Origin: Candidatus Limnocylindrales bacterium | GTDB lineage: Bacteria > Desulfobacterota > Binatia > UBA1149 > CAITLU01 | Reading direction: 5' to 3' | Assembly (NCBI GenBank): GCA_035571835.1 | Contig: DATNBU010000017.1 | Location: 106,687-170,686 of the forward strand | DNA: 64,000 nt | Part shown: positions 1 through 64,000 of the stretch, piece by piece | How positions within the stretch are numbered: position 1 is the stretch's first letter | Layout: the number at the start of each line of letters is the position of its first letter | Translations under genes and position numbers: made by a program | The notes under the pieces: model-generated | Databases searched by the model: none | What the model was told of the DNA's origin: nothing | What the model saw: the letters and a program-made list of their open reading frames with translations, nothing else

Positions 1-1896
1 GCGGATCCGCTCGGCGGCTTTGCCGCGATCACCGAACGGCTCCGGTCGGAAGAGCCCCCGCTCGCCACGCGCGACGGCGTCTTTACGACGCCGGACGGAA
101 AGTACGCGGTGCTGTTTCTCGCCACGCGCAGCTCCGCGTTCGACTCGTTCGCGCAAAGGCCGCTGCTCGATGCGATCCGCCGGACGTTCGACGAGCAGCG
201 AGCGCTCCTCGGGCCCGACCTCGTGCTCGAACAGAGCGGCGCCAACCGCTTTTCGATCGACGCGGAGAACAAGATCCGCGGCGACGCATCGCTGATCTCG
301 ACGCTCTCCGGCATCGGCGTCGCCGCGCTGTCGCTGCTGTTCTTCCGTTCGCTGATCTCGCTCGCGATCGTGACGATACCGGGCGTCGCGGGCCTGCTCT
401 TCGCGCTCGCGGCCGGCCTGTTCTTCTTCGGCCGTCTCGACGGCATGACGATCGCGTTCGGCGCTTCGCTGATCGGCGTGACCATCGATTATCCGACGCA
501 CGTGCTGATCCTGTGGAGCCTGTCGAAGTCCGGCGAGACGCCGTGGCAGGTCACGCGCCGGCTTGCCGGATCCCTTTCGATGGCCGCGCTGACGACGATG
601 GCAAGTTTTGCCGGGCTTGCCTGGACGTCGTTCCGCGGCTTCCGCGAGCTCGGCTGGTTCGCGGTGCTCGGCGTCGCCGGTGCGCTCGTGGCATCGCTGC
701 TGCTGCTGCCGGATCTCTTGCCGCGCCGGCGCAGGATCCAGCCGGTTTCCGAAGGGCTCGCGAACGTCCTCGGTCCGTGGCTGGTCCGCCTTCGCGAGCG
801 GCGCATGGTGCTCGCGCTGGCGCCAATCGCGATCGTGATCGTCGCGGCATTCGCGCTGCCGAAGCTCGCATGGAACGACGATCTCTCGCGCATCTCGTCG
901 CCCGATCCGGTGCTCAAGGCAGAGGACGACCGCGTGCGCGAGCGCGTGTCGAACTTCGACCCGGGCCGCTTCGTGATTGCTGCCGGCAACGACGCTGCGG
1001 CGATGCTCGAGCGCAACGAACAGGTCCATGCGCGGCTCGAGAAGCTGGTTCGCGAAGGAAAGCTCGGGGGCATGCGCTCGCTGCACGCGCTGCTGTGGCC
1101 CGAGTCGCTGCAGCGGCGCAATCTCGAGGTGCTGCGCGCAAGTCCCGATCTTCCGCGCCGGCTAGACGCCGCGTTCGTGCACGAAGGGTTCCGGCCGCAG
1201 TCGTTCGCGCCGTTCGCCGAGATGCTCGCGAATCCGCCGCCGCCGCTCGACCTCGCCACGCTTCGCGCGTCGGCGCTCGGACCGCTGGTGAGCTCGCTCG
1301 TGCTCGACCTCGGCGACCGCGTCGCGGCCATCACGTATCTGCGCGGCGTGCGCGACGCCGACGCGGTGCGTGCCGCGCTCGGCGATCTTCCCGACGTGAC
1401 GTTCTTCGAGCAGCGCACGTTCCTCAACGACATCTTCGCGCACTTCCGAAACCAGACGCTGCGCCTCGTCGTCGTCGGCACCGTGCTCGTCTACGTGCTG
1501 CTGCTCGTGCGCTACCGCCACTGGCGGAGCGCCACCGCGGCGTTCCTTCCCGCGCTGCTCGTGCCGGTCGTGCTGCTGTCGGGCTTCGCGCTGGCCGGCG
1601 TCGAGACCAACCTGCTGCACGCGGTCAGCCTGCTGATGGTGATGGGCATGGGAGTCGACTACGGCATCTTCATCGTCGACACCGCGCGCGACGACGAGGC
1701 CGAGGTCGGCGCGACGCTGGTGTCGTGCCTTTTGTGCTGCCTGACGACGATCCTGTCGTTCGGCACGCTCGCGATCTCGAGCCAGCCGCCGCTGCGCGCG
1801 ATCGGCATCACGACCGGTGCCGGCGTTGCGCTGTCGCTGCTGTTCGCTCCGATCTCGCTGCTTCTGCTGAGCGTCAAATCGCGGTCGCAGCGGTAG
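1..1896 (+). CDS. MMPL/RND-superfamily predicted exporter (5' end outside window)
   Basis: Frame 1 is open from nt 1 into ORF 109..1896. Two hydrophobic halves have typical MMPL/SSD transmembrane patterning (e.g. GMTIAFGASLIGVTIDYPTHVLILW and MVMGMGVDYGIFIVD). Exporters of this type are standard in aryl-polyene/xanthomonadin clusters. Confidence 0.8.
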   Translation, partial: ADPLGGFAAITERLRSEEPPLATRDGVFTTPDGKYAVLFLATRSSAFDSFAQRPLLDAIRRTFDEQRALLGPDLVLEQSGANRFSIDAENKIRGDASLISTLSGIGVAALSLLFFRSLISLAIVTIPGVAGLLFALAAGLFFFGRLDGMTIAFGASLIGVTIDYPTHVLILWSLSKSGETPWQVTRRLAGSLSMAALTTMASFAGLAWTSFRGFRELGWFAVLGVAGALVASLLLLPDLLPRRRRIQPVSEGLANVLGPWLVRLRERRMVLALAPIAIVIVAAFALPKLAWNDDLSRISSPDPVLKAEDDRVRERVSNFDPGRFVIAAGNDAAAMLERNEQVHARLEKLVREGKLGGMRSLHALLWPESLQRRNLEVLRASPDLPRRLDAAFVHEGFRPQSFAPFAEMLANPPPPLDLATLRASALGPLVSSLVLDLGDRVAAITYLRGVRDADAVRAALGDLPDVTFFEQRTFLNDIFAHFRNQTLRLVVVGTVLVYVLLLVRYRHWRSATAAFLPALLVPVVLLSGFALAGVETNLLHAVSLLMVMGMGVDYGIFIVDTARDDEAEVGATLVSCLLCCLTTILSFGTLAISSQPPLRAIGITTGAGVALSLLFAPISLLLLSVKSRSQR

Positions 1897-2013
1897 CCAC
1901 TCGGTCTAAATCGACACTCAACTTCCCTTGAGGTAAAGTGTTGTGAAAACATGGCTGCTCTCCTGCGTTGCTGAAGACTCCGTACTGGACGAGTCGGCCG
2001 AGGGGCCGACGAG

Positions 2014-2823
2014 ATGGGCCAGTGGGTCAAGAAAGAATACAGCAACAAACGGATCAACGATGCCGCGGCACAACTTGCGCCTTGGTGGCTTCGTCCAGAC
2101 CGCTCCGCTGCAGACGCAATGGCAGAGGCATACGACGTCGTCGATAACTGGCGGGCTTCACACTCCTTTCCCCTCAACCACTTCCAAGATTCACTGAGGA
2201 AACGGTCACGAAAGGTCGATTCGAATGTCATCGTAGCGCGGCGGCTTAAACGCATGCCGTCCGTGTTAGCAAAGCTCGCTAGGTCTCCCTACCCGGTGAC
2301 AACTATGCAGGATCTAGGCGGCTGTCGCGCGATATTAGGCTCTATGCGTGAGGTTAACGCTGTCCTCGACACATTTATTGGTGAGCCGTCCCTATTTCCG
2401 CTGGAAGGGACTCCGCGTCATTACAATTACATACAGAAACCAAAAGCAGACGGTTATCGAGGTATTCACATCGTTGGCCGCTACAAAGCCAAGTCGCAGC
2501 AAACAAGCTTTTGGAGTGGGTATAGGATTGAGATTCAACTCAGGACCGTCCTGCAGCACGCGTGTTCGACAGCCGTTGAAACAGTCGCGACATTTACTGG
2601 GTTTCCACTCAAATTCGGCAAAGGACCGGATGACTGGAAGCGGTTTTTTGTGCTCGCCTCTTCTGCCTTCGCGATTCTCGAGCGCAGCCCCCTCTGCCCG
2701 GGAGCCCCTGAAGACTCCGAAGAAGATACAGCCTCGACCGCTCCCCTCCCCTTCGTCGTCGGGTCTTTCCCCGCTCGGAGCGCCGCCGAAGCGCCGGACG
2801 TTTACGGTGCCTGGCTCCCTTAA
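2014..2823 (+). CDS. RelA/SpoT-domain nucleotidyltransferase, stand-alone small-alarmone-synthetase-like (toxSAS-like), 269 aa
   Basis: Synthetase-fold motifs are present in canonical order: basic ATP-binding stretch RRLKRMPSVLAKLAR, DLGGCRAIL (the DxxGxR-type G-loop), NYIQKPKADGYRGIHIV, and the diagnostic EIQLRT. No HD hydrolase domain. A GAGGGG RBS-like purine run lies 8-13 nt upstream. The gene sits in the low-GC island. Confidence 0.75.
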   Translation: MGQWVKKEYSNKRINDAAAQLAPWWLRPDRSAADAMAEAYDVVDNWRASHSFPLNHFQDSLRKRSRKVDSNVIVARRLKRMPSVLAKLARSPYPVTTMQDLGGCRAILGSMREVNAVLDTFIGEPSLFPLEGTPRHYNYIQKPKADGYRGIHIVGRYKAKSQQTSFWSGYRIEIQLRTVLQHACSTAVETVATFTGFPLKFGKGPDDWKRFFVLASSAFAILERSPLCPGAPEDSEEDTASTAPLPFVVGSFPARSAAEAPDVYGAWLP

Positions 2824-3099
2824 AAGCTGAGTCATCATGACTCCCACAGTACATGTTCGTGAAGGATCAGATCGTCGCAAACCTTCTGACCCGGAGACTA
2901 CGGCGGCTTGATGACCGGCGGGCGGCCTGCCCCGGAGTCGGATCGTCGTATGGCAATGCGGCCCCCAGGTGCCTTGCCGACGCCCACAACTGGCCCGGCC
3001 AAGGGGCTTCGGGTTTCTCTTAAGTTGGCCACAGCAGTATGGATCTCAGTAGGTGGTTTTTATCGCACAGGGGACGTATTCCAGCTATGAATCCTGTAC

Positions 3100-3140
3100 A
3101 TTACTTGCCAGCAGTGGCCTTGGCATATATAGAGGCGCGT
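3100..3140 (+). promoter_or_regulatory. Putative sigma70-like promoter (TTGCCA-N15-TATATA) with overlapping TGCCA-N10-TGGCA inverted repeat
   Basis: Read directly in the AT-richer spacer between the RelA/SpoT-like gene and the small ORF. Spacer length is suboptimal (15 nt). Confidence 0.2.
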
Positions 3141-3176
3141 TGACTCTCGCCGACTCGGGCGCATAGGGAAACCGCA

Positions 3177-3362
3177 ATGACCTCCAAGACTGTAATCTAC
3201 TCAAGTCCGCGTCTAGCTGAAGCGGTTGGGAAGAAGAGCGCCACTGCGCAGCAGGGATCATTCGAGGTGCAGATTCGTCGGGTCAGGGATGTGCCAAGAT
3301 ACCTGCGGCGACTCCGGGAAATGAAGGACAGCGCGAAGCATAGCGTTCTGCTCTTCCGTTAG
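3177..3362 (+). CDS. Hypothetical small basic protein (61 aa), candidate cognate partner/antitoxin of the adjacent RelA/SpoT-like gene
   Basis: ORF with a GGGAAA RBS-like sequence 6 nt upstream of ATG, preceded by the candidate promoter. Arg/Lys-rich C-terminus (RRVRDVPRYLRRLREMK). No recognisable family. Confidence 0.3.
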   Translation: MTSKTVIYSSPRLAEAVGKKSATAQQGSFEVQIRRVRDVPRYLRRLREMKDSAKHSVLLFR

Positions 3363-3390
3363 CCCCTCACCCTCCGCGTCTCCTCCTCTC

Positions 3391-4986
3391 ATGCCGCAGC
3401 CATCGTCCGCTCCGCGGCTATCCCCTTCCCTCACTTGCCGCGTCCATTCGATGGCGCGTCCTTTTTCAAATTTCGACTACGTCGAATCCCACTATCAGCG
3501 GGAACCCGCCATTCGTCGCATATTCTCGCAAGCACGAATGCATCATGCCCAATCCTTCGCGGTCGAGGACATCGAAGCAGACGGACTGGTCGCTGACGAA
3601 AACGCGGAAATCCATTCGTTCCTGGCGTCCTACCAAATGACAGGCCTGCAGCGTCTCTCGTTCTGGACCGCTCCCAATGACGCTGTAGAGAATGGAAATA
3701 TCAACAGCGAAAATCTTGTCGGATACGCCGTCGTCAAAAAAGACAGAGTTCCGTCACGACAGAGTCTTGCAAATGGATCATGGCATGTTTTCGAGTCGGT
3801 AATTCGGAAATACCCGGATCGACACAATTACATACCAGCCAATCCCAAATTCCCCGTAGTTTTCGGAACCAGACAGTTCCAGCTGCAAGGGGCTCTCTAT
3901 TGCCAACAAAACGGTTTGAACAAATCTTGTGCTCAGGTCGCGATTCGAAGTTTACTAGCCACGATCTCACCTGAACTCGATATTTCGTATTCGCAGTTGA
4001 ACGCGATCGCTCGCAACTATCCGCCGCTGACGCCAAGCGAAGGGCTCAGCGTTCAACAGATTAGTGGAATATTTGATAAGCTAGGAATGAAATATACGGC
4101 AATCGAATACGGTGAAGACGAATCGAGTAGCGGTGGTAGTGACAGTCCAACTGATCGCGCGGCCTTCCCTTACCAGAAGTTTCTTTACGCGGGAGTCGAG
4201 GCTGGCGCCGGAGCGTTGCTTGGATTTCGGCGCGATGCGGCAGAGCCCGCCGAACGTTCTCATATCATCCCATTCTTCGGCCATACATTTAACAGCGATA
4301 CTTGGGTTGTGAATGCAGATTCTGGCTACTTCTCAATCGGCGAGGCAATACGATACATCCCCAGCGATGCTTGGGTGAACAGTTTCATCGGTCATGACGA
4401 TAACTACGGATCTAATTTCTGCGTTCCGCGTTTGTACGTAAAACCACAAAACGTAGGGTACGTGCTCGCACTGCATAAGGCAGGATTTGGAACTAGTGGT
4501 ATTGAGGCCGAAGCAATAGGGAGTGAGTACGTTTATGCGCTACTGGGCGTAGAGACGATTAAGGATTCAACAAATCCTTGGCTCAGAAGGCTAGTCGCTT
4601 TTGCGGACCAACAGCGCGTCGTAATACGTGCAGTACCACTTACTCGAGATGAATATGTGTCACATCTGAATGCTGCTCAGGACTGGGAATGGAATCGAGA
4701 GCACTCCTCTACGCGTGAAGTAATGAGAGCCCATCTACCGGAGCGACTTTGGATGATAGAGGTTTCTCTACCGGAACTCTTCCCAGCAAATCATCGAAAA
4801 CTGGGAAGCATACTATTGAATGGGGACGGAGAGTTCGGGGAAGATCTTGACCTCTCCGAGTTCGTCTTTGCCCAATTTCCTTCGATAATCGTCTTCGCTC
4901 GTGGCTTGAGCGCAGGTGGCACTCCGGAATTCACTTTCTCCGAGAGCAACCTCAAATCACATATCCCGGTTTATCCGGGCGAGTAA
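3391..4986 (+). CDS. Hypothetical protein, 531 aa, no recognisable family (possible papain/C39-like Cys-His core is speculative)
   Basis: Long uninterrupted ORF in the low-GC island with coding-like codon periodicity. Alternative in-frame starts at 3451 (MARPF) and further downstream. No convincing RBS at 3391, so the start is uncertain. Confidence 0.6.
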   Translation: MPQPSSAPRLSPSLTCRVHSMARPFSNFDYVESHYQREPAIRRIFSQARMHHAQSFAVEDIEADGLVADENAEIHSFLASYQMTGLQRLSFWTAPNDAVENGNINSENLVGYAVVKKDRVPSRQSLANGSWHVFESVIRKYPDRHNYIPANPKFPVVFGTRQFQLQGALYCQQNGLNKSCAQVAIRSLLATISPELDISYSQLNAIARNYPPLTPSEGLSVQQISGIFDKLGMKYTAIEYGEDESSSGGSDSPTDRAAFPYQKFLYAGVEAGAGALLGFRRDAAEPAERSHIIPFFGHTFNSDTWVVNADSGYFSIGEAIRYIPSDAWVNSFIGHDDNYGSNFCVPRLYVKPQNVGYVLALHKAGFGTSGIEAEAIGSEYVYALLGVETIKDSTNPWLRRLVAFADQQRVVIRAVPLTRDEYVSHLNAAQDWEWNREHSSTREVMRAHLPERLWMIEVSLPELFPANHRKLGSILLNGDGEFGEDLDLSEFVFAQFPSIIVFARGLSAGGTPEFTFSESNLKSHIPVYPGE

Positions 4987-5017
4987 TCGTTCCGACAGCT
5001 AGGCATCACAACACCGC

Positions 5018-5773
5018 TCATTCCGAATCGCCCTGACGGTCCGCGGGCGCCGCAGGCCGCGGCTGCGCGAACAGCTCGGCGAGCTCCTGCTCGCTGAATC
5101 GGTGCTCGACGTCGGTTTTCCCGAACCGCGTCACGGTGCGGTCGCCGTCCGGCTCGACGGCTTCCATGCGGTCGACGTGCGCGCCGTGGCCGGTCATGTC
5201 GAAGTACGAGATCATGCGCTCGAGCGGCATCGAGCGCGGCGACAGGTGCAGGTGCCACTCGCTTCCGCCGGCCTGCGCATCGCCCGCATCGTGCGGCGTT
5301 TCGCTGTATTCGGCGCGGTAGAGCTCCTTCAGACGCGCCTCGTCGCCGTTGAACAGCACGACGAAGCTGTCGACGATCTGGCGCGCGATCGGGCTCGACG
5401 ACAGATCCAGCGCCTTGCTGCCGGTCGCTTCCTCCATGCGCACCTTGTCGCCGTCGACGACGAGTCGCGACCGCGACGGGCTCACGACGACGCGCACGAA
5501 ACGATGCGGCGGAATGAAGTAAATCGTCCCCGAAGATTCGAGCGGCGCCGACAGCAGCGCAAGCTCCTTCGTTTCGGTGAACTCGGCGACGACGCCGGGC
5601 GACGCGCGCATCGCCGACAGCATCGACGACAGATCGTGGACGGCCGCGGGCTCGGTCGCCGCGGCCGGCTCGGCCAGAGCGAGCGCAGCTGGTTCAATGC
5701 CGGCAAGGAATGCCGAGCCGCTGAAACCGAGTGCCGCGATCACGCCGCGAGCCGCCGCCGATAGCGCCGCCAT
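5018..5773 (-). CDS. LolA-like outer-membrane lipoprotein carrier family protein (aryl-polyene cluster type)
   Basis: ORF 5018..5938 trimmed to internal Met (MAALSAAARGVIAALGFSG signal-like N-terminus). Size (~250 aa) and position next to thioesterase/exporter match LolA-like proteins of APE clusters. Confidence 0.65.
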   Translation of the reverse strand: MAALSAAARGVIAALGFSGSAFLAGIEPAALALAEPAAATEPAAVHDLSSMLSAMRASPGVVAEFTETKELALLSAPLESSGTIYFIPPHRFVRVVVSPSRSRLVVDGDKVRMEEATGSKALDLSSSPIARQIVDSFVVLFNGDEARLKELYRAEYSETPHDAGDAQAGGSEWHLHLSPRSMPLERMISYFDMTGHGAHVDRMEAVEPDGDRTVTRFGKTDVEHRFSEQELAELFAQPRPAAPADRQGDSE

Positions 5774-5813
5774 TCGCGAAACCCAGGCCAGCCGTCGAAG
5801 CTCGAGCTGTTGC

Positions 5814-6224
5814 TCAGCCACCGATGCGCTCGACAATGCCGGGCGGCGTCTCCAGCAGCAGCCGTCCTTCGAGATCGGTGGTCGCAAGGATCGTGTGGCC
5901 GCGCGCCGCGCGCCGCCCCGTCGCGATGTTGGTGACATCGTAGAGGATCCGGATGCGATGGCGGAGGTCGCCGAACCACGCGGAGACGCGCACGTTGTCG
6001 CCGTAGCGAAGCGCGGACGTGTAGCGGCAGTGGCTCTCGACGATCACGAACCGGTAGCGCGGCCCGATGATGTCTCCGGAGTCGAGGCCGACGCTGCGCA
6101 GCAGTCGCGTGCGCGCGATCTCGAGGTACTTGTAATAGTGTCCGTGCCAGACGATGCCGAGCCCGTCGATGTCGTGAAACGGAACCTCGAGCTCGATCGA
6201 CGTCTCGCGCAGCTTGTCGGTCAT
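5814..6224 (-). CDS. 4-hydroxybenzoyl-CoA thioesterase-family (4HBT/YbgC-like hotdog) acyl thioesterase
   Basis: Hotdog-thioesterase pattern in MTDKLRETSIELEVPFHDIDGLGIVWHGHYYKYLEIART. The listed ORF (TTG at 6323) is trimmed to the internal ATG. Confidence 0.75.
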   Translation of the reverse strand: MTDKLRETSIELEVPFHDIDGLGIVWHGHYYKYLEIARTRLLRSVGLDSGDIIGPRYRFVIVESHCRYTSALRYGDNVRVSAWFGDLRHRIRILYDVTNIATGRRAARGHTILATTDLEGRLLLETPPGIVERIGG

Positions 6225-6246
6225 TCCGGTGTCTTTGCCGGTGTGT

Positions 6247-7827
6247 TCACGCAGGTCCGGGCTCGGGCAGCTCGAGATCGATCGGCAGACCGTCGCTGCG
6301 CAGCAGCTCGAGCACGGCCGCAATGTCGCCGTCCTGCCGGCGATCCTGCTCGAGTGGCGGCACGCGGCGCCGAACCGCGTCGTGCAGCGTCGCTACGGCT
6401 TCAGGGACCGAGCCGCCGCTTCGCATGCGGAGGTCGACGGCCTGGCACGCGGCCAGCAGCGTAATCGTTGCGACCGTTTCGGCGAGCTCGACCACGCGAC
6501 GGGCTTCGCGCGATGCGAGCGTACCCATGCTGACCTTGTCCTGGTTGTGCGACTCGGTGCTGCGGCTGAAGACCGCAGCGGGAAGACTCGTCTTGGCCGC
6601 TTCGGCCGCGAGCGCCGACGCCGTGATCTGCATGGCCTTGAACCCGTGATGCGACACGCGCGGCGATGCGACCAGATTGGCCGGAAGACCGCCGCTGGTC
6701 TCCGGCAGGCACAGCAGCACGAGCTGGCGGTCGAGGAGGTCGGCCGCCGAAGCCATCGCGCCCTTGAGCGCATCGAGCGCGAAGACGACGTGCCCGCCGT
6801 AGAAATTTCCGCCGTGCAGCACGCGGCCGGATTCGGGATCGATGACCGGATTGTCGTTGACGCCGGCGATCTCGATGTCGAGCACTCGCCTCGCGAGCGC
6901 GCATGCATCGACGAGCACGCCGAGCACGTGCGGAGCGCAGCGCACCGAATAGCGGTCCTGCAGGCGAAGCGGCTCCGGGCTGGGGCCGCCGGCGAGGAAC
7001 GCGCGGATCCAGCTTCCGACTTCGACCGTACCGGCATGCGGCTTGAGGCCGAGAACCGCGTCGTCGAAGTGCTCGGCGTTGCCGAGCGTGGCCGCGCTCG
7101 TCATCGCGGTGATCGCCGCCGCGAGCTTCGCGAGCCGCTCGGCGCGCACCAGCACGAGGCTCGCGATGCCGGCCATCACGCTGGTGCCGTTCATCAGCGC
7201 GAGGCTTTCCTTGGGAGCCAGCACGAGCGGTGCAATTCCGGCCGCGGCGAGCGCATCGCGCGCGGGCACCGTCTGACCGCTGACGACGGCTTCGCCTTCG
7301 CCCGCCAGCAGCCCGGCGACATACGCGAGCGGAGTCAGGTCACCGCTCGCGCCGACCGAGCCTTCTTCGGGAATTCGCGGCAGCACGCCGCGCGCGACCA
7401 GAAGCGCCAGATGCTCGAGCACCACCGGGCGGACCGCCGAGTAGCCGCGGGCAAGCGACGCGAGACGCACCGCAATGACCGCCGAGGCTTCGGTGGGGTC
7501 GAGGATTCGTCCGGTTCCGCAGCCGTGAAAGCGGAACAGGTTGCGGGCGAGATCGGCCTGCAGGTGCTCGGGGACATCGTTTTCGACCGATGCGCCGACG
7601 CCGGTGGAAACCCCGTAGACGGGTTCCCCGGCCGACAGGCATCGCTCGAGCACGGTGCGCCCGGCTTCGAGGCGGGCAAGGAATGCGGGGTCGGCGCTGA
7701 TCGCCGGCTCGGCCAGACCGAACGCGATCGAGACGACCTCGTCGACGCCGACCAGGTCCGACCCGAAGACGACGCGTGCTGCAGCCGGCACACCCGCCGC
7801 GGCTGCCTCGCTGGTACGGGCCGTCAT
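6247..7827 (-). CDS. Aromatic amino acid ammonia-lyase (HAL/TAL/PAL family) with MIO-forming Ala-Ser-Gly triad
   Basis: GSVGASGDLTPLAYVAG contains the ASG MIO precursor. Also MNGTSVMAG and NDNPVID motifs. Start trimmed to MTARTSEAAAAG (527 aa), a typical HAL/TAL size. Confidence 0.85.
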   Translation of the reverse strand: MTARTSEAAAAGVPAAARVVFGSDLVGVDEVVSIAFGLAEPAISADPAFLARLEAGRTVLERCLSAGEPVYGVSTGVGASVENDVPEHLQADLARNLFRFHGCGTGRILDPTEASAVIAVRLASLARGYSAVRPVVLEHLALLVARGVLPRIPEEGSVGASGDLTPLAYVAGLLAGEGEAVVSGQTVPARDALAAAGIAPLVLAPKESLALMNGTSVMAGIASLVLVRAERLAKLAAAITAMTSAATLGNAEHFDDAVLGLKPHAGTVEVGSWIRAFLAGGPSPEPLRLQDRYSVRCAPHVLGVLVDACALARRVLDIEIAGVNDNPVIDPESGRVLHGGNFYGGHVVFALDALKGAMASAADLLDRQLVLLCLPETSGGLPANLVASPRVSHHGFKAMQITASALAAEAAKTSLPAAVFSRSTESHNQDKVSMGTLASREARRVVELAETVATITLLAACQAVDLRMRSGGSVPEAVATLHDAVRRRVPPLEQDRRQDGDIAAVLELLRSDGLPIDLELPEPGPA

Positions 7828-8059
7828 CGTGCGACGTATAGGGCGGATACCGGCCCGAATCGAGCCGTCCGGGCCCGTCCGGGATGCGGCGCCACGAACG
7901 GCCGACGGCGGGCCGCAACTGATCGATTCGCGCGGTGCTGCAGGCCACAAACGCGCCGCAGGCCGTCGCGATCGGCCTTCGTTTTCCGCAGGAGATGAGG
8001 TATCGAAGCGGGTGGCAACGTCGCCAGGCGTCGACTGGTTCGAGGTGGAAACGAAAAGC

Positions 8060-8965
8060 ATGCGGCATGTGACGCTCGAGCGGCCCATCCGAGCGCACGC
8101 TGACCAGCCGGCCGCACGCGCGACCGGCGAAAGCGGCCGGTCGCTGTCGGTGCGCGGACCCTCATCGGATCGAGATGCCGCGTCCGGAGCCCTGGCCGCA
8201 GGCCGTCGGTACTGGCGGCAGATCCGCCTCGCATGCTCGTTTGCCCAGTTCGGGGTGACTGCGCTCGCGGTTGCGTTCGTCGTCGCACCGGTCGTGCGCC
8301 TCTCGGCGGCCTCGAGCGAGCAGGCCGAGATGGCGGTGCAGCGCGCGATCCGGCGCGCCTATGCGTTCTCGGTCGCGCTCTGGAGGCTCGTCGGGATCTT
8401 CCGGCTGGACGCACGCGGCCTGGCCGGGCTCGCGGACTGCGGCCCGTGCATCGTCGTCGCGAACCATCCGACGCTGGTCGACGTGGTCCTGATCGGATCG
8501 GTCCTCGAGCAGATGGACTGCATCGTCAATGCGGGCTGGACCGCGAAGAGCCCGTTTCTGGCCCGCGCCATCGAGGTGGCCGGGTACGTGCGCAACGACG
8601 GCGGCGTTGCGGTCGTCGAGCAGTGTGCGCGGCGCCTGCGTTCGGGACGGCGGCTGCTGGTGTTCCCGGAAGGCACGCGGTCGCCGTGGGGAAGTTTTGG
8701 AAAGTTCCATCGCGGTGCGGCGCATATCGCGCTCGCCAGCGGCGCTCCGCTGGTTGCGGTGGCGATCCGCTGCCGCCCGCGGATGCTTGGAAGCGGCCGC
8801 AAGTGGAGCGACACCGACGGCCGCCGGCCCGCCTACGAGCTCGCGATTGCCGGCCGGCTCGATCCGGCCGACTACGCCGGCATGACGACGCCGCTTGCCG
8901 CACGAAAGATGACCGACGACCTGCTCAGGATTTTTCTCGAGGAGCCCAATCTTGCAGACGCGTGA
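8060..8965 (+). CDS. PlsC-family lysophospholipid/1-acylglycerol-3-phosphate acyltransferase
   Basis: NHPTLVDV (NHxxxxD) and FPEGTRS motifs. Start chosen at the first Met after divergence from the ammonia-lyase; earlier alternative starts cannot be excluded. Confidence 0.75.
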   Translation: MRHVTLERPIRAHADQPAARATGESGRSLSVRGPSSDRDAASGALAAGRRYWRQIRLACSFAQFGVTALAVAFVVAPVVRLSAASSEQAEMAVQRAIRRAYAFSVALWRLVGIFRLDARGLAGLADCGPCIVVANHPTLVDVVLIGSVLEQMDCIVNAGWTAKSPFLARAIEVAGYVRNDGGVAVVEQCARRLRSGRRLLVFPEGTRSPWGSFGKFHRGAAHIALASGAPLVAVAIRCRPRMLGSGRKWSDTDGRRPAYELAIAGRLDPADYAGMTTPLAARKMTDDLLRIFLEEPNLADA

Positions 8966-9221
8966 CGAACTGACCGCAGACATCAAGGCCATGATCGTCG
9001 AAGTGCTCGCGCTCGAGGACATCCGGCCGGAGGAGATCGAAACCGACGCTCCGCTGTTCGTCGAAGGCCTCGGGCTCGATTCGATCGATGCGCTCGAGCT
9101 CGCGATGGGCCTCGAGGAAAAGTACGGCGTAATCATCACCGACGACCCCGAACGCAACGAGAAGATCTTCGCGTCGGTCGGCGCGCTCGCCGATCTCGTC
9201 ACGGCCGAACGCACCCGCTGA
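8952..9221 (+). CDS. Acyl carrier protein
   Basis: 89 aa, GLDSIDALEL phosphopantetheine-attachment motif. TTG start with GGAG 5 nt upstream, overlapping the end of the acyltransferase gene. Confidence 0.8.
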   Translation: MQTRDELTADIKAMIVEVLALEDIRPEEIETDAPLFVEGLGLDSIDALELAMGLEEKYGVIITDDPERNEKIFASVGALADLVTAERTR

Positions 9222-9225
9222 GGCC

Positions 9226-9474
9226 ATGACGCGCGAGCAACTCGAAGACGAGCTTCGCTCGATCCTGGTCGCCGAGTTCGAGCTCGCTCCCGAGAAGATC
9301 ACGCGCGAGGCACGCCTGGTCGAAGATCTCGATCTCGACAGCATCGACGGCGTCACGATCGTGGTTCGTCTCGAGTCGCGCCTGCGCGTGGTGATCGCCG
9401 ACGAGGAAATCCAGAAGATGCAGGCCGTGGGCGACATCGTCGACGCGCTCGCCGCGCGGCTCGGCATGGCCTGA
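9226..9474 (+). CDS. Acyl carrier protein (second copy)
   Basis: 82 aa, DLDSIDGVTIV motif. GAGG RBS upstream of the ATG. Confidence 0.8.
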   Translation: MTREQLEDELRSILVAEFELAPEKITREARLVEDLDLDSIDGVTIVVRLESRLRVVIADEEIQKMQAVGDIVDALAARLGMA

Positions 9475-9484
9475 TGCCGGGACT

Positions 9485-11449
9485 TTGCCTTCGACGTTGC
9501 CGAAGTCGCCGATCGAGCCGACCGTTCCGGCGGGGCCGACGTTGCCGGGCATAGTGGCAAGCCGGCCGCTGGTCGGACTTCTGCGCGAGGCGCCGGACGC
9601 GAGTCGCATCGTCGCCTTCGGACAGACACCCGACCAGAGTGCGAGTCACGCGCGGCTGCTGGCGGACGTGTTCGCTCTTGCGTCGCATCTCGAAGGCGAT
9701 CGCGGGAAGCGCTGGCTCATCGAGTCCGAGGACGCCTACCGCATTGCGGTCTCGCTGCTGGCGGCGGCTGTCGCGGGCGCGCGCATCGCGCTGCCTCCCA
9801 ATCTTCAGCCGGGAACGCTTCGCGAGCTCCGCGCGGAGTCGGATCGCGTATTCGTCGATGACGCAGGGAAGCCTTCCGACGCCCGCACGCTCGATCCGCT
9901 CGCGCCTGGTCGCGCGGTCGCGAACGAAGCCCAAAGCACGAGTGCCACCTCAACGGCGGTAGAAACGGCAGCGCGCACCGGAATTGAGATCGACAGGCGC
10001 GTTGCGCTCGTCGAGTTGTTCACGTCCGGCACGAGCGGTCCCGGAAAGCGCATCACCAAGGCGCTGTGCCACCTGGAAGACGAAGTTGCCGAGATCGGCG
10101 AGCTGCTCGCAGTTGCCGGGCATCGTGGCGGCCGGACCGCGAGCGTGCTCGCGACCGTCTCGGCCCATCATCTGTACGGATTGCTGTTCCGCGTGCTGTG
10201 GCCGCTCGCCCGGCATTTTGCATTCTGCCGGCAGAGCGTCCTGCTTCCCGACGAGCTGCTGGCTCGCTGCGCGGAAACCGGCGGCGCGGTCGTCGTCTCG
10301 AGCCCTGCCCATCTTCGCCATCTCGCTGCGCTGCCGCGCGCGCGCGAGCATGCCTCCGCAATCCTCGAGATCATTTCTTCGGGCGGGCCGCTCGAGTCGC
10401 CCACGGCACTCGCGCTCGAAGACGCGTTCGGGCGCGCACCGGTCGAGATCTTCGGCTCGACCGAAACGGGCGGAGTTGCGCTCCGCCGGCAGCGCGCGTC
10501 GGATCCCGATCCTTGCTGGACGACGTTTCCGTCCGTAACCGCAGAGATCGACGACGCGAGCGGCGCGCTCGTCGTCACGTCTCCGTTCGTGACTGCGCCG
10601 GACAGTGCCGCCACCGAATCGCAAGCTGCCGATTCGCCCGAGCCGGGGACGATGCGCATGGGCGATCGCGCAGAGCGCGAAGGCGACGGCTTCCGGCTTG
10701 CCGGCCGCGCCGACCGCATTGCCAAAGTCGGCGAGAAGACGCTGTCGCTGCCGGAAATCGAAAGCTTCCTCGCCGCGCACGAGCTCGTCGAAAATGCCGT
10801 CGCTGCAACGTACCCCGCAAAAAGCGGCGCGCGTCTCGGCGCCGTCGTGGTTCTGTCGCGCGAAGGGCGCTTGCGGCTCGCGCGGGAAGGACGGCGCGCA
10901 GTGCAGCGCATCCTCGCGGCGCATCTGGCCGAGCGCTGGAATCGCGTGGCGCTGCCGCGCCGCTGGCGTTTCGTTGACGCACTGCCCGTCGACACGCGCG
11001 GGAAGCTTGCGCAGCGCACGGTCGAACAAGAGCTGGCCCGGCCGGTCGAGCCGCCGCGCGAGCCGCTTCTTCTCGATGAACAGAGCAGTGCCGGTCCGGG
11101 ACTCCTTGCGAGCACGCGAGGCGTCGGCCACCTTCCGGACACGAGAAGCGTGCTGGTGCGCGAGCTTGTCGTACCCCGCGATCTCGCCTACTTTGACGGC
11201 CACTACGACGAGTTCCCGCTCGTGCCGGGAGCCGTGCAAATCCACTGGGTCATGCTCGCACTCGGCCGCATCGCCGGCCGGCGCGTCACCGCCGAGCGGA
11301 TGGAAGCCGTCAAGTTCCGAAACGTTTTGCGTCCAGCCGAGCTGTTCACGATGCAACTGGCCATCGATGAAGCCTTCTCTCATGTGACCTTCACGCTCGG
11401 CCACGGATCGCGCGTGTTTTCGAGCGGACGCATCACGCTCGAGCGATAA
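9485..11449 (+). CDS. AMP-dependent synthetase/ligase fused to C-terminal FabA/FabZ-like hotdog dehydratase
   Basis: Adenylation motifs TSGTSGPGKR and GSTETGG. The C-terminal DGHYDEFPLVPGAVQIHWVM is FabZ-like. The real start may be the in-frame GTG at 9554. Confidence 0.8.
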   Translation: MPSTLPKSPIEPTVPAGPTLPGIVASRPLVGLLREAPDASRIVAFGQTPDQSASHARLLADVFALASHLEGDRGKRWLIESEDAYRIAVSLLAAAVAGARIALPPNLQPGTLRELRAESDRVFVDDAGKPSDARTLDPLAPGRAVANEAQSTSATSTAVETAARTGIEIDRRVALVELFTSGTSGPGKRITKALCHLEDEVAEIGELLAVAGHRGGRTASVLATVSAHHLYGLLFRVLWPLARHFAFCRQSVLLPDELLARCAETGGAVVVSSPAHLRHLAALPRAREHASAILEIISSGGPLESPTALALEDAFGRAPVEIFGSTETGGVALRRQRASDPDPCWTTFPSVTAEIDDASGALVVTSPFVTAPDSAATESQAADSPEPGTMRMGDRAEREGDGFRLAGRADRIAKVGEKTLSLPEIESFLAAHELVENAVAATYPAKSGARLGAVVVLSREGRLRLAREGRRAVQRILAAHLAERWNRVALPRRWRFVDALPVDTRGKLAQRTVEQELARPVEPPREPLLLDEQSSAGPGLLASTRGVGHLPDTRSVLVRELVVPRDLAYFDGHYDEFPLVPGAVQIHWVMLALGRIAGRRVTAERMEAVKFRNVLRPAELFTMQLAIDEAFSHVTFTLGHGSRVFSSGRITLER

Positions 11450-11452
11450 GCC

Positions 11453-12256
11453 ATGCGACCCGCAACGCCCGACAACGACCGCGCGCACGCGATGCGGCTC
11501 TGCCTGCTGATTCCCCACTACGAGCACGCCGGTGCGATCGGCGCGCTGCTCGATCGCCTCGCGCGCTACGACCTGCCGTGCATCGTGGTCGACGACGGCA
11601 GCGGCAAGGCTGCTCGCGACGTGCTTGCCGAGCTCGAACGGCGGCTGCCGTGGGTGACGATCGTCTGGAGAAGCGAGAACGGCGGACAGGGCGCGGCCAA
11701 GCGCACCGGATATCGTCACGCGCTCGCGGCGGGATACACGCATTCGCTCGAGCTCGACGCCGACGGGCAGCACGACACCGACGACGTTCCGCGCTTCGTC
11801 GCTGCGATGCGCGCCAATCCATCTGCTGCCGTGCTCGGCAAGCCCGTGTTCGGCACCGAAGCGCCGAAAGCGCGGCTGTGGGGCCGCCAGCTTTCCGTCG
11901 GCCTGGTGTGGCTGGCGTGCGGATCGCGGACGGTTCGCGATCCGCTCTGCGGATATCGCGGGCTGCCGCTGGCGGCCGCCGTAGCGATCATCGACTCGGT
12001 GCACACAGGCAATCGCATGAGCTTCGATCCGGAGATGTCGGTGCGTCTGTTCCGCGCCGGGCTTCCGATCGTCACGCTGCCGACGCGCGTGTCGTATCCG
12101 ACCGACGGCGTGTCGCACTTCGACATGCTGCGCGACAACCTGCGCCTTGCGGCAACCTACCTGCGGCTTCTCGTCGAGCTGCCGCTCGCCGCGCCCGCGA
12201 TCGTGCTCGCGCGCCGTCGCGCACAGCAGCAGGGCGGAGCGGCATCGTGCCCATGA
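11453..12256 (+). CDS. Family 2 glycosyltransferase
   Basis: LLIPHYEHAG N-terminus, VVDDGS and LDADGQH (DxD) motifs. An alternative start is MRLCLLIP at 11492. Confidence 0.8.
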   Translation: MRPATPDNDRAHAMRLCLLIPHYEHAGAIGALLDRLARYDLPCIVVDDGSGKAARDVLAELERRLPWVTIVWRSENGGQGAAKRTGYRHALAAGYTHSLELDADGQHDTDDVPRFVAAMRANPSAAVLGKPVFGTEAPKARLWGRQLSVGLVWLACGSRTVRDPLCGYRGLPLAAAVAIIDSVHTGNRMSFDPEMSVRLFRAGLPIVTLPTRVSYPTDGVSHFDMLRDNLRLAATYLRLLVELPLAAPAIVLARRRAQQQGGAASCP

Positions 12257-13314
12257 CCGACCACGGCACGCTCGTCGATGCATCGTCCGACGACGTCGGG
12301 ACATCGCCCGCAGCAGTGCTTCCGAAGACGTCGGGTGCATGGGGAAGCATCCCGGAGCGAGGCTCGATGCTCGCGCTGCGGTTCATCGTCACGGTCTACC
12401 GACTGCTGGGCCGGCGCGTGTGCCTGATCATGGTGTACGGCATCGCCGCGTATTTCGCGCTGCTCGCGCACGGTGCGCGCCGGGCATCGCGGGTTTATCT
12501 CGAGACGCTGTGGGCGACTCCCGAGGGCCGTCGCGCGCTGGGCAGGCCGCCCGGGTTCCGTCAGGTGCTGCACCACATCCACGAATTCTGCATCAACGTT
12601 TTTGACCGGCTCGTGGCGTGGTCCGGCAACCTCGACGAAATCGAATTCCGCCACCGCGGCAGCGAAGTGCTGTTCGACCTCGCCAGGAGCGGCCGGGGCG
12701 CATTCCTGATCGGCGCGCACCAGGGCAGCTTCGACATGATGCGGCTGCTCGCAAACAAGTACGAGATGACCGTCAACGTGCTGATGTTCACGAGGCATGC
12801 GACGCGCATCAACACGTTCTTCGAGCAGCTCGACCCGAACAGCCGCATCCGCGTGCTCGAGATCGAGCCGAACTCGCTCAAGACGGCGTTTCTCATCCGC
12901 GAATGCATCGCGCGCGGAGAATTCGTCGGGATACTGGCCGACCGCATCCATCCGGGAGCGAGGGACCGGCCGGTCGAGCTCACGTTCCTCGGACGCCCGA
13001 CGCAGTTCTCGCTTTCGCCGTTCGTGCTCGCGGCGACGTTCGGATGTCCGGTCGTGCACACGCAGTGCATCCGTCTCGACGAGCGCACCTACGAATCGTC
13101 GGCGACGGTGCTGACCGAACGGATCGATCCGGCGCTGCCGCGACGCAAGCGCGCGGATGCTCTGCTGCGTGCCTACGCTGCCGAGATCGAGAAGACCTGC
13201 TGGCGCGTGCCGTACCAGTGGTTCAACTTCTTCGACTATTGGGCCGAAGCGGCCGAGCCGCAGAAGCCGGCGCCGCGTGAAGCCGGACGTGGCGAAGGCG
13301 CCCATGGCGGCTGA
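12253..13314 (+). CDS. LpxL/HtrB-like (lipid A biosynthesis-type) acyltransferase
   Basis: ATGA overlap with the GT2 stop. Length (353 aa) and conserved HxxxxD-like GAHQGSFD region are typical of LPLAT/LpxL-like acyltransferases found in aryl-polyene clusters. Confidence 0.65.
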   Translation: MTDHGTLVDASSDDVGTSPAAVLPKTSGAWGSIPERGSMLALRFIVTVYRLLGRRVCLIMVYGIAAYFALLAHGARRASRVYLETLWATPEGRRALGRPPGFRQVLHHIHEFCINVFDRLVAWSGNLDEIEFRHRGSEVLFDLARSGRGAFLIGAHQGSFDMMRLLANKYEMTVNVLMFTRHATRINTFFEQLDPNSRIRVLEIEPNSLKTAFLIRECIARGEFVGILADRIHPGARDRPVELTFLGRPTQFSLSPFVLAATFGCPVVHTQCIRLDERTYESSATVLTERIDPALPRRKRADALLRAYAAEIEKTCWRVPYQWFNFFDYWAEAAEPQKPAPREAGRGEGAHGG

Positions 13315-13852
13315 CACCGAGTTTCCGCCGGTGCGCGAGCTGCTCCCGCATCGCGGCAGCGCGGTGCTGCTCGCGCGCGTGCTCGGGCACGATGCGAAGC
13401 GAACCGTGTGCGCGGTCGATCCCGACGCCGGGGCGAGCTTTCGCGACGCCGACGGCTCGATCCCGGCCTACGTCGGCCTCGAATTCATGGCCCAGACGAT
13501 CGCCGCCCACGGCGGACTTCTCGAGCGCGACAAAACCCGCGACAGGAAATCGGGGACAGACACCGATTTCGCGAAATCGGTGTCTGTCCCCGATTTGGCG
13601 CAGCCGGCGCCTGACGCCCGGCCGGGCTTCTTCGTCGGGACGCGCCGGATCTCGTTTCACGTGGACCGCTTCGCGCAGGGGCAGCCGCTGGCCGTAACGG
13701 CCGTTCATCTGCGCTCGTCGGCAGGCCTTCACGCGTTCGATTGTTCGATCGACGACGGCGCCGGCGGTGCGCCCATGGTTTCAGGTGTCCTCACGGTCTA
13801 TCTGTTGGAGAGCTTCGAGGCCCTCGCCGAGGACTTTTCCGACAATGACTGA
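13304..13852 (+). CDS. FabA-like hotdog dehydratase (aryl-polyene type) carrying an in-frame palindromic-element insertion
   Basis: [14 protein letters not shown] and [16 protein letters not shown] are hotdog-dehydratase signatures. 17 codons ([17 protein letters not shown]) are encoded by the 50-bp palindrome at 13547..13596. Confidence 0.7.
13547..13596. repeat. 50-bp perfect palindromic element, copy 1 (inside dehydratase CDS, in frame)
   Basis: Same 50-mer as copy 2. Translated as [17 protein letters not shown] in the dehydratase frame (cross-checked against ORF 13408..13614). Confidence 0.9.
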
Positions 13853-14588
13853 ACCCACAACGGCAAGACGCGTGCTCGTCACCGGTGCCAGCGGCGGCAT
13901 CGGCCGTGCGATTGCCGTCGCGCTCGCCGGAGCCGGCTACGACGTCGTCGTGCATTACCATGCCAACGCCGAAGCGGCCCGCCGCACCGCAGACGAAGTG
14001 GCGGCCGTTCGCGGCGCCAGCCCCGTGCTCGTGCAGTTCGACGTCGCCGACCGCGAAGCGACAGCGGCTGCGCTCACCGATGAGATCCGCCAGCGCGGCG
14101 TGTTCTGGGGCATCGTGCTCAACGCCGGCATTCACGCCGACGCGCCCCTGCCGGCGATGAAAGGCGACGCGTGGGACCGGGTGCTGCGCACCAATCTCGA
14201 CGGCTTCTACAACGTCGCGCAGCCGCTGCTGATGCCGATGGTGCGACGCCATGACGGCGGCCGCGTCGTCGCGATCTCGTCGATTGCCGCGCTGGCCGGC
14301 AACCGCGGCCAGGCCAATTACGCCGCGTCCAAAGCCGGCATCATCGCGGCGTCGAAGTCTCTCGCGCAGGAAGTGGCCAAGCGGGGAATCACCGTCAACT
14401 GCGTTGCACCCGGCCTCATCGAAACCGACATGATCGCCGGCGCTCCAGTCGAGGAAATCGTAAAGAGAATCCCCATGCGCCGCCTCGGTCGGCCTGACGA
14501 AATCGCCGCCGCCGTTGCATTTCTGTTCTCGGACGGTGCAGCTTACATCACCGGACAGGTGATCTCCGTGAACGGAGGAATGCTGTGA
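13845..14588 (+). CDS. 3-oxoacyl-ACP reductase (FabG-like SDR)
   Basis: [11 protein letters not shown] Rossmann motif, NAG, and the YAASKAG catalytic Y-x3-K. Trimmed to [12 protein letters not shown]. Confidence 0.85.
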
Positions 14589-16147
14589 AGTGGGACGTGG
14601 CAATTCTCGGTGGCGGCTTCGCCGGCCAGCTCCTGGCGCGCCAGCTGACGCGCCAGACGCCCGGCCTTCGCATCGCCGTCTTCGAGAAGTCGACCGGCAC
14701 GTCGTTCAAGGTCGGTGAGGCCACCGTCGAGATCGCCGCCAACTATCTTGTGCGGCGCCAGGGCCTGCTGCGCTACCTGTACGACCGCCACTATCCGAAG
14801 AACGGCCTGCGCTACTTCTTCGACAATCCGCAGAAGTCGGCCCCGCTTCAGAGCATGAGCGAGATCGGGCCGATCAATTTTCCGTTTCATGCCGCGTTCC
14901 AGATCGATAGGGCACGCATCGAATCGGACCTGCGCGAGATGAACGCGGAGGCCGGCGTCGAGGTGCGGACCGGAGTGCGCGCGCTGCCGACCGATGTGCG
15001 CGACGACGGCGGGCTGCACACGATCACCGTCGAATCGGCGAGCGGAAGCGAGGTGCACGAGGCGCGCTGGGTCGTCGATGCCGCCGGGCGCGCGGACCTT
15101 CTGGCACGCGCCAAGGGTCTTCGCGTGCGCGAGAACGAGCATCGCCTCGGCGCGGTGTGGGGCCGCTTCGAGAACGTCGTCGACATCGACAGTCTCGGTC
15201 CCGACAGCTTCCACGAGCGAGTCCGCCATGCGACGCGCGGACTGTCGACGGTGCACTTCTGGTATCCCGGCTACTGGATCTGGTTCATTCCGCTGCGCGA
15301 CGGCATCACCAGCGTCGGCGTCGTGGGGCATCCGGTCACCGAGGTTCCCGGCATCCGCACGATCGAAGGCTTCCGCAAATTCCTCGACACGCACGGCGCG
15401 GTGCGGATGCTGCTTGCCGGCTCGCGGCCGGTCGACGTCGGCAGCTATTCGAACATGGCTTACAACACGAGCCAGTTCTTCAGCACCGGCCGCTGGGGAC
15501 TGGTCGGCGAGGCCGCCACTTCGGCCGACGCGCTGTACAGCCCCGGCAGCGACTTCATCGCCATCGAGAACGACATGCTCGCCGACCTGATCGCGCGCGA
15601 TGCCGGCGGCGAGCCGGCCGCCGAGCTCGCCGAGCGCACGCGCCTCTACAACGAGTTCATGCAGTTCCGCCAGGAAGCCACGCTCAACCTGTATCGCGGC
15701 CAGTACTCGACGTTCGGTAGCTTCGAGCTGACGCGCATGAAGTGGGATCTCGACATCGGCTCGTATTTCAACCTGTGGGTTACCGCGTACATGCAGGACC
15801 AGCATCTCGACCGCACGTGGCTCCGCAGCCAGCTGCGCATGCGGCCGCTGGTGCTGCAGGCGCTGGTCACGTTCGGAGACCTGTTTCGCGAGATCGCGCA
15901 GGTGCTGCGCGAGGAAGGCCGCTTCTACTCGAAAAACCTCGGCCAGTTCTCGTACGGGCTCGAGCGGATCGATTTCGTGCCCGAAGTCGGGCTGCCGCGC
16001 TCGCGCCGCCGCGTGCTCGAGAAGCAGACCGAGATTTTCAACTCGGTGCGCCGCAGCGCCGCCGAGCTGCTCGGACGTCCGGGCGATCCGGACGTGATCC
16101 CGTCGCTTCCGCTTTCCGCGTTCGTCGGGAACCAGCCGATTCTTTGA
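14585..16147 (+). CDS. Flavin-dependent halogenase
   Basis: GGGFAG FAD-binding motif and the halogenase-specific WxWxIP motif (GYWIWFIPL). GTG start overlaps the FabG stop (GTGA). Confidence 0.8.
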
Positions 16148-16158
16148 TCGAACCCGCG

Positions 16159-17058
16159 ATGCCGCTGCGGTCCGAACGACGCCCAGGAACGCAATCCGAC
16201 AGGCTCGAGCTCGACGACGCGCAGCGGGCCGTGCTCGACCGGCACGCTTCGGCAATCGCCGACCGGCATCATCCCGACGTTGCGCTGACCGCGTCGCACG
16301 TGTTCCGTCCTCCGAGCGACATGACCGCCGCGCAGGGACTCGGGCTGCTCGCGGCAATGGCGCTGGTGCTGCTGAGCGGGTTCGCAACCGGGCATCTCAT
16401 CGAAGCGTTCGGCGTGCGCGCCGCGGCCGTGCTGCTGTTTGCGCTCGCGACCGGCGCGTCCGTCGGCCTCGGCGGGATCTCGCTCGGCGGCGGGCGCCCA
16501 CTTTCGGTCGTCGAACGATTCGCGATCCTCGGCACTCTCACGCTTGCGATCGCCACCGGCGCAGCTGCTGCGATCGCGATGGTACCGGCAGTCGTCCATC
16601 TGCTCGTCGCGCGCGTGTTCGCGGCGAGTCTTCTCGACGACGAAACGCTGATCGAGAAGGCGGCGCGCATCGCGCACCCGCTCGCGCCGCCTTTCATCGC
16701 ACCGTACTGCCGCAAGCTCACAGCCGTCTGGGCCGGACTGTTCGCCGCGAGCGCGGTGATCACCGCAGTTCTCGCGATACGGGGGCTGCTCGACGCGCAT
16801 CGCGCGTGGACCGGCTGGATCTTCTGGACAGTGCTCGCGATCTTCTCGCTCGTGGAGTTCCTCTGGCGCAAGGCGTGGTTTCGCTACTACGGCCCGGGAC
16901 CGTTCGACCGATTCCTGTCGCGCGTGTTTCCGCCAGGCAATACGCCGCGCGGGCGGCGCTCGGCGGCGTACGTCGCAAGCATGCGCTCCGAGCTCGCCCG
17001 GCTTGCCGAAGCCAAGCGCACCGCGACGCGTAACGCGCGTCCACTCAACGAGCGCTGA
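16159..17058 (+). CDS. Integral membrane protein of unknown function (cluster-associated)
   Basis: Several hydrophobic helices after a ~50-aa soluble N-terminus. Immediately follows the halogenase in the same orientation. Confidence 0.5.
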   Translation: MPLRSERRPGTQSDRLELDDAQRAVLDRHASAIADRHHPDVALTASHVFRPPSDMTAAQGLGLLAAMALVLLSGFATGHLIEAFGVRAAAVLLFALATGASVGLGGISLGGGRPLSVVERFAILGTLTLAIATGAAAAIAMVPAVVHLLVARVFAASLLDDETLIEKAARIAHPLAPPFIAPYCRKLTAVWAGLFAASAVITAVLAIRGLLDAHRAWTGWIFWTVLAIFSLVEFLWRKAWFRYYGPGPFDRFLSRVFPPGNTPRGRRSAAYVASMRSELARLAEAKRTATRNARPLNER

Positions 17059-17409
17059 CACCGAAAAGACTCGATCGATACTGCCCGCTCCGATCCGCAG
17101 GCCGCAACCGCGTGGGAAGCGCATGCAGCGTGTCGCACGCATGCACGCCGGCATCTTGCACGTGCGCGGTAGGCGTGACGCAGCATGCGGGTCAGAAAAA
17201 CCCGCATGGTGGACTCTTGTGGCCCACCGATCGCCGAACCTTCCCCTGTTGGCATCGCCGAGGTCTGTGCGCCGTGAATTTCCGGTGTCAGCGTTTCATC
17301 TGACTTTCATGCTTCGTGCGGTTCCCGCCCGGGTACCGCCCTTGAGTGGAGACAATCCGGTCACGAAGCGGTGGAACGAAGAAGTCGAGGTACGAGCGAG
17401 GAGGATGCG

Positions 17410-17676
17410 ATGAACTGGAACTCGAGCCAACGAAACCCGAACGAGTACAAGGGCGCAACCCGGCAGAGACTTCTTGCGATCCTCGCAGCGCAGGGTGTGC
17501 TGACCGAAGCTTTGCTGGCGAGGGCGCACGACAGCCCGGACGAGGATGTTCTCGAAATCGAGATCACCGAGTTCGAAGGATGTCTCGGTGGTGACACCGA
17601 CGACGAGGCGGACGAGCTCGATGACGACGAGCTCGACGACGAAGAAGAGGAAGAAGAGGAGGACGAGGAAGAATAA
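17410..17676 (+). CDS. Hypothetical hyper-acidic small protein (88 aa) with poly-Asp/Glu C-terminal tail
   Basis: AGGAGGA RBS 6 nt upstream of ATG (MNWNSSQRNPNEYKG). The C-terminus is DDEADELDDDELDDEEEEEEEDEEE. Confidence 0.5.
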   Translation: MNWNSSQRNPNEYKGATRQRLLAILAAQGVLTEALLARAHDSPDEDVLEIEITEFEGCLGGDTDDEADELDDDELDDEEEEEEEDEEE

Positions 17677-17731
17677 CCAACCGGAGCCGTTGCGATGCCG
17701 CCCGGCATCGGCGGGTCCCAAGGAGTAAACC

Positions 17732-17908
17732 ATGCTGCATTACGCGATCGTATTCTTCGTGGTCGCCCTGATTGCGGCCGTACTGGGATTCAACGGCGTC
17801 GCCGGCCTCTCGGCCAACATCGGGTGGCTGTTCGCGGTTCTGGCGCTCGTCTTTCTTGCCGTGGCCCTGCTTGGCGGGCGCGGCAGCTCCAATCTCCCCG
17901 CTCCGTAG
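17732..17908 (+). CDS. DUF1328/UPF0391-family small membrane protein (58 aa)
   Basis: Absent from the ORF track (shorter than 60 aa). AAGGAG RBS; sequence MLHYAIVFFVVALIAAVLGFNGVAGLSANIGWLFAVLALVFLAVALLGG matches the UPF0391 pattern. Confidence 0.6.
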   Translation: MLHYAIVFFVVALIAAVLGFNGVAGLSANIGWLFAVLALVFLAVALLGGRGSSNLPAP

Positions 17909-18090
17909 AAGGATGGCCAACAGGCTGCCGCAACTGCCGGGCTCGCGGATCGCGAGCATCCGGCAGGAGCGGGAGAAGCGGACACGCAGGGTCGTGTCTG
18001 CGCGGCGGGCGGGATGACCGTCCGCCGGGATCGACCGTGATGCGGCGGCTCTGCGAAAGCGGGGGCGTCGACTCACAAGGAGAACGTGAC

Positions 18091-19272
18091 ATGAGAAAGC
18101 TCAATTTTGACGGAAGGCTGAAAATGGCCGCTGCGGCTGCCCTGGTTGCGATCATGGTGGGGGCCGGCGCCGCCCACGCGGCCTCTCCGAACGACGCGTG
18201 GATCACCAGCAAGGCGAAGCTCGCGCTCATGACGACAGAAGGCGTCAGCTCGAACGCGATCAACGTCGACACCGTGGGACGCAAGGTGACGTTGCACGGA
18301 ACGGTAGCCACGAACGAAGAAAAGCAGAAGGCCGAGGAAGCGGTCCGTTCGATCGAAGGCGTGACCAGCGTCCGCAACCTTCTTCAGGTGACGTCGCAGA
18401 AGCAGAGCGCGTCTGTCGCGCGCGCGGACGACCAGATCACCACGGATGTGCGTGCCGCGCTTGCCCGCCAGAAAGCGCTCGATGACAGCACGATCACGGT
18501 TGCGTCCGTGAACAAGGGCGTCGTCCTGCTTTCGGGCAAGGCCGACGACATGACCGACAAGCTCACGGCCGTGCGTACGGCGCGCAGCGTGCCGGGCGTG
18601 CGCCGCGTGTCGAGCGAGATCGAAGGCCCCGACACGATCGCGGACACACGCGACCCGCGTGACGAAACGTACGCCGAGCCCGGGCACAAAAGCGTGACCG
18701 ACAGCGCACGCGATACGGCAAAGTCCGCGGGCGAGACGGTCAGCGACACCGCGAAATCAGCGGGTCATGCCGTCAAGAACGCGGCGAAGTCGACCGGTGA
18801 GGTCGTCTCCGACACGACGAAGTCGGCCACCGGCGTAGCCAGCGACATGTACACGACGTCGATGGTCAAGATGCGGCTGCTTGCCGACCGCGAAACGCCG
18901 GCGCTCGACATCAACGTCGACACCGACGACGGCGTCGTGACGCTGTTCGGCATCGTTCCGAGCGCCAATGCGAAGGCGCAGGCCGCGGCCGAGGCAAAGA
19001 AAGTCGCCGGCGTGAAGAACGTCCGCAACGAGCTTCAGGTCGTCGCCGAAGCGAAGCAGGAAAACGTCAAGGCCAGCGACCAGGAAGTCGCTTCGGACGT
19101 GAAGCAGAAGCTGCGCGAGAATGACCTCGACAACGTCAGCGTGGATGTGAAGAACTGCATCGTGCGCCTGACCGGCAAGGTGCCGTCGCGGCAGGAACGC
19201 ATCGAAGCCATGCAGGTTGCGCGTGCGGCACGCGGCGTGTGTGCGGTCGAGAACGACCTGCGCTTCCAGTAA
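18091..19272 (+). CDS. Periplasmic BON-domain protein (OsmY-like), three BON domains plus internal TAKSAG repeats
   Basis: AAGGAG RBS and an N-terminal signal peptide. Repeated VGRKVTLHGTV / KGVVLLSGK / DGVVTLFGIV / NCIVRLTGKV BON cores. Confidence 0.8.
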   Translation: MRKLNFDGRLKMAAAAALVAIMVGAGAAHAASPNDAWITSKAKLALMTTEGVSSNAINVDTVGRKVTLHGTVATNEEKQKAEEAVRSIEGVTSVRNLLQVTSQKQSASVARADDQITTDVRAALARQKALDDSTITVASVNKGVVLLSGKADDMTDKLTAVRTARSVPGVRRVSSEIEGPDTIADTRDPRDETYAEPGHKSVTDSARDTAKSAGETVSDTAKSAGHAVKNAAKSTGEVVSDTTKSATGVASDMYTTSMVKMRLLADRETPALDINVDTDDGVVTLFGIVPSANAKAQAAAEAKKVAGVKNVRNELQVVAEAKQENVKASDQEVASDVKQKLRENDLDNVSVDVKNCIVRLTGKVPSRQERIEAMQVARAARGVCAVENDLRFQ

Positions 19273-19284
19273 GCCGGCGGAGCC

Positions 19285-19300
19285 CCGCGCGCTCGCGCGG
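19285..19300. terminator. Short GC hairpin (CCGCGCG-CT-CGCGCGG) between convergent OsmY-like and CLF genes
   Basis: Read directly. No U-tract, so only a weak terminator candidate. Confidence 0.2.
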
Positions 19301-19308
19301 TGATGGAA

Positions 19309-20097
19309 TCAGCGGGACGCGGACGCGGTGTCCGCGTCCCGCTGCCACCACCATTCCCTTCCATTTCCTTTCAGCACGAGCCCCGCTTCTTCCGACAGCA
19401 TCCAGCGAACGAATTCGGCTGCATCCGACCAGCCGCGCCGCAGCGCCTCGTCCGCTGCGACCGCCGTTCCCGGCTTCGCGGGTTGTTCGTCGCCGCGCAC
19501 GCCGAACCGCACGGCCGTGCCTTCGCCGGATGACGCGAGCACCAGGGCCACCGAGTAGACGGCCGGAGGATCGTCGATCAACGAAGCAAACGCTTCGGCC
19601 AGCGTCACGTCGCCCATCACCAGCAGCACCGGCCGCTCGGGCTCGCGGTGAAGATGCGTCGCGGCTTCGAGGAACCCGCACGCGAAGCTTTCCGCCCGCG
19701 CGGACAGCGCGCTCGACGCATGCCGGTTTCCGACTGCGATCGAGAACAGACCCGACTGCGCGTTGTGTACGGTGTGGGTGAAGCGCGACGGCGACATCTT
19801 CTCGTCGTACGCAATGTTGCGAAGCAGCGGGACCGACTCGTTGATGCTGCCGTAACGCGAGGCAAAGACCGTGCGCACGCTCGACGCGGCAATTCCGCTC
19901 GTCGCGCCGTACGCCGCAGTCAGCATCGCGCGCGACAGCGTCGTGCAGCGGCGGCGGATCATCGCGGGCACGGCGCGCGCATCCGGAGCACCGTCGTCGC
20001 GCAGCGGCGCCGGCGACGCAGCCCACTCTTGCCACGCTTCGCGGCTTTCGAGCCCCGGCGCCCACGCCGACCAGTCCCGGACAACGGCGCGAATCAA
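19309..20097 (-). CDS. Ketosynthase chain-length-factor-like protein (KS N-terminal-domain protein without active-site Cys)
   Basis: TTG start in TTGA overlap with the KS stop. N-terminal WSAWAPGL motif typical of aryl-polyene CLFs. Central HTVHNAQSG but no TACSSG-type active site. Confidence 0.6.
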   Translation of the reverse strand: MIRAVVRDWSAWAPGLESREAWQEWAASPAPLRDDGAPDARAVPAMIRRRCTTLSRAMLTAAYGATSGIAASSVRTVFASRYGSINESVPLLRNIAYDEKMSPSRFTHTVHNAQSGLFSIAVGNRHASSALSARAESFACGFLEAATHLHREPERPVLLVMGDVTLAEAFASLIDDPPAVYSVALVLASSGEGTAVRFGVRGDEQPAKPGTAVAADEALRRGWSDAAEFVRWMLSEEAGLVLKGNGREWWWQRDADTASASR

Positions 20098-21311
20098 CTT
20101 CCGACCTCCGGACCGTGCGAGAACACCAGCGTGCAGTTGTTGCCGCCGAAACCGAACGAGTTGCTCATGACGTGGCACGTCTCGCCCGTGACCGCGCGGC
20201 GACCATCGCCGGCGAAATCGAGGCGCGGAAGCGCGGGGTCGGCGACGCCGTCCCAGCGGTGCGGCGGCAACACGAGCTCGCGGGCCGCGCGATGAAGGAG
20301 GATCTCCGCGCAGAACGCCGCTTCGGTTGCGCCGGCCGCGCCGAGCGTGTGGCCGGTCAGCGGCTTGGTCGAGCTGGCCGGCACGCGATCCTCGAACAGC
20401 GTCCAGATTGCGCGGCATTCCATCGCATCGTTGGCCGGAGTGCCGGTGCCGTGGATGTTGAGATACGAGATGTCGCCGGGCGCGAGGCCCGCATCGGCAA
20501 GCGCACCGCGCATCGCGGCGAGAGCGCCGGCGCCGTCGGGATCCGGCGCCGACATATGGTGCGCTTCGCTCGACTCGCCGACTCCCGTCAGCTGTACGCC
20601 GCCGCTCTCGCGCGTGACCAGGAAGAACGCGGCAGCCTCGCCGAGCGTGATTCCGCAGCGGTTGACGCTGCACGGATTGGTCAGCTCCTCGCAGATCAGC
20701 CCGAGCGAGCTGAAGCCGCTCGAAGTGAGGCCGCAGATGGTGTCGGCCGCGCCGCACACGACGGCGTCGGCAACGTCCATCTCGAGCAGCGACCTCGCCG
20801 ACGCGAGCGCACGCGCACCGGACGAGCAGGCCGTCGACAGCGTGAACGCCGGACCGGTCGTGCCGAGCCACGACGCGACAAACTCGGCGATACCGCCGAA
20901 CTCGAGCTGCGCGGCGCGAAACCGGCGCGGCAGCGAGCCGGTGCGCTCGCGATGGCGGATGGCTTCTTCGGCATCTCCCACACCGGACGTGCTCGTGCCG
21001 GCGACGACGGCGATGCGCCCGCGCCCGAAACTGCGGATCGCATCCTCGATCGGCGCGCGGATCTGCGAGAGCACTGCGGCAACCAGGCGGTTGTTGCGAC
21101 AGTCGTACTCGGCCATCGAAGGATCGAGCACCGGAAAGTCCGCGTCGATCATTCCGACGAGGATCTCACGGTCGGGAGCGAGGCCGCGGCGGCGGACGAA
21201 GCGGCTGGTATCGCCGCCCGCAAGGCGCGGCCAGATCTCGGCGATACCGGCGCCGAGGTTGTTCGCCATCGCGATCGCAGACAGGCGGCATGCGCGAGGC
21301 CGGCCGGTCAT
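20094..21311 (-). CDS. Beta-ketoacyl-ACP synthase (KS)
   Basis: Active-site TACSSG, HGTGT and GHTLGAAG motifs. Confidence 0.85.
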   Translation of the reverse strand: MTGRPRACRLSAIAMANNLGAGIAEIWPRLAGGDTSRFVRRRGLAPDREILVGMIDADFPVLDPSMAEYDCRNNRLVAAVLSQIRAPIEDAIRSFGRGRIAVVAGTSTSGVGDAEEAIRHRERTGSLPRRFRAAQLEFGGIAEFVASWLGTTGPAFTLSTACSSGARALASARSLLEMDVADAVVCGAADTICGLTSSGFSSLGLICEELTNPCSVNRCGITLGEAAAFFLVTRESGGVQLTGVGESSEAHHMSAPDPDGAGALAAMRGALADAGLAPGDISYLNIHGTGTPANDAMECRAIWTLFEDRVPASSTKPLTGHTLGAAGATEAAFCAEILLHRAARELVLPPHRWDGVADPALPRLDFAGDGRRAVTGETCHVMSNSFGFGGNNCTLVFSHGPEVGS

Positions 21312-22321
21312 TTCCGGTTTTTCTCTGCGGCGCGATCCGGTCCCGCCGATGGTGCGTTGCCCGTCCCAGGCTCAGGAAATGTTTCCGGCGTGTCGGTTGG
21401 TGAAGACGGCGGCGGCGCGGGATCGTTCCTGTGTACGGCCGCCTCGTGCGCCGCAAGATTGGCTTCGGCGCCGACCGGTACCATTTCTTTCGACGACAGC
21501 CAGACCCAGCCGATCGCGATGCCGCCCATGAATGCGCTGTCGCTGCCGACGAGAGGGCTGTTTTCGAACGCCGCGCCGGCAAGATTCGTATAGCGCGCGA
21601 AGATGCCGACGTAGAACGGTCCGAAATAACGGCTCACGCCGGTGGAGATACGAAACCCCGCGTATCCGCCGTTCGGGTTGTACGCGCGGCGGCTCGGCGT
21701 CTCGAACTGCGGCGCCACGCCGTAGATGTATTCGTTGTATTCGTTGTTGCTGAATTCCAGGCCCGCGTTGGCCTCCACGCGGTAGACGTCCGGCTCGAAC
21801 CGGTACTGCAGCTTCGGGCTCGCAACCAGCCCTTCGTACGCGAAGTTGTCGAGATCGACGGCGAGCGCCGTGCGCAGCGGAACGTCGACGTCGAGCACGT
21901 GACGGCCGTTCTCGCTCATCGCAACGCGGAATTTCACGGTCGGCCCGATCTGCGCGATCCAGTCGAGATCGTGCATCCCGTGACGGCGGTCGTTGTCGTC
22001 GCTGTCGACCGAAACCTGGCCGCCGGCCGACAGGTCGAGCCGCACGAGGTCGGTTCCGAAGATCCGCGTCTGCATCGATTCGCGGTCCAGGCGCAGCCGC
22101 GAGCCGCGATAGATCACCCACGGAAACGGGATCGGATGGAAGCGGTACTCGTCCGAGCCGACGTAATCGGGCTGCGTGTAGAAGACGCTGCCGACTCCGA
22201 GCTCCCACTTCGGGCGGGTCTCGGCCGACGCGCGGTCGCAGGCAATCGCGCCGACCATCACGGAAACGGTAACGATCGACCACGAACGCAGCGACAGAGC
22301 CCGACGGGAAGGGAATTTCAC
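21308..22321 (-). CDS. MipA/OmpV-family outer membrane protein
   Basis: Signal peptide and beta-barrel-like alternating pattern with repeated aromatic-ended strands. ATGA overlap with the KS start implies co-translation with KS/CLF. Confidence 0.65.
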   Translation of the reverse strand: MKFPSRRALSLRSWSIVTVSVMVGAIACDRASAETRPKWELGVGSVFYTQPDYVGSDEYRFHPIPFPWVIYRGSRLRLDRESMQTRIFGTDLVRLDLSAGGQVSVDSDDNDRRHGMHDLDWIAQIGPTVKFRVAMSENGRHVLDVDVPLRTALAVDLDNFAYEGLVASPKLQYRFEPDVYRVEANAGLEFSNNEYNEYIYGVAPQFETPSRRAYNPNGGYAGFRISTGVSRYFGPFYVGIFARYTNLAGAAFENSPLVGSDSAFMGGIAIGWVWLSSKEMVPVGAEANLAAHEAAVHRNDPAPPPSSPTDTPETFPEPGTGNAPSAGPDRAAEKNRK

Positions 22322-22384
22322 CGGCGCAAACTAAGGGCCCTCCGCCGGGCGATCAAATCGCGACGGCAGCCGGTAGCGCCCGCG

Positions 22385-25285
22385 TCAGCACCTGCAGGCC
22401 AGGTTCACCCCGGCATCGACCGCACGCTTGAGCGTGATCAGCGCGTCGGTTGCCGAGAGCGTGCCGTTGCCGTTGGCGTCGCAGATGCAGAACTTGCCGC
22501 CGCTGCACTGCGAACCGCCGACTGCCGCCTTGAGAATCGTCAGCGCGTCGGAAGCCTTGACGATGCCGTCCCCGCTGACGTCGCCGCAGATGCTGCCCGG
22601 CGGCAGCGACGTGGTCGTGGTGGTGGTGGTCGTCGTCGTGCAGTCGGGAATCGGGGTGTGGGAGCAATGCTGCGGTCCCTCCGTGCACGCATCGGTCGTG
22701 CACGGATCGTGATCGTCGCAGTCGCTGGTCGCGCTGCCCGTGCAGGCTCCGGCACTGCTGCACGTCGACGCCTGCGTGCACGGATTGCCGTCATTGCACG
22801 CGCTGCCGGTCGGATCGTGCGCCGTGCACGTCTTTGCCTGTTCGTTGCACGACTCGGAACAGTTCGCATCGTTGTCGGGGCCCGGGCACGGGCTTCCGGC
22901 GTGCTGGCTGCAGGCCCCGCCGAGGCACGTGTCGAGGCCGTTGCAGAAGATCCCGTCGTCGCACGGGATTCCGTCCGGATCCGGATTGGTGCAGCCGGGC
23001 AGGCCGTTGTCGCTGCACGATTCGGAGCAGTTGGCGTCGCCGTCGTTGCCGGGGCACGCAAGACCGATGTGCACGCTGCACTCGCCGAGGTGGCACTTGT
23101 CGACGCCGTCGCATGTCAGCCCGTCGCTGCAGTCGCTGCCTTCGGGATCGGCGCCGGTGCACGCATCGGCCACGTCGTCACAGGTTTCGGAGCAGTCGAT
23201 GTCGCCGTCCGGGCCGTCGCACGGATTGCCGGAATGCGAGCTGCAGGCGCCGCCGAGGCAGGTATCGGTGCCGTTGCAGAACAGCCCGTCGTTGCACGCC
23301 GAGCCGTTCGGATCGTTCGAAGAGCACGAATCGCCCGCTTCGTTGCACGACTCGGCGCAGTTGCCGTCGCCATCCGGGCCGGCGCACGGATCGCCGGCAT
23401 GCTGGCTGCAGCTCCCGTTCGAGCAGGTGTCGGCGCCGTTGCAGAACACGGCATCGTTGCACGCGGATCCGTTGGGATCGTTGGCAGTGCAGGCTTTTGC
23501 CTGCTCGTTGCAGACTTCGGAGCAGTCCGAGTCGCCGTCGGGCCCGTCGCACGGATTGCCCGGATGAACGCTGCACGAGCCGTTCGAGCATGCGTCGGCG
23601 CCGTTGCAGAAGAGCCCGTCGTTGCACGGCGCGCTATCGGGATCGGCCGCGGTGCAGGTCTTGAGCTCCTCGCTGCACGACTCGGCGCAGTTGGCATCGT
23701 TGTCGGGCCCTGCGCACGGGCTGCCGGCATGATGGCTGCAGGTTCCGTTCGAACAGGTGTCGGCCCCGTTGCAGAAAATTCCGTCGTCGCAGGCCGATCC
23801 GTTCGGATCGGGATTGGTGCATCCCGGCGATCCGCTGTCGCTGCACGATTCCGAGCAGTCGGCGTCTCCGTCGCTGCCGGGACACTCGACACCGACGTGT
23901 ACGCCGCATTCGCCGAGATGGCATTTGTCGGTGCCGTTGCATGCAAGTCCGTCGTCGCAGTCGGTGCCTTCGGGGTCCGCGCCGGTGCACGCATCGGCGA
24001 CGTCGTCGCATGTCTCCGAACAATCGTTGTCGCCGTCCGGTCCGTCGCACGGGTTGCCGGCGTGCGAGCTGCACGCGCCGGCCACACAGGTGTCCGGGCC
24101 GTTGCAGAACTGTCCGTCGTTGCACGGCGCGCCGGCCGGATCGTCGGCGGTGCACGAGTCGTTCGCCTCGTTGCACGACTCCGCGCAATTGGCATCACCA
24201 TCCGGGCCCGCGCACGGATTGCCGGCGTGCTGGCTGCAGCTTCCGTTCGAGCAGCTGTCGGGGCCGTTGCAGAATTCCGTGTCGTTGCAGGCGGACCCGT
24301 TCGGATCGCTGGCGGTGCACGCTTTTGCTTGCTCGCTGCAGCTTTCCGAGCAATCGCCATCTCCGTCCGGTCCCCCGCACGGATTGCCCGAGTGAATGCT
24401 GCACGATCCGTTCGAGCAGGTATCGGTGCCGTTGCAGAAGATCCCGTCGTTGCACGGGCTGCCGTTCGGGTCCGGCCCCGTGCACCCGCCGGCAGCGTCG
24501 CTGCACGACTCGGCGCAGTTCGAATCGCCGTCGGCGCCGGGGCACTGGACGCCGGAATGCTGCGTGCAGAATCCCGTCGCGCTGCAGCTGTCGGCGCCAT
24601 TGCAGAACAGGCCGTCGTTGCACGGCGATCCCTGGGCTTCGCGCTCGCAGCCGGCCGAGCAGCAATCGCCGCCGGCGGTGTTGCCGTCGTCGCACTGCTC
24701 GCCGATCTCGACCACGTGATTTCCGCAGTCGGTCTGGAAGAAGCCGACGTGCAGGAAATAGCGGTTGAGCTTCTTGCCGCCGTACGTCGATACGCGGATG
24801 TCGTACTGGCCGGCCGGCAGCCGGTGCTCCAGCCGCGAGCACAGCGAAATCCCCGAGTCGTCGTCGAACGCGATACACGGCAGATCGTCTCCGTACGACG
24901 TGCAGGTTCCGCCGGCGCCGGCCTGGCGCAGGGTGATGATCGTATCGCCCGGGCAGCCGCCGAATCCGTTGGTGGTCTCCGCGAGCAGCACGCGCGTGCC
25001 CGTGATCTCGAACGTGTAGGTGTCGAACGATCCGGCCGGAAAACCGCCTTCGAAGTCTCCGCCGCCGCTAACGTCGACCGGGATGAACAGCGTCGTGGTC
25101 GTGGTTCCCGGCAGCGCAGTCGTGGTCGTCGTCGAAGCGAAGATCTGCGCGTGCGCCTGTCCCGGCGCCAGAGTGGTCGCGAGGATGGTTGCCGGGATGC
25201 TCGCGCACATCGCCGCGAGCGTCAGATCCGCCATCACCAGGCGGCGCAGCATCGGTGCCGGGCCGCGCGATCTCGGGAATGTCAT
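22385..25285 (-). CDS. Secreted cysteine-rich repeat protein (Myxococcus-type Cys-rich repeat, ~12 tandem 55-aa units) with C-terminal dockerin-like domain
   Basis: Start trimmed to MTFPRS (GAGGAAA RBS), followed by a signal peptide. CGNHVVEIGEQCDDGNTAGGDCCSAGCE matches the Myxococcus cysteine-rich repeat consensus. The C-terminal GDVSGDGIVKASDALTILKAAV and CDANGNGTLSATDALITLKRAV are dockerin calcium-binding repeats. Confidence 0.75.
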   Translation of the reverse strand: MTFPRSRGPAPMLRRLVMADLTLAAMCASIPATILATTLAPGQAHAQIFASTTTTTALPGTTTTTLFIPVDVSGGGDFEGGFPAGSFDTYTFEITGTRVLLAETTNGFGGCPGDTIITLRQAGAGGTCTSYGDDLPCIAFDDDSGISLCSRLEHRLPAGQYDIRVSTYGGKKLNRYFLHVGFFQTDCGNHVVEIGEQCDDGNTAGGDCCSAGCEREAQGSPCNDGLFCNGADSCSATGFCTQHSGVQCPGADGDSNCAESCSDAAGGCTGPDPNGSPCNDGIFCNGTDTCSNGSCSIHSGNPCGGPDGDGDCSESCSEQAKACTASDPNGSACNDTEFCNGPDSCSNGSCSQHAGNPCAGPDGDANCAESCNEANDSCTADDPAGAPCNDGQFCNGPDTCVAGACSSHAGNPCDGPDGDNDCSETCDDVADACTGADPEGTDCDDGLACNGTDKCHLGECGVHVGVECPGSDGDADCSESCSDSGSPGCTNPDPNGSACDDGIFCNGADTCSNGTCSHHAGSPCAGPDNDANCAESCSEELKTCTAADPDSAPCNDGLFCNGADACSNGSCSVHPGNPCDGPDGDSDCSEVCNEQAKACTANDPNGSACNDAVFCNGADTCSNGSCSQHAGDPCAGPDGDGNCAESCNEAGDSCSSNDPNGSACNDGLFCNGTDTCLGGACSSHSGNPCDGPDGDIDCSETCDDVADACTGADPEGSDCSDGLTCDGVDKCHLGECSVHIGLACPGNDGDANCSESCSDNGLPGCTNPDPDGIPCDDGIFCNGLDTCLGGACSQHAGSPCPGPDNDANCSESCNEQAKTCTAHDPTGSACNDGNPCTQASTCSSAGACTGSATSDCDDHDPCTTDACTEGPQHCSHTPIPDCTTTTTTTTTTSLPPGSICGDVSGDGIVKASDALTILKAAVGGSQCSGGKFCICDANGNGTLSATDALITLKRAVDAGVNLACRC
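22560..24540 (-). repeat. Coding tandem repeat array (~165-bp unit x ~12, with a higher-order ~5-unit duplication)
   Basis: Units 4-6 and 9-11 are nearly identical at protein level (e.g. CSETCDDVADACTGADPEG appears twice). The array generates many spurious long ORFs in other frames, including a 1325-aa antisense ORF. Confidence 0.7.
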
Positions 25286-25298
25286 CGCTTTCCTCTGG

Positions 25299-26144
25299 TC
25301 ACGGAAGAATTCTCGACGCGGCGAGCGCAGGGATCGCTGCCGGCGCGGCGTTCGTGGCCGCCGTCCCTCCACGCAGCCGCTCGCGGAAGAAACCGATCAC
25401 GCGCGTGACGGCTTCGCGGGTCGGCTCACCGTCCCTGTCGATCAGATGCTCGGTCAGCACGCTGTGCGCCTGCTTCTGCAGCGCATCCGGATTCGCGCAG
25501 GAATCCTCGAGCTCGATCCCCTCGAATGCGCTGCCGATCTCGCGGCGCAGGGTTTCGAACTTGGATGCCGGCGACATCGGATCACCCTTGAACCGGAGCG
25601 CGAGGACCTTCTCGCCGTCGAGACACCGCTGCTTCAGGCAGGTGAGCTCTTCGGGCGAGACATGAAGCGCCTTGCCGTGGGCGCGGCTGACACAGAACGG
25701 CATCGACGGCTGCGACAGCACGGGCGCCTTCAGGCACGGCTCCATCATCATCGCGAGCGCGAAGTTGCCCGAAAAGCACATGCCGAGCGCGCCGACCGGT
25801 CCGCCGCCGGTCTCCGCCGAAGCGTGGCGCGCAAGCGCGCGCAGCCAGACCGTGATCGGGCTCGAGCGGTTGGACGCAAGCACCGCGAACTCGCGGCTGA
25901 CGCAGACGCGCGCAATCGATGCGAGGCCGTAGGCGAGCGTCGGCTCGCGGCCGGCCTCGCCGACCAGAAGCGGCATGTACACGCGGAATCCGGCCTCGAC
26001 GATCCAGTCGGCAAAGCGCACGACTTTCGGAGTGACGCCCGGAATCTCGTGCATGACGATGACCGCCGGGCCGTCGCCGCGAACATAGACAGGTTTCGTC
26101 GTTCCCTCGTGCGAGAAGTCGGAGCGGCGGTAGTCGGCGAGCAT
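25299..26144 (-). CDS. Dienelactone hydrolase-family alpha/beta hydrolase
   Basis: DLH-like length and GMCFSGNFA nucleophile elbow. Only 13 nt upstream of the Cys-rich protein start, so probably co-transcribed. Confidence 0.7.
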   Translation of the reverse strand: MLADYRRSDFSHEGTTKPVYVRGDGPAVIVMHEIPGVTPKVVRFADWIVEAGFRVYMPLLVGEAGREPTLAYGLASIARVCVSREFAVLASNRSSPITVWLRALARHASAETGGGPVGALGMCFSGNFALAMMMEPCLKAPVLSQPSMPFCVSRAHGKALHVSPEELTCLKQRCLDGEKVLALRFKGDPMSPASKFETLRREIGSAFEGIELEDSCANPDALQKQAHSVLTEHLIDRDGEPTREAVTRVIGFFRERLRGGTAATNAAPAAIPALAASRILP

Positions 26145-26251
26145 GACGGCGGAATCTGAGCCATTTCCGCATGCGGGGCAAGGAAGGGAGGCGGGAAAGC
26201 ATTTGACGGTACGCAGCGCAGGCTCTACCCCGGCCGGCAGGTCGACGAATC

Positions 26252-28621
26252 ATGGATCTGGTCCATCGCACGCTGGAAGTCCTCGACTGGCCGTTCGTCA
26301 CCGAAGCGATGGCAAGCCACGCACGCACTCCGGCCGGCCGCGAGCGCGCATTGCGGGTCGATCTGGCCCGGGATGTCCCGACGGTGGAAGAGTCGTTCGA
26401 TGCAATCGACGAAGTCTTCGCGCTCGTCGACCGGCGCGCCGGCATGCCGCCGGTCGGCGGCATCGAGCCGATCGACGGGCAGCTCGAGCGGGCCGCGCGG
26501 GGCGAGGTTCTCGCGACCGACGAGATCGCGTTCGTCGCATCCACGCTCGGTGCGCTCGCGTCGCTCGAGGATTTTGTTCGCCGCCACAGCGCGGATGCTC
26601 CGGCGCTTGCGAGGCTCGGCGCGGCAATTTCCCCCGACCGGCGGCTGTGCCGGACGTTCGCGGCCGCCATCGACGAGCACGGCATGCTGTCGCAGCAGGC
26701 CTGGCCGGTGCTCGGCGAGCTGCGGCGCCGCATCGCTTCGCTCGAGCGCAGCATCCGCACCACGCTCGAAGCGCTGCTCGATTCGCCCGAGTATGCCGAC
26801 GTGCTGCAGGATCGCTTCGTCACCGTTCGCGGCGATCGCTTCGTGGTTCCGGTCAAGTCGCACGCGAGAAACCTCGGGCTCGGAATCGTCCACGATGCGT
26901 CGCGCAGCGAACGCACCGTGTTCGTCGAGCCGGCATCGATCGTTCCGATCGGAAACGAACGCCGCATGGCCGAGTCGGCGCTCGCCGAGGAAGAACGACG
27001 CATCCTTGCGGAGCTGTCGGCCGAGCTCGGCGGGCACGCGGCAGCGCTGCGGGCTGCTCTCGACGGTGCCGCTGCACTCGATCTCGCGTGCGCGCGCACC
27101 GACTTTGCTGCGCGCATCGACGGCCACCGTCCGCGCGTAGGCACCGACGGCATCGTGGCCCTCGAGCGCGCGCGGCATCCGGTGCTTGCGCTCGGCCGCG
27201 CGAGCGTGGTCGCCAACGATCTGCGGCTCGACAGCGCGCGCCCGGTGCTGGTGCTGACCGGCCCCAACGCCGGCGGAAAGACAGTCGCGATGAAGACGAT
27301 CGGCCTGTGCGCGCTGCTGGTGCGCGCCGGCTGTTTCATTCCGGCCGCCGGCGGATCGCGCGTCGACATTTTCGACCCGGTGCTCGCCGACATCGGCGAC
27401 ATGCAGACCGTGCACGAAGGGCTCTCGAGCTTCTCGGCGCATCTCGCCACGCTCGCGCGCATGCTCGAGACCGCCGGCCGCGGAACGCTGCTGCTGCTCG
27501 ACGAGATCGCGGCAGGTACCGATCCTGCGCAGGGCGGCGCGCTGGCGCGCGCGATCCTCGAGCGGTTTGCGGATGCGGGAGCGCGCATCGTCGTGACCAC
27601 GCACTACACGCAGGTCAAGCGCATGGGCGCCGACGATCCGCGCGTCGAGGTTTCGGCGCTCGAATACGCCGACGGTAAGCCGACCTACCGCGTGGTGCCG
27701 GGCTCGGTCGGCGAGAGCCATGCGCTCGCCGCCGCCGGCCGCGCCGGCATCGACAGCGTTCTCATCGAGCGCGCGCGCGAGCTGATGGACGCCGGCGAGC
27801 GTGCCCTCGCCGATGCGCTCGCCGCGCTCGAGGCCGAGAAGACCCGTGCCGCCGAGGCGGCCACGCGCGCCGAGGCTCTGGCGCAGTCGCTGGCGTTGCG
27901 CGAACACGCCGTGGCTGCGCGCGAAGAGGAGATTCGTGGCCGCGCCAAAGAAGTCGAGCGGCGCGCGGCCTCGAAGCTCGTCGACACCCTGCGCGCGGCC
28001 GAAGACGACGTCCGGCGAGCGGTGCGCGAGCTTCGCGAGAACACCAGCCGCGAGCGCGCGGATGCCGCACGCGCAGCAATCGAGACGGCACGATCCGCGA
28101 TCGCCGAAGCCCGCCGTGACAACGCCGCGCCGCCGCGCCAGCCGAAACCCGGAGACAAGGTGCGCGTAACCGGCGTCGGGCTGGTGGGCGAAGTCGTCGA
28201 GGCGCGCGATGGAGAGCTCGAGATCCGCGCCGGCGCGATGACGGTGCGCGCGAAAGTCTCCGAGGTCGAAGTCCTGGCCGCGCCGCGAGCTGTCGGCGCA
28301 TCGCCGGCGCAGGTGCACAGCGAGCCGAAGCCGCGGCGCGCTTCCGGCGACTGGCTCGACGCGGCGCTGCGCATGCCGGCCAACACGCTCGATCTGCGCG
28401 GCGTGCGCGTGGAGGAAGGCCTCGCGCGCCTCGAGGAGTTCCTCGACGAATCGATGCTCGCCAGCCGCGAAGTCGTGTTCGTGCTGCACGGCCACGGCAG
28501 CGGCGCGATGAAGAGCGCCGTGCGGCGCGCGCTGTCGCAGTCGCCGTACGTGAGCGCCACGGCGCCGGCGCCGGAAGACCAGGGCGGCGACGCGCTGACG
28601 GTGTCGCGGCTGCGCGGGTAG
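26252..28621 (+). CDS. mutS2: Endonuclease MutS2 (MutS domain plus C-terminal Smr)
   Basis: Walker A GPNAGGKT, Walker B LLLLDE, long coiled-coil middle region, C-terminal Smr (LDLRGVRVEEG ... VLHGHGSGAMK). Confidence 0.85.
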   Translation: MDLVHRTLEVLDWPFVTEAMASHARTPAGRERALRVDLARDVPTVEESFDAIDEVFALVDRRAGMPPVGGIEPIDGQLERAARGEVLATDEIAFVASTLGALASLEDFVRRHSADAPALARLGAAISPDRRLCRTFAAAIDEHGMLSQQAWPVLGELRRRIASLERSIRTTLEALLDSPEYADVLQDRFVTVRGDRFVVPVKSHARNLGLGIVHDASRSERTVFVEPASIVPIGNERRMAESALAEEERRILAELSAELGGHAAALRAALDGAAALDLACARTDFAARIDGHRPRVGTDGIVALERARHPVLALGRASVVANDLRLDSARPVLVLTGPNAGGKTVAMKTIGLCALLVRAGCFIPAAGGSRVDIFDPVLADIGDMQTVHEGLSSFSAHLATLARMLETAGRGTLLLLDEIAAGTDPAQGGALARAILERFADAGARIVVTTHYTQVKRMGADDPRVEVSALEYADGKPTYRVVPGSVGESHALAAAGRAGIDSVLIERARELMDAGERALADALAALEAEKTRAAEAATRAEALAQSLALREHAVAAREEEIRGRAKEVERRAASKLVDTLRAAEDDVRRAVRELRENTSRERADAARAAIETARSAIAEARRDNAAPPRQPKPGDKVRVTGVGLVGEVVEARDGELEIRAGAMTVRAKVSEVEVLAAPRAVGASPAQVHSEPKPRRASGDWLDAALRMPANTLDLRGVRVEEGLARLEEFLDESMLASREVVFVLHGHGSGAMKSAVRRALSQSPYVSATAPAPEDQGGDALTVSRLRG

Positions 28622-28701
28622 CTTCTTCCGCCGCGCGGCGCGCGAACGCTCGTTCGGCCACTGCTGAATTCGCGGCTGCCGAATTCTCGCTCGTCTCGCG
28701 G

Positions 28702-30945
28702 CTACTTCATCGCATCGAACAGATCGACGTAGCTGTCGGTCCACAGCGCATGCTGCGCGGTGCCCGCAAGCCGCGAGCGTTCGCTCCAGCCGAATTCACG
28801 AACCAGCCGCTCGTGCAGCGCAGCATCGCCGGTCATCGCGTACCAGATGCTCGGGAAGCGTCCGGTCGTCCGCGAGACCTCCGGATCGACCACGCCGCGC
28901 GCCACCGCGAGCTCGAGGCCGAGCTCGCTGCCGATTCGCGTCAGGATCGGGTCGAGATCGAAAAGCCGGTTGCTGATGTGAAAGAACAGCACTCCGCCGG
29001 GCTTCAGCTTGTCGATGTAGAGCGCGACCGCTTCGCGCGTGATGAGGTGAAGCGGCACGAAGTCGCTGCTGAACGTGTCCATGACGAGGACGTCGTAGCG
29101 GGCCGGCGGCGTCTTCTCGAGCGACAGCCGCGCGTCGCCGAGCACGACGCGGCTCGGCTCTCCGGCGGAATCGCCGCGGCCGAGAAACGAGAAATACGTG
29201 CGCGCGATGTGCTCGACCTCCGGATCGATCTCGTAGTAGTCCCACGACTGTCCCGGTTGCCGGTAGGCGGCGAGCGCGCCGATGCCGAGACCGACGATGC
29301 CGGCCGCCGGTGCGCCGCCCGACTTTTCGAGATAGCGGCCGATCGGCGAGTCGCGGTGATAGTACGCGAGCGGCTCGCTGCGCCGCCCGGGATCGAGGCT
29401 CTCGACGCCGTGGACGGTGTTGCCGTGGAACAGCCGCCGGAGTCCGCCGCGGTCTTCGACGTGGTAGATCCCGTAGAACGTGCGCGAGCCGTAGACGTCG
29501 GCGGCATCGCCAGCGAAGATCGCCGTACCGAACGCCGCCAGCGCCAGCGCCGCCGTGCCTGTCGCAGCGGCAATTCGAAGCGGACGGCCGCGAAGCCACG
29601 CCGTCCACCGCGGCGCATCGTGGACGACGAACGCCGCAACGATCAGCGCCGCGGCGAACGCGAAGTCGATCGAATGCGACGCGAGCCAGCCGAACGCGAC
29701 CGGCGCGACGAGGCCCACCAGCACGCTGCCGAGCCATCCGCCGAGCGAAATCGAAAGATAGAACGTGCCGAGGAATCGCGGATCCGCGGGCCGGCCGCGG
29801 ATCAGCCGGTCGTGGCACATCATGCATGCGACGAACAGGATTGCGTTCTGGAGCGCGATGGTCGCGATCTCCGGCCGGATCTGGCGGGCGATTGCCACGA
29901 ACGACGCGATCGCGATCGCAGTGCCGCCGAACGTCCACGCGCGAACGGCTCTTTCGGACGGCGGAGTCGGCGCGAAGCAGATGATCAGTGTGACCAGATA
30001 GAGCGTCAGCGGCAGGATCCAGATCAGCGGCACCGGTGCGTCGGTGGAGACGACGCTCGTCACCACCATCAGCAGCGCATTGGCTCCGCCGGAAAGCAGC
30101 AGCCATTCGGCACGCGCGGACGCACCGATTGGCGGAAGCCGTTCGTCGAGCGGCGACGCTCGCACCAGCTCCGGAGCAGGCGAATCGCGGGCGACGCGGC
30201 GGCTCGCCGCAGCCAGCGACCAGACACACCAGACGTTGAGCAGCGCATACAGTCCGTAGCCTGCGTACCAGAGCAGGAGCTGCGCAGGCAGGTCGAGGCG
30301 GCGTTCGATCACGAACGGGTACGTCATCAGTGCGGCGAGCGCACCGGCGTTGGAAAGGCCGTACAGGAAGTATGGGCTCGACCGGCGCGGATGATCGGTG
30401 GTCGCGAGCCACGCCTGGCAGATGACGCTCGTCGTCGACAGCGCGATGAACGGCACGCCGGCCGAGAGCATCAGTGCCGACAGGATGCGTGCAACCGGCG
30501 GCAGATCCGGCTGCCACAGGCGGAACGGAAAGAATGCGATCGGCACGAGCACGAACGCGACGTGCGCCCAGCGATAGCCGCCGCGCGCGATGCGCCCGGA
30601 CGCGGCTGCCGCATAAAGATACCCGGCAAAAAGCGCGCCCTGATAAAACATCAGGCACGTCGTCCATACCGATGCGCTGCTGCCGAACGCGGGCAGAAGC
30701 AGCCTCGCCATCACGAGCTCGACCTGGAACAGCAGGAACGAACCGACGAGCACCAGCAAGCCGAACGGCGCAGCCGAAAAAGCGGGCGCCGGCGCGGCCG
30801 CGGCCTCCCTCGCAGGCGGTGCCGCCGCGCTGCCGGCATTCGGCGCAGAGGAACGGACAGAAGAGTTGGAACGTTGATCGGGCATCCGTGATCGAAGTCG
30901 TCGCAGGCAATGCGCTCGACGCGGAGCGATCGTAACCGTCGTCAC
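28702..30945 (-). CDS. Membrane-embedded spermidine-synthase-like protein (polytopic N-domain fused to aminopropyltransferase-like C-domain)
   Basis: About 450 aa of transmembrane helices followed by a methyltransferase-fold spermidine-synthase-like region (VLVMDTFS ... GGVLFFHIS). Confidence 0.65.
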   Translation of the reverse strand: MTTVTIAPRRAHCLRRLRSRMPDQRSNSSVRSSAPNAGSAAAPPAREAAAAPAPAFSAAPFGLLVLVGSFLLFQVELVMARLLLPAFGSSASVWTTCLMFYQGALFAGYLYAAAASGRIARGGYRWAHVAFVLVPIAFFPFRLWQPDLPPVARILSALMLSAGVPFIALSTTSVICQAWLATTDHPRRSSPYFLYGLSNAGALAALMTYPFVIERRLDLPAQLLLWYAGYGLYALLNVWCVWSLAAASRRVARDSPAPELVRASPLDERLPPIGASARAEWLLLSGGANALLMVVTSVVSTDAPVPLIWILPLTLYLVTLIICFAPTPPSERAVRAWTFGGTAIAIASFVAIARQIRPEIATIALQNAILFVACMMCHDRLIRGRPADPRFLGTFYLSISLGGWLGSVLVGLVAPVAFGWLASHSIDFAFAAALIVAAFVVHDAPRWTAWLRGRPLRIAAATGTAALALAAFGTAIFAGDAADVYGSRTFYGIYHVEDRGGLRRLFHGNTVHGVESLDPGRRSEPLAYYHRDSPIGRYLEKSGGAPAAGIVGLGIGALAAYRQPGQSWDYYEIDPEVEHIARTYFSFLGRGDSAGEPSRVVLGDARLSLEKTPPARYDVLVMDTFSSDFVPLHLITREAVALYIDKLKPGGVLFFHISNRLFDLDPILTRIGSELGLELAVARGVVDPEVSRTTGRFPSIWYAMTGDAALHERLVREFGWSERSRLAGTAQHALWTDSYVDLFDAMK

Positions 30946-31011
30946 GCCCCGATGCGATTTGACGGCTCACGTTGACCGCGATGGTCCGGTCGTTGTACAG
31001 GCTCTCTCCTC

Positions 31012-31443
31012 ATGGACTGGTGGATCTGGATCATGATCGGCTTTGCGTTTCTCGCGGCCGAAACCGTCACACCGGGCGGATTCTTCGCGTTCTTCTTCGG
31101 AGTCTCGGCGATCCTCGTCGGAATTCTCGACGCGATCGGCATCAGTGGCCCGGCGTGGGGCCAGTGGCTGCTGTTCTCGCTGCTGAGCGTCGCGATGGTC
31201 CTGTTCGTCCGGCCGACGATCGCGAGCCGCTTCGCCGGAAGCGCCGGCGGCAACACGCCGCTGCCCGAGCTGGTCGGAAACGTCGCCGTGCTGCTCGAGG
31301 ACCTCGAGCCCGGCGCGGTCGCCAAGGCCGAGCTTCGCGGCACGTCGTGGAGCGTGCGCAGCCGCCACGGCGAACGCATCGCGCGCGGCACGCGCACGAC
31401 CGTCGAGCGCGTCGAAGGCCTGACGCTCTGGATCGTTCCCTAG
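31012..31443 (+). CDS. NfeD-family membrane protein (short form)
   Basis: Hydrophobic N-terminus plus C-terminal OB-fold-like soluble domain. Immediately upstream of the SPFH gene, the classic NfeD-stomatin pairing. Confidence 0.7.
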   Translation: MDWWIWIMIGFAFLAAETVTPGGFFAFFFGVSAILVGILDAIGISGPAWGQWLLFSLLSVAMVLFVRPTIASRFAGSAGGNTPLPELVGNVAVLLEDLEPGAVAKAELRGTSWSVRSRHGERIARGTRTTVERVEGLTLWIVP

Positions 31444-31502
31444 ATGCGCGTTCCGTTGCGCTGACCTGACCGGATCCGCCGCAGCTACAGGAGATCAGAC
31501 CG

Positions 31503-32432
31503 ATGCCGGAAACCCTTCTCGTCTTCGTCACGCTTGCAGCCCTGGTGCTGTTCCTCGTCGCAAAAACCGCGGTCGTCGTTCCGCAGCAGAACGCGTACGT
31601 CGTCGAGCGGCTCGGCAAGTTCAGCGACACGCTCGGAGCGGGCTTTCACATTCTCGTGCCGTTCGTCGACGTGATCCGCTACCAGCATTCGCTCAAGGAA
31701 ACGGCGGTCGACATCCCCGAGCAGATCTGCATCACGCGCGACAACGTGCAGGTCCATGTCGACGGCGTGATCTACCTGCAGGTCCTCAACGCCGAGCGCG
31801 CGTCCTACGGCGTCAACGATTACCTCTTCGCCATTTCGCAGCTCGCGCAGACGACGCTGCGCAGTGAGATGGGCAAGATCGAGCTCGACCGCACGTTCGA
31901 GGAACGCAGCCACATCAACGTGCAGGTCGTCAACGAGCTCGACAAGGCGTCCGAGCCGTGGGGAATCAAGGTCCTGCGCTACGAGATCAAGAACATCACG
32001 CCGCCGGCCGACATCCTGGCCGCGATGGAAAAGCAGATGCGCGCCGAGCGCGAGAAGCGCGCCGTGATCCTGACGTCCGAAGGCGAGCGCGACGCCGCGA
32101 TCAACGTGGCCGAAGGCGAAAAGCAGCAGATCATCAAGTCGTCCGAAGCCCACAAGCAGCAGCAGATCAACGAAGCTGAAGGACAGGCTGCGGCCATACT
32201 TTCCGTAGCTGCGGCAACCGCCGACGGAATTCGCCGCGTCGCCGAAGCGATCAACGTCGCAGGCGGCCCCGCCGCCGTGCAGCTACGCATCGCAGAGAGC
32301 TACATCGAGCGCTTCGGCCAGCTCGCCAAAGCCACCAACACGGTCATCCTTCCCGCGAATGTCGCCGATGTGGCATCGATGATCGCAACCGCGATGAATG
32401 TGATTCCGAAAACAGCCGATCGGCAGCTGTGA
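31503..32432 (+). CDS. SPFH/band-7 (stomatin-like) protein
   Basis: N-terminal transmembrane segment, VVERLGKF and IYLQV motifs of the SPFH domain, C-terminal coiled-coil. Confidence 0.85.
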   Translation: MPETLLVFVTLAALVLFLVAKTAVVVPQQNAYVVERLGKFSDTLGAGFHILVPFVDVIRYQHSLKETAVDIPEQICITRDNVQVHVDGVIYLQVLNAERASYGVNDYLFAISQLAQTTLRSEMGKIELDRTFEERSHINVQVVNELDKASEPWGIKVLRYEIKNITPPADILAAMEKQMRAEREKRAVILTSEGERDAAINVAEGEKQQIIKSSEAHKQQQINEAEGQAAAILSVAAATADGIRRVAEAINVAGGPAAVQLRIAESYIERFGQLAKATNTVILPANVADVASMIATAMNVIPKTADRQL

Positions 32433-32869
32433 GAAAAACTCGCTGATTAGTTTTTTCACACTCTAAGACCACGTCACACCGATGCGCGCACGATGCGCAG
32501 TGCAGACGAAATGTGTCTTCCCCCACGCGTGAATCGTTGCATACGTGCATCGATGATCACGCAATCGAAGTAGGCGACCACTCAGCCGAGAAGTATTTCC
32601 ACAACGCACCACGCATCCGTAGCGAGTTGTGTTTACAGGTTTGCGACTGCGTTCTACGTTCAGCGCGTCACGGCTGGCCGCCGTGATGTGCCGGGGGTGC
32701 GGGGGCATCGACGACACAACGGGATGTCGGGGCGGACATTCCACTTAGCACGACCTGAAACACGAGCATGGCCTTCGCGCCGCGCTCGAGCGGACCCGCA
32801 AGGGCCCGATGGCATCGCTTTGCGCGCAAAAGGTCAGTGTCGCGGGCGATCCTTTGACGGGGTGGAAAA

Positions 32870-33937
32870 ATGCAACTCGACAGCCCGACTTCGTCCAGCC
32901 GCGAACGCGGCGCAATCGCCATTTTCCTCGCACTGACGCTGGTCCTGATCCTCGGGGTCGCGGCTTTCGTCATCGACATCGGAGGCGGGCTCGTCACCCG
33001 CGCGCAGCTCCAGAACGTGAGCGACGCGGGCTCGCTGGCGGCAGGTCGCGAGCTGGTGCGGATCTACCAGGCGCTGCCGGCGACGACGAACAACAAGACG
33101 TACATGCTCACGCCGGGCGACCAGGCCCGCATCTTCGGCAAGGCGTACGAGTTTGCGGGCGCGAACAAGGCCGGGGGTGTGGCGATCTCGGTTCTCGAGC
33201 CGGACCTCATTTACGGCACGTACGATCATGCGACCGGCGAGGTCACCCCGACGACGACCGGTGTGCGCGCGATCAAGCTGCTCTCTCGCCGCGACGATAC
33301 GGCAAACGGCGTCGTCGAAACGACGCTCGGCGGAGTCCTCGGCGTTCAGACGCTGTCGGTGCGGGCATCGGCCGCCGTCGGAATCAGTGCGCTCGGCACG
33401 ATGGCAGAAGGGGACGCAGATGTGCCGGTCGGCATCTCGTCGCACTGGTTCGACTCGAACGCGTGCAGCCCGACGTCGACGATCAAGTTCTTCCCGACCG
33501 GTACCGCCGACGGGTGCGCAGGCTGGCATACGTTCATCGAATCTCCGGCGAGTGCAGCGCGGCTCGGAAGAATCCTCGATGCGCTTCGCACGGACACCTA
33601 CGAGTCGCCCGAGACGACCGCAGGCCAGACGTCGTACAATTTTACCGGCGGCACGGTCTCATCGCGGTTCAGCGACATGAAGGCGCTCTACGACGCGAAA
33701 AAGGACGGTAACGGCGACTGGTCGGTGCTGGTGCCGGTCTACCAGGACTCGACCTGCAACAACCCGAACGGCGCGCTGCCGATCATCGGTTTCGCTCGTG
33801 CGCGCATCTACCAGGTCACGACGGCGCCAAGCCCGACCATCCTGGCCAACGTCGAGTGTGGCGTCGTCAGCGACGGCGCGGGGAACGGGCCGAATGATTA
33901 TGGGACGCTCTACGCCAGCCCCGGCATGATCCAGTAG
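32870..33937 (+). CDS. TadG/TadE-like (Flp-pilus-assembly-type) secreted protein, solitary
   Basis: RERGAIAIFLALTLVLILGVAAFVIDIGGGLVTRAQLQNVSDAGSLAAGREL is a TadE/TadG N-terminal pseudopilin-like domain. No other tad genes are nearby. Confidence 0.6.
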   Translation: MQLDSPTSSSRERGAIAIFLALTLVLILGVAAFVIDIGGGLVTRAQLQNVSDAGSLAAGRELVRIYQALPATTNNKTYMLTPGDQARIFGKAYEFAGANKAGGVAISVLEPDLIYGTYDHATGEVTPTTTGVRAIKLLSRRDDTANGVVETTLGGVLGVQTLSVRASAAVGISALGTMAEGDADVPVGISSHWFDSNACSPTSTIKFFPTGTADGCAGWHTFIESPASAARLGRILDALRTDTYESPETTAGQTSYNFTGGTVSSRFSDMKALYDAKKDGNGDWSVLVPVYQDSTCNNPNGALPIIGFARARIYQVTTAPSPTILANVECGVVSDGAGNGPNDYGTLYASPGMIQ

Positions 33938-34126
33938 CGCGGACGCGGATAAGGGCCGATCTACTTCGTTCGAACGCGGGCCGGTCGCTGCGACGTGGCT
34001 CCGCCACGCCTCGCTTCCTTTCCCCGCGTTCTGCCTCGTATCTCGACCCTTCTCCGCGCCCGCGGGTTGGTGGTGGGTCGTGTTTTGCGTCGCGGTTTTT
34101 TTGCGTCGGGAGTTGGGGGCTGAGGT

Positions 34127-35128
34127 TCAGGTTTGCGGGTGCTTGTCATCGCTCGGGGGTTCGTGGGCGATGAAGGAGGGGACGGCGACCTTTTCTACGG
34201 CTTGGTCGTCGTGGCCGGGGATTACGATCAGGTGGGGCTCGAGCATCGCGAATTTTCGGATGCGCCAGATCTGTTCCCACCACAGGGTCATGTTGGCGGC
34301 GGAGATCGGCATCGCGGGCCATTTCCAGCTCTGGGCGGTCCAGGCGGCGTCGCCGGTCAGGAGGAACGGGGCGTCGGCGGTCTTGATGATGAGGCCGGTG
34401 CTACCCGGCGTGTGACCCGACAGGTCTACGGCAAGCAGTGAGCCGTCGCCGAGAAGGTCGTGCGCGGCGAAAAGAGTCGCGAGCGGCTTCTCGTTCTGGA
34501 AATCGATGGTCTGCCACTGGCCGATCTTCATCAGTGGGTCGACGTCGACGAAGTCCATCTTCGAAAGGCCGGTCAGCACCCAGTTCTTCTCGTTGGCCGA
34601 GACGATGACGGTGGCGTTCGGGAAATCGGGGATCGCGCCGGTGTGGTCGAAGTGCAGGTGCGACAGCACGACCTTCGTAACGCCGAGCGGATCGAGTCCG
34701 GCGGCGCGCATCTGCTCGGCAAGGCCCGCGCCGGCGGGAACGTCGAGCATGCCGAGCTTTGCGCCGAGCCATCCGACGTAGTGCTCCGGCTCGGTGCGCG
34801 CGCGCTGGGCGATTCCGGTATCGAACACGACGAGGCCGGCGGTCGGGTGCTCGATCACGAACGCCCACGCACCCATGTCGATCATCGACGTCCAGCTGCC
34901 GCCGGCGAATGCCGCGCCCTGAGGCGTACGGACAGCGCCGGTACGGAACGCATGGATCCGGATGCCCGAGAGGCCGTGGTATGGCTGCGGCCATCCCTCG
35001 AGCGTCGACTTGATCGGAGGAATCGGCAGCGGCTGCTGGCAAGCCGACAGGGAGACGAGGCAGAAGCAGAGCAGGGCGGCGGCGAGTCCGACGCGACGAC
35101 CGCCGAGCGGCTTCAAGACCAGTAACAT
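34127..35128 (-). CDS. MBL-fold metallo-hydrolase lipoprotein (N-acyl-homoserine-lactonase-like)
   Basis: Lipobox LSAC after a signal peptide, and the HLHFDH (HxHxDH) metal-binding motif. Trimmed from ORF 34127..35719 to MLLVLKPLGG. Confidence 0.75.
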   Translation of the reverse strand: MLLVLKPLGGRRVGLAAALLCFCLVSLSACQQPLPIPPIKSTLEGWPQPYHGLSGIRIHAFRTGAVRTPQGAAFAGGSWTSMIDMGAWAFVIEHPTAGLVVFDTGIAQRARTEPEHYVGWLGAKLGMLDVPAGAGLAEQMRAAGLDPLGVTKVVLSHLHFDHTGAIPDFPNATVIVSANEKNWVLTGLSKMDFVDVDPLMKIGQWQTIDFQNEKPLATLFAAHDLLGDGSLLAVDLSGHTPGSTGLIIKTADAPFLLTGDAAWTAQSWKWPAMPISAANMTLWWEQIWRIRKFAMLEPHLIVIPGHDDQAVEKVAVPSFIAHEPPSDDKHPQT

Positions 35129-35478
35129 CCGTGCGAGTCGCGGGCGATTTCCGAAAGACACTCGTCGATCGAACCGGCGAACGGCTCCGCGCACGGCCCG
35201 CAGTACGCGGTCCAGCGACCGCTGCCGTTCTTCCAGAACAGCTGGTACGCATCGCCGCCGATCGCGCGAAGCTGTGCAAAGCGATTCTCGACGGCGTCGG
35301 CTGCGCACGTTGCGCGCTGCTGCATGGCGAGCGTGAACACGCCGTCGGCGCTCGCGTAGACGTGCAGCGCCTGTCGACAACCGATGCGCGTTGCCAGGTG
35401 ACGCCTGGCAAGAGCCGGTATGAATTCGAAGACGGTGGCGAGTCTCGCTTGAAGCGGCGAGGCCGAGGTCAGCGGCAT
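35113..35478 (-). CDS. Hypothetical small protein (121 aa) with C-terminal CGPC motif
   Basis: GC3-rich codon usage consistent with the host. WTAYCGPCAEPF resembles a thioredoxin-type CxxC but sits near the C-terminus. No family assignable. Confidence 0.3.
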   Translation of the reverse strand: MPLTSASPLQARLATVFEFIPALARRHLATRIGCRQALHVYASADGVFTLAMQQRATCAADAVENRFAQLRAIGGDAYQLFWKNGSGRWTAYCGPCAEPFAGSIDECLSEIARDSHGCYWS

Positions 35479-35582
35479 GGCGGCGGACCCTAGCCAAGGT
35501 GAAATCGAGGGGCAAACCGACTGTGCACCAGTTTCGCAACGCGGATCGCTGACGGTTATAAGTCAGCAGTGCGACTGACACG

Positions 35583-37544
35583 TTGTTCGCACCGCTGGTG
35601 ACCCGTGGATGTGAAGCCGATGCGAGAGTTCCTCTGAAAGGATACGGCAAATTTCTTGCCGGAGCGGCCATTGCTGGCCTGCTCGTCCTGTCTGCCGTTC
35701 TCGCTGTGCCCGCCGTCACCGGCCGAACCCCGTTCTATACGCGAGGAGAGCCCCGCGAGGCGCTGGTCGTGCAGACCATCGTTCGCGACGGCCAGCTCGT
35801 GCTTCCGATGCGCAACGGCAACGAGCTGCCGTCCAAGCCTCCGCTGTTTCACTGGCTCGGCGCGCTCGCCAGCTTCCTGCACGGACGCGTCAGCGAAGGA
35901 ACGATCCGCTTTCCGAGCCTCGTCGCCGCACTGCTCGCCGCGCTGGCCACCGCGCTCGCGGCATGGTCGTGGTGGGGCGCCGATACCGCGCTGATGACGG
36001 CCGTGGTGCTCGGCACGAGCTACCAGTGGCTCGCGTCGTCGGTCACTGCACGCGTCGACATGGTGCTGGCCGCTGCCGTCACACTGGCGCTGCTGTCGTT
36101 CGCGCGGGCGATCGAGACCGGCCGCAGCATCCCGGTCACGGTATTCGTGCTGCTGGTCGTCGCGACGCTCACCAAAGGGCCGATCGGACTCGTCCTGCCG
36201 TGCACGATCGCGGGCGTGACGCTGGCACTGCGCGGCGAGCTCGCGTTCCTCGGAATGCGCGAGGCGAGGCTGCTGCTGCTTGCGATCGCAGCGTCGTCGG
36301 CGTGGTACGTGGCGGCGTTCTTCGTCGGCGGCGATGCGTTTTTCGCCAAGCAGATCCTCAAGGAGAACGTGTTTCGTGTGCTCGATCCGGATTCGGTCGA
36401 AGCCGGACACGTGGCTCCGTTCTGGTTCTACGTACCGCTGATGGCCGCGGGCCTCGCGCCGTGGAGCCTGTTCATCCCGGGGCTCGTCGCTTTCGCGGTA
36501 ACCAGACCGACGGGAGCGGACACAATGACGGACGGTGCGGGCGCTGCGGTGAGGGTCGTGGCGAGCTCGGCCGCGCCCACGACTACAGCGGCAGCAACTC
36601 AGGCGGCGACGACTGTGGCGGCTGCGCCGACGCCGTCGCTGCTCCGGCGCCTCGATCCGCACGTCGTCTTCGCGGTCGTGTGGGGCGCAGTCACGTTCGG
36701 AATCTTCTCGCTCGCCGGCTCCAAGCGTGCGGTCTACCTGCTGCCGGCCTACCCCGCCTACGCAATGCTGATCGCAAGGGCGTGGACGAGCGTCATGCGC
36801 AGCCGTACGGCGCCCGTTGCGGCCGCCCTCTTCGTGGCCGGCGCCGTGCTGTCGGCGGCCCTGCTTGTCGCGGTTGCGATCGTCGTCGTCGCGGGCGCCG
36901 CGGGTGTGCCGATCGACGGACGGCTCGCCCAGTTCGTCAGCAACGCCGACGTCAACAACGTGACGCCCGTGCTCGAAGCCACGCGCGAGCATCGCGCGAT
37001 CATCATTCCGCTCGGGCTCGTGATGCTGTCGGCCGCATGGGTCACGGTCCGCTCCGCGCAGGGCCAGCGCTGGGCACGCGTCGCAGCCGCAACCGCATTG
37101 GCGATGATCGTGCTCCAGGCAACGCTTTCGACGACGCTGCTTCCGGCTCTTGCGTCCAAACGCAGCGCACGAAGCTTCATCAATCATGTGCAGGAGCTCG
37201 TTCCTGTCGAAGTGCCGCTGTCTTTTTACCGGGCCTTCGATTATGGGGCCGTGTTCTACCGGGGAGCGCCGATTCCCGTCCGGCAGGCGCTCACCGACGT
37301 TCCCGAAATCGACGGAGCATGGCTCCTGACCTGGCCCGCCTTCCTTTCGGACCTTTCCGAAGAAGTGCGGAAACTCGACACCGGCGGCGAAGCAGCCGGA
37401 GCGTACGAGGTCGAGGAGGCAATCGCCTCCAAGGACGTCGACCCTTCGGATCGAACTTCGCTCGTACTGGTGCGCATCAAGAGGCGGATCCCAGAGGATC
37501 AAACAGGGGATCGAACGGATGAGCGCTCCGGCGACCGAAACTGA
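35583..37544 (+). CDS. ArnT/PMT-like (GT39/GT83) polyprenyl-phosphate-dependent glycosyltransferase
   Basis: GEPREALVVQTIVRDGQLVLPMRNGNELPSKPPLFHW matches the ArnT/PMT N-terminal loop. More than 10 transmembrane helices. Confidence 0.7.
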   Translation: MFAPLVTRGCEADARVPLKGYGKFLAGAAIAGLLVLSAVLAVPAVTGRTPFYTRGEPREALVVQTIVRDGQLVLPMRNGNELPSKPPLFHWLGALASFLHGRVSEGTIRFPSLVAALLAALATALAAWSWWGADTALMTAVVLGTSYQWLASSVTARVDMVLAAAVTLALLSFARAIETGRSIPVTVFVLLVVATLTKGPIGLVLPCTIAGVTLALRGELAFLGMREARLLLLAIAASSAWYVAAFFVGGDAFFAKQILKENVFRVLDPDSVEAGHVAPFWFYVPLMAAGLAPWSLFIPGLVAFAVTRPTGADTMTDGAGAAVRVVASSAAPTTTAAATQAATTVAAAPTPSLLRRLDPHVVFAVVWGAVTFGIFSLAGSKRAVYLLPAYPAYAMLIARAWTSVMRSRTAPVAAALFVAGAVLSAALLVAVAIVVVAGAAGVPIDGRLAQFVSNADVNNVTPVLEATREHRAIIIPLGLVMLSAAWVTVRSAQGQRWARVAAATALAMIVLQATLSTTLLPALASKRSARSFINHVQELVPVEVPLSFYRAFDYGAVFYRGAPIPVRQALTDVPEIDGAWLLTWPAFLSDLSEEVRKLDTGGEAAGAYEVEEAIASKDVDPSDRTSLVLVRIKRRIPEDQTGDRTDERSGDRN

Positions 37545-38874
37545 GACTCCGGATCACGCCGAGCTTCGGGCGCTGCTCGAAGCCGGCGATGAAGCCGCTG
37601 CTCGCGCCGCGATCGCCGACCTGCATCCTGCCGACCTTGCCGACGTTCTCGATGCGCTCGACCAGCCCGAGCGCCAGCTCCAGCTTTTCCGGCTGCTCGA
37701 GCCCGAGACCGCCTCCGAAGTCGTCCGCGAGATCAGCGAGCATTCCAAGGCCTCGCTGGTCGAGCTGCTGTCGGACGCGCGCCTGTCGGCCGTCCTCGAA
37801 CGGCTCGACACCGACGATGCCGCCGACCTGCTCGGCCATCTCGACGAGGACCGCAAGGACCGGCTGCTGCGGCGCACGAGCCCCGAGGCCCGCCGCAACG
37901 TCGCCGGGCTGCTGACCTACGCCGAAGACACCGCCGGCGGCATCATGAAGACCGAGGTCGCGACCGCGACCACGCTCTCGACCGTGCGCGAGGTCATCGA
38001 GTCGATCCGCCGCCACGCCGACGACTACCACGACATCCAGGAAATCTACGTCACCGACGAGCAGCGCCGCCTGAAAGGCGTCGTCCCGCTGCGCGAGCTG
38101 CTGCTGTTCGACGACGAGACGCCGCTCGAGCGCTTCATGCAGACCGAAACGGTCCCTGTCGACGTCGACATGGACCAGGAAGAAGTCGCGCGCGTGTTCG
38201 GCAAGTACGACCTCCTGTCGGTGCCGGTGCTCGACTCGCTCGGTCGCGTCGTCGGCCGCATCACCGTCGACGACATCGTCGACGTCATCGCGGAAGAGGC
38301 CACCGAGGACATCCTGAAGCTCGCCGGCGTCGGCGACGAAAGCTTCGTCGGCGCCAGCCCGTTCGATGCGGTCCGCTCGCGGTTGCCGTGGCTCGTATTC
38401 AACTTCGCGACCGCCGGTCTCTCGGCGCTGATCATCGCGCAGTTCGAGGAGACCATTCGCCAGGTCGCGGTCGCCGCAGCGCTGATGACGGTGATCTCGG
38501 CGATGGCCGGCAACGCCGGCACGCAGACGATGACCGTGCTCGTGCGCGCCATCGCGCTCGGCGAGGCGCGCGGTCCGCAGGCCCGCCGGCTGCTGGCCCG
38601 CGAGGCGCTGACGTCGCTGATCAACGGTGCGCTGCTCGGCCTTTCCGGCGCGCTGATCGTCTACCTGTGGCGAGGCGACGCGCGCGTCGCGGCCGTCATG
38701 GGGTTCGCGCTGCTCATCAACCTGCAGGTATCGGCGGCGGTCGGAACCATGGTTCCGCTGGTGCTGCGCAGCTTCTCGCTCGATCCGGCGGTCGCGTCGT
38801 CGGTCCTGGTGACGGCCGCGACGGACTGGGCAGGCTTTTTCGTGTTCCTCGCGCTGCTGAGCGTAATGCTGTGA
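37519..38874 (+). CDS. mgtE: Magnesium transporter MgtE
   Basis: N-domain, tandem CBS domains, and C-terminal transmembrane domain with the MAGNAGTQ signature. Confidence 0.85.
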   Translation: MSAPATETETPDHAELRALLEAGDEAAARAAIADLHPADLADVLDALDQPERQLQLFRLLEPETASEVVREISEHSKASLVELLSDARLSAVLERLDTDDAADLLGHLDEDRKDRLLRRTSPEARRNVAGLLTYAEDTAGGIMKTEVATATTLSTVREVIESIRRHADDYHDIQEIYVTDEQRRLKGVVPLRELLLFDDETPLERFMQTETVPVDVDMDQEEVARVFGKYDLLSVPVLDSLGRVVGRITVDDIVDVIAEEATEDILKLAGVGDESFVGASPFDAVRSRLPWLVFNFATAGLSALIIAQFEETIRQVAVAAALMTVISAMAGNAGTQTMTVLVRAIALGEARGPQARRLLAREALTSLINGALLGLSGALIVYLWRGDARVAAVMGFALLINLQVSAAVGTMVPLVLRSFSLDPAVASSVLVTAATDWAGFFVFLALLSVML

Positions 38875-40286
38875 CGACCGGAGTTTCCGAACCTGCGGGA
38901 AGCGCGTGGGCGACCGCCACGACCTCCGGCAGGCCGCTGCGTGTCGCGGTCGTCGGCGCAGGTCCGGCCGGGTTCTATACCGTCGAAGCGCTGCTCAAGC
39001 GCAAGGACGTCGATGTCGACGTGGATCTGTTCGAGCGCCTGCCCGCGCCGTACGGGCTGCTGCGTTACGGCGTCGCGCCCGATCATCCGAAGATCAAGTC
39101 GGTCTCGGTCGCATACGACAGGCTCTGCGAGGATCCGCGCGTGCGCTTTTTCGGCAACGTCCATGTCGGCCGGGGTCTTGCCGTGAGCGACCTTCTCGCG
39201 TGCTACGACCAGGTGGTGTTCGCGACCGGCTGCGAGACCGACCGCCGCATCGGTGTGCCGGGCGAAGAGCTCGCCGGCAGCCTTTCGGCGACCGCGTTCG
39301 TCGCCTGGTACAACGGACATCCGGAATACCGCTCGCTTCCGGTCGATCTGTCGACCGAACGCGTCGTCGTCGTCGGCATCGGCGATGTCGCGATGGACCT
39401 CGCGCGCATCCTGCTGCGCAACCCGGACGATCTCGCGAACACCGACATCGCCGATTACGCGCTGGCCGCGCTGCGCACGAGCCGCGTGCGCGAGGTCGTG
39501 ATCCTCGCGCGGCGCGGGCCTCGCCAGGCCGCATTTGCCGCCAAGGAGCTCGAGGACATCGCCGAGCTGCCGGGCGTCGGCGTCAGCGTCGATCGCGACC
39601 AGGTCACGCACGACCTCGAGACCGTCGATCCGCACCACGGAACCGAGCGCCACAAGCTCGAGGTGCTGGCCGCGATCGCGGACGCCGGTGACGGCGGCGC
39701 TCGACGCCGGCTCGAGATCCGCTTCCTTGCATCACCCGCGGCGATCCTTGGCGAGGGAGGCCGTACTGCCGCGATTCGCATCCAGCACAACGAGCTGATC
39801 CGCAGTGCCTCGAGCGACGTCGTCGCGCGCGGCACCGGCCGCTACGAGACGATTCCGTGCGGGCTCGTGCTGCGCTCGGTCGGCTATCGCGGGCTTCCGC
39901 TCGCCGGCCTGCCGTTCGACGAAGAGCGCGGCATCATCGCCAACGCGGGCGGGCGCGTGCTCGACGGCGGCGTAATCGTGCCGGGCCTGTACGTCTCCGG
40001 TTGGATCAAGCGCGGTGCGACCGGCGTCGTCGGTACCAACAAAGGCGATGCGGCGGCCACGGTCGCGAACATGCTGGAAGACGCGGCGACGACGCCCGCC
40101 CGCGATGCGGCATCCGTTTCGCGCGGCGCGATCGATCGCGTGCTCGGCGAACGCGGCATTCGCGTCGTCACCTGGGACGGCTGGAAACGCATCGACAGGG
40201 TCGAGCGCGAGCGCGGTGCGGCCACCGGCAAAGTCCGCGAAAAGCTGACCGACATCGAAGCCTGCCTCGAAGCCGCCGGCGTCTGA
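38871..40286 (+). CDS. FprA/adrenodoxin-reductase-like NADPH:ferredoxin reductase
   Basis: GTG start in GTGA overlap with the mgtE stop. VAVVGAGPAGFY FAD-binding and VVVGIGDVAMD NADP-binding Rossmann motifs. Confidence 0.75.
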   Translation: MTTGVSEPAGSAWATATTSGRPLRVAVVGAGPAGFYTVEALLKRKDVDVDVDLFERLPAPYGLLRYGVAPDHPKIKSVSVAYDRLCEDPRVRFFGNVHVGRGLAVSDLLACYDQVVFATGCETDRRIGVPGEELAGSLSATAFVAWYNGHPEYRSLPVDLSTERVVVVGIGDVAMDLARILLRNPDDLANTDIADYALAALRTSRVREVVILARRGPRQAAFAAKELEDIAELPGVGVSVDRDQVTHDLETVDPHHGTERHKLEVLAAIADAGDGGARRRLEIRFLASPAAILGEGGRTAAIRIQHNELIRSASSDVVARGTGRYETIPCGLVLRSVGYRGLPLAGLPFDEERGIIANAGGRVLDGGVIVPGLYVSGWIKRGATGVVGTNKGDAAATVANMLEDAATTPARDAASVSRGAIDRVLGERGIRVVTWDGWKRIDRVERERGAATGKVREKLTDIEACLEAAGV

Positions 40287-40292
40287 GCTGGA

Positions 40293-40342
40293 AAATCGGG
40301 GACAGACACCGATTTCGCGAAATCGGTGTCTGTCCCCGATTT
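40293..40342. repeat. 50-bp perfect palindromic element, copy 2 (intergenic, between convergent genes)
   Basis: AAATCGGGGACAGACACCGATTTCGCGAAATCGGTGTCTGTCCCCGATTT, identical to copy 1. Each 23-bp arm is itself an imperfect palindrome. Coordinates derived from the ORF 39857 frame. Confidence 0.9.
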
Positions 40343-40354
40343 CGGCTAGCGGCG

Positions 40355-41194
40355 TCAGATCTCTTCGAAAAGCGTGCGGTACGAAATCAGCTCGACGTTG
40401 CTCGTCGCGAGCGCGTCGCGTACGCGGCGGCTGGTGACGATCGCCGCCTCGGCGACGCCGTCGAACTGCGGCAGCAGCGAGCCGGGCCGCGCGACCAGCT
40501 CGGTGACGCCGGACGGCAGCGACGACAGCCGCTTTGCCACATCGCCTTCGGTGGCCGGACGGATCGGGCTCAGCACGTCGACACGATCGGGGCCGACGAA
40601 CGACCGCGCGCGAAAACCGCCGTAACGGATCATCGTGCCGATCAGGTCGCGCTCGACGCGCGCTTCGAAGCTCTGCGGTCCCGAGCGCTTCTCGTAATCG
40701 ACGAGATGCGTGCACGGCCGCCGCAGCGCGTGGATCGGATAGTCCTCGGCCAGCTCCTTCAGCAGCGAAAGCACCGTCGGATGCAGATGCAGGTTGTGGT
40801 GGCCGGTGACGAAGCTGAGGTACAGGCTCGTCGACAGAAACTTCTCGACCTGCGCGCGGATTTCGGCCTTGAGCTGATCGCGAAGGCCGCCGCTGCGGCG
40901 GTAATGCCACGCGGCTTCGAGCGGCCGGTCGACGAATCGCCCGGTGCTGTCGACGAGGTCGCGGATGTGACGGCGCGGCAGCGTGGAGTGCCCGTCGCAC
41001 AGGACCAGCTGCAGGCCGACCGACAGGCCAGGCCGGATGCGTGCCGCCACCGCCGCCGAATGCGAACCGGTCGCAGAGACCCGCAGGCTTGCGCTCGTCA
41101 CCACGCCGCTTTCGTACCCGGCAACGACAGCGTCGTTGATCTCGGGCCAGAGACCGAAGTCATCGGCAGTAATGATGAGGCGGGGTTTCTTCAT
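40355..41194 (-). CDS. YdjC/ChbG-family carbohydrate deacetylase (HpnK-like)
   Basis: MKKPRLIITADDFGL N-terminus is the YdjC signature. Confidence 0.75.
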   Translation of the reverse strand: MKKPRLIITADDFGLWPEINDAVVAGYESGVVTSASLRVSATGSHSAAVAARIRPGLSVGLQLVLCDGHSTLPRRHIRDLVDSTGRFVDRPLEAAWHYRRSGGLRDQLKAEIRAQVEKFLSTSLYLSFVTGHHNLHLHPTVLSLLKELAEDYPIHALRRPCTHLVDYEKRSGPQSFEARVERDLIGTMIRYGGFRARSFVGPDRVDVLSPIRPATEGDVAKRLSSLPSGVTELVARPGSLLPQFDGVAEAAIVTSRRVRDALATSNVELISYRTLFEEI

Positions 41195-41278
41195 GCGGGG
41201 ACGGAACGGCGGCTCGAAGGGCCGCGCCGGAGGCCGTCGCGGGCGGTTGGCACCGGTTCGAGCCGGTGCAGGTGGATA

Positions 41279-43075
41279 TCAGCCGACCATTTCGCGGGCA
41301 AGCAGGCGCTTCTGGTAGAAACTCTGCAATTCCGATCGGTTGAGCAGACCCGCCACGGTGCGTGCATGTTTGTCTTCGACGACGACGATTTCCTCGACGC
41401 CGTGCAGGACGACCATCTGCAGCGCATCGTAGAGGCTGTCGCCGAGACGCAGCACCGGACCGTCGCGACGCACCAGCTCGCGCACGCTTCGGTCGGCCCA
41501 CGAATGGCTCTCGAGCAGCACCGCACGCAGGTCGACCATGCCGACGGTGCCGACGAGGCCGTCGTCGTCGTCGACGACCGGAAACACCGCATGCCGTGAC
41601 TCGCTGACCGTGCGCACGAGCTCGGCAACCGAAGCATTCTCACGAACCGGCGTGATGTCGCGCGCGACCAGGCTGTGGACGAAAAACTGCCGGAGCACGC
41701 GCGTGCGGCCATCCGAATGCAGATGCAGCCCGCGGCGCGCGAGGTCGTACTCGTCGATGCTGGTGGGGACCAGCTGGCGTGCGACCGTGGTGGCCGTGAT
41801 CGCGGTGATCATGATCGGCACCACGACGCTGTAGTCGCGCGTCAGCTCGAAGAGCAGGAAGATCGCCGTCATCGGCGCATGCGTCGCGGCAGCGAGAAGC
41901 GTTCCCATCCCGACCAGGCCGAATGCGCCCGGATGCGCGATCGAACCGGGCAGCACGTGGTTGACGACGACGGCGAAACCGGCGCCGAACGCAGCGCCGA
42001 TGAACATCGCCGGAGCGAACACTCCACCCGACCCGCCGAAGCCGAGCGTAACGCCGGTCATCACCAGCTTCACGAGCGCCAGCGACAGCAGCAGGCGCGC
42101 GCCCATTTCGCCGAGAAAGAACTGGTTGATCACGTCGTAGCCGCTGCCGCCGATCTGCGGGAACAGGACGAGCGCGGATCCGACGATCACCGCACCGGCG
42201 ACGGGCCGCAGCGCGACCGGAATCGCCGACGTGCCGACCCAGTCCTTGATCGCGTAGAACCCGCGCAGGAACGCGACGGCGACCGGACCGCTGGCGATGC
42301 CGAGCAGCAGGTAGAAGACCAGCTCGTGGTTGATCGGAAACTCGAAGTGCGGCGCGGCAAGGACCTGGTGGTAGCCGGTCAGATACTGCGACGTGATCGT
42401 CGCAACGCATGCTGCGACCACCAGCAGCGTCAGCGACTGCAGCTGCGACTGGCCGAGCAGCACGATCTCTTCGGCAAACATCACGCCGGCGATCGGCGCA
42501 CCGAACGTCGATGCGATCGCCGCGGCCGTTCCCGATGCGATCAGCACGCGCAGCCGCTCGGGCGACGGCCGCAGCAGCCGGCTTACCGTCGATCCGATCG
42601 CGCCTCCGATCTGCGCAACCGGACCTTCCACCCCGGCGCTCATTCCGGAGCCGAGCGTGATCGCACCGGTGATGGTTTTCAGCGTGATCCAGCGCCTTCG
42701 GATGTATCCGCCGCGCACGTTGACGATCTCGAGGAAGCGCGGCAGCCCGTATCCGTGGATCTCGCCCGGAAACCATCGGTCGAGCAGCACCAGCAGCGCC
42801 ATGCCCGACATCGGCACCAGCGGAATCAGCCACCAGTTGGCGCCGAGCGCCGCCGTCCCGTCGGCGAACACGTCGGTGGTGACGCTTCGCGCGGGAATAC
42901 CGAGCGCACCGCCGAGCGATCCCCAGAAAACGAAGTGCGCACCTTCGATGGCCGCATGAAAAATGAAGTTGGCGAATGCGGCGGCAATGCCGATCACGAT
43001 CGCCGCCGCCAGAAGCCAGCCGTCGCTTTCGTGAATGTAGCCGGGGAGCTCGCTTCGATCAGCCGGTTCCGTCAC
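41279..43075 (-). CDS. ClC-family chloride channel / H+-Cl- antiporter with C-terminal CBS pair
   Basis: GSGMSAGVEGP and GGVFAPAMFIGA selectivity motifs. Two C-terminal CBS domains. Confidence 0.85.
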   Translation of the reverse strand: MTEPADRSELPGYIHESDGWLLAAAIVIGIAAAFANFIFHAAIEGAHFVFWGSLGGALGIPARSVTTDVFADGTAALGANWWLIPLVPMSGMALLVLLDRWFPGEIHGYGLPRFLEIVNVRGGYIRRRWITLKTITGAITLGSGMSAGVEGPVAQIGGAIGSTVSRLLRPSPERLRVLIASGTAAAIASTFGAPIAGVMFAEEIVLLGQSQLQSLTLLVVAACVATITSQYLTGYHQVLAAPHFEFPINHELVFYLLLGIASGPVAVAFLRGFYAIKDWVGTSAIPVALRPVAGAVIVGSALVLFPQIGGSGYDVINQFFLGEMGARLLLSLALVKLVMTGVTLGFGGSGGVFAPAMFIGAAFGAGFAVVVNHVLPGSIAHPGAFGLVGMGTLLAAATHAPMTAIFLLFELTRDYSVVVPIMITAITATTVARQLVPTSIDEYDLARRGLHLHSDGRTRVLRQFFVHSLVARDITPVRENASVAELVRTVSESRHAVFPVVDDDDGLVGTVGMVDLRAVLLESHSWADRSVRELVRRDGPVLRLGDSLYDALQMVVLHGVEEIVVVEDKHARTVAGLLNRSELQSFYQKRLLAREMVG

Positions 43076-43142
43076 CGCGCAGCGTCCGCGGTCGAGTAGC
43101 GACGCCTGTTCTCACGACGCGCCTGGTTCGGACGGAGGCGCG

Positions 43143-45053
43143 TCACCGCGACACGCCTTTGGCTTTGGCGATGCGATGCACGGTGGCGCCCTGCTGCCTG
43201 CGCTGGCTGCCGAGCTCGTCGAGACGAACGGCAAGACGCTCGCGACCGGCGAGCAGGCTGGCTTCGTCGCCTTCCTCGAGCGGAATCAGGAACTCGCCAC
43301 CGGTCGGATCGGCTTCCTGCAACCAGACGGCGAGAATCGTGCTCGCGTCGGCGATCGGAAGCTCGTCGCGCGGCGGAATCTGCCCGGCCCACACTCCGCG
43401 CACCGATGCGGCGACCTGGTCGATGCCGGCGCGGCTCGAAACCGTCCATGTGCCGATGCAGCGTCCCGCGACCACGGCCGCGACGAATACGCCGGGCAAC
43501 GGACCTGGCGCGCCGGGTGCAACCGCGAGATAGTGAAGCGCGTTGACGAGCCAGTGCGAGCGCTGGGCGAGCCGCTCGAGCCGGCGCGCCGCGGCCTGGA
43601 AGCGGCCGTAGTCGCTCGCACCCGAGACCACTCCCGCAGCGGCCATGAGCTCGCGCGGACCGAAGCGGCTGCGCAGGCAGCGATCGAGCGCGTCGATCTG
43701 CGCGGCATAGTCGTCGGCCGACACGCTGGCGTTGCACGGGCTCGTGCAGCGTCCGGCCGGACCGAGCTCGCACGGCTGACACGCAGGGTCCGGACGCATC
43801 AGGCCGGGGCACGTGCGCAGACGGAACGCGGCCGCAACCAGCTCGGCGGCATCGTCCGCGAACGCGCGGCCGCGAAGCGGGCCGACGTAAAGTGCACCGT
43901 CGGCGGATACGCGTCCGGCGACGAAAACGCGCGGGAACGGAGAGCGCACCGTGACCTTGACGAACGAGCTTCGCGGAAGATGGCGATCGCCGCGATTGTA
44001 CGCCGGCTCGAGACGATGGACTTCGGCGGCCTCGACGAGCGCCGCTTCGAGCGGCGAGCCGCACGCCGTGAACGAAACTTCCCAGGTCTTGGCGACCATC
44101 GCGAGCTGGCGATCGCTCATGTGATCGATGTCGAGGAAATACTGCAGCACGCGCTCGCGCAGATTGGCGGCGCGGCCGACGAACAGCGGATCTTCGTCGC
44201 GCCCGATCAGGCGGTAGACGCCGGGCCCTTCGGGCAGATCTTCGAGATCCGCCTGGCGTACGCGGATTTCGAGCCGCCGCGGCGCGACCGGATCCTCCTG
44301 GGCCTCGATCAGATGATGCACGGTGGTCGCGCCGCGTTCCTGAAGGATCGGAACGAAGCGCGCGAGCAGGTCGACGGTTCGCTCGGCGTCGGCCATCGCG
44401 CGATGGCGCGTGCCGGACGTGAATCCGAAATGCTCGCTCAACGCCTCGAGCGACGTGCGGCGCTGCTCCGGCATCAGCCGCTGCGCGAGCTTGACGGTGC
44501 ACAGCGCAGGCAGCCCGAGCGGACGGCCCAGCCATTTGCGGCACGCGTAGTCGAGAAGCCGCGCGTCGAACGCAGCGTTGTGCGCGACCAATACCGCGCC
44601 TTCGGCGAATTCGGCGAACTTTCCGATCACGTCGCGAAGCGGCGGTGCGTTCGCCACCATCGCATCGGAGATGCCGGTCAACTTCGTGACGAAGCCGGGA
44701 ATCGGCCGGCCGGGATGAACCAGCGTCTCGAAGCGGCCGACTTCGTGAAGGCCTTCGAGGCGGATCGCGCCGATCTCGGTGACGCCGCCGTCGTCGGGAC
44801 GATGCCCGGTGGTCTCGAGATCGACGACCACGAACGGCGCGCTTGCGAGCGGCGCATCGAGCACGTGCTCCTCGACAAGCTGCCAGATGCCGTCGTCTTC
44901 GCGGAAGCGCGGATCGTCGGCGAGAAGCGATGCCAGGAACCTGCGGCCGAACGGCGTGTCGCGACCGCGACCGACGAAGACGATGTCGAGCATCTCCGCC
45001 GCCGTCGACATTCCGCCGTGCGAGCTCAGGAGTCGGTGCAGGGTGGCTCTCAT
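43143..45053 (-). CDS. DnaQ-like 3'-5' exonuclease fused to GIY-YIG (Cho/UvrC-N-like) nuclease domain
   Basis: VVDLETTG ... HNAAFD ... HRAMADA exo motifs I-III, followed by GPGVYRLIGRDEDPLFVGRAANLRERV (GIY-YIG). The real start may be the internal Met near 45011. Confidence 0.75.
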   Translation of the reverse strand: MRATLHRLLSSHGGMSTAAEMLDIVFVGRGRDTPFGRRFLASLLADDPRFREDDGIWQLVEEHVLDAPLASAPFVVVDLETTGHRPDDGGVTEIGAIRLEGLHEVGRFETLVHPGRPIPGFVTKLTGISDAMVANAPPLRDVIGKFAEFAEGAVLVAHNAAFDARLLDYACRKWLGRPLGLPALCTVKLAQRLMPEQRRTSLEALSEHFGFTSGTRHRAMADAERTVDLLARFVPILQERGATTVHHLIEAQEDPVAPRRLEIRVRQADLEDLPEGPGVYRLIGRDEDPLFVGRAANLRERVLQYFLDIDHMSDRQLAMVAKTWEVSFTACGSPLEAALVEAAEVHRLEPAYNRGDRHLPRSSFVKVTVRSPFPRVFVAGRVSADGALYVGPLRGRAFADDAAELVAAAFRLRTCPGLMRPDPACQPCELGPAGRCTSPCNASVSADDYAAQIDALDRCLRSRFGPRELMAAAGVVSGASDYGRFQAAARRLERLAQRSHWLVNALHYLAVAPGAPGPLPGVFVAAVVAGRCIGTWTVSSRAGIDQVAASVRGVWAGQIPPRDELPIADASTILAVWLQEADPTGGEFLIPLEEGDEASLLAGRERLAVRLDELGSQRRQQGATVHRIAKAKGVSR

Positions 45054-45071
45054 GATTCGGGACCCCGCCGC

Positions 45072-45968
45072 TCAGAATTCGACGAGGAAGCTCTCGAGCT
45101 CTTCCGCGGCGACGTCCATCATCTGGATCTTCGCGCGATCATAATCGCCGACCGGATAGTAGACGTAGCCCGTTACCGATGCGCCGGGTGTCAGCTTCGC
45201 GGGCTTGAGCTCCTTGTCGACGATGATTTTCTTTGCGGATTCGACGTTGCCGACGTCGGTCTGCGAACCGCTCGAGCCGGCCTTGGCCGCAAGCTTTGCC
45301 GCCGCGTCGGCCGGGGACAGGCGCGTCGCCACGTCGCCCGCCTTGGTTCGAAGCGTCAGGCCGTCGAGCGCGAACGTGTAACTGCGCTTGCTGCCGTTGC
45401 GAATCGTCACACGGATCGGAAGGATGCCGGCTGCGGCAAGATCCGCATCGAAGTCGAGCACCGTCTCGAAGCCGTGCTGCGGCTGCACTTCGACCAGCAC
45501 GTCGCCGCTCGGAACCGGTGCGCCTTCGGTCGCCGCCTGCGCGAGATTGAGCGCCGGAGTTTCGCGGCCGGTGACCGAGCCGCGATCGATCTTGAGCCCG
45601 CTGCGTCCGGTCACGGAAAGGAAGATTCCGCGCTCGAAGATCTTGTCGCCCATCGATGTCTGCGACGGGTCGATCGTGACGCCCTGGTCGGTGCACGAGA
45701 TCGTCACTTCCCCGCGGCGGTCGCGCCCGACGGCGGAAAGATGACCGGGCGTACCCGGGTGCGCCTGATTGAACGACGTGACCTTCATCTGCATGTCGCC
45801 GACCGCGTCGTAGACGTAGCGGTTGGCTTCGTCGCAATTGATCTCGGCGCTGTGGACGACGTACGACTGCGAAACCGGCGTGCATCCGGCGACGACCGCA
45901 CCAAGCAGGAACGACGCGATGCGTCCTGAGAATTGGCTCGCGCGACGATGATGGGAAGAATCGGCGAC
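45072..45968 (-). CDS. Lipoprotein of unknown function
   Basis: Lipobox LLGAVVAGC. No ATG upstream of the signal peptide, so a GTG start (VADSS) is assumed and start confidence is low. Confidence 0.45.
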   Translation of the reverse strand, partial: VADSSHHRRASQFSGRIASFLLGAVVAGCTPVSQSYVVHSAEINCDEANRYVYDAVGDMQMKVTSFNQAHPGTPGHLSAVGRDRRGEVTISCTDQGVTIDPSQTSMGDKIFERGIFLSVTGRSGLKIDRGSVTGRETPALNLAQAATEGAPVPSGDVLVEVQPQHGFETVLDFDADLAAAGILPIRVTIRNGSKRSYTFALDGLTLRTKAGDVATRLSPADAAAKLAAKAGSSGSQTDVGNVESAKKIIVDKELKPAKLTPGASVTGYVYYPVGDYDRAKIQMMDVAAEELESFLVEF

Positions 45969-45991
45969 GCGACGCTCAGGGAGACGGACGA

Positions 45992-46702
45992 TCACGCCGG
46001 CATTGTAGGCCCGCCGCGCTGCCGGTGGAACATGAGCGCGGCATTCTCGAGAACTGCTGCCGCATTGAGCAAGGCGACGCCCAGCATCGCCGACTCGAGC
46101 AGCCTCGGCCCGAGGTCGACGTCGGGCAGCATCTCGAGTGCGCCGAGGATCGCCAGGCCGTAGTTGGCAACGCCCGCTGCGTGGCCGCGCGGCGATCCCT
46201 CGGGCTTGCGCGCGGCACGCAGGTCCATGCAGAGCCTCGCGAAGTAAATGCCGAACGACGCCAGCAGCGCGTAAACCGGCACGCGGTTTACGCCGTCCCA
46301 GTGTCGCAGCAGATTTCCCCAGACCGGCGGCGACCACAGCTCGGCGCCCGCGTAGAACAGGAACATGCACAGCAGAAAGCCGAAGTCGCAGAGATTGTCG
46401 ACGAGGCGTCCCGCGTAGTTTTCCCATCGATCGGCGTGCTTCGCCGCGGCTCCTTCGTCGACGCCGAGCGCGGGAGCCCGGCCACGATCGATGGCGCGGG
46501 CAACGCGGCCATCGACGAAGTCGCTGACGCACGCGACCGCCACGATCAGAAGCGGCACCGTGGAGCTCGTCGAGACGGCTCCGGACAAAACATAAAGACC
46601 GAGAACGGGGCGCAGGAGGCTGATCGCAGACGGCAGGAGAGCAGGCAAGGCCGCAGTCCGTTTCTTCAGGATGGCGCGGAACGCATGCGCGCGTCCCAGC
46701 AT
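45992..46702 (-). CDS. CDP-alcohol phosphatidyltransferase-family membrane protein
   Basis: DFVDGRVAR and downstream D-x3-D fit the CDP-OH transferase motif. Trimmed to MLGRAHAF. Confidence 0.65.
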   Translation of the reverse strand: MLGRAHAFRAILKKRTAALPALLPSAISLLRPVLGLYVLSGAVSTSSTVPLLIVAVACVSDFVDGRVARAIDRGRAPALGVDEGAAAKHADRWENYAGRLVDNLCDFGFLLCMFLFYAGAELWSPPVWGNLLRHWDGVNRVPVYALLASFGIYFARLCMDLRAARKPEGSPRGHAAGVANYGLAILGALEMLPDVDLGPRLLESAMLGVALLNAAAVLENAALMFHRQRGGPTMPA

Positions 46703-47991
46703 GCGAAGTGCCCGGAGGCGACCCGATCGACTCGTCCCGCATCGACGAGCGAGGCCACGTAGACGTTGCTCTGCGCGCGCGACGCGATCGGCGCACCGCC
46801 CTCGACTCCCATGTGGCCGGCGAACACGAGACGCGTGCCGTCGGCCGAGATCGGAGGGTGCGACACCGCGAACTGATCGAAGAACCACGAGAAGTAGACG
46901 AGCTCGCGGCTCGGATAGAAGTTGCTTCCGAGTCGCCGCTTTTCGCATCCGTGGGTTTCGATCACCGTCCAGCACATGCCCGCTTCGTGATCGAAGGCCA
47001 TCGTGACGAGCCGCTTTGAGCACGGCGTCCAGAAGAAGCTGACGATTTCCGTGTCGTCGACGATGCGCGCGTCACCGGTTTCGACGTCGACCAGCGTGAT
47101 GCCGGAATAGACGTGCGGCGAGTCTCCGAGTGCCTGCGACAGCGCCAGCGTGCGGCCGTCCGGCGACCACAGCATCGCCGTCTGACCGTGAACCTGGAGC
47201 ATCACGTCGATGCTGCCGTCGTCCAGACGGTAGAGCGCAAGGTACTCGCCGGCGGGATCGCTGGCATCCACGTAGGCAAGGCGGCTGCCGTCGGGCGACC
47301 AGGTCGGCGTGCGGAATTCGCCCGGAGTCAGCTCGACGAGTTTTCGGATCGGCACGCCCGCGCCCTGGCGGTTCGACGCGCCCGCACCCTGATTGATCGG
47401 TGCATCACCGCCGACCTGAAAGACCGACAGGCGCGCGTCTTCATAAATGCTGGAGCTGCCGCCGGTGTGCACAGCGAGATAGCTGGCACGCGGAGACCAC
47501 GACCAGAAAAGCGGCGCGCCGCGATCGACGAGCGTCGTCCGCCCCGGGCGGTCGACGCTGGCGACTTCGAGGTGAAGCTCGTCCTTGCCCTGCAGCAGGA
47601 TCGCGATCGAGCGCGAGTCGGGTGACCAGCTCTCGCAGACCGGCGCGGCTGCTTCGGTCATGCGCCAAAGCTCGCTCATGCGGATGCCGTCGTTGGCGAC
47701 CGTGTACAGGCTGGCTTCGGGCACGCTGCCCGAGCGGACGCCGAAACAGGCGATCTGCGAGCCGTCGGGCGAGTACGCAGGCCAGACGTAATGAAGCCGG
47801 TCCGAGCTCGACAGCTCGTTCCAGCCCCAGGTCAGCTTGCGGGTCGGGCTCCCGAAGTTCGATTGATAGACGTCGCCGTCGTCTCCGACATAAAGCAGAC
47901 GACAGGCTTGCTCCGCTTCCAGCACCACCACCTCCGCATCCACAGCCTCCAGCCAGAGCGCAGCGGCCGTCCCGGGACGAGGACGGGCCAT
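46666..47991 (-). CDS. TolB-like beta-propeller (PD40/WD40-like repeat) protein
   Basis: Five or more WSPDG-type PD40 repeats (YSPDGSQIA, WSPDSRSIA, WSPDGSRLAY, WSPDGRTLAL). Confidence 0.65.
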   Translation of the reverse strand: MARPRPGTAAALWLEAVDAEVVVLEAEQACRLLYVGDDGDVYQSNFGSPTRKLTWGWNELSSSDRLHYVWPAYSPDGSQIACFGVRSGSVPEASLYTVANDGIRMSELWRMTEAAAPVCESWSPDSRSIAILLQGKDELHLEVASVDRPGRTTLVDRGAPLFWSWSPRASYLAVHTGGSSSIYEDARLSVFQVGGDAPINQGAGASNRQGAGVPIRKLVELTPGEFRTPTWSPDGSRLAYVDASDPAGEYLALYRLDDGSIDVMLQVHGQTAMLWSPDGRTLALSQALGDSPHVYSGITLVDVETGDARIVDDTEIVSFFWTPCSKRLVTMAFDHEAGMCWTVIETHGCEKRRLGSNFYPSRELVYFSWFFDQFAVSHPPISADGTRLVFAGHMGVEGGAPIASRAQSNVYVASLVDAGRVDRVASGHFACWDARMRSAPS

Positions 47992-48055
47992 TGCGCCGGA
48001 GCGAAGCCACAACTTGTCTCGGCAAAAGTGGAAGTAGCGCTTTCGATTACCGCGC

Positions 48056-48841
48056 TCAGGTCCCCAGAGGACCAGCTCCACCGTGCTCGACGTCGATTCG
48101 AGTCTTACTCGAACTGCCGGCTCGCATCAACACAACCAGTGCGCCGACTCCGCCGTCGCAGGCTCTCGCGCTGGCGAATGCGAGCACCCGCCGCGAGCTC
48201 GGTCCGCGCGCGAGCCACGCCGGCACGCGTTCGCGCAGCACGCCCTGTCCGTTTGGCGAGTTTTTCCCTTTGCCGGTGACGATCAGCACGCAGCGATGAC
48301 CCTTTTTCTGCTGTTCGGCGAGGAATTCGTCGACCGCGCGGCGAGCGTCCTCGAACGGCATCCCGTGCAGATCGAGGTGTGCAGAGATCGCGAATTCGCC
48401 TTTCTCGAGACGACCGAGCGTCTCGAGGCTGACGCTCGCCGCTCGCGCCCGCACGTGATGGTCTTCGTAGGTGACGTCGAAGCCCTCGCCGCGAGCCATC
48501 GCGGCTACCTCTTCCTGGCGGCGCGCCTCGATGTGGGAGAGATCGGGGGGACGGCGGATCCGTACCCGCGTCGAAAGCTGGGCCATGCGCGACGCACCGG
48601 CGCGCGAGGTCGCCAGCAATTCTTCGTCGGACATCGCGGGCCCAGCCGCCGATGGCGCGGCTGCCACGCGAGGCGTTGCAGCCGCAACAGCCTTTGGTTG
48701 CACTATCGGAGGCCGGGGTGCGGAAACCGGACGGGGCGCCGGCGCTGCAACGAAGGACTTCGCGAAGTCGCGAAACGGCGAGTGGAACGGCGCTTGAACC
48801 GCAGGCGCCGGCCCGCTCTTGTCGCGTTTGCCCGAACCCAC
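48056..48841 (-). CDS. Smr-domain protein (stand-alone), Pro/Ala-rich N-terminus
   Basis: LDLHGMPFEDARRAVDEFLAEQQKKGHRCVLIVTGKG is an Smr domain. Confidence 0.65.
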   Translation of the reverse strand: MGSGKRDKSGPAPAVQAPFHSPFRDFAKSFVAAPAPRPVSAPRPPIVQPKAVAAATPRVAAAPSAAGPAMSDEELLATSRAGASRMAQLSTRVRIRRPPDLSHIEARRQEEVAAMARGEGFDVTYEDHHVRARAASVSLETLGRLEKGEFAISAHLDLHGMPFEDARRAVDEFLAEQQKKGHRCVLIVTGKGKNSPNGQGVLRERVPAWLARGPSSRRVLAFASARACDGGVGALVVLMRAGSSSKTRIDVEHGGAGPLGT

Positions 48842-48994
48842 AATGTCCTCCCGGCGTTTGCGCGCAGATGCGCGAAAACCAGTGGTCAGGATACGGGTCG
48901 TAGACTCTTACCGCCAGCCGGCATTCAACAGTTGCCCGCCGAGCCATATCGCGCCGCGTTGGATGCAGGAGACGAGGACGTTAGGATCGGCCCC

Positions 48995-49933
48995 ATGCAA
49001 GCGAAGCGTCCTGCAACATTCTCGCTGTTTCTCCCACAGGCCGGATTCCCGCATTCGATGCTGCGCGAGCGCGCGCTGCTGCTCGAACAGCTCGGCTACG
49101 ACGGGCTGTGGCTGGTCGATCACTTCTGGGCGCGCGGCCTTCCCGATCTCGAGTTCGTCGAAGGCTGGACGACGCTCGCGGCACTGGCCGAAGCCACGTC
49201 CAGGCTGCGTCTCGGGCTTATGGTGACGTGCAACTCGTACCGAAACCCCGCGCTGCTCGCGAAGATGGTCTCCACCGTCGATCGCATCAGCGGCGGACGC
49301 GTCGAGCTCGGAATCGGCGCCGGCTGGATGGACGAGGAATACCGCGCGTACGGCTACGATTTCCCGTCCATGGGCACGAGGCTCGAGCAGCTCGAGGAAG
49401 GCCTCGAGATCGTGACGCGCATGTTCTCGGAGCGCCGCACGACGTTCGAGGGCCGGCACTATCGCGTCGTCGACGCGCCGAACTCGCCGAAGCCGGTGCA
49501 GCAGAAAGTCCCGATCACGATCGGCGGCGCCGGCGAAAAGAAGCTTCTGCGGCTCGTCGCGCGCTACGCTTCGCGCTGGAACTGCCCGATGAGCAACGCA
49601 CACGAAATCGAGCGGCTTTGCGGCGTGCTTGCCGCCCATTGCAGCGACGTCGGCCGCGACGCCGGCGAGATCGTCGTCAGCGAGCAGATGATGGTCGTCA
49701 TCGGCCCCACCGAGGCCGAGTTCGAGTCGAAGTTCGAAACCGCCAAGGTGATGCTCGGCGGCTTCGCCGACGTCGGCGCGGTCGCAGTGGCCGGAACGCC
49801 GGACCGCGTGATTGCCGGGCTGCGCGCGAAGATGGACCGCGGCGTCACCGACTTTGCAGTGATGTTCGGAGATCTCGGACTCGACGACACGCTCGAGCTG
49901 TTTGCGCGCGAGGTCATGCCCGCGCTGCGCTGA
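48995..49933 (+). CDS. LLM-class (luciferase-like) flavin/F420-dependent oxidoreductase
   Basis: TIM-barrel LLM pattern (FSLFLPQ ... GYDGLWLVDHF ... RVELGIGAGW). Confidence 0.8.
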   Translation: MQAKRPATFSLFLPQAGFPHSMLRERALLLEQLGYDGLWLVDHFWARGLPDLEFVEGWTTLAALAEATSRLRLGLMVTCNSYRNPALLAKMVSTVDRISGGRVELGIGAGWMDEEYRAYGYDFPSMGTRLEQLEEGLEIVTRMFSERRTTFEGRHYRVVDAPNSPKPVQQKVPITIGGAGEKKLLRLVARYASRWNCPMSNAHEIERLCGVLAAHCSDVGRDAGEIVVSEQMMVVIGPTEAEFESKFETAKVMLGGFADVGAVAVAGTPDRVIAGLRAKMDRGVTDFAVMFGDLGLDDTLELFAREVMPALR

Positions 49934-49942
49934 TTTGCAGGC

Positions 49943-50857
49943 TCAGCTCGCCGCGCGCGTCGTGGCGACCAGGCGCTTGCTGTCGGCCTGCAGGTACTCG
50001 ATGAAGCGCTCGACAGCCGGGCTGAAGTGCTTGCCGGTGCGGTAGATGATCCCGATCGGACGCGTGATGCCGCGGTCGTTGAGCTCGATGCGCACGAGCG
50101 AGCCCGACTGGATCTCGTGCGCGCAGGCCTTGTCCGGAAGGATCGCGATGCCGGCGCCGACCTCGACAAGGCGCTTGACCATCTCGATGTTGTCGAGCTC
50201 GGCCACGTACTGCACCGCGACCTGCTTTTCGTTGAACAGGCGGTCGAGCGCGAGACGTGTCGGGATGCCTTTTTCGAAACCGACCATCTTCTCACCGTCG
50301 AGATCGGTCACGGCGATGCGCGGCTTGTCGGCGAGCGCATGACGCGGCGAGCAGACGACCACGAGGCGATCGGTGCGGAAATCGAGCACCGTGATCTGTG
50401 CGCGCGCGGTCGGGTACGCGACGATGCCGAGGTCGACGTTGCCGCGCAGCACCTGCTCGTACACGTGACTTGCGCGGTCGTATTCGAGGTAGACGTTGAC
50501 GTGCGGGAAATCGGCGAAGTAGTGCTTGAGCGGCTCGGAAAGCTCGTAGAGACCGATGCTGTGCACCGTCCCGACCCGTATGCTTCCGGTCACGACGTTG
50601 CTCAGCCCCTGCAGCTGCGCCTCCATCTCGTTGAAGCTGTGAAGGATCTCGCGACACGAGCGATGCAGGATCTCACCTGCGGCGGTCGGCCGGACGCTGC
50701 CGCGCTTGCGCTCGAGCAATCGCTTGCCGTAGCGCTCCTCGAGGCCGCGGATCTGCTGGCTGACGGCGGACTGCGTGATGAAGTTCTGCGATGCGGCCAG
50801 CGAGAAGCTCTGGTTTTCGACGACGTCGCAGAAGATCTTGAGCGTTTCGATGTGCAT
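49943..50857 (-). CDS. LysR-family transcriptional regulator
   Basis: N-terminal helix-turn-helix (FSLAASQNFITQSAVSQQIRGLEE) plus LysR substrate-binding domain. Divergent from ddl. Confidence 0.85.
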   Translation of the reverse strand: MHIETLKIFCDVVENQSFSLAASQNFITQSAVSQQIRGLEERYGKRLLERKRGSVRPTAAGEILHRSCREILHSFNEMEAQLQGLSNVVTGSIRVGTVHSIGLYELSEPLKHYFADFPHVNVYLEYDRASHVYEQVLRGNVDLGIVAYPTARAQITVLDFRTDRLVVVCSPRHALADKPRIAVTDLDGEKMVGFEKGIPTRLALDRLFNEKQVAVQYVAELDNIEMVKRLVEVGAGIAILPDKACAHEIQSGSLVRIELNDRGITRPIGIIYRTGKHFSPAVERFIEYLQADSKRLVATTRAAS

Positions 50858-51110
50858 GGCGCGGCTCCGGCCGTATTACCGGCCTTAACGTTCCGGCAAA
50901 AATATTTCGCGAATTCTTATAGCGAGGCGATTTCCGACAGCCAAGCGATGCGGGCTAACCCTGTCGATAAGCCCGGCTTCATGGCGGCCCTCTGCACGGC
51001 ATCGCCGGCGCCATTTGGCCATGTCCGCCGCGATGCTAGACAGGCGCGCCGGAATGCAGCGGCGGGCGGTGCGGTAGAGGGGCCTGCATGGAAGCGGAGC
51101 GGGAGTGGAG

Positions 51111-52190
51111 ATGAAAGGAACCAGCAAACTACACGTGCTGCTGCTTGCCGGCGGCCGATCGGCGGAACATCCGATCTCGCTCCGCTCCGGTGCCACGGTG
51201 CTCGACGGCCTCGTGAAGGCCGGGCATCGCGTGACGCCGGTGGGGATCACGCGCGAAGGCCTCTGGGTCCACGGCAACCTCGCCGCGCAGCTCGAGAAAG
51301 CCCGCACCGGCATCATCGATCTCGACCCGGCCGGCATGACGCCGGTCGCGCTCGTCTGGACCGGGTCGGCGACCCGGCTGATCGCGCCGGGCGGCGAGAA
51401 TCTCGGGAGCGCGGGCGATCCGATCGATGTCGTGTTCCCGATCCTTCACGGGCCGAACGGTGAGGACGGAACGCTGCAGGGCCTGCTCGAGCTTGCGCGC
51501 GTGCCGTACGTCGGCGCCGGGCCGACCGCGAGCGCGATCGCCATGGACAAGCTCGCGATGAAGATGCTCTGCGATGCCGCGGCCATCCCGCAGGTCGAGT
51601 TCTTCTCCGCAGGCAGCGATGACGACTCCGCGATCGATGCGCGCGTGTGCTCGTCGTTCGGGTACCCGTGCTACGTCAAGCCGGCCAATCTCGGCTCGTC
51701 GGTCGGCGTCACGCGCGTGCGCGAGGCATCCGGGCTTGCGCCGGCTCTCGCCGAAGCCCGCCGCCACGACAGTCGCGTGATCGTCGAGCGCGGCTGCGAC
51801 GCGCGCGAGATCGAGATCGGAATCCTCGGCAGCAAACCCGGCGAGCTGTCGCCGGTCGGAGAGATCCTGCCGGCCGACGGGATCTACGACTTTGACAGCA
51901 AGTACGTCGACGCGAGCGCAGGCCTTCGCGCGCCGACCGAGATTCCGGCGGCGGCGCTCGAGGATCTGCACCGCATCGCGCACCAGGCGTGGGAAATGAT
52001 CGGCGGGCGCGGCATGGCGAGAATCGACTTCTTCCTGGAGAAATCGACCGGCCGCGTGCTGCTGAACGAGATCAACACGATCCCGGGCTTCACGGCAATC
52101 AGCATGTATCCTCGCTTGTGGAACGCGGCCGGGCTGACGCTCGACGAGCTCGTCGACCGGCTGCTCGAGCTCGCGCTCGAACGCAGATGA
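51111..52190 (+). CDS. ddl: D-alanine--D-alanine ligase
   Basis: ATP-grasp Ddl motifs (LHGPNGEDGTLQGLLE, YVKPANLGSSVG, FFLE ... LNEINTIPGFT). GGAG RBS before the ATG. Confidence 0.9.
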   Translation: MKGTSKLHVLLLAGGRSAEHPISLRSGATVLDGLVKAGHRVTPVGITREGLWVHGNLAAQLEKARTGIIDLDPAGMTPVALVWTGSATRLIAPGGENLGSAGDPIDVVFPILHGPNGEDGTLQGLLELARVPYVGAGPTASAIAMDKLAMKMLCDAAAIPQVEFFSAGSDDDSAIDARVCSSFGYPCYVKPANLGSSVGVTRVREASGLAPALAEARRHDSRVIVERGCDAREIEIGILGSKPGELSPVGEILPADGIYDFDSKYVDASAGLRAPTEIPAAALEDLHRIAHQAWEMIGGRGMARIDFFLEKSTGRVLLNEINTIPGFTAISMYPRLWNAAGLTLDELVDRLLELALERR

Positions 52191-52831
52191 AGAACCGCGT
52201 CGCGCTTGGCGGTCTGCTGGCCCTCTCCGTTGCAGCGGGAGCATGGCTGTTCATGCCGGCGCCGCAGACGGAATCGGTTCGCTCGTGCGACCAGGGCGGA
52301 GCATGCACGGCTCCGGAAGTCGCAGCGCCGGACGAAAGCGCGACAGGAGATTCACAGCAGACAAGCGCACCTGACCAGCCGGTCGCGGTGGATCGGACCG
52401 CTCAGGCGCCAGCGGCGGCACCAGCCGCACCAACAGCTGCCGCGCCACCCGCGGACGGCATCGCGCTGCGCAAGCAGGCCGACGAGCTTCGTGCGGCCGG
52501 CCGGATCCCCGAAGCGATCGTGGCTCTGAAAGCGGCAACCAGGGCGGACCCGAGCGCGCGCAACCACGGCGACCTCGGCGAGATGCTGGCGAGCGTGCTG
52601 GCAATGGACGAGGCGCTCATCCACCTGCGCAAGGCTGCAGATCTGGATCCGGGCAACGCCGACCGCTGGATCACGCTCGCCAACGCGTACTACCGGAAAA
52701 TGGACCCCGGCAAGGCGTGGGCTGCCGAGAAGCGGGCCAAACAGGCCGATCCCGGCCTGGAGCTCGGTTTCGATGCCGGTGGAAGGCGGGTCCGAAAACC
52801 CGCCGGGGCGGGTGACTCACCCGCGCAATAG
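52187..52831 (+). CDS. Secreted TPR-repeat protein
   Basis: ATGA overlap with the ddl stop. Signal peptide, Ala/Pro-rich linker, then TPR-like helices. Confidence 0.6.
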   Translation: MKNRVALGGLLALSVAAGAWLFMPAPQTESVRSCDQGGACTAPEVAAPDESATGDSQQTSAPDQPVAVDRTAQAPAAAPAAPTAAAPPADGIALRKQADELRAAGRIPEAIVALKAATRADPSARNHGDLGEMLASVLAMDEALIHLRKAADLDPGNADRWITLANAYYRKMDPGKAWAAEKRAKQADPGLELGFDAGGRRVRKPAGAGDSPAQ

Positions 52832-52996
52832 CAGTAGAACGTGTCGCGCTCGGCGGTGACGACCAACGCCGTCCCAGAAACAGAATTGACCGAACTTTCG
52901 TCACCATGGTAGGCAGCCGATGGCCTTTGCGATCGGCACCGAGCCTCCCATGGCAAGTCCGAACATGCTGATCCGAAGCGGGAGGGTGCTTCATCC

Positions 52997-54667
52997 ATGA
53001 ACAATCCAAGGTTTTTCCAATCGATTCTTGCGACCGCGGCATTCGCGCTCGTCCTTGCGGCGCAGCCGGCGTTCGCCGACTGCATCGACGGCCAAGTCTG
53101 TCGCGCCTCCACGGGAGTATGCGACGTCACAGAATACTGTGGCAACGGCGGGATCTGTGGGCCCGACACGGTCGCTCCGTTCGGTCTGGGGTGCCGAGCG
53201 GCCTCGGGCGAAGAATACGACGTCGCAGAGTTCTGTGACGGCGTGCACCCGACGTGCCCGGGCAACGAAGTCCGCGCGCAGGGCAAGAACGGCGGTTATT
53301 TCCGCATGACCTTCCCCGACAACTGGGACGGTGATCTCGTCATCATCAACCACGGCTTCGATCTGAACCCGCTGCACATCCGCCCGCACCACACCTGCGG
53401 CGATGCGTCAGCGTCCCCGTGCTACGATGACGTCGACTGCACCGCAGGCAGCGACGCCCAGCAGTTCTGCAACGACATCTCGTACACCGGCCTTGACGAT
53501 CTCCTGCTCCCGCAGGGCAAGGCAGTCGCAGCCGGCACCTACAGCAGCACCGGCTGGGCGGTCTTCGATTCGGCCAAGGACATCAAGGACATGATGTCGT
53601 TCGCCAAGAAGAACGCAGTCGACATTACCGGCACCGAGCTGAAGCGCGTCATCATCACCGGCTTCTCGCTCGGCGGCGCGGTCACCGGCGATGCGATCCT
53701 GAAGCTGAAGATCCAGGGCGCGGTTCCGCTCTGCGCCGCAGTCGGCGGCGGACTTCCGACCTGGGACGTGGCCATGGACGTCCGGCTGGTCTACGACTTC
53801 CTTTGTGACAACGCGCCGACACTCCCTCCGATTCCGGTATCGCCCAAGTTCAACGAAGCTCCGGATTACGGTCTCACTACGACGAACGACTCGGACGCCG
53901 ATGCCCAGAACATGGCGCTCAAGGTCAATGGCTGTTTCGGCTGGCTGGCTCCTTCACCCGACTCCGGCGAAGCAGCCGGACAGGCGCAGCGCCTGTCCGA
54001 CTTCATCGAGCTGACGCAGTTCACCGGATACCCGACTCCGGCAGACGCGATCAACATCCCGAGCGCAATGGGTTTTGCGACCCTCGGGCTCGGAGATTTC
54101 GTCCGCGACCCGAACCGCCTCGACTCGAAGAAGATCGGCTTCAACACCGATCCCGACCTCGATTACTCGGCGCTCGGCGGCTCGCCGCTGGCGGGTCCGT
54201 TCGACGACGGCGTCAAACGCCTGACCAAGGGCGCGGGACGAAAGACACTGAACAAGTACAGCAACCCGAACTTCCTCAAGGGCAAGGGCAAGAAGGTGAA
54301 TTTCCCGATCCTGATGATGGCCGGCGCCAACGACTGGCTTGTCATCCCGGAGTTCGAGCGCGTCTTCACGACGGCCCTTGCCGACGGCAGCAAGCCGGTC
54401 ACGCAGACGTGGATCGATACGTTCGGCCACTGCGTGTTCACCGAGCAGGAAGTTACGGCGACGTTCAACGCGTTCTTTGCGTGGCTCGGACCGTACGGAA
54501 GCTCCCTCAACGCGCAGCCGACGAAGGAAGAGATCCACACCGCGTGTCTCGCGCTGCCCGGCGCGACCGCGTCGGACTGCAACTTCAACGATACGTTCAC
54601 ACCGAACGCGCTGATGAACCGCATCCCGGCACGCGAGGACTGGCCGGAGGCAGCCGCCCACCTCTGA
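52997..54667 (+). CDS. Secreted alpha/beta-hydrolase-like protein (putative esterase/lipase) with Cys-rich N-terminal module
   Basis: GGGAGGGTG RBS. Signal peptide, 12 Cys in the first 130 aa, then GFSLGGAV (GxSxG). Confidence 0.6.
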   Translation: MNNPRFFQSILATAAFALVLAAQPAFADCIDGQVCRASTGVCDVTEYCGNGGICGPDTVAPFGLGCRAASGEEYDVAEFCDGVHPTCPGNEVRAQGKNGGYFRMTFPDNWDGDLVIINHGFDLNPLHIRPHHTCGDASASPCYDDVDCTAGSDAQQFCNDISYTGLDDLLLPQGKAVAAGTYSSTGWAVFDSAKDIKDMMSFAKKNAVDITGTELKRVIITGFSLGGAVTGDAILKLKIQGAVPLCAAVGGGLPTWDVAMDVRLVYDFLCDNAPTLPPIPVSPKFNEAPDYGLTTTNDSDADAQNMALKVNGCFGWLAPSPDSGEAAGQAQRLSDFIELTQFTGYPTPADAINIPSAMGFATLGLGDFVRDPNRLDSKKIGFNTDPDLDYSALGGSPLAGPFDDGVKRLTKGAGRKTLNKYSNPNFLKGKGKKVNFPILMMAGANDWLVIPEFERVFTTALADGSKPVTQTWIDTFGHCVFTEQEVTATFNAFFAWLGPYGSSLNAQPTKEEIHTACLALPGATASDCNFNDTFTPNALMNRIPAREDWPEAAAHL

Positions 54668-54712
54668 CCCTGTCATGATCCTTTAGTCGTCCCGGTTCTC
54701 CGGGATCAATCC

Positions 54713-54750
54713 AACGCCCCCGGCAGTCATGCCGGGGGCGTTGTCGTTTT
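54713..54750 (+). terminator. Rho-independent terminator for the hydrolase gene (hairpin overlaps last codons of convergent CoA-ligase gene)
   Basis: AACGCCCCCGGCA-GTCA-TGCCGGGGGCGTT followed by GTCGTTTT. Confidence 0.5.
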
Positions 54751-56307
54751 GAGCGTGCGCCGCAGCACCTTGCCGGCTGCGTTCTTCGGAAGCTCGGCGA
54801 CGAAATCGAACGAGCGCGGCTTCTTGTAGCCCGCCGTGCGCTCGGCTACGTGCGCGGCCAGCTCGCCTGCATCGACGCTCGCACCGGCCCGCAGCACGAC
54901 GACCGCGTGCACGCGCTCGCCCCACTCCGGATCGCTGCGGCCGACGACCGCTGCTTCGAGCACTGCGGGATGCTCGGACAGGGCATCCTCGACCTCGCGC
55001 GGATAGATGTTGAAGCCGCCGCTGACGATCATGTCGTGCAGCCGGTCGACGATCGTGACGAAGCCTTCCTCGTCGCGGACAGCAACGTCGCCGGTGTGCA
55101 TCCAGCCTTCGGCATCGAGGCCCTTGGCGTCGCCGCGGCTTCCGCCCCAGTAGCCGAGCATCGTGTTGCGGCCGCGCAGGAGGATCTCTCCTGCTTCGCC
55201 GGATGCCGCGTCGCCGCCATCGCCGCGCAGGATGCGCAGCTCGCCGACCGCGGTCGGCCGGCCGCAGCTCGACAGCCGTCGTCTTCGCGCTTCGGCGGTT
55301 CCTGCGACCACGTGGTCTTCGCGCCGCAGCGCCGCAACCGGCCAGTTCGATTCGGTCAATCCGTAGATCTGGACGAAGACGGGGCCGAGAAGCTCGAGCC
55401 CGCGCTCGAGACGATCGGCCGGCATTGACGCACCGCCGTAAACGATCGTGCGCAGGGTCACCGGTCGCTCATTGGCCGGGCATTCGGCGACGGCTTCGAT
55501 GAAGCGCACGAGCATCGTCGGCACCAGGAACGCGGCGGTGACGCGCTCGCGTCGCACCAGCTCGACGAATCCGCGCGCGTCGAAGTGGTCGGCGAGCAGC
55601 GCTTGCGCGCCGCAGACGGCGTGCGGCAGCCACATCGCGCCGGCGGCGTGCGTCATCGGCGCGACCTGCGCGAGCACATCGCTTTCGGCGAGCGGGCCGA
55701 TCACGTCGGTGACGACCTCGACCGAAGCGTCGTAGCAGCGGCGCGGCAGCACGGCGCCTTTCGGATGCCCGGCGGTGCCAGACGTGTATCGGATGCGAAC
55801 CGGATCTTCGGGACCCGGCCCGCTGCGAGGCACCCTGGGCTTGCCGGAGCGAAGAAATTCGTCCCAGCCGCCCGACGCGCCGACTTCGATGACCATCGCC
55901 CGTTCGGGAAGCGCGCGGCGGTCGATGCGATCGCGGTAGCGCTCGGAAACGACGACCGCCGACGGCGCGCAGTCCAACAGAATGGCCGCGTGCTCGGCTG
56001 GCGACGAGCGCACGTTGAGCGCAACCCAGACGATCCCCGTCAGCAGGCATGCCCATTCGCTGGCAACGATCTCGACCGAATTGTCGAGCAGGACCGCGAT
56101 GCGATCGCCGCGGCGGATGCCATGGGCCGCCAGAGCGTCCGCGAAGCAGAGCGTCTGCCGGTAGAGCTCGCCGTACGACGTCGGTGCGCCGCGCATGTAG
56201 CGGTGCGCGCTCTGATCCCATGCGAGCGCCGAGAGCGCCGGACGCTCGCTGTGGCGCTCGGCAAGCTCGTGAAGAAGCTGTACGACCGACGACAACGGTA
56301 ACGTCAC
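54727..56307 (-). CDS. Long-chain fatty-acid--CoA ligase (AMP-dependent synthetase)
   Basis: YTSGTAGHPKG, YGLTE and GWMHTGD motifs. GTG start in GTGA overlap with the coaE stop. The listed ORF extends upstream but overlaps coaE. Confidence 0.8.
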   Translation of the reverse strand: MTLPLSSVVQLLHELAERHSERPALSALAWDQSAHRYMRGAPTSYGELYRQTLCFADALAAHGIRRGDRIAVLLDNSVEIVASEWACLLTGIVWVALNVRSSPAEHAAILLDCAPSAVVVSERYRDRIDRRALPERAMVIEVGASGGWDEFLRSGKPRVPRSGPGPEDPVRIRYTSGTAGHPKGAVLPRRCYDASVEVVTDVIGPLAESDVLAQVAPMTHAAGAMWLPHAVCGAQALLADHFDARGFVELVRRERVTAAFLVPTMLVRFIEAVAECPANERPVTLRTIVYGGASMPADRLERGLELLGPVFVQIYGLTESNWPVAALRREDHVVAGTAEARRRRLSSCGRPTAVGELRILRGDGGDAASGEAGEILLRGRNTMLGYWGGSRGDAKGLDAEGWMHTGDVAVRDEEGFVTIVDRLHDMIVSGGFNIYPREVEDALSEHPAVLEAAVVGRSDPEWGERVHAVVVLRAGASVDAGELAAHVAERTAGYKKPRSFDFVAELPKNAAGKVLRRTLKTTTPPA

Positions 56308-56933
56308 TGCGCCCCGGCGCGCGCCGATTCGATTTCGAGCTGGAGATCGGCCCACGCCGCCTGGACTTCGCCTTCGAGGTCGAGCAGATCCCCGTTGTTC
56401 TCGATTACGCGGGTCGCGCCGCGACGGCGCTTTTCGTTGTCGGCCTGCGCGGCCATGCGGCGGGCGATTTCCCCGGGTTCCATGCCGCGAAGCTGAACCA
56501 GGCGCTGGATGACGACGTCCGGATCGGCGATCACGGTCCAGAGGCGGCCGGCGCCGCCGCTCCAGCCGGTTTCGGTCATCAGCGCCGCTTCGATCACGAC
56601 CACCGAGTCCGGATCCTCGTCGACAATCTGGGCAATCCGCGACGCGACTTCGGCGCGCACCAGCGGATGGACGATGCGGTTGAGATCGGCGAGCGCTTCC
56701 GGATCGCGAAACACCATGGCCCCGAGGCGTGCGCGGTCGATCGCCCCGTCCTCGCCGACGACGTCGTCGCCGAAGCGCTCGACGATGCTGTCGAAGCCGG
56801 CCGTTCCCGGCGCATAGACCTCGTGCGCGACACGGTCGGCATCGATCACATGCGCGCCGCGTTCCGCGAGAAGCTCGGCCACGGTGGACTTGCCCGAACC
56901 GATCCCACCGGTGAGCCCGACGATGATTGCCAT
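56304..56933 (-). CDS. coaE: Dephospho-CoA kinase
   Basis: IVGLTGGIGSGKST P-loop. Typical length (209 aa). Confidence 0.9.
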   Translation of the reverse strand: MAIIVGLTGGIGSGKSTVAELLAERGAHVIDADRVAHEVYAPGTAGFDSIVERFGDDVVGEDGAIDRARLGAMVFRDPEALADLNRIVHPLVRAEVASRIAQIVDEDPDSVVVIEAALMTETGWSGGAGRLWTVIADPDVVIQRLVQLRGMEPGEIARRMAAQADNEKRRRGATRVIENNGDLLDLEGEVQAAWADLQLEIESARAGAQ

Positions 56934-57080
56934 CGGAAGATAGTAGCAGTCCGCAGCGAAAGGCCCACCGCCAGAGCGCGAGGCGCGCGGAGTGCTTCAC
57001 TCGAGCGGCAGGAGCGCGCAGCGCTCCGTTAGAGATGGAACCTCGCGACCGGCATCCTTCGCGCCTCTGCTGGAGCTTCG

Positions 57081-58532
57081 TTGAAATCCCGAGACCGCGA
57101 CCTCGTCGGCGCCGGCGCGATTTTCGTTGCCGCGATGGCCTATTTCGCGTCGTTCGCGCCATGGACGCGCCCCGTGCTGCTGGACGCCGCGACGTGGGAC
57201 TACATGGCGCTGGAGACAGCGCGCGGGCTGGTTCCGTACCGCGACGTCTTTCTCCACAAGACTCCGGGTGCAGCGCTTCTCGGCGCCGTGGCAGCACGGA
57301 TCGGCATGGCTACGGCGATCGAGCCGGTGCTCGCGGTGCACGCGCTGTCGCTCGTTTTCGGTGCGCTGGCGGCGGTGCTGCTGTTCGCGCTGTGCCGCAC
57401 CCGCCTGCCTCTGGGCGTCTCACTCGCCGCAGCGGTCGGCCTCTTCGCTTACGACGAATGGGTGGTCTCGGCGCTCGAAGGCTGCAGCCCGAAGGTTGCA
57501 ACCGTGATGTTCGGGCTTGCCTCGATGCTCGCCGCCGAGCGCGGCGCGGCATTCTCCTCGTCGGTGCTCGGCGGATGTTCGGTGCTGTGCTGGCAACCAG
57601 GGCTCGCGTTCCTGCTCGGGTCGTGGGCAGCAATCCTGCGCCGCGGTGAACGCCGCCCGCTCGGGCTGCTGGCGATCGCCGCAGCATCGCTGATCCCGTC
57701 GATCGCACTGCTGTCGTGGTTCGCCGCCCACGGAGCGCTGCGCGATTTCTTCGACCAGGCCGTGCTGTTCAACCTGCAATACATCGATACGAAGGCGCGC
57801 ACGCCGCTCGGGACGCTGCGTGCGCTGACGCGCACCATCGGCGAATGGAACGACATCGAGACGCTGCTCGCGCCGGCCGCCATTGCCGGGCTCGTTCTCG
57901 GCCGCCGGCTGGCGCCCGGCGGATCGCACGTGCGGCTTCCGGTATCTCTCGTCGTCTACGGTCTCATCTACGGCGGCATGACGTTCGTCAGCTACCAGTC
58001 GTGGCCGGATGCGATTCTGCTGGGCCCGATCGTCGCGGCATTGCTTGCGACCGGGCTCTGGTCGCTTCTTCGCCTACGCCTGTCGGATTTCGCGGCAGCG
58101 GCGGCGGTCGTCGCGGTGCTGGCGCTGGCCGCGATCCCGGGTGCACGCCCGAGGTTTCATCCACCGGTCGATTTTTCCGAGCAGCGCGAGCGCTTCGCGC
58201 AGCTGGCAGCCGGGCTGTCTCCGTCGGACCGGGTAATCTCCGTCAGCGTGCCGGAGTTCCTGATTCACACGGGGTTGCGCAACGGCTGGAAGTGGCCGTA
58301 CCTGTGGTTCGGCGTCGACAGCTTCGCGGCCGACCACACCGACGGCGGATTCGACGGAATCCTCGGTGATCTCGATCGCAGCCCTCCGGCGCTGATGCTC
58401 GTCGGACGGCTGTGGGCGGGACCCGAGCGCGCGCGTTTCGAGCAATGGGCCGCCGGTCGCTACGAGATCCGCAGCGTGCGGATCTTCCCGCACGTCAAAC
58501 GGCCGCTTCGGATGTACCGGCTCAAAGGCTGA
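57081..58532 (+). CDS. Polytopic membrane protein, possible GT87/DUF2029-like glycosyltransferase
   Basis: 10 or more predicted transmembrane helices with conserved acidic/aromatic loop residues. The family assignment is tentative. Confidence 0.45.
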   Translation: MKSRDRDLVGAGAIFVAAMAYFASFAPWTRPVLLDAATWDYMALETARGLVPYRDVFLHKTPGAALLGAVAARIGMATAIEPVLAVHALSLVFGALAAVLLFALCRTRLPLGVSLAAAVGLFAYDEWVVSALEGCSPKVATVMFGLASMLAAERGAAFSSSVLGGCSVLCWQPGLAFLLGSWAAILRRGERRPLGLLAIAAASLIPSIALLSWFAAHGALRDFFDQAVLFNLQYIDTKARTPLGTLRALTRTIGEWNDIETLLAPAAIAGLVLGRRLAPGGSHVRLPVSLVVYGLIYGGMTFVSYQSWPDAILLGPIVAALLATGLWSLLRLRLSDFAAAAAVVAVLALAAIPGARPRFHPPVDFSEQRERFAQLAAGLSPSDRVISVSVPEFLIHTGLRNGWKWPYLWFGVDSFAADHTDGGFDGILGDLDRSPPALMLVGRLWAGPERARFEQWAAGRYEIRSVRIFPHVKRPLRMYRLKG

Positions 58533-58570
58533 GGGGCGTCGGCGCGCGGGCCCTGGCACCGCTCAGTCTT

Positions 58571-59353
58571 TCAGAAGTTGTCCTTGAGCCGCCGCGTGGC
58601 GGCGAAGATCGACTCGGCGTCGGTGCCGGCGCCGGACTCGCGCGCGCGCACGGACGCCGCGAGCTCCGGGCTCGACCAGCGCAGAAAGGGATTGGTCTGC
58701 TTCTCGAGCGCGATCGTCGTCGGAACCGTCGGCTTGCCGGCGCGCAGCAGATCGGCAACTTCTTCGCGGCGCCGCGCGAGCGCTCGGTTCGACGGCTCGA
58801 GCATTGCCGCAAACTCGAGGTTCCTCGCCGTGTACTCGTGACCGCAGTACACGCGCGTGTCGTCGGGCAGGCCGGCGAGCTTCGTCAGCGACGACATCAT
58901 CTGGCGGGCGTCGCCTTCGAACAGCCGCCCGCATCCGCCGGCGAACAGCGTGTCGCCGGTGAACACGACGCGCTCCGCCGGGAAATGGTACGCAAGATGC
59001 CCGCGCGTGTGGGCCGGAATGAAGATCGCACGTGCAGCGAGCGAACCGACGGCGAGCTCTTCCCCGTCGGCCAGGCCGCGCGTGATGCCGGGAATGCGTG
59101 CGCGGTCTTCGGCGAAGCCGTAGACCTCGACGCTGCCGGCCGGCAGCCTGGCGAGCAGGTCGTCGTTACCGCCGACATGATCGAAATGATGGTGCGTCGA
59201 GAGAATCGCGACGATCGTGACGCCTTCGCGGTCGGCCGCGGAAATGACCGGGCCTGCTTCGGCGACGTCGACGACGCCGCAGACGCGCGCAGACTCGTCG
59301 ATGACGAGGTACGCGTAGTTGTCGGCAAGCTGCGCGACCGGGACGACGCGCAC
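58571..59353 (-). CDS. gloB: Hydroxyacylglutathione hydrolase (glyoxalase II)
   Basis: THHHFDHVGG metal-binding motif; overall GloB collinearity. Confidence 0.85.
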   Translation of the reverse strand: MRVVPVAQLADNYAYLVIDESARVCGVVDVAEAGPVISAADREGVTIVAILSTHHHFDHVGGNDDLLARLPAGSVEVYGFAEDRARIPGITRGLADGEELAVGSLAARAIFIPAHTRGHLAYHFPAERVVFTGDTLFAGGCGRLFEGDARQMMSSLTKLAGLPDDTRVYCGHEYTARNLEFAAMLEPSNRALARRREEVADLLRAGKPTVPTTIALEKQTNPFLRWSSPELAASVRARESGAGTDAESIFAATRRLKDNF

Positions 59354-59357
59354 CGGG

Positions 59358-60113
59358 CTATTCCTGTCCAGCCGGCTTCGCCGGTTGTCCAGCCGGCTTC
59401 GTCGCTTCTCCGGCTGGCGTCGCGGGCTGACCGGCTGGCGCGGGTTGCGATGCTGCGGGAGCCGGCTTCGTTGCCGCCGCGGCTGCGCCCTTTGCCGGTT
59501 TTTCCGCCTGCAGCTCGCCCTCGAGCATCTCGCTCGTCACGCTGTCCTGTCCGCCGCCGCCGGTCGGTGCGGCCTCGTCGTCATCATCCGGCATCCGCGC
59601 GGGCGGGTAGTAACTGATGGATGCTTCCTTGGTGCGAATGACTTCGCCGGTTTCGGGATCGATGTCCTCGGTCGTCTGCTTGTAGCGCTTGATGCTGTCG
59701 TCGTTGACGTTGTGTTCGCGCGCGACCAGCTTTTCGTCGCGATAGCTCTCGGCGTATTCCTGCCAGAACAGGCCGTCGCGCATGACGCCGCGGTGAACGG
59801 CCAGCAGCTTGCCGTTGCCCCAGACGCGGTATTCGAGCTGATTGCCGTCGAGCTTGACGCCGAAGATCATCCCGCGGCTCGGCGGCTGCTCGACCTCGCC
59901 GTTGAACTTCGCGATGCGGAAATGCCCGTACGGATCGCGCTTCAGCGAAGGTCCGCCGATGTAGTATTTGAAGCCGGGCAGGATCGGGATTTTTGCGACG
60001 GTGGCCGTGCTTCCGGTCGCGCCGGTGCCGGGAGCCGACGTTTCCTCTTTGGAACATCCGAGCAGCGCGGCGGCGAGAACGGCCGGCAGTAGAATCGCAA
60101 ATCGCTTCTTCAT
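59358..60113 (-). CDS. Lipoprotein with Pro/Ala/Gly/Gln-rich repetitive C-terminal tail
   Basis: Lipobox LLGCS. The tail KPAGQPAKPAGQE is encoded by short tandem DNA repeats (CCAGCCGGCTTCG units near 59360-59460). Confidence 0.55.
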   Translation of the reverse strand: MKKRFAILLPAVLAAALLGCSKEETSAPGTGATGSTATVAKIPILPGFKYYIGGPSLKRDPYGHFRIAKFNGEVEQPPSRGMIFGVKLDGNQLEYRVWGNGKLLAVHRGVMRDGLFWQEYAESYRDEKLVAREHNVNDDSIKRYKQTTEDIDPETGEVIRTKEASISYYPPARMPDDDDEAAPTGGGGQDSVTSEMLEGELQAEKPAKGAAAAATKPAPAASQPAPAGQPATPAGEATKPAGQPAKPAGQE

Positions 60114-60182
60114 GCTTTTTTCCTTCCTGGGATTCGAGGCTCGACCGTCGAGCGGGCGGATGCCGGAAGCGTCAAACGTGTT

Positions 60183-60848
60183 TCACGCCGGGCGAACCTT
60201 CGGCTCCAGGCTCGGAAGTCCTTCGAGAATTTTCTGGGCTCCGGTGGTCGGCTTGACGACACGCGACGGCACGCGGCGTGCCCCCGAAGGCTTGACGCCC
60301 TCGCCGGTGTCCGCATCGCCGGCAGGAACGAGGCCCACTTCCGCGGCAAGCCGTTCCTCGAGCTCATCGATGCGCTTGCGCAGCCGTTCGACGTCTTCGA
60401 GCACGCGTGCTCGCTGCTGCTGAGTACCCTCGATGGAGCCGGCGCTTTCGGCGAGCGCGTCGAGGCGTTGCTGCGTACGCGCCTGCAGGTCGGCGAGCGT
60501 TGCCGTCGTTGCGCCGAGCGCCTCGACAGCCATGACCAGCTCCTCGAGTCTTGCGGCCGAAGCCGCCTGCTCGCGACGGACGCGAGCATCGCTGGTCAGC
60601 AGCGCCCGCACGTCGCGTGCGAGGGCGTCGACCGCGGCGGCGTCCGCTATGCCGAGCGCAGCGGCCAGCGGCCGGACTGCCTCGGACGACAGGCTTCCGA
60701 GCGTGTCGAGCACCCGGCCGATCGCATCCGAGTCGAGACCGAAGCGATCGAGCACGAGCCCTGCCTCGCGTTCGAACATCGCGATCGCGTCGAGCAGGCT
60801 GCGAAGGTTTTTATCGAAAGATGAACGACCCGAATCGTGCTGGCTCAT
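60183..60848 (-). CDS. Hypothetical coiled-coil protein
   Basis: Heptad-rich, Ala/Leu/Arg/Glu-biased 221-aa ORF. No family recognised. Confidence 0.45.
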   Translation of the reverse strand: MSQHDSGRSSFDKNLRSLLDAIAMFEREAGLVLDRFGLDSDAIGRVLDTLGSLSSEAVRPLAAALGIADAAAVDALARDVRALLTSDARVRREQAASAARLEELVMAVEALGATTATLADLQARTQQRLDALAESAGSIEGTQQQRARVLEDVERLRKRIDELEERLAAEVGLVPAGDADTGEGVKPSGARRVPSRVVKPTTGAQKILEGLPSLEPKVRPA

Positions 60849-60965
60849 GCTGCCCTGTCCCCGCTTCGCCGCCGTCGCGACGGAAATCGGAAGGCGGCAC
60901 TATCGGCCTTGCGACGCTTCGCCGCAAGCTTCATCTGCGGCGCGAACGCGCCGCAGCGCGATGCG

Positions 60966-61703
60966 CTATCGGATCGCGAAAGTCGCGGTCACGTCGGCCC
61001 CTATTTCGAGACTGCCGGGAGCGACCTCGGTCTGCACCGCAGCCGATTCCATCGCCATCGCCTGTCTTGCGAACACAGGCACCGGAGTGACGCTCATCGC
61101 ACTCGAGGCCTCGATCACGTCTCCCAAGCCGACATCGAGGCTCTGTGCAATCGTTGCGGCTTCCGCGCGGGCCCTGCGACCGGCTTCGAGCAGCGCCTGG
61201 TTTCGCGCCGACTGCTCATCGGCGAGAAAAAATCCGATCGAGTCGATCTGGTTCGCTCCGGATGCAATCGCCGCGTCGATCAGCGCGCCGACGCCGGCGA
61301 GATCCGCGCTGACGATCGCGAAGCGGTTGATCGCGGTATAGCCGGCCAGCTTCGGTGCGCGGACAACCGTGCCGTCGTTCTGTCCGTAGTCGTAGACCGG
61401 CGTCAGATCGTAGCCGGCGGTCGAGACTTCTCCCGGCGGCTGCACGGCTGCGCGCAGCTTCGCGAGCACTTCCTTGCTGACGCGGGCATTGGTTTCGGAG
61501 GCCTCACGGGCGGTGCCGGCCCGTGTCGTTACCGAAACGGCGACGCGCGCGCGATCCGGCTGGGTCTTGACCGAGCCGTGCCCGCTGGCGTGGATCGTCC
61601 GCTGCTGCGGCGAGGTCTCGGCGCTGGCGGAAAGCGCGCCCGCGAAAATGATTGCGGTGATCAGCACACGCGCAGCGCGCAGCGGCGAATAGAGCGAGTT
61701 CAT
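60966..61703 (-). CDS. SIMPL-domain (DUF541/YggE-like) periplasmic protein
   Basis: Signal peptide, conserved N-terminal strand (IHASGHGSVK) and C-terminal strand (EIGADVTATFAI) of the SIMPL family. Confidence 0.75.
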   Translation of the reverse strand: MNSLYSPLRAARVLITAIIFAGALSASAETSPQQRTIHASGHGSVKTQPDRARVAVSVTTRAGTAREASETNARVSKEVLAKLRAAVQPPGEVSTAGYDLTPVYDYGQNDGTVVRAPKLAGYTAINRFAIVSADLAGVGALIDAAIASGANQIDSIGFFLADEQSARNQALLEAGRRARAEAATIAQSLDVGLGDVIEASSAMSVTPVPVFARQAMAMESAAVQTEVAPGSLEIGADVTATFAIR

Positions 61704-62398
61704 TCGGATTCCTCCGTTTTGCGTGCTGCCGGTCCGGGCTCGCCCCGTTCAGCGGACGCTGCGCTCGACCGGTCATCCGCAACGAGCCGAGAGGCGGCTG
61801 TCGCAGCAATCCGCCGCGAAGCGGCCATGACGTAAATCTCCGACGAGCCCTTGCGTGTCGACGGTGGCCGCCATGCGGTCACGCGTGAAAATGATTCGCG
61901 CAGCTTTCTGGTCATCGCGACTTCGACGTCCGAGAAAAGTTTGACGAGCAGACGCCCGTGCGGCGTGAGCACGCGGTGCGCGAACGCAATGGCGACTTCG
62001 ACGAGCGCTTCTTCACGAGCCTGGTCGGTGGCGCGGATGCCCGTGAGCTTCGGCGAAAGATCCGACAGCACGACATCGATGGGGCCGCCGGCGGCCGCAA
62101 TCACGCTGGCCTGGATCTCGGGATCGCACGCGTCACCGACGATCGTCGTGACGTTGGCGCGGGCAAGCGGCTCGGTGCGAACCAGGTCGACACCGACGAC
62201 CGTTCCCGTCGGGCCGACGCGCTGCGCGGCAACCTGCAGCCACGCGCCCGGCCAGCAGCCGAGATCGACGACACGATTTCCCGGTGCGAGCAGGCGGAAA
62301 CGCTGATCGAGATCCTCGAGCTTGATGCCGGCGCGCGAACGAAGCCCGGCCTTCTTCGCTGTCCGGTACGTCGCGTCCTTGCGTTCGTATGCGCTCAT
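61700..62398 (-). CDS. rlmE: 23S rRNA (uridine-2'-O)-methyltransferase RlmE/FtsJ
   Basis: VVDLGCWPGAWLQ SAM-binding motif and VVLSDLSP with catalytic K. Trimmed to MSAYERKD. Confidence 0.85.
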   Translation of the reverse strand: MSAYERKDATYRTAKKAGLRSRAGIKLEDLDQRFRLLAPGNRVVDLGCWPGAWLQVAAQRVGPTGTVVGVDLVRTEPLARANVTTIVGDACDPEIQASVIAAAGGPIDVVLSDLSPKLTGIRATDQAREEALVEVAIAFAHRVLTPHGRLLVKLFSDVEVAMTRKLRESFSRVTAWRPPSTRKGSSEIYVMAASRRIAATAASRLVADDRSSAASAERGEPGPAARKTEESE

Positions 62399-62462
62399 CG
62401 GCGTTTCGCGCGCCGGGCGGTTGCCCGACCCGAAGTGCTGGGGCACCATCCCAGTTTCCCCG

Positions 62463-64000
62463 ATGACTCTCAACGCAAGTCAGCTCGAAGCGGTCCAGCA
62501 TCACGAAGGACCGCTTCTCGTCCTCGCCGGCGCGGGCAGCGGCAAGACACGCGTGCTGGTGCATCGCATCGCACGTCTTCTCGAAAGCGGTCTTGCGTAC
62601 CCGAACGAGATACTCGCCGTCACGTTCACCAACAAGGCGGCGCGCGAGCTCGTCGAGCGCTGTCGCGCGATGGTCGGACGCGCGGCCGACGAGCTGTGGG
62701 TCGGCACGTTTCACGGCATCGGCGCGCGGCTTCTTCGCCGCCATGGCGGGCTGCTCGGATATCCGTCGTCGTTCTCGATTCTCGACACCGACGACCAGGT
62801 CCGGCTTTTGAAGGACGTGATCATCTCTTCCGGTTTCGCCGAGGACCGCGTGCGGCCGGAGTATCTCCGCAGCTTCATCGATGCGGCCAAGAACGACGCA
62901 CGCAACCCGTCGGATGCAATGGCGGCGGCCGAAACGGCGGCGGAAGTCGATGCGGCAAGCCTGTACGCGAGCTACCAGCAGAGGCTCGCGACGATGGGCG
63001 CCGTCGACTTCGGCGATCTCATCACCGGCATCCTGCGCCTGTTCCAGTCCCATCCGGAAGTTCTCGAGCGCTACCAGAGGTCGATCCGCTTCCTGCACAT
63101 CGACGAGTACCAGGACACCAACCGCGCCCAGTACCTGATGGTCGGCATGCTTGCCGCGCATCACCGCAACCTGTGCGTGGTCGGGGACGACGACCAGTCG
63201 ATCTATGCATGGCGCGGCGCCGACCCGCGAAACATCCTCGAGTTCGAGCGCGATTTTCCCGGCGCGAAGGTCATCCGGCTCGAGCAGAACTACCGGTCGA
63301 CCCGCAACATCATCGACGCCGCGGCCGCGGTGATCGCAAAGAACGAGAGCCGTCATTCGAAGACGATGTGGACCGACGCCGAGCCGGGCGCGAAGATCAC
63401 CGTCTACCACGCCAGCGACGAACGCGACGAAGCGCGCTACGTTGCGGCCGACCTGATGTCGCTCGGTGCGGCGCGCGGCCGCGCGGCGGTATTCTACCGC
63501 ACCAACGCGCAGTCGCGCGCGATCGAGGAAGAGCTCGTGCGCGCGCGCATGCCGTACGTGATCGTCGGCGGCACGCGTTTCTATGAACGCCGGGAGGTGC
63601 GCGACCTGATCGCGTACCTGCGTTTCGCGAACAACCCGGCCGACGACCTGAGCCTCGAACGCATCATCAACGTCCCGGCCCGCGGCATTGGCCGGACCAC
63701 CTGGGAACGCCTTCTCGATTGTGCCGCGCGCGCACCGCGCGACCCGCGGGAGCCGACCAGGGGAACGTCGGTATGGCAAGCGATTGCCGACGACAGCTTC
63801 GCGGTGACCCTGGGCGGCGCGGCCCGCTCGCGCCTGGTGCAGTTCCGCACGGCGGCGCACGGCTGGCTGGAAGGCGTCTTCGATGGTGTTGCGCCGCTTC
63901 TGCTGCGGATTCTCGACGATACCGGCTACCTCGCGTACCTCGAAGGCCGGCCCGACGACGATCCGACCGGACGCATCGAAAACGTCAAGGAGCTCGTCAG
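62463..64000 (+). CDS. UvrD/PcrA/Rep-family DNA helicase (3' end outside window)
   Basis: Not in the ORF track because no stop occurs before the window end. MTLNASQLEAVQHHEGPLLVLAGAGSGKTRVL (motif I), VDEYQDTN (motif II) and YRS region read in frame. The frame was cross-checked against the rlmE minus ORF. Confidence 0.85.
   Translation, partial: MTLNASQLEAVQHHEGPLLVLAGAGSGKTRVLVHRIARLLESGLAYPNEILAVTFTNKAARELVERCRAMVGRAADELWVGTFHGIGARLLRRHGGLLGYPSSFSILDTDDQVRLLKDVIISSGFAEDRVRPEYLRSFIDAAKNDARNPSDAMAAAETAAEVDAASLYASYQQRLATMGAVDFGDLITGILRLFQSHPEVLERYQRSIRFLHIDEYQDTNRAQYLMVGMLAAHHRNLCVVGDDDQSIYAWRGADPRNILEFERDFPGAKVIRLEQNYRSTRNIIDAAAAVIAKNESRHSKTMWTDAEPGAKITVYHASDERDEARYVAADLMSLGAARGRAAVFYRTNAQSRAIEEELVRARMPYVIVGGTRFYERREVRDLIAYLRFANNPADDLSLERIINVPARGIGRTTWERLLDCAARAPRDPREPTRGTSVWQAIADDSFAVTLGGAARSRLVQFRTAAHGWLEGVFDGVAPLLLRILDDTGYLAYLEGRPDDDPTGRIENVKELV

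Follow-up and report, generated by a model that had tools for sequence, protein, structure and literature searches.

A mobile two-gene cassette, possibly a toxin-antitoxin-like conflict module, encoding a small basic protein and a predicted papain-like cysteine enzyme

The papain-like fold supports protease, deamidase, transglutaminase, acyltransferase and de-conjugating chemistries, all of which employ the same Cys-His-Asp/Asn set. Among the bacterial systems to which the locus described here may be compared, the staphopains are secreted zymogens, while the staphostatins are beta-barrels of approximately 107 aa which are encoded downstream. No characterised type II toxin representing a papain-like enzyme of 520 aa was found in the literature searched, and nothing relevant was retrieved from that literature concerning PDC-S33, papain-like protease toxins in toxin-antitoxin (TA) or defence systems, or the motifs of the protein family under study.

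In the current work, a stretch of 64,000 nucleotides from a Candidatus Limnocylindrales bacterium (contig DATNBU010000017.1 of assembly GCA_035571835.1; hereafter named “the window”) was analyzed with respect to a gene of unassigned function that is located in a low-GC island, the latter encompassing a truncated toxSAS gene (the NTase gene), a 437-nt spacer and a two-gene cassette. The relevant features are given below by their coordinates in the window, followed by strand and description:

1897..5017, no strand assigned: low-GC island (approximately 50-60% GC versus 69% in the flanks), located between convergent host genes.
2014..2823, + strand: neighbouring gene outside the cassette, being a 3'-truncated CapRel-like toxSAS (RelA_SpoT), assigned by profile and homology.
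3177..3362, + strand: small partner gene, 61 aa, basic (pI 11.3), with a predicted helix-loop-helix and extended tails.
3391..4986, + strand: large gene, 531 aa, a predicted cytoplasmic three-domain enzyme of a family without annotation.
3391..3846, + strand: N-terminal alpha/beta domain (approximately aa 1-152), delineated by secondary structure, pLDDT and invariant columns.
3847..4485, + strand: predicted central papain-like (clan CA) cysteine peptidase-like domain (approximately aa 153-365), assigned by Foldseek searches of PDB and BFVD.
3907..3930, + strand: Q173 (candidate oxyanion-hole Gln) to C180 (candidate nucleophile), motif QQNGLNKSCAQVAIRSLL, codons checked.
4261..4299, + strand: H291...G-H298-TFN-x-D303, two candidate catalytic His residues and a candidate Asp.
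4393..4404, + strand: H335-D336-D337-N338 (HDDN), third candidate His and candidate acidic/amide third residue.
4486..4983, + strand: C-terminal alpha/beta domain (approximately aa 366-531), delineated by model and alignment, with the motif LWMxEVSxPxLFPANxRKLGE.

The open reading frame at 3391..4986 on the + strand starts with ATG, encodes 531 aa and contains zero internal stops, while its homologues cover 94-99% of its length at 40-50% identity, from which it follows that it represents a real and undisrupted gene; a spurious or disrupted ORF was rejected on this same basis. A preceding reading made from the nucleotide sequence alone (hereafter the sequence-only reading) had reported a 531-aa ORF co-located with an NTase gene, and this observation is borne out. 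The identical protein has been deposited as a 511-aa hypothetical protein of a ‘Candidatus Limnocylindrales’ MAG, with a start at M21 (nt 3451). In the homologues, approximately 20 residues precede the PFSNF motif, and the APRLSPS segment of the window protein aligns with their HRLVSP at equal spacing; the start at 3391, corresponding to 531 aa, is therefore the better call, and the 511-aa NCBI start was rejected because the additional N-terminal segment is retained in homologues.

At the sequence level, the 531-aa protein is devoid of matches in Pfam, NCBIfam, PADLOC and PDB sequences, in agreement with the statement of the sequence-only reading that no motif of a known family could be recognised. 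The same applies when the search is extended to 44 family members against Pfam (E <= 1) and NCBIfam, which returned zero matches, and to phmmer and family-profile searches of PDB sequences, which were likewise blank. PADLOC-DB v2 contains no match for either the 531-aa protein or the small ORF, the only PADLOC match among the 44 members being that of one member to PDC-M41A at E 0.07, which was judged to be noise, while the sole PHROGs match of the window protein was phrog_1302 at E 0.09. When clustered at 50% identity, the family falls into at least 1,419 clusters, and it was found in at least 140 GTDB species, nearly all represented by MAGs, with a patchy spread across at least 10 phyla between which identity is uniformly 40-50%, its hosts including PVC bacteria, Desulfobacterota, Chloroflexota and others. 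It was not found among 50,697 phage and 72,556 plasmid records, nor in IMG/VR.

The AlphaFold2 model of the large protein (pLDDT 86.6, pTM 0.86) consists of three domains. When this model was compared to the PDB by means of Foldseek, clan-CA enzymes constituted most of the top 36 or so matches, with probabilities of up to 1.00, target TM scores of 0.5-0.7 over approximately 200-250 columns and E values of 2e-3 and weaker. Matches of the central domain included staphopain, ComA PEP, PCAT1, ZUFSP, phytochelatin synthase (Alr0975, PCS-like), UfSP and IdeS, in addition to Mug105, a CdiA-CT toxin and a T6SS effector, the best-scoring ones being the endopeptidases staphopain and C39. A fold search of BFVD agreed with clan CA and included AvrRpt2-like papain proteases. 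The central domain is thus predicted to have a papain-like clan-CA cysteine-peptidase fold, the match to peptidases being structural only, with none obtained by sequence or profile. The N-terminal domain, which was covered by no match in the Foldseek searches of PDB and BFVD, is rich in invariant polar residues (PFSNF, IRRLFS, GYAxxKxD, WHVFE and HxHN).

Conservation across 233 family members points to a candidate active site within the central domain. C180 is invariant (233/233) and is the first residue of a predicted helix (residues 160-172 in the 511-aa numbering, in which this Cys is C160), and is preceded by seven residues by Q173, which is present in 230 of the 233 members; a Cys that opens a helix with a Gln located a few residues upstream is the arrangement expected of clan CA. 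In the model, H291 (232/233), H298 (231/233) and D303 (219/233) share a single beta-strand (270-280, 511-aa numbering), whereas the HDDN motif (H335, 232/233; D336, 232/233; D337, 230/233; N338, 227/233) is placed where the strand 309-316 (511-aa numbering) ends. The catalytic His would be one of three near-invariant residues, i.e. H291, H298 or H335, and Gln173, His291, His298, His335 and Asp336/337 are each at least 98.7% conserved. Both strings on which the sequence-only reading had based its self-declared weak suggestion of a Gln-Cys...His papain/C39-like arrangement are present in the protein, namely QLQGALYCQQNGLNKSCAQVAIRSLL (containing Q172, Q173 and C180) and GHTFNSD (containing H298), and the suggestion gains support from the clan-CA fold matches together with the invariant C180 and the conserved Gln, His and Asp residues, the His of GHTFN included. 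Based on the model, the 531-aa protein is accordingly placed in a new and unannotated family of predicted papain-like cysteine enzymes.

The gene that is consistently associated with this family is a small ORF, which immediately precedes the large gene at 77 of the 82 loci; as regards the loci beyond these, three are interrupted by a contig end, weak and divergent copies were seen in two, and one is devoid of the small gene. A hidden Markov model constructed from 74 ORFs located upstream at other loci, i.e. without the window sequence, matched the window ORF at 3177-3362 end to end (E 5e-12), this being the sole match among 746 ORF segments of the window. The distance from the stop of the small gene to the start of the large gene has a median of 15 nt, with an overlap of 1 or 4 nt in 11 of 76 pairs, and small genes next to the large gene are also annotated by independent gene callers. 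The 61-aa and 531-aa genes form a tightly linked two-gene operon, conserved as a pair across many phyla.

The small protein of the window carries the motif YSSPRLAEAV...VQI...DVPRYLRRL...SVLLFR, the last part of which constitutes its C-terminal end, and an AlphaFold2 prediction of low confidence (pLDDT 67) places helices at residues 11-26 and 38-54. Its ORF had been missed by the sequence-only reading. A profile of 58 upstream ORFs retrieved 28 unannotated proteins of approximately 60 aa, and no recurrent family was obtained when the 58 small proteins were searched against Pfam. Length is conserved at approximately 60 aa, including the extreme C-terminus, while no column of the alignment reaches 90% conservation, so that the small protein does not possess a fixed cleavage motif; an F-G following helix 1 is approximately 70% conserved and is missing from the window copy. 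With a mean identity of 27%, as compared to 44% for the large protein, the small protein evolves faster, and the two display charge complementarity (median pI of 10.0 and 6.2, respectively). The divergence of one protein is correlated with that of the other (Mantel r = 0.80, with 0 of 2000 permutations as high), in line with co-evolution, although such a value would also follow from simple co-inheritance. Inspection of the N-termini by eye revealed no signal peptide in either cassette protein.

The cassette has a GC content of about 50-56%, versus 69% in its flanks, and is horizontally mobile. No tRNAs, significant direct repeats, integrase or Rfam matches were found at the island of the window or its boundaries. 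An all-vs-all BLAST of flanking ORFs and a Pfam search of 244 neighbours did not reveal any further gene conserved together with the pair: the Pfam families on each side of the cassette number more than 100, none of them being encountered in more than three loci, ABC_tran occurs twice among 118 upstream and twice among 126 downstream neighbours, and no metabolic neighbour was found to recur. Elsewhere, the cassette is accompanied by a Bil system with TIR/AAA_23, a type I R-M system, integrases, a transposase, RHS, a deaminase and a capsid gene of prophage origin. Nine contexts were examined when that of the window is counted, and six of them contain genes of the integrase, transposase, R-M, Bil, TIR, RHS, prophage or CapRel type; of eight long contexts, two consist of housekeeping genes only. 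Two homologous cassettes adjoin ubiquitin-like conjugation (Bil/E1-E2) defence operons, which are apparently complete systems themselves. In gene arrangement and distribution, the pair thus resembles type II TA modules, being adjacent, co-directional, close or overlapping and co-inherited, with a patchy mobile distribution and a variable context.

The toxSAS gene which precedes the cassette in the window (RelA_SpoT, E 1.8e-11; PADLOC PDC-S33, E 1.8e-73) specifies a product with 32% identity to residues 9-228 of CapRel-SJ46 and 49% identity to fused relatives of 356-357 aa, and retains the CapRel ATP-site and G-loop residues (equivalents of R79, R116 and Y155). Its homology to full-length relatives stops near nt 2737, and no remnant of the C-terminal pseudo-ZFD antitoxin/sensor, which corresponds to residues 273-373 of CapRel-SJ46 (PMC9712102), was found in any frame of the window. 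Considering that the N-terminal fragment of CapRel-SJ46 is toxic by itself (PMC9712102), the truncated toxSAS would, if intact, need some neutraliser, and the 531-aa gene is a co-directional neighbour within one common low-GC island; these observations favour the proposal, put forward by the sequence-only reading, that the 531-aa protein is an immunity/neutralising or sensor/effector partner of the NTase, which in this case lacks an antitoxin domain of its own. Against this, not one of the 82 loci at which the 531-aa family is encoded has a RelA_SpoT relative within 6 kb, and the 531-aa gene or cassette is missing from all 5 loci of the closest toxSAS relatives, three of which are full-length fused CapRel-type proteins; in the window, moreover, 353 nt lie between the stop of the toxSAS gene and the start of the small ORF. 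Furthermore, neither a toxSAS-neutralising domain nor any other known antitoxin domain was detected in the 531-aa protein by Pfam and NCBIfam searches or by comparison of the pseudo-ZFD of toxSAS relatives with 3391-4986, and the complete lack of Pfam or NCBIfam families implies that it contains no HD (SAH-like) domain, so that the suggested SAH-like neutralisation found no support. A partnership of the 531-aa protein with the NTase is consequently very improbable, as is a local co-option of the cassette or its small protein for control of the antitoxin-less toxSAS, which we regard as a marginal prospect. The position of the cassette beside the NTase looks incidental, the simplest reading being that the toxSAS is a decayed remnant next to an independent cassette. 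The papain/C39-like part of the sequence-only reading is thus supported and its functional tie to the NTase is not, the conserved partner being the 61-aa ORF; its remark that the large protein exceeds the size of a simple antitoxin was fair, the large protein being a predicted enzyme and the small one the likely regulator.

The best overall explanation, to which we assign an about even chance, is that the mobile pair of a papain-like enzyme and a small inhibitor constitutes a TA-like or abortive-infection-like conflict module. According to this proposal, the small basic protein would bind the acidic enzyme and hold it inactive, in the manner of an antitoxin or a dedicated inhibitor. If the small protein were lost or titrated away, for instance upon phage infection or another stress, this would release the thiol protease, which would then cleave cellular or invader proteins, the cassette thereby acting as a toxin-antitoxin-like or abortive-infection-like module. 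The more specific formulation that the pair represents an undescribed and widespread TA/anti-phage system, the effector of which is a cytoplasmic cysteine protease restrained by the small basic protein, is possible, at a likelihood somewhat short of even.

The small protein may alternatively be a substrate or precursor that is cleaved by a C39-like maturation protease to yield a peptide (a signal, toxin or RiPP-like product), as the leader-peptide peptidases ComA and PCAT1 are among the closest folds and the small ORF is located directly upstream of the protease gene, this being the arrangement of many precursor-protease pairs. The enzyme motif C-A-x-V-A-L-x-S-L moreover appears to resemble the C39 motif, C-G-x-A-A-L-x-M-I, and the partially conserved F-G behind helix 1 could be read in the same way. 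Yet the small protein has neither a conserved double-glycine nor an invariant site, the window copy does not even contain the F-G, the conserved surroundings include no ABC transporter, no modification enzyme and no exporter, and signal peptides are absent from both proteins; conservation of the entire length including the C-terminus fits better with a folded binding partner than with a leader-plus-core peptide, making such processing unlikely. The cassette logic could also be retained with an enzyme that is a deamidase, transglutaminase, acyltransferase or de-conjugating (DUB/UfSP-like) enzyme, all of which are compatible with a papain-like fold, and the presence of the de-conjugating enzymes ZUFSP, Mug105 and UfSP, the CdiA-CT toxin and the T6SS effector among the fold matches, as well as the two cassettes that adjoin ubiquitin-like conjugation operons, would be in line with this. 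We nonetheless consider such chemistry rather doubtful, the top-scoring matches being true endopeptidases and the Bil/E1-E2 adjacency being confined to two loci with seemingly self-complete operons.

A further alternative dispenses with conflict altogether, the large protein being a metabolic or maintenance hydrolase or transferase (phytochelatin-synthase-like or amidase-like) and the small one a transcriptional regulator, chaperone or subunit, in which case the links to defence islands would only reflect that both are accessory genes. The fold match to phytochelatin synthase-like Alr0975, the purely housekeeping nature of some contexts, the absence of the family from the PADLOC, phage, plasmid and IMG/VR collections, and the possibility that a basic small protein binds DNA are all in keeping with such a role. 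It is difficult to reconcile with a patchy cross-phylum spread at uniform identity, with synteny which is limited to the pair and does not extend to any recurring metabolic neighbour, with the strongly atypical GC content in the genome of the window, and with the frequency of mobile and defence genes in the contexts examined, and is therefore held to be improbable.

If confirmed, the conflict-module reading would assign both a fold and a putative active site to a sizeable family whose members are now all annotated as ‘hypothetical’, would define the true functional unit as a two-gene cassette of which the small ORF is often overlooked by annotators, and would place a papain-like cysteine protease among the few protease effectors of bacterial TA and defence modules. 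The family resides almost wholly in uncultured lineages, which are poorly sampled for defence systems. In addition, the analysis corrects a tempting guilt-by-adjacency tie to the CapRel-type toxSAS and flags the latter as an antitoxin-less remnant.

As regards known systems, the neighbouring toxSAS shares its ATP-site and G-loop residues with CapRel-SJ46 and differs in the loss of the pseudo-ZFD antitoxin/sensor, a comparison which concerns the neighbouring gene only. The predicted central domain resembles C39 peptidase domains of the ComA PEP, PCAT1 and LagD type in its fold (3k8u and 5xe9, target TM of approximately 0.7; also 6v9z), in the Gln seven residues ahead of the helix-opening Cys and in a candidate His located at, or close to, the beginning of a hydrophobic beta-strand, but the family has no Pfam Peptidase_C39 match and no fusion or linkage to an ABC transporter, its central domain is flanked by two additional conserved domains of approximately 150 aa each, and the small protein of the cassette does not carry a double-glycine leader. 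The best fold matches of the large protein are staphopains (1pxv, 8oig and 1cv8), and the logic of the staphopain-staphostatin (ScpA/ScpB, SspB/SspC) and SpeB/Spi systems, in which a papain-like protease is combined with a co-transcribed small protein that possibly keeps it inactive in the cytoplasm, may by analogy apply here, although the window enzyme has no signal peptide and its partner is a basic, predicted helical protein of approximately 60 aa encoded upstream. Papain-fold toxin domains of polymorphic toxins with immunity proteins (CdiA-CT, 8ssk; BtaeB-BtaiB, 9jdd) are also among the fold matches, and while the cassette differs from TA systems and polymorphic toxins by having neither homology to catalogued toxin, antitoxin or immunity families nor secretion/trafficking domains, it resembles type II TA and abortive-infection systems in being a translationally coupled pair of which the small protein evolves fast and the enzyme is conserved, with a patchy mobile spread and neighbourhoods of defence genes and mobile genetic elements.

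The uninterrupted ORF of 531 aa described in the sequence-only reading is present at 3391-4986 on the + strand, and both of the strings quoted there, QLQGALYCQQNGLNKSCAQVAIRSLL and GHTFNSD, occur in its translation. The identical deposited protein, annotated as a hypothetical protein of 511 aa from a 'Candidatus Limnocylindrales' MAG, starts at M21 (nt 3451). In homologues, approximately 20 residues precede a conserved PFSNF motif, and APRLSPS of the window protein aligns with the HRLVSP of these homologues at the same spacing. Because this upstream segment is conserved, the ATG at 3391, located only 28 nt past the stop codon of a small ORF (61 aa; 3177-3362, + strand), is preferred as the start and the public one was set aside; residue numbers refer to the 531-aa form unless stated otherwise. 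That no motif of a known family had been recognised holds at the sequence level, since no Pfam, NCBIfam, PADLOC or PDB-sequence match was obtained with the window protein, with 44 members searched singly, or with the family profile, while the sole PHROGs match was at E 0.09.

An AlphaFold2 model of the large protein, built on 44 sequences, was confident (mean pLDDT 86.6, pTM 0.86) and comprises three domains:

Approximately aa 1-152: N-terminal alpha/beta domain
Approximately aa 153-365: central domain
Approximately aa 366-531: C-terminal alpha/beta domain

When this model was compared with the PDB using Foldseek, clan-CA papain-like cysteine peptidases represented most of the top 36 matches; these comprise staphopains A, B and C, the C39 peptidase domains of ComA and PCAT1, ZUFSP and Mug105, the phytochelatin-synthase-like Alr0975, UfSP, IdeS and Mac-1. 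The matches further included three proteins that we regard as papain-fold effectors (a CdiA-CT toxin, a T6SS effector and SpvD). E-values were modest (2e-3 and weaker), with probabilities of up to 1.00 and target TM-scores of 0.5-0.7 over approximately 200-250 columns, such modest scores being expected from a domain of 140-180 aa matching the middle of a 511-aa model. A viral structure library agreed with the papain-like fold, its matches including an AvrRpt2-like papain protease. Residue conservation, counted over 233 diverse full-length members, fits this fold: C180, with which the central helix of the model begins, is present in 233/233 members and Q173, located seven residues before it, in 230/233, while three beta-strand histidines are kept (H291 in 232/233, H298 of GHTFN in 231/233 and H335 of HDDN in 232/233), together with D336 (232/233) and D337 (230/233). 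The earlier, weakly held suggestion of a papain-like Gln-Cys...His arrangement is thus supported by the clan-CA fold matches and by the conservation of Q173, C180 and H298. As modelled, the large product has a papain-like fold, and strong purifying selection acts on its invariant Cys/Gln/His/Asp set.

A word-indexed search retrieved at least 373 homologues of approximately 520 aa with 40-50% identity, all of them unnamed, and an exhaustive profile search retrieved 1,419 clusters at 50% identity (E <= 1e-3), including 592 at <= 1e-30; almost all share the full-length architecture. The large protein is encoded by 140 stretches of GTDB representatives. Its hosts, essentially all of them MAGs, belong to Verrucomicrobiota, Lentisphaerota, Planctomycetota, Omnitrophota, Desulfobacterota, Chloroflexota, Hydrogenedentota, Fibrobacterota, some Gammaproteobacteria and others; the family was not found in deposited phage records, plasmid records or IMG/VR. 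A subset of members (P0165, P0180, P0185, P0188 and P0190) are approximately 610-640 aa long and were matched by the profile in two stretches, which indicates an insertion of approximately 100 aa near profile positions 215-245, a site corresponding to a low-confidence surface loop of the window model (residues 224-230 in 511-aa numbering).

In order to find conserved neighbours of the large gene, 82 homologous loci were fetched. An all-vs-all comparison of their flanking ORFs yielded no conserved large neighbour; directly upstream of the large gene, an ORF of approximately 60 aa is present on the same strand in almost every locus (77/82 by iterated HMM searches; as regards loci outside this count, a contig end cuts three, two have weak divergent copies and one has none). 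When the window sequence was left out of the HMM, a single one of the 746 window ORF segments was matched, namely 3177-3362, end to end with an E-value of 5e-12. Independent gene callers also call the small gene beside the large one, and in Sedimenticola and Thiodiazotropha MAGs the NCBI locus tags of the two are consecutive. The median gap between them is 15 nt (28 nt in the window), with an overlap of 1 or 4 nt in 11/76 pairs. Pairwise identities of the two proteins correlate across loci (Mantel r = 0.80, 0/2000 permutations as high), the small protein evolving faster (mean identity of 27% versus 44% for the large one). The small protein is basic (median pI of 10.0, 11.3 for the window copy) and the enzyme acidic (median pI of 6.2). 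Without a Pfam family, and without any column conserved at >= 90%, the small protein is predicted with low confidence (pLDDT 67) as two helices with extended ends, and its C-terminus is usually one residue past a conserved Phe (54/75 sequences). The two genes constitute a conserved, tightly coupled and horizontally mobile cassette.

The neighbours of this cassette are highly variable, with more than 100 Pfam families per side and none in more than three loci, the commonest being AAA_21, Methylase_S, YgjP-like, Fic and HTH. The context was also inspected on eight long contigs for which annotation had been precomputed; two are purely housekeeping and the others show:

Bil ubiquitin-like system with TIR, AAA_23, MC5 and CTD9 genes
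Type I R-M system
Y1 transposase
Integrase island with deaminase, M78/HTH and E2/E1 genes
Integrase island with RHS and nSTAND3
Prophage capsid gene

In two unrelated loci (L099, 3339-6579, and L087, 12783-15358), the cassette adjoins ubiquitin-like conjugation defence operons (BilA/B/D, or Prok-E2_E and ThiF), and the fold matches of the enzyme include the de-conjugating enzymes ZUFSP and UfSP; this adjacency may be coincidence within defence islands.

In the window, the cassette is part of an island flanked by two host genes (encoding an RND/MMPL-like exporter and a LolA-like protein) that converge on it with their 3' ends and look like part of an aryl-polyene-type biosynthetic cluster interrupted by the island:

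109-1896 and 5018-11449: putative aryl-polyene-type cluster (RND/MMPL-like exporter, LolA-like protein, 4HBT thioesterase, aromatic amino-acid lyase, two ACPs, AMP-ligase fused to ApeI-like dehydratase)
Approximately 1897-5017: island, the only low-GC segment of the 64-kb window
2014-2823, + strand: RelA_SpoT gene (toxSAS, the NTase)
2738-3176: spacer of 437 nt (60% GC), separating the truncated toxSAS from the small ORF

The GC content is 54% for the truncated toxSAS, 60% for the spacer, 56% for the small ORF, 51% for the large ORF and 69% for the flanking genes. No integrase, tRNA or Rfam element is present in the island, and no convincing repeats flank it. The spacer, for which no Pfam match on ORFs and no Rfam match was obtained, could be a scar of the event truncating the toxSAS, or the promoter region of the cassette.

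The RelA_SpoT protein matches PADLOC PDC-S33 (E 1.8e-73) only across profile positions 3-227 of 349, and shares 32% identity with residues 9-228 of the Salmonella phage SJ46 RelA/SpoT protein, CapRel-SJ46. CapRel is a fused toxin-antitoxin, with a tRNA-pyrophosphorylating toxin (1-272), toxic by itself as an N-terminal fragment, and a pseudo-ZFD acting as antitoxin and capsid sensor (273-373) (PMC9712102). The closest relatives (49% identity; L093 and L094) are 356-357 aa long and possess the C-terminal region including a YPNYY motif. Since homology to these relatives ends at approximately residue 241 (near nt 2737), with no trace of the pseudo-ZFD domain in any frame or elsewhere in the window, the gene represents a 3'-truncated toxSAS. 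It retains the equivalents of R79, R116 and Y155 (ATP-site and G-loop residues), and is a dead remnant or else a toxin without an antitoxin, the latter of which would be odd. In two metagenomic relatives (L095 and L096, approximately 3818-4620), the match to the window protein is divided over two pieces in different frames, suggesting that these may be frameshifted or decayed as well.

Taken as a whole, the picture may be that of a small-protein-inhibited cytoplasmic thiol protease with toxin-antitoxin or abortive-infection logic, to which we assign about an even chance. The basic small protein would bind the acidic enzyme and hold it inactive, in the manner of an antitoxin or of a dedicated inhibitor resembling staphostatin; upon its loss or titration, the freed protease would act on host or invader proteins. 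Operon anatomy, rate asymmetry and charge complementarity argue for this model, as do the mobility of the cassette, its defence/MGE neighbourhoods and a small protein in which no cleavage motif is invariant. The small protein might instead be a precursor processed by C39-like maturation, which is unlikely: C39 domains are among the fold matches, but the cassette has neither of the C39 hallmarks, a linked ABC transporter and a substrate with a double glycine. A non-conflict metabolic or maintenance role for the enzyme, with the small protein as regulator, is considered improbable, the housekeeping contexts speaking for it and the defence/MGE contexts against it. It is similarly doubtful that the cassette logic is kept with a non-proteolytic chemistry (deamidase, transferase or de-conjugating enzyme), a reading which overlaps the inhibited-protease model.

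The sequence-only proposal that the large protein is a partner of the NTase is hardly credible: no RelA_SpoT relative is present within 6 kb of the cassette in the 82 loci, the cassette is missing from all five loci with toxSAS relatives, and the adjacency is seen in the window alone. The one point left in its favour is a truncated toxSAS that seems to be catalytically intact and lacks a visible antitoxin. The cassette is independent of the NTase, and two accessory modules in one island are the simplest explanation of the adjacency.

At the level of predicted fold, the central domain is grouped with clan-CA peptidases; Pfam and PDB-sequence searches placed it in neither C39, C47 nor another sequence-defined family, and no description of the large-protein family was found in a literature search. 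The cassette represents a testable, well-supported prediction for a sizeable unannotated family of mostly uncultured bacteria, the biochemical logic of which would not astonish specialists. Its closest functional analogies are the protease-inhibitor operons staphopain-staphostatin and SpeB-Spi, type II toxin-antitoxin modules, and papain-fold toxins paired with immunity proteins, from all of which the cassette differs in the size and fold of the partner, the order of the genes, the cellular location and the domain architecture.

Follow-up and report, generated by a model that had tools for sequence, protein, structure and literature searches.

The described systems closest to the repeat analysed here are the TIRYT and REP/REPIN-RAYT families, and the palindromic elements of Rickettsia. 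Di Nocera et al. 2013 (PMC3733652) described 'TIRYT' tyrosine transposases that are flanked by inverted repeats sharing the sequence GGGGWSAS. The repeats, some of them self-complementary, are found as singles, dimers and clusters. The REP/REPIN-RAYT systems (Nunvar 2010; Bertels and Rainey 2011, PMC3116915; RAREFAN 10.1101/2022.05.22.493013) have short imperfect palindromic units arranged as inverted doublets. Their dispersed copies are mostly intergenic near the 3′ ends of genes, lack target duplications and are associated with Y1 transposases, and canonical REPs carry a GTAG (or CGTC) tag. REPIN-RAYT systems are described as mostly vertically inherited. Intragenic REP dimers encoding 20–30 residues are known, including examples in replication genes (PMC3733652), and Rickettsia palindromic elements (RPEs) inside genes are already documented (review PMC10969869).

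We have analysed a 64-kb stretch of DNA, here called the window, in which a perfect palindrome lies within the coding sequence of a dehydratase. The features to which we refer are as follows.

12253–13314, + strand: lipid A-type acyltransferase, upstream (Pfam Lip_A_acyltrans, E = 8e-10), overlapping the dehydratase start by 11 nt
13304–13852, + strand: ApeP-like hotdog 3-hydroxyacyl-ACP dehydratase, 182 aa, intact frame (PF22817, 6qsr_B, 51 homologues)
13523–13618, + strand: expanded loop, residues 74–105, 32 residues against 8 in most orthologues (alignment A2)
13546–13597, no strand: copy A of the 52-bp repeat doublet, consensus GAAATCGGGGACAGACACCGATTTCG followed by CGAAATCGGTGTCTGTCCCCGATTTC, with G and not C as the final base (from the 24-doublet profile)
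13546–13571, + strand: left hairpin unit, stem AAATCGG/CCGATTT, loop GGACAGACA, containing GGGGACAG
13547–13596, no strand: perfect 50-bp palindrome, encoding residues 82–98 of the dehydratase
13572–13597, − strand: right hairpin unit, an inverted version of the left unit
13845–14588, + strand: FabG-type 3-oxoacyl-ACP reductase, downstream, its start overlapping the dehydratase stop
40292–40343, no strand: copy B, the identical 50-bp palindrome (40293–40342) in the same doublet, filling most of a 68-nt gap between two convergent genes

The palindrome consists of two 25-nt arms, AAATCGGGGACAGACACCGATTTCG and CGAAATCGGTGTCTGTCCCCGATTT, that are 100% complementary. The preliminary description had called it a perfect 50-bp nested palindrome. 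This is borne out, and because each arm has its own 7–8-bp inverted repeat, (G)AAATCGG / CCGATTT(C) with a loop of 9 nt, the word nested is correct. Each half of the doublet is a 26-nt hairpin unit, with the core GGGGACAGACACCGATTT. The 26-mer half occurs four times in the 64-kb window, as two palindromes, and was not matched in any of 100 dinucleotide-preserving shuffles of the window. As single-stranded DNA the palindrome folds into one long hairpin of −31.7 kcal/mol (z = −9.3). As RNA it reaches −45.7 kcal/mol (z = −8.0) with a stem of 23 perfect bp. For DNA and RNA alike, none of 200 shuffles folded as well. Judged from these folding energetics, formation of a cruciform is plausible.

Two inverted units that fold into a single hairpin have the architecture of a REPIN, and GGGGACAG, which is present in both units, fits the GGGGWSAS motif. 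Neither a GTAG nor a CGTC tag is present in GAAATCGGGGACAGACACCGATTTCG, so that this is not a canonical GTAG or CGTC REP. All six reading frames of the element are free of stop codons. A rough estimate of the chance of this for a palindrome of such length and composition is 13–31%, and the absence of stop codons is therefore not taken as evidence of selection.

Copy B lies between genes for a Pyr_redox_2 reductase (+ strand, with its stop at 40286, 5 nt before the doublet) and a YdjC-like protein (− strand, with its stop at 40355, 11 nt after it). Such a convergent gap at gene ends is a classic site for REP-type repeats (PMC3733652). The preliminary description had proposed counting the 50-mer genome-wide; within the 64-kb window there are two identical copies, and near-identical doublets are also found in other assemblies. 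We have 24 distinct near-identical doublets, the 2 in the window and 22 from elsewhere. In a profile of these sequences conservation stops 6 nt outside each GGGG, giving a 52-bp element that runs from GAAATC to GATTTC.

The exact 20-mer core GGGGACAGACACCGATTTCG is present at 24 genome loci and at 40 metagenome loci. The genome loci come from two MAGs, of which one is labelled uncultured Myxococcales and the other uncultured Planctomycetaceae. Large contigs of Ga0134124 (GC 0.63–0.67) account for 23 of the 40 metagenome loci, on ~2.35 Mb, or ~1 per 100 kb. The hairpin units are found singly, in direct tandem and as inverted pairs, and most of the window-type copies lie between genes or at their ends. 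Even with looser criteria, searching the window gave no diverged units besides the two copies. No Rfam family was matched over the whole window at gathering thresholds, and a scan of the window for tRNA and tmRNA gave none. When the element was compared with plasmids by BLAST there was a single weak partial match, to flanking sequence only. On two contigs of GC 0.55 (L050 2906–2980 and L044 3342–3415) the units are 35 nt apart with AAAAAGGGGCCAGAC ahead of them, a longer variant of the element. The window also has a separate strong hairpin at 19301–19353, with 24-nt arms that are 83% complementary (TGATGGAATCAGCGGGACGCGGAC / GTCCGCGTCCCGCTGCCACCACCA) and a sequence unrelated to that of the element.

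The units are related to sequences that flank Y1 transposase genes. In a locus from a Planctomycetaceae MAG (L022), the gene for an IS200-like Y1 transposase (PF01797, E = 8e-11) that has more than 7,900 homologues is flanked by the inverted repeats GAAAAACGGGGACAGACGCGAATTGGCGG, which have GGGGACAGAC in common with the window unit. The flanks of seven distinct Y1 genes were examined (L022, L067, L068, L069, the second copy of L071, L075 and L077; L070 and L071 encode the same protein as L069, L076 the same as L075, and L078 the same as L077). Inverted repeats with the core GGGGACAGA or GGGACAGA flank each of these genes that was examined for repeats. The Y1_Tnp gene encoding protein P0067 (L077/L078) is preceded, 58 nt before its start, by GAAATCGGGGACAGATACCGATTT, which matches the window unit at 24 of 25 positions. 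This upstream unit includes the self-complementary stem, and a related inverted unit lies downstream of the gene.

We searched the six-frame ORFs of the window and of all the loci using a motif regular expression and an HMM built from 120 homologues. The only matches were in L022 and L067–L071, and there was no Y1 transposase gene in the 64-kb window or in the fetched loci with window-type doublets. The link to a transposase is therefore one of family resemblance. Two doublets 668 bp apart in another locus (L027) were considered as a possible transposase cassette, and this was rejected, since the gene between them reads as a putative methylated-DNA-protein-cysteine methyltransferase with a PCHRV motif. 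Beside its Y1 gene, L022 has three copies of a 135-bp composite block made up of GGGGACAGACGCGAATTGGC and GGGGACTGAGGCGAATTGGC units (5022–5291 and 5904–6038), two of them in tandem and 97% identical. L071 has two tandem Y1 transposase genes (1–696 and 759–1454), and in L068 a partial second Y1_Tnp fragment (5733–5942, E = 9e-14) lies directly downstream of the full gene.

A short non-coding element with perfect inverted repeats and many copies might call to mind a classical MITE, in which the fused terminal inverted repeats of a DDE-type insertion sequence are moved by cut-and-paste, leaving target-site duplications. Yet we found no excess of flanking direct repeats around the 24 doublets, and none of the copies has a target-site duplication at any tested boundary or length, as is expected for HUH transposition. 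The units are also found singly and in direct tandem, unlike the terminal inverted repeats of a MITE, and at 52 bp the element is shorter than the 70–300 bp usual for MITEs (review). Moreover, the unit matches the flanks of Y1 transposase genes, not those of DDE transposases. We consider it very unlikely that the element is a classical MITE.

The likeness to TIRtrons/TIRYT (PMC3733652) includes the GGGGWSAS motif, the inverted repeats flanking IS200-like Y1 genes, the partial self-complementarity of the units, and their occurrence as singles, dimers and clusters; it is a likeness of motif and description, and the window has no transposase. The element resembles the REP/REPIN-RAYT systems in its short palindromic units, inverted doublets and lack of target duplication, and probably also in having many dispersed copies, mostly between genes and near their 3′ ends, and an association with Y1. 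It differs from them in three ways. It has neither of the canonical tags. Classical REPINs are longer and imperfect, whereas here the spacer is a 4-nt centre and the doublet is a perfect palindrome. Lastly, the 20-nt core is present in MAGs labelled as different phyla, in contrast to the mostly vertical inheritance described for REPIN-RAYT systems.

In our judgement the doublet is quite probably a REPIN-like hairpin repeat of the GGGGWSAS class, associated with Y1 transposases of the RAYT/TIRYT type and tolerated in a loop of the dehydratase. The palindrome is one copy of a dispersed non-autonomous repeat of two inverted 26-nt hairpin units, and from its sequence it was probably moved by a transposase of that type. 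Such a Y1 (HUH) enzyme, encoded elsewhere in the genome, would most likely have moved the doublet as single-stranded hairpin DNA, and a copy would then have inserted into the loop that leads from the central helix to strand 3 in a hotdog dehydratase of the ApeP type. Since there is no stop codon and the extra loop length is a multiple of three, the gene stays open, and the protein would have gained a disordered hydrophilic segment. The data directly show that the sequence is a repeat, that it is built as a doublet and that its units resemble those flanking transposase genes, as well as its place in the modelled loop and the purifying selection on the host gene; movement by the transposase, and when and exactly where the insertion took place, are inferred.

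The host protein is identical to NCBI HXC50678.1 (182 aa, from a MAG labelled 'Candidatus Limnocylindrales bacterium'). It matches Pfam PF22817 (ApeP dehydratase) at 29 bits against a cut-off of 27, with a match that ends at residue 72, just N-terminal of the insert. The best sequence match to a profile of 26 homologues is PDB 6qsr_B (E = 9e-17), and the same chain is the best fold match of an AlphaFold2 model of the protein, with a target-normalised TM of 0.81. The fold had been described as FabA-like; this needs correction, because the protein is of the ApeP type, a FabZ-like hotdog and not FabA proper. His16 and Glu60 are invariant among the 26 aligned sequences (alignment A2), and by analogy with FabZ they are likely to be the catalytic pair.

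The neighbouring genes encode a family-2 glycosyltransferase, the lipid A-type acyltransferase, the FabG-type reductase, a halogenase-like flavoprotein and a LolA-like protein, and the gene ends overlap. This neighbourhood fits an aryl-polyene or flexirubin-like lipid cluster. In sequence, fold and gene neighbourhood the host protein is like ApeP of the ApeI:ApeP dehydratase heterocomplex of aryl-polyene biosynthesis in Xenorhabdus doucetiae (6QSR chain B). The difference lies after the central helix, where 6qsr_B and most orthologues have a short linker, and the host protein has 24 additional residues.

At NCBI the source MAG is classed under Candidatus Limnocylindrales (Chloroflexota). Among named ApeP homologues the closest come from Candidatus Binatia, and the aryl-polyene-type cluster of the window includes a gene for a LolA-like protein, as is typical of two-membrane bacteria. 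The NCBI label may be wrong. In addition, 2000–5000 is a low-GC island, with a GC content of 0.51–0.57 compared with 0.67 elsewhere in the window. It contains a gene for a RelA_SpoT-domain protein (2014–2823, Pfam E = 2e-11) and one for a 531-aa protein without a Pfam match (3391–4986). Possibly the island was acquired as an alarmone-synthetase toxin or defence module.

The AlphaFold2 model has a mean pLDDT of 85 and a pTM of 0.81, and most 10-residue blocks of the core have means of 90 or above. The central helix is modelled at residues 55–83, followed by coil at 84–108 and by strand 3 at 109–118, with pLDDT block means of 58–68 for residues 81–110. The model thus places the insert in a low-confidence coil linking the central helix to strand 3, in agreement with the earlier proposal that it sits in a surface loop.

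The relationship between the palindrome and the length of this loop is less simple. Within the open reading frame the palindrome begins with the first base of codon 82 and stops one base short of the end of codon 98. The preliminary description had proposed an in-frame insertion adding 17 residues. The palindrome does reside in frame, as residues 82–98, but the unit is 52 bp and is not in-frame by itself. Neither 50 bp nor 52 bp is a multiple of three, so that the frame must have been restored by additional bases or by subsequent indels. Alignment with orthologues upholds a longer loop than in most of them, but by 24 residues and not 17. The span from GLL to RPGFF (alignment A2) exceeds that of most orthologues by 72 nt, and the palindrome supplies 16 and 2/3 of the 24 extra codons.

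Related loops differ in length and content. The closest relative, P0002 (L025, an ENA assembly), is 87% identical in alignment A2 and 82% over the local BLASTP alignment. It has the element at the equivalent site, with adjoining sequence that differs by indels of 27 nt and 9 nt. At the equivalent position P0004 (L026) has a 24-nt palindrome, GAAAACCGGGACTGTCCCGGTTTC, which is identical to the right-hand unit at 20 of 27 positions; 0.7% of shuffles score equally, and we take it to be a related single unit. Other small palindromes occur in the loops of these ApeP orthologues, with GAAAACCGGGACTGTCCCGGTTTC in L026 lying at 660–690 and CCGGGAGAGTCCCGG or GCGGGACAATCCCGG in L025 (340–380) and L026. 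Such a pattern suggests that a single site was hit more than once or holds remnants in layers.

Measured from AAHG to PGFF, the loop is 36 residues in the window protein, 12 in short-loop orthologues and 28–33 in P0003, P0007 and P0009 (L072, L073 and L074 respectively). The DNA of these three long loops has no palindrome and no similarity to the element. They were also considered as decayed remnants of it, and this was rejected, as local alignment was no better than for shuffled sequences. Palindrome-free orthologues with the same loop length had been put forward as evidence that would tell against an insertion, and at 28–33 residues these three proteins go part of the way. Because the loops of the nearest relatives are variable, the extra length cannot be assigned to the palindrome alone. 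From these comparisons the loop may already have been long when the palindrome inserted.

Another reading is that the gene has been inactivated, or that the palindrome is an artefact of assembly or a chimera. MAG assemblies can misjoin at repeats, and perfect palindromes are known to trouble sequencing. Yet the reading frame is open, and the conserved C-terminal motifs of the dehydratase follow the insert in the same frame (alignment A2). GC3 is 0.80 on both sides of the insert, and the neighbouring genes of the operon are intact and overlap the dehydratase gene. The L025 sequence comes from an independent assembly and has the same insert at the same site, which shows that the palindrome is not an assembly artefact. 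Outside the loop, comparison of the window gene with that of L025 gives dN = 0.052 and dS = 0.30, with dN/dS = 0.17; dS for the adjacent fabG is 0.37. A pseudogene or an artefact is extremely improbable. Given the same insert in an 87%-identical orthologue and the dN/dS of 0.17, the gene looks functional, and judged from sequence comparison and the structural model the interrupted dehydratase appears to remain so.

The element itself is more conserved than the silent sites around it. Between the window and L025 it shares 48 of 52 positions, compared with ~75% identity (~25% raw difference) at synonymous sites, and one of the differences pairs C>T with G>A and so preserves the stem. This could reflect a fresh insertion, gene conversion between copies or selection for the hairpin. 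The hairpin might then be kept because it benefits the host, either through the RNA structure of the operon (as an RNase III site, a translational pause or a partial terminator tuning the downstream FabG and flavoprotein genes) or through a role for the encoded peptide in the enzyme. The conservation and the apparently compensatory pair would be in keeping with this, as would the perfect 23-bp stem of the RNA and the position of copy B, which is placed where a bidirectional terminator would be. However, the T/A variant is a family-wide polymorphism that is found both paired and unpaired in the 24-doublet profile, so the change could have been inherited from a variant copy, or have come with a fresh insertion or gene conversion. 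The same sequence is also found in unrelated contexts and in all reading frames, and the insert is missing from most orthologues. We therefore regard retention for the benefit of the host as unlikely, and continue with the reading of the doublet as a tolerated REPIN-like repeat.

Members of the family are found in-frame in other genes. In L047 a window-type doublet lies in-frame inside a protein with an HTTM domain, and the Pfam match continues through the doublet. Another such doublet, in L027, encodes the C-terminal end of an Ada/AlkA fusion, whose gene lies upstream of the putative methyltransferase gene. A variant doublet containing GGGGACAGACACCGATTTCGCAGACGAAATCGGTCTCAGTCCCCGATTT is in-frame, in the Planctomycetaceae MAG CAZYDC01, in the genes for HolB, NuoG, NuoN (twice), an MFS transporter (twice) and a protein with a GH4 domain, and probably in two further ORFs. 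These variant doublets are at the following sites.

L005: 4717–4823
L011: 1082–1125 and 4445–4488
L023: 5890–5933 and 6194–6237
L024: 2549–2592 and 2687–2730
L003: 1113–1199
L006: 406–531

At least 7 of 17 sampled sites in CAZYDC01 are thus intragenic, a frequency like that of RPEs. The preliminary description had drawn a parallel with the Rickettsia elements, and its suggestion that such palindromes lie in-frame within protein genes gains from the HTTM, HolB, NuoG, NuoN and MFS examples. Ogata and colleagues reportedly found RPEs in-frame in genes in 2000. Like the intragenic REPs and RPEs, which lie in-frame in apparently functional genes and sometimes twice in one gene, the present element is found in ApeP, HTTM, HolB, NuoG, NuoN and MFS genes. 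It is set apart from RPEs by its size and its hosts. RPEs as first reported are about 150 bp (families of about 100–150 bp) and specific to Rickettsia, with a CGTC tag in the small RPE-4/6, whereas the element is 52 bp with a GGGG core and its hosts are free-living environmental bacteria.

The intragenic copies are closer to the family consensus than are silent sites, which suggests ongoing homogenisation or selection. One may go further and propose, tentatively, that the GGGGACAGAYACCGATTT hairpin family is a widespread REPIN-like system which has crossed from phylum to phylum and which, in free-living bacteria, enters coding sequence at an RPE-like frequency. The comparison with RPEs draws on the presence of at least 7 of 17 copies in housekeeping genes, the six open frames and the closeness of intragenic copies to the consensus. 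We regard this broader proposal as possible but doubtful.

Palindromic repeats within genes are already documented, and the conceptual gain is to that extent small. The locus nevertheless offers a clean case, open to dating, of a probably mobile hairpin repeat incorporated into an apparently working enzyme, and the insert has persisted in two lineages with a silent-site difference of ~30%. Such inserts break domain matches, as with the Pfam ApeP match here, and can mislead annotation, structure prediction and binning. The analysis also ties an uncharacterised repeat, seen in uncultured bacteria from soil and freshwater, to one particular clade of IS200-like tyrosine transposases, and the P0067-type protein with its flanking unit is a concrete pair of hairpin and enzyme. 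If REPIN-like colonisation across phyla is true, repeats of this kind would quite generally give rise to new loops in proteins.

Follow-up and report, generated by a model that had tools for sequence, protein, structure and literature searches.

Introduction

According to PMC10066038, which cites Peer et al. 2009 (FEMS Microbiol Lett 291:1), large proteins carrying non-cellulosomal dockerins are proposed adhesins, among them a giant Omnitrophota ORF with nine dockerins. Here, we analyze a locus encoding a secreted-type Cys-rich tandem-repeat protein that ends in a dockerin. The window, meaning the whole stretch of DNA analyzed, spans 64,000 nucleotides of contig DATNBU010000017.1, and all positions refer to it (Table 1). 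Soils commonly harbor Binatia-type bacteria, yet none has been brought into culture and, as a result, we know of no information on their surface proteins. We read the Cys-rich gene as encoding an extracytoplasmic, modular, adhesin-like stalk protein located at the surface or in the extracellular space, with a rough probability of 0.55.

Table 1. Features of the Cys-rich repeat gene and its upstream neighbor.
Feature	Position	Strand	Details
DLH-family alpha/beta hydrolase gene	25299..26144	-	281 aa, HXC50689.1, "dienelactone hydrolase family protein"
Spacer from DLH stop (TGA, 25299-25301) to ATG 25285	25286..25298	-	13 nt, holds ribosome-binding site GAGGAAAG
Cys-rich repeat gene	22385..25285	-	966 aa
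Predicted Sec signal peptide	25148..25285	-	aa 1-46, read from sequence
Thr-rich segment (STTTTTALPGTTTTT)	25094..25147	-	directly after signal peptide
Predicted beta-sandwich, PPC/collagen-binding-domain fold	24731..25093	-	ca. aa 65-185, AlphaFold2 and Foldseek
Single short Cys-rich repeat, myxobacterial type (CGNHVVEIGEQCDDGN...CCSAGC)	24623..24730	-	aa 186-221, by eye
Array of 11 units	22799..24622	-	aa 222-829; 55-56 aa, 8 Cys each, all in register
Five-unit duplication, copy 1 (units 2-6)	23627..24454	-	828 nt, direct repeats spaced 828 nt
Five-unit duplication, copy 2 (units 7-11)	22799..23626	-	828 nt
Degenerate twelfth unit and CxDxxxCTxDxC-type Cys-rich tail	22640..22798	-	aa 830-882, 9 Cys
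Thr10-SLPPGSI linker	22589..22639	-	aa 883-899, read from sequence
C-terminal dockerin module	22388..22588	-	aa 900-966, six conserved Cys, end ...LACRC

Results and discussion

The Cys-rich repeat gene is genuine and carries an 11-unit array

The gene lies in an ORF at 22385..25372 (minus strand). Within this ORF the ATG at 25285, which follows GAGGAAAG, is the best start; a metagenome gene caller likewise picks it, giving 966 aa. The product is large rather than giant as the preliminary description had it, whose reading of a secreted-type Cys-rich tandem-repeat protein is supported. HXC50688.1 is an exact match to the protein, which is present on more than one assembled contig. Comparison with a 92%-identical relative indicates purifying selection (dN/dS 0.10) with 112 of 112 mature cysteines kept. 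It is a genuine gene of an uncultured soil bacterium.

Tandem Repeats Finder places a single array at 22842-24627, with a period of 165 nt, 10.8 copies and a score of 838. Pairs of units are 57-85% identical in DNA, matches over the whole array amount to 66%, and the longest exact direct repeat within the gene is 24 nt. The initial picture of about 12 near-identical DNA repeats with 10 cysteines each is revised to 11 full, diverged units with 8 cysteines and a degenerate twelfth. The higher-order duplication it proposed is found as a five-unit block in which units 2-6 match units 7-11, with identities between units i and i+5 of 73-87% at the protein level and 75-85% at the DNA level. This duplication is also present in the homologue P0004 and is absent from P0016 and P0017.

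The sequence derives from a short-read metagenome assembly (contig name k141_...), and tandem repeats can be mis-assembled. Nevertheless, an assembly artefact, with repeats that collapsed or were joined chimerically, or a pseudogene is hardly credible. Assembly collapse, to which the array had been thought prone, is implausible because of the divergence of the units (at most 85% identity in DNA) and the shortness of the longest exact repeat. The 11-unit array was moreover recovered from several contigs assembled separately, in two variants of its sequence, the independently assembled 92%-identical relative contains the same 11 units in colinear order, and the low dN/dS and conservation of every cysteine argue in the same direction.

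Unit number varies between species, as the preliminary description anticipated. At the syntenic slot we count 7, 10, 11, 11, 11 and 15 units, with the gene absent (0) in one relative, while homologues overall contain 5 to 22 units. Array remodelling is independent in each lineage.

The N-terminal region is predicted to combine a Sec leader with a beta-sandwich head

The protein carries a predicted Sec-type leader with arginines at positions 5, 7, 14 and 15 and with a hydrophobic core; its predicted cleavage site reads AHA and then Q. The N-termini of orthologues are similarly basic and then hydrophobic, with an AxA-type site at the end in most. The T5-x-F/L-x-G-T5 motif of the following Thr-rich segment occurs in 7/7 aligned orthologues.

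The AlphaFold2 model of the next domain (me424b292df9e) shows a PPC/collagen-binding-domain fold composed of 8 strands, predicted with block-mean pLDDT values of 81-95 over residues 1-120. Foldseek searches of the PDB return the PPC domain of a B. anthracis collagenase (5sv5; E 2e-6, TM 0.72) and the ColG collagen-binding domain (1nqj; E 3e-5), and the claudin-binding domain of C. perfringens enterotoxin is matched as well. At the profile level, NF038127 matches the protein weakly and Pfam PPC (PF04151) gives no match at E up to 10. Among paralogues, P0047 scores 44.4 with Pfam PPC and P0005 scores 25.8 against a cut-off of 25.9.

Between this domain and the array lies the single short Cys-rich repeat, which is invariant across the alignment of N-terminal regions and is modelled by AlphaFold2 with low confidence. 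Neither PF13948 (DUF4215; Pfam at E up to 10) nor the myxobacterial repeat TIGR02232 (NCBIfam, whole protein at E up to 0.1 and three-unit windows at E up to 1) yields a match in the protein.

The 55-aa unit is an undescribed Cys-rich repeat

The unit consensus reads C-x-D-G-x-F-C-N-G-x-D-x-C-x2-G-x-C-x2-H-x-G-x-P-C-x-G-P-D-G-D-x2-C-x-E-S-C-x-E-x4-C-x3-D-P-x-G. The Cys framework is invariant through the units and each unit is rich in conserved Asp, Asn and Glu. Searches of Pfam, NCBIfam and the PDB return no significant match, and the repeat is without a description in the domain databases searched and without a solved-structure match. AlphaFold2 predicts two beta-hairpins per unit for units 2-4 (pLDDT 94.6); two of the five AlphaFold2 models score only ca. 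59. Since Foldseek finds nothing significant for the unit fold in the PDB (best E 1.9), the idea of a rigid rod derives from a predicted model.

The unit composition bears on an alternative in which the protein is not anchored and acts as a soluble secreted binder, for example as an inhibitor, as a buffer for calcium or metals, or as a multivalent lectin that binds carbohydrates. The abundant conserved Asp, Asn and Glu residues are compatible with such a role, the Pfam model of the Cys-rich lectin Scytovirin is matched by 2 of 41 windows of three units taken from homologues (up to 6.8e-6) and rhamnose-binding lectin profiles match the units weakly (E 0.11). However, no lectin match is significant for the protein's own units, a signal peptide together with a conserved even number of mature cysteines favors disulfides over metal thiolates, and a binding-type sandwich at one end with a dockerin at the other fits an anchored modular protein better. 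We therefore regard a soluble binder as unlikely.

The C-terminal dockerin suggests an anchoring tag

Downstream of the array, the Cys-rich tail (aa 830-882) is conserved in orthologues and the Thr10-SLPPGSI linker differs in length among them. The Dictyostelium repeat PF00526 is matched by some homologues and gives no match in the protein itself (Pfam at E up to 10). The terminal module is a genuine dockerin, as first proposed, with Dockerin_1 (PF00404) scoring 25.4-25.5 bits against a cut-off of 22.9 over aa 901-950 of 966. It contains the tandem, EF-hand-like Ca-loop motifs DVSGDGIVKASD and DANGNGTLSATD with Asp/Asn at positions 1, 3, 5 and 12, and after each comes ALxxLK, in a pattern kept in 25 homologues; the motif suggests a helix after each loop. 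C2, C29, C35, C37, C66 and C68 are invariant in an alignment of 25 sequences. Solved dockerins are matched weakly.

A dockerin had been thought unexpected in this setting; a profile of the six-Cys module matches 13,431 cluster representatives and the module occurs at the C-terminal end of many unrelated secreted proteins. It lies at most 12 residues from the C-terminus in 101 of 148 matches scanned (150 listed), and 28 of 33 full-length proteins with a single copy among those scanned have a hydrophobic N-terminus. Passenger domains include Laminin_G_3, Kelch with beta-helix, lactonase propellers, PQQ propellers with Ig and Lcl_C. Because the same module ends so many unrelated secreted proteins, a shared anchoring tag is suggested.

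Neither the Pfam-scanned ORFs of the window nor the genes called at eight loci (L001-L008) included a cohesin (PF00963), and a tblastn search with CipA cohesin 2 as single, validated query over 753 kb, a small part of the genome, returned only a match at E 0.71. This lack of a nearby cohesin, along with the position of the module at the extreme C-terminus of unrelated passengers and its conserved CxC-COOH end, would also agree with a C-terminal sorting or secretion signal read by an export or attachment machinery, the Cys-rich protein being one cargo of many. Against this, both canonical calcium loops are kept, the module scores as a dockerin, and many high-scoring profile matches contain several tandem or internal copies, which is atypical for a sorting signal. 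No candidate machinery for such a signal was found. Such a signal appears improbable, and anchoring by the dockerin remains our preferred interpretation. Glycoside hydrolases, carbohydrate-active enzymes and scaffoldins were likewise not found in the window. We rejected assignment as a cellulosome component given a passenger made of a PPC-like domain and Cys-rich repeats and a window showing no cellulolytic genes.

The upstream DLH hydrolase is a probable cytoplasmic neighbor

The product of the upstream gene reaches 34.2 bits with the DLH profile (PF01738; cut-off 21). C123, D188 and H227 do not vary among 8 homologues, with Cys123 in a GMC(F/L)(S/T)G motif, and represent a putative Cys-Asp-His triad with tentatively assigned roles. 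The 13-nt distance to the Cys-rich gene given in the preliminary description is confirmed, and orthologous loci show either a gap of 13-27 nt or a 4-nt overlap of the genes. This proximity on the same strand makes co-transcription plausible, no terminator-like site is predicted between the genes, and they are probably co-transcribed. Adjacency is kept in the same-clade loci L001, L003, L004, L010 and L025 and on the source contig of the window (L002).

The 13-nt distance was originally taken to suggest a functional pair. Such a pair, extended by the dockerin to a cellulosome-like cohesin system, is a very remote prospect. The repeat unit is not seen in 45-46 of 48 species loci with a DLH homologue, several of which lie on contigs ending within ca. 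1 kb of DLH; a unit scan detects a repeat gene in two of the DLH loci (L010 and L025), while those without the unit include Parvibaculum (69% identity) and two further loci from Binatia. In L009 the order of MutS2 and DLH-MipA-KAS is kept with the slot between MutS2 and DLH empty, and the paralogues P0011 and P0013 are located in unrelated contexts with no DLH nearby. The window, as described above, offers neither carbohydrate-active enzymes nor a cohesin. Finally, the DLH protein has no signal peptide and the two products are therefore expected in different compartments. The functional pair is largely refuted by co-occurrence already, and we read DLH as a cytoplasmic neighbor and not as a functional partner of the Cys-rich protein.

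Proposed role and significance

As an adhesin-like stalk, the protein would be exported via Sec, upon which its mature cysteines would form ca. 56 disulfides, their formation being assumed from export and Cys conservation. No route across the outer membrane emerged from the analysis. According to the structural model, the disulfide-bonded units may then build a stiff, protease-resistant rod whose length would be set by unit number and would change over evolution through duplication and loss of units. The Thr-rich stretches would serve as linkers and the N-terminal beta-sandwich could be a ligand-binding head held off the cell. The dockerin may function as a shared calcium-dependent attachment tag that tethers the protein to the cell surface or the matrix through a cohesin-like module or some other receptor. 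The head-stalk-anchor polarity is proposed by analogy.

A broader reading is possible and put forward tentatively: the CxC-terminated six-Cys dockerin could be the address tag of an undescribed surface-display or assembly system in Binatia and relatives, an uncultured diderm lineage, with dozens of secreted proteins docked on a divergent cohesin or a new receptor and the 8-Cys unit representing a new disulfide-rich fold used as a length-adjustable spacer. Should the tag turn out to serve generally in docking or sorting, assembly of the cohesin-dockerin type would reach past cellulosomes into a Gram-negative-type phylum, and the tag would provide a handle for predicting the exoproteome of that phylum. 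At present, the Cys-rich protein is a well-annotated hypothetical protein and not a new mechanism, and the locus neatly illustrates a large family with at least 936 relatives.

Comparison with known systems

The top Foldseek matches to the unit are disintegrin-type structures. Like the disintegrin-like and Cys-rich domains of ADAM and snake-venom metalloproteinases (PF00200; 3G5C, 2E3X), the unit is predicted to be extended and disulfide-stapled with little secondary structure. We rejected assignment to Disintegrin (PF00200), for which there is no Pfam match and no fold match (E 1.9 at best, TM 0.11-0.13). One homologue (P0024) contains true Disintegrin repeats beside 55-aa units, the Disintegrin matches falling on a repeat other than the unit. 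DUF4215 (PF13948) and the CTDC repeat (PF00526) are likewise short disulfide-rich repeats of secreted proteins from related soil lineages. Homologues of the Cys-rich protein carry both and the protein itself has one copy of each by eye, but its dominant unit is longer (55 aa, 8 Cys).

The head domain resembles the PPC and ColG collagen-binding domains (5SV5, 1NQJ) in its predicted beta-sandwich (target-normalised TM 0.72-0.73). In contrast to these domains, with which it shares only 16-18% identity, it is placed at the N-terminus of a non-protease and contains four cysteines.

The dockerin shares with type I dockerins (PF00404; C. thermocellum Xyn10B, PDB 1OHZ chain B) a C-terminal position, a duplicated loop-helix of ca. 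22 residues and the calcium-loop pattern D-x-[DNS]-x-[DN]-G-x5-D, also found in cellulosomal type I dockerins. It differs from cellulosomal dockerins in its six invariant cysteines and terminal CxC, features that to our knowledge are not known from clostridial dockerins, and in its setting, with diderm-type host genes, no cellulolytic genes in the window and a Cys-rich repeat passenger. A parallel is provided by the Omnitrophota dockerin ORFs as presented in PMC10066038, where a dockerin is similarly part of a large secreted protein with a proposed adhesive role in an organism without a cellulosome. Unlike the nine-dockerin ORF described there, the Cys-rich protein combines an undescribed 55-aa unit with a single terminal six-Cys module that a set of unrelated secreted proteins also carries.

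Known end modules flank an undescribed repeat in the Cys-rich protein

The Cys-rich gene starts at an ATG at 25285, the first one in frame to have a ribosome-binding site; GAGGAAAG precedes it, and the product has 966 aa. Gene calling on the source metagenome contig (ENA ERZ27256655, k141_2541243, 317 kb) chose the same start, and NCBI nr lists the exact protein under HXC50688.1, "dockerin type I domain-containing protein". We read it, with a probability of about 55%, as an adhesin-like stalk protein that is exported and rich in disulfides, bearing a PPC/collagen-binding-type head and, for attachment, a calcium-binding dockerin tag, the steps after export being those that we infer.

Features of the Cys-rich protein and of the surrounding window
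Feature	Window position (strand)	Residues	Character	Basis
Long ORF	22385..25372 (-)			
Cys-rich gene	22385..25285 (-)	1-966		
Sec-type leader		1-46	Arg 5, 7, 14, 15; hydrophobic core; AHA then Q	Sequence; pattern retained by orthologues
Thr-rich segment	25094-25147	47-64	Conserved; T5-x-[FL]-x-G-T5	Orthologue alignment
Eight-stranded beta-sandwich (head)		65-185		Structure model and Foldseek
Single repeat		186-221	CGN...CDDGN...CC type	By eye only
Tandem units		222-829	11 units of 55-56 aa	Unit table
Cys-rich tail		830-882		Sequence and orthologues
Linker		883-899	Thr10	Sequence
Dockerin	22388-22588	900-966		Pfam match and homologue alignment
DNA repeat array	22842-24627		10.8 copies, 66% matches, score 838	Tandem Repeats Finder
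Dienelactone hydrolase (DLH) gene	25299..26144 (-)			
Aryl-polyene-like biosynthetic cluster	109-22321			
Aromatic amino acid lyase	6247..8088			
Two acyl carrier proteins	8952..9474			
Low-GC islet	1900-5000		46-59% GC vs 66-70% around	
Islet ORF	2014..2823 (+)		RelA_SpoT domain; candidate defence family PDC-S33, E 1.8e-73	PADLOC
Islet ORF	3391..4986 (+)		531 aa, no match	
Sizeable ORFs, coding-type GC3	28702-30945 (-), 57081-58532 (+), 38661-39731 (-)		No match at E ≤ 1e-3	Pfam

Other sorting routes were rejected. For a lipoprotein there is no lipobox, and the sole leader Cys falls within an 11-aa stretch absent from the homologue P0004. For Tat export the RR context is weak and such a disulfide-rich protein an unlikely substrate, while a PEP-CTERM or sortase-type anchor would need a C-terminal transmembrane segment, which the protein lacks. 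None of the seven aligned orthologues has lost the Thr-rich motif right after the signal peptide, a strictness of conservation unusual for a mere linker.

The beta-sandwich was modelled with block-mean pLDDT values of 81-95 across the domain. Foldseek matched it to the PPC domain of Bacillus anthracis collagenase (5sv5, E 2e-6, TM 0.72), the collagen-binding domain of ColG (1nqj, E 3e-5) and also the claudin-binding domain of Clostridium perfringens enterotoxin. In sequence, the Cys-rich protein matches only NF038127, weakly; Pfam PPC is matched by paralogues.

The repeat array is authentic and changes over evolutionary time

Tandem Repeats Finder detected one array, with a period of 165 nt. 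The motif and period given in the preliminary description were right, but its count of 12 units with 10 Cys becomes 11 units of 55-56 aa and eight Cys each followed by a degenerate twelfth. A five-unit duplication (828 nt) relates units 2-6 to units 7-11, with 73-87% protein identity and 75-85% DNA identity between partners; for every other pair of units, DNA identity is 57-76%. The present-day copies are therefore not the near-identical DNA repeats first described, but old and diverged, and the longest exact direct repeat anywhere in the gene is 24 nt. Because exact repeats are this short, the suspected proneness to assembly collapse is not a realistic concern.

The homologue P0004 (955 aa), from a separate assembly (GCA_034680565.1), is colinear with the window protein across all 11 units, differing only by substitutions and an 11-aa leader deletion. 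Over 901 codons, dS is 0.305 and dN 0.031 (dN/dS 0.10), and 112 of 112 Cys are conserved. Further large contigs among cluster members carry both sequence variants. The separately assembled colinear copy and the 24-nt limit make it extremely improbable that assembly created the array; with the low dN/dS and the retention of every Cys, they led us to reject a pseudogene or artefact.

Repeat-number variation, as anticipated, is borne out over evolutionary time. The syntenic slot holds 7 units in locus L010, 10 in P0017, 11 in the window, P0004 and P0016, and 15 in L025 (P0015); in locus L009 the gene is absent. The five-unit duplication is confined to the lineage of the window and P0004, and the window protein and P0016 have few units that correspond one to one. 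These varying numbers, the lineage-specific duplication and the poor correspondence indicate that arrays gain and lose units. There (L009:1194-3086), MutS2/DLH-MipA-KAS-KAS_2 is kept, with just 72 nt separating DLH from MipA in place of the gene, a natural presence/absence polymorphism.

Gene co-occurrence gives no support for functional pairing with the hydrolase neighbour

The DLH gene, deposited as encoding a "dienelactone hydrolase family protein" (HXC50689.1), stops 13 nt before the ATG of the Cys-rich gene. No terminators or promoters were predicted among DLH, the Cys-rich gene and MipA, and the 126 nt that precede MipA show no more folding than shuffled controls (z 0.19). Co-transcription of DLH and the Cys-rich gene is probable, as had been proposed. 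The order MutS2/DLH, Cys-rich gene, MipA, KAS, KAS_2 is conserved in L001, L003, L004, L010 and L025.

The functional pair that had been suggested alongside co-transcription did not hold up and is highly unlikely. L009, with DLH 75% and KAS 78% identical, retains the order without the repeat gene. When 48 species loci with a DLH homologue were scanned, units appeared only in L010 and L025, although several contigs end too soon after DLH to be judged; the unit-free loci include Parvibaculum, whose DLH is ~69% identical. The paralogues P0011 and P0013 sit in unrelated genomic contexts, and DLH, with invariant Cys, Asp and His, has no leader peptide.

An aryl-polyene-like biosynthetic cluster has the Cys-rich gene and DLH at its right edge, where the Cys-rich gene appears to be a facultative insert. 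The cluster comprises an MMPL-type exporter, a LolA-like protein, an aromatic amino acid lyase, two acyl carrier proteins, a GT2 glycosyltransferase, an LpxL-type acyltransferase, an ApeP-like protein, a ketoreductase, an FAD enzyme, KAS_2, KAS and MipA. Between its exporter and LolA-like genes lies the low-GC islet, apparently acquired and of defence or toxin type. One of the three Pfam-negative ORFs (747 aa) adjoins MutS2; the window contains no tRNA and no Rfam family.

NCBI places the MAG with HXC50688.1 and HXC50689.1 in Candidatus Limnocylindrales (Chloroflexota), and its syntenic relatives are labelled Candidatus Binatia. The MipA and LolA-like genes point to a diderm. Since the relatives are labelled Binatia and these genes are diderm-type, we treat the organism as Binatia-like, with the caveat that the labels conflict.

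The 55-aa unit is undescribed in Pfam, NCBIfam and the PDB

From units 2-4 and a 41-row alignment of unit triplets, AlphaFold2 produced a model with two beta-hairpins per unit (pLDDT 94.6, pTM 0.67; only ~59 in two of five models). Neither Foldseek with this model (best E 1.9, to ADAM and snake-venom metalloproteinase ectodomains) nor a unit profile (best E 0.11) found anything significant in the PDB. Pfam gave marginal matches only (DUF7107 in 15 and Scytovirin in 2 of 41 unit windows), and NCBIfam none. A Disintegrin identity was rejected because the matches in the homologue P0024 sit on another repeat. We found no literature on the repeat or on Binatia dockerins. A soluble lectin-like or ion-binding protein is another reading of the gene product, and an unlikely one.

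The family numbers at least 936 proteins at E ≤ 1e-5. The closest matches share head and tail, carry 5-22 units and are mostly labelled Candidatus Binatia, with some Limnocylindrales, Deltaproteobacteria, Nannocystaceae and Planctomycetota. Distant matches combine the unit with reprolysin-type metalloproteases, FG-GAP, M23 peptidase, Laminin_G_3 and propeller domains. A further Cys-rich protein (573 aa, weak Disintegrin match; L007:10382-12103 and L008:10382-12103) is the tail-to-tail neighbour of P0013, both inside a run of tryptophan-biosynthesis genes.

The dockerin behaves as a modular C-terminal tag

With 25.4 bits the dockerin exceeds the Pfam cut-off of 22.9; both of its calcium-loop motifs are intact, and it closes the protein with CxC. 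Searching 1.84 billion cluster representatives with a module profile yielded 13,431 matches at E ≤ 1e-3, of which 1,494 reached E ≤ 1e-10. Among 148 sequences scanned locally from the best 150 of the 13,431, the dockerin lies within 12 residues of the C-terminus in 101 (as sole copy in 65 of these), six Cys occur in the last 72 residues of 46, and, of 33 full-length proteins with a single copy, 28 begin with a hydrophobic N-terminus. Passengers identified by Pfam in ten CxC-ending proteins include Laminin_G_3, Kelch and beta-helix, lactonase propellers, PQQ propellers and Ig, DUF4215 and Lcl_C. Given these matches and varied passengers, the dockerin, thought unexpected in the preliminary description, is ordinary for such organisms and acts like a modular tag ending secreted proteins.

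No cohesin was seen in the scanned window ORFs or the annotated neighbours of eight loci, and single-sequence tblastn across 753 kb, using a validated cohesin as query, returned a chance-level match only; both are weak negatives. The tag would attach the exported stalk protein; that it serves instead as a sorting signal seems improbable. Its six Cys (C2, C29, C35, C37, C66 and C68 of the module), invariant in 25 homologues, suggest three disulfides stapling the adhesin-like protein's dockerin, an arrangement that is not known from clostridial dockerins. Dockerins outside cellulosomes are themselves on record (Peer et al. 2009, as cited in PMC10066038).
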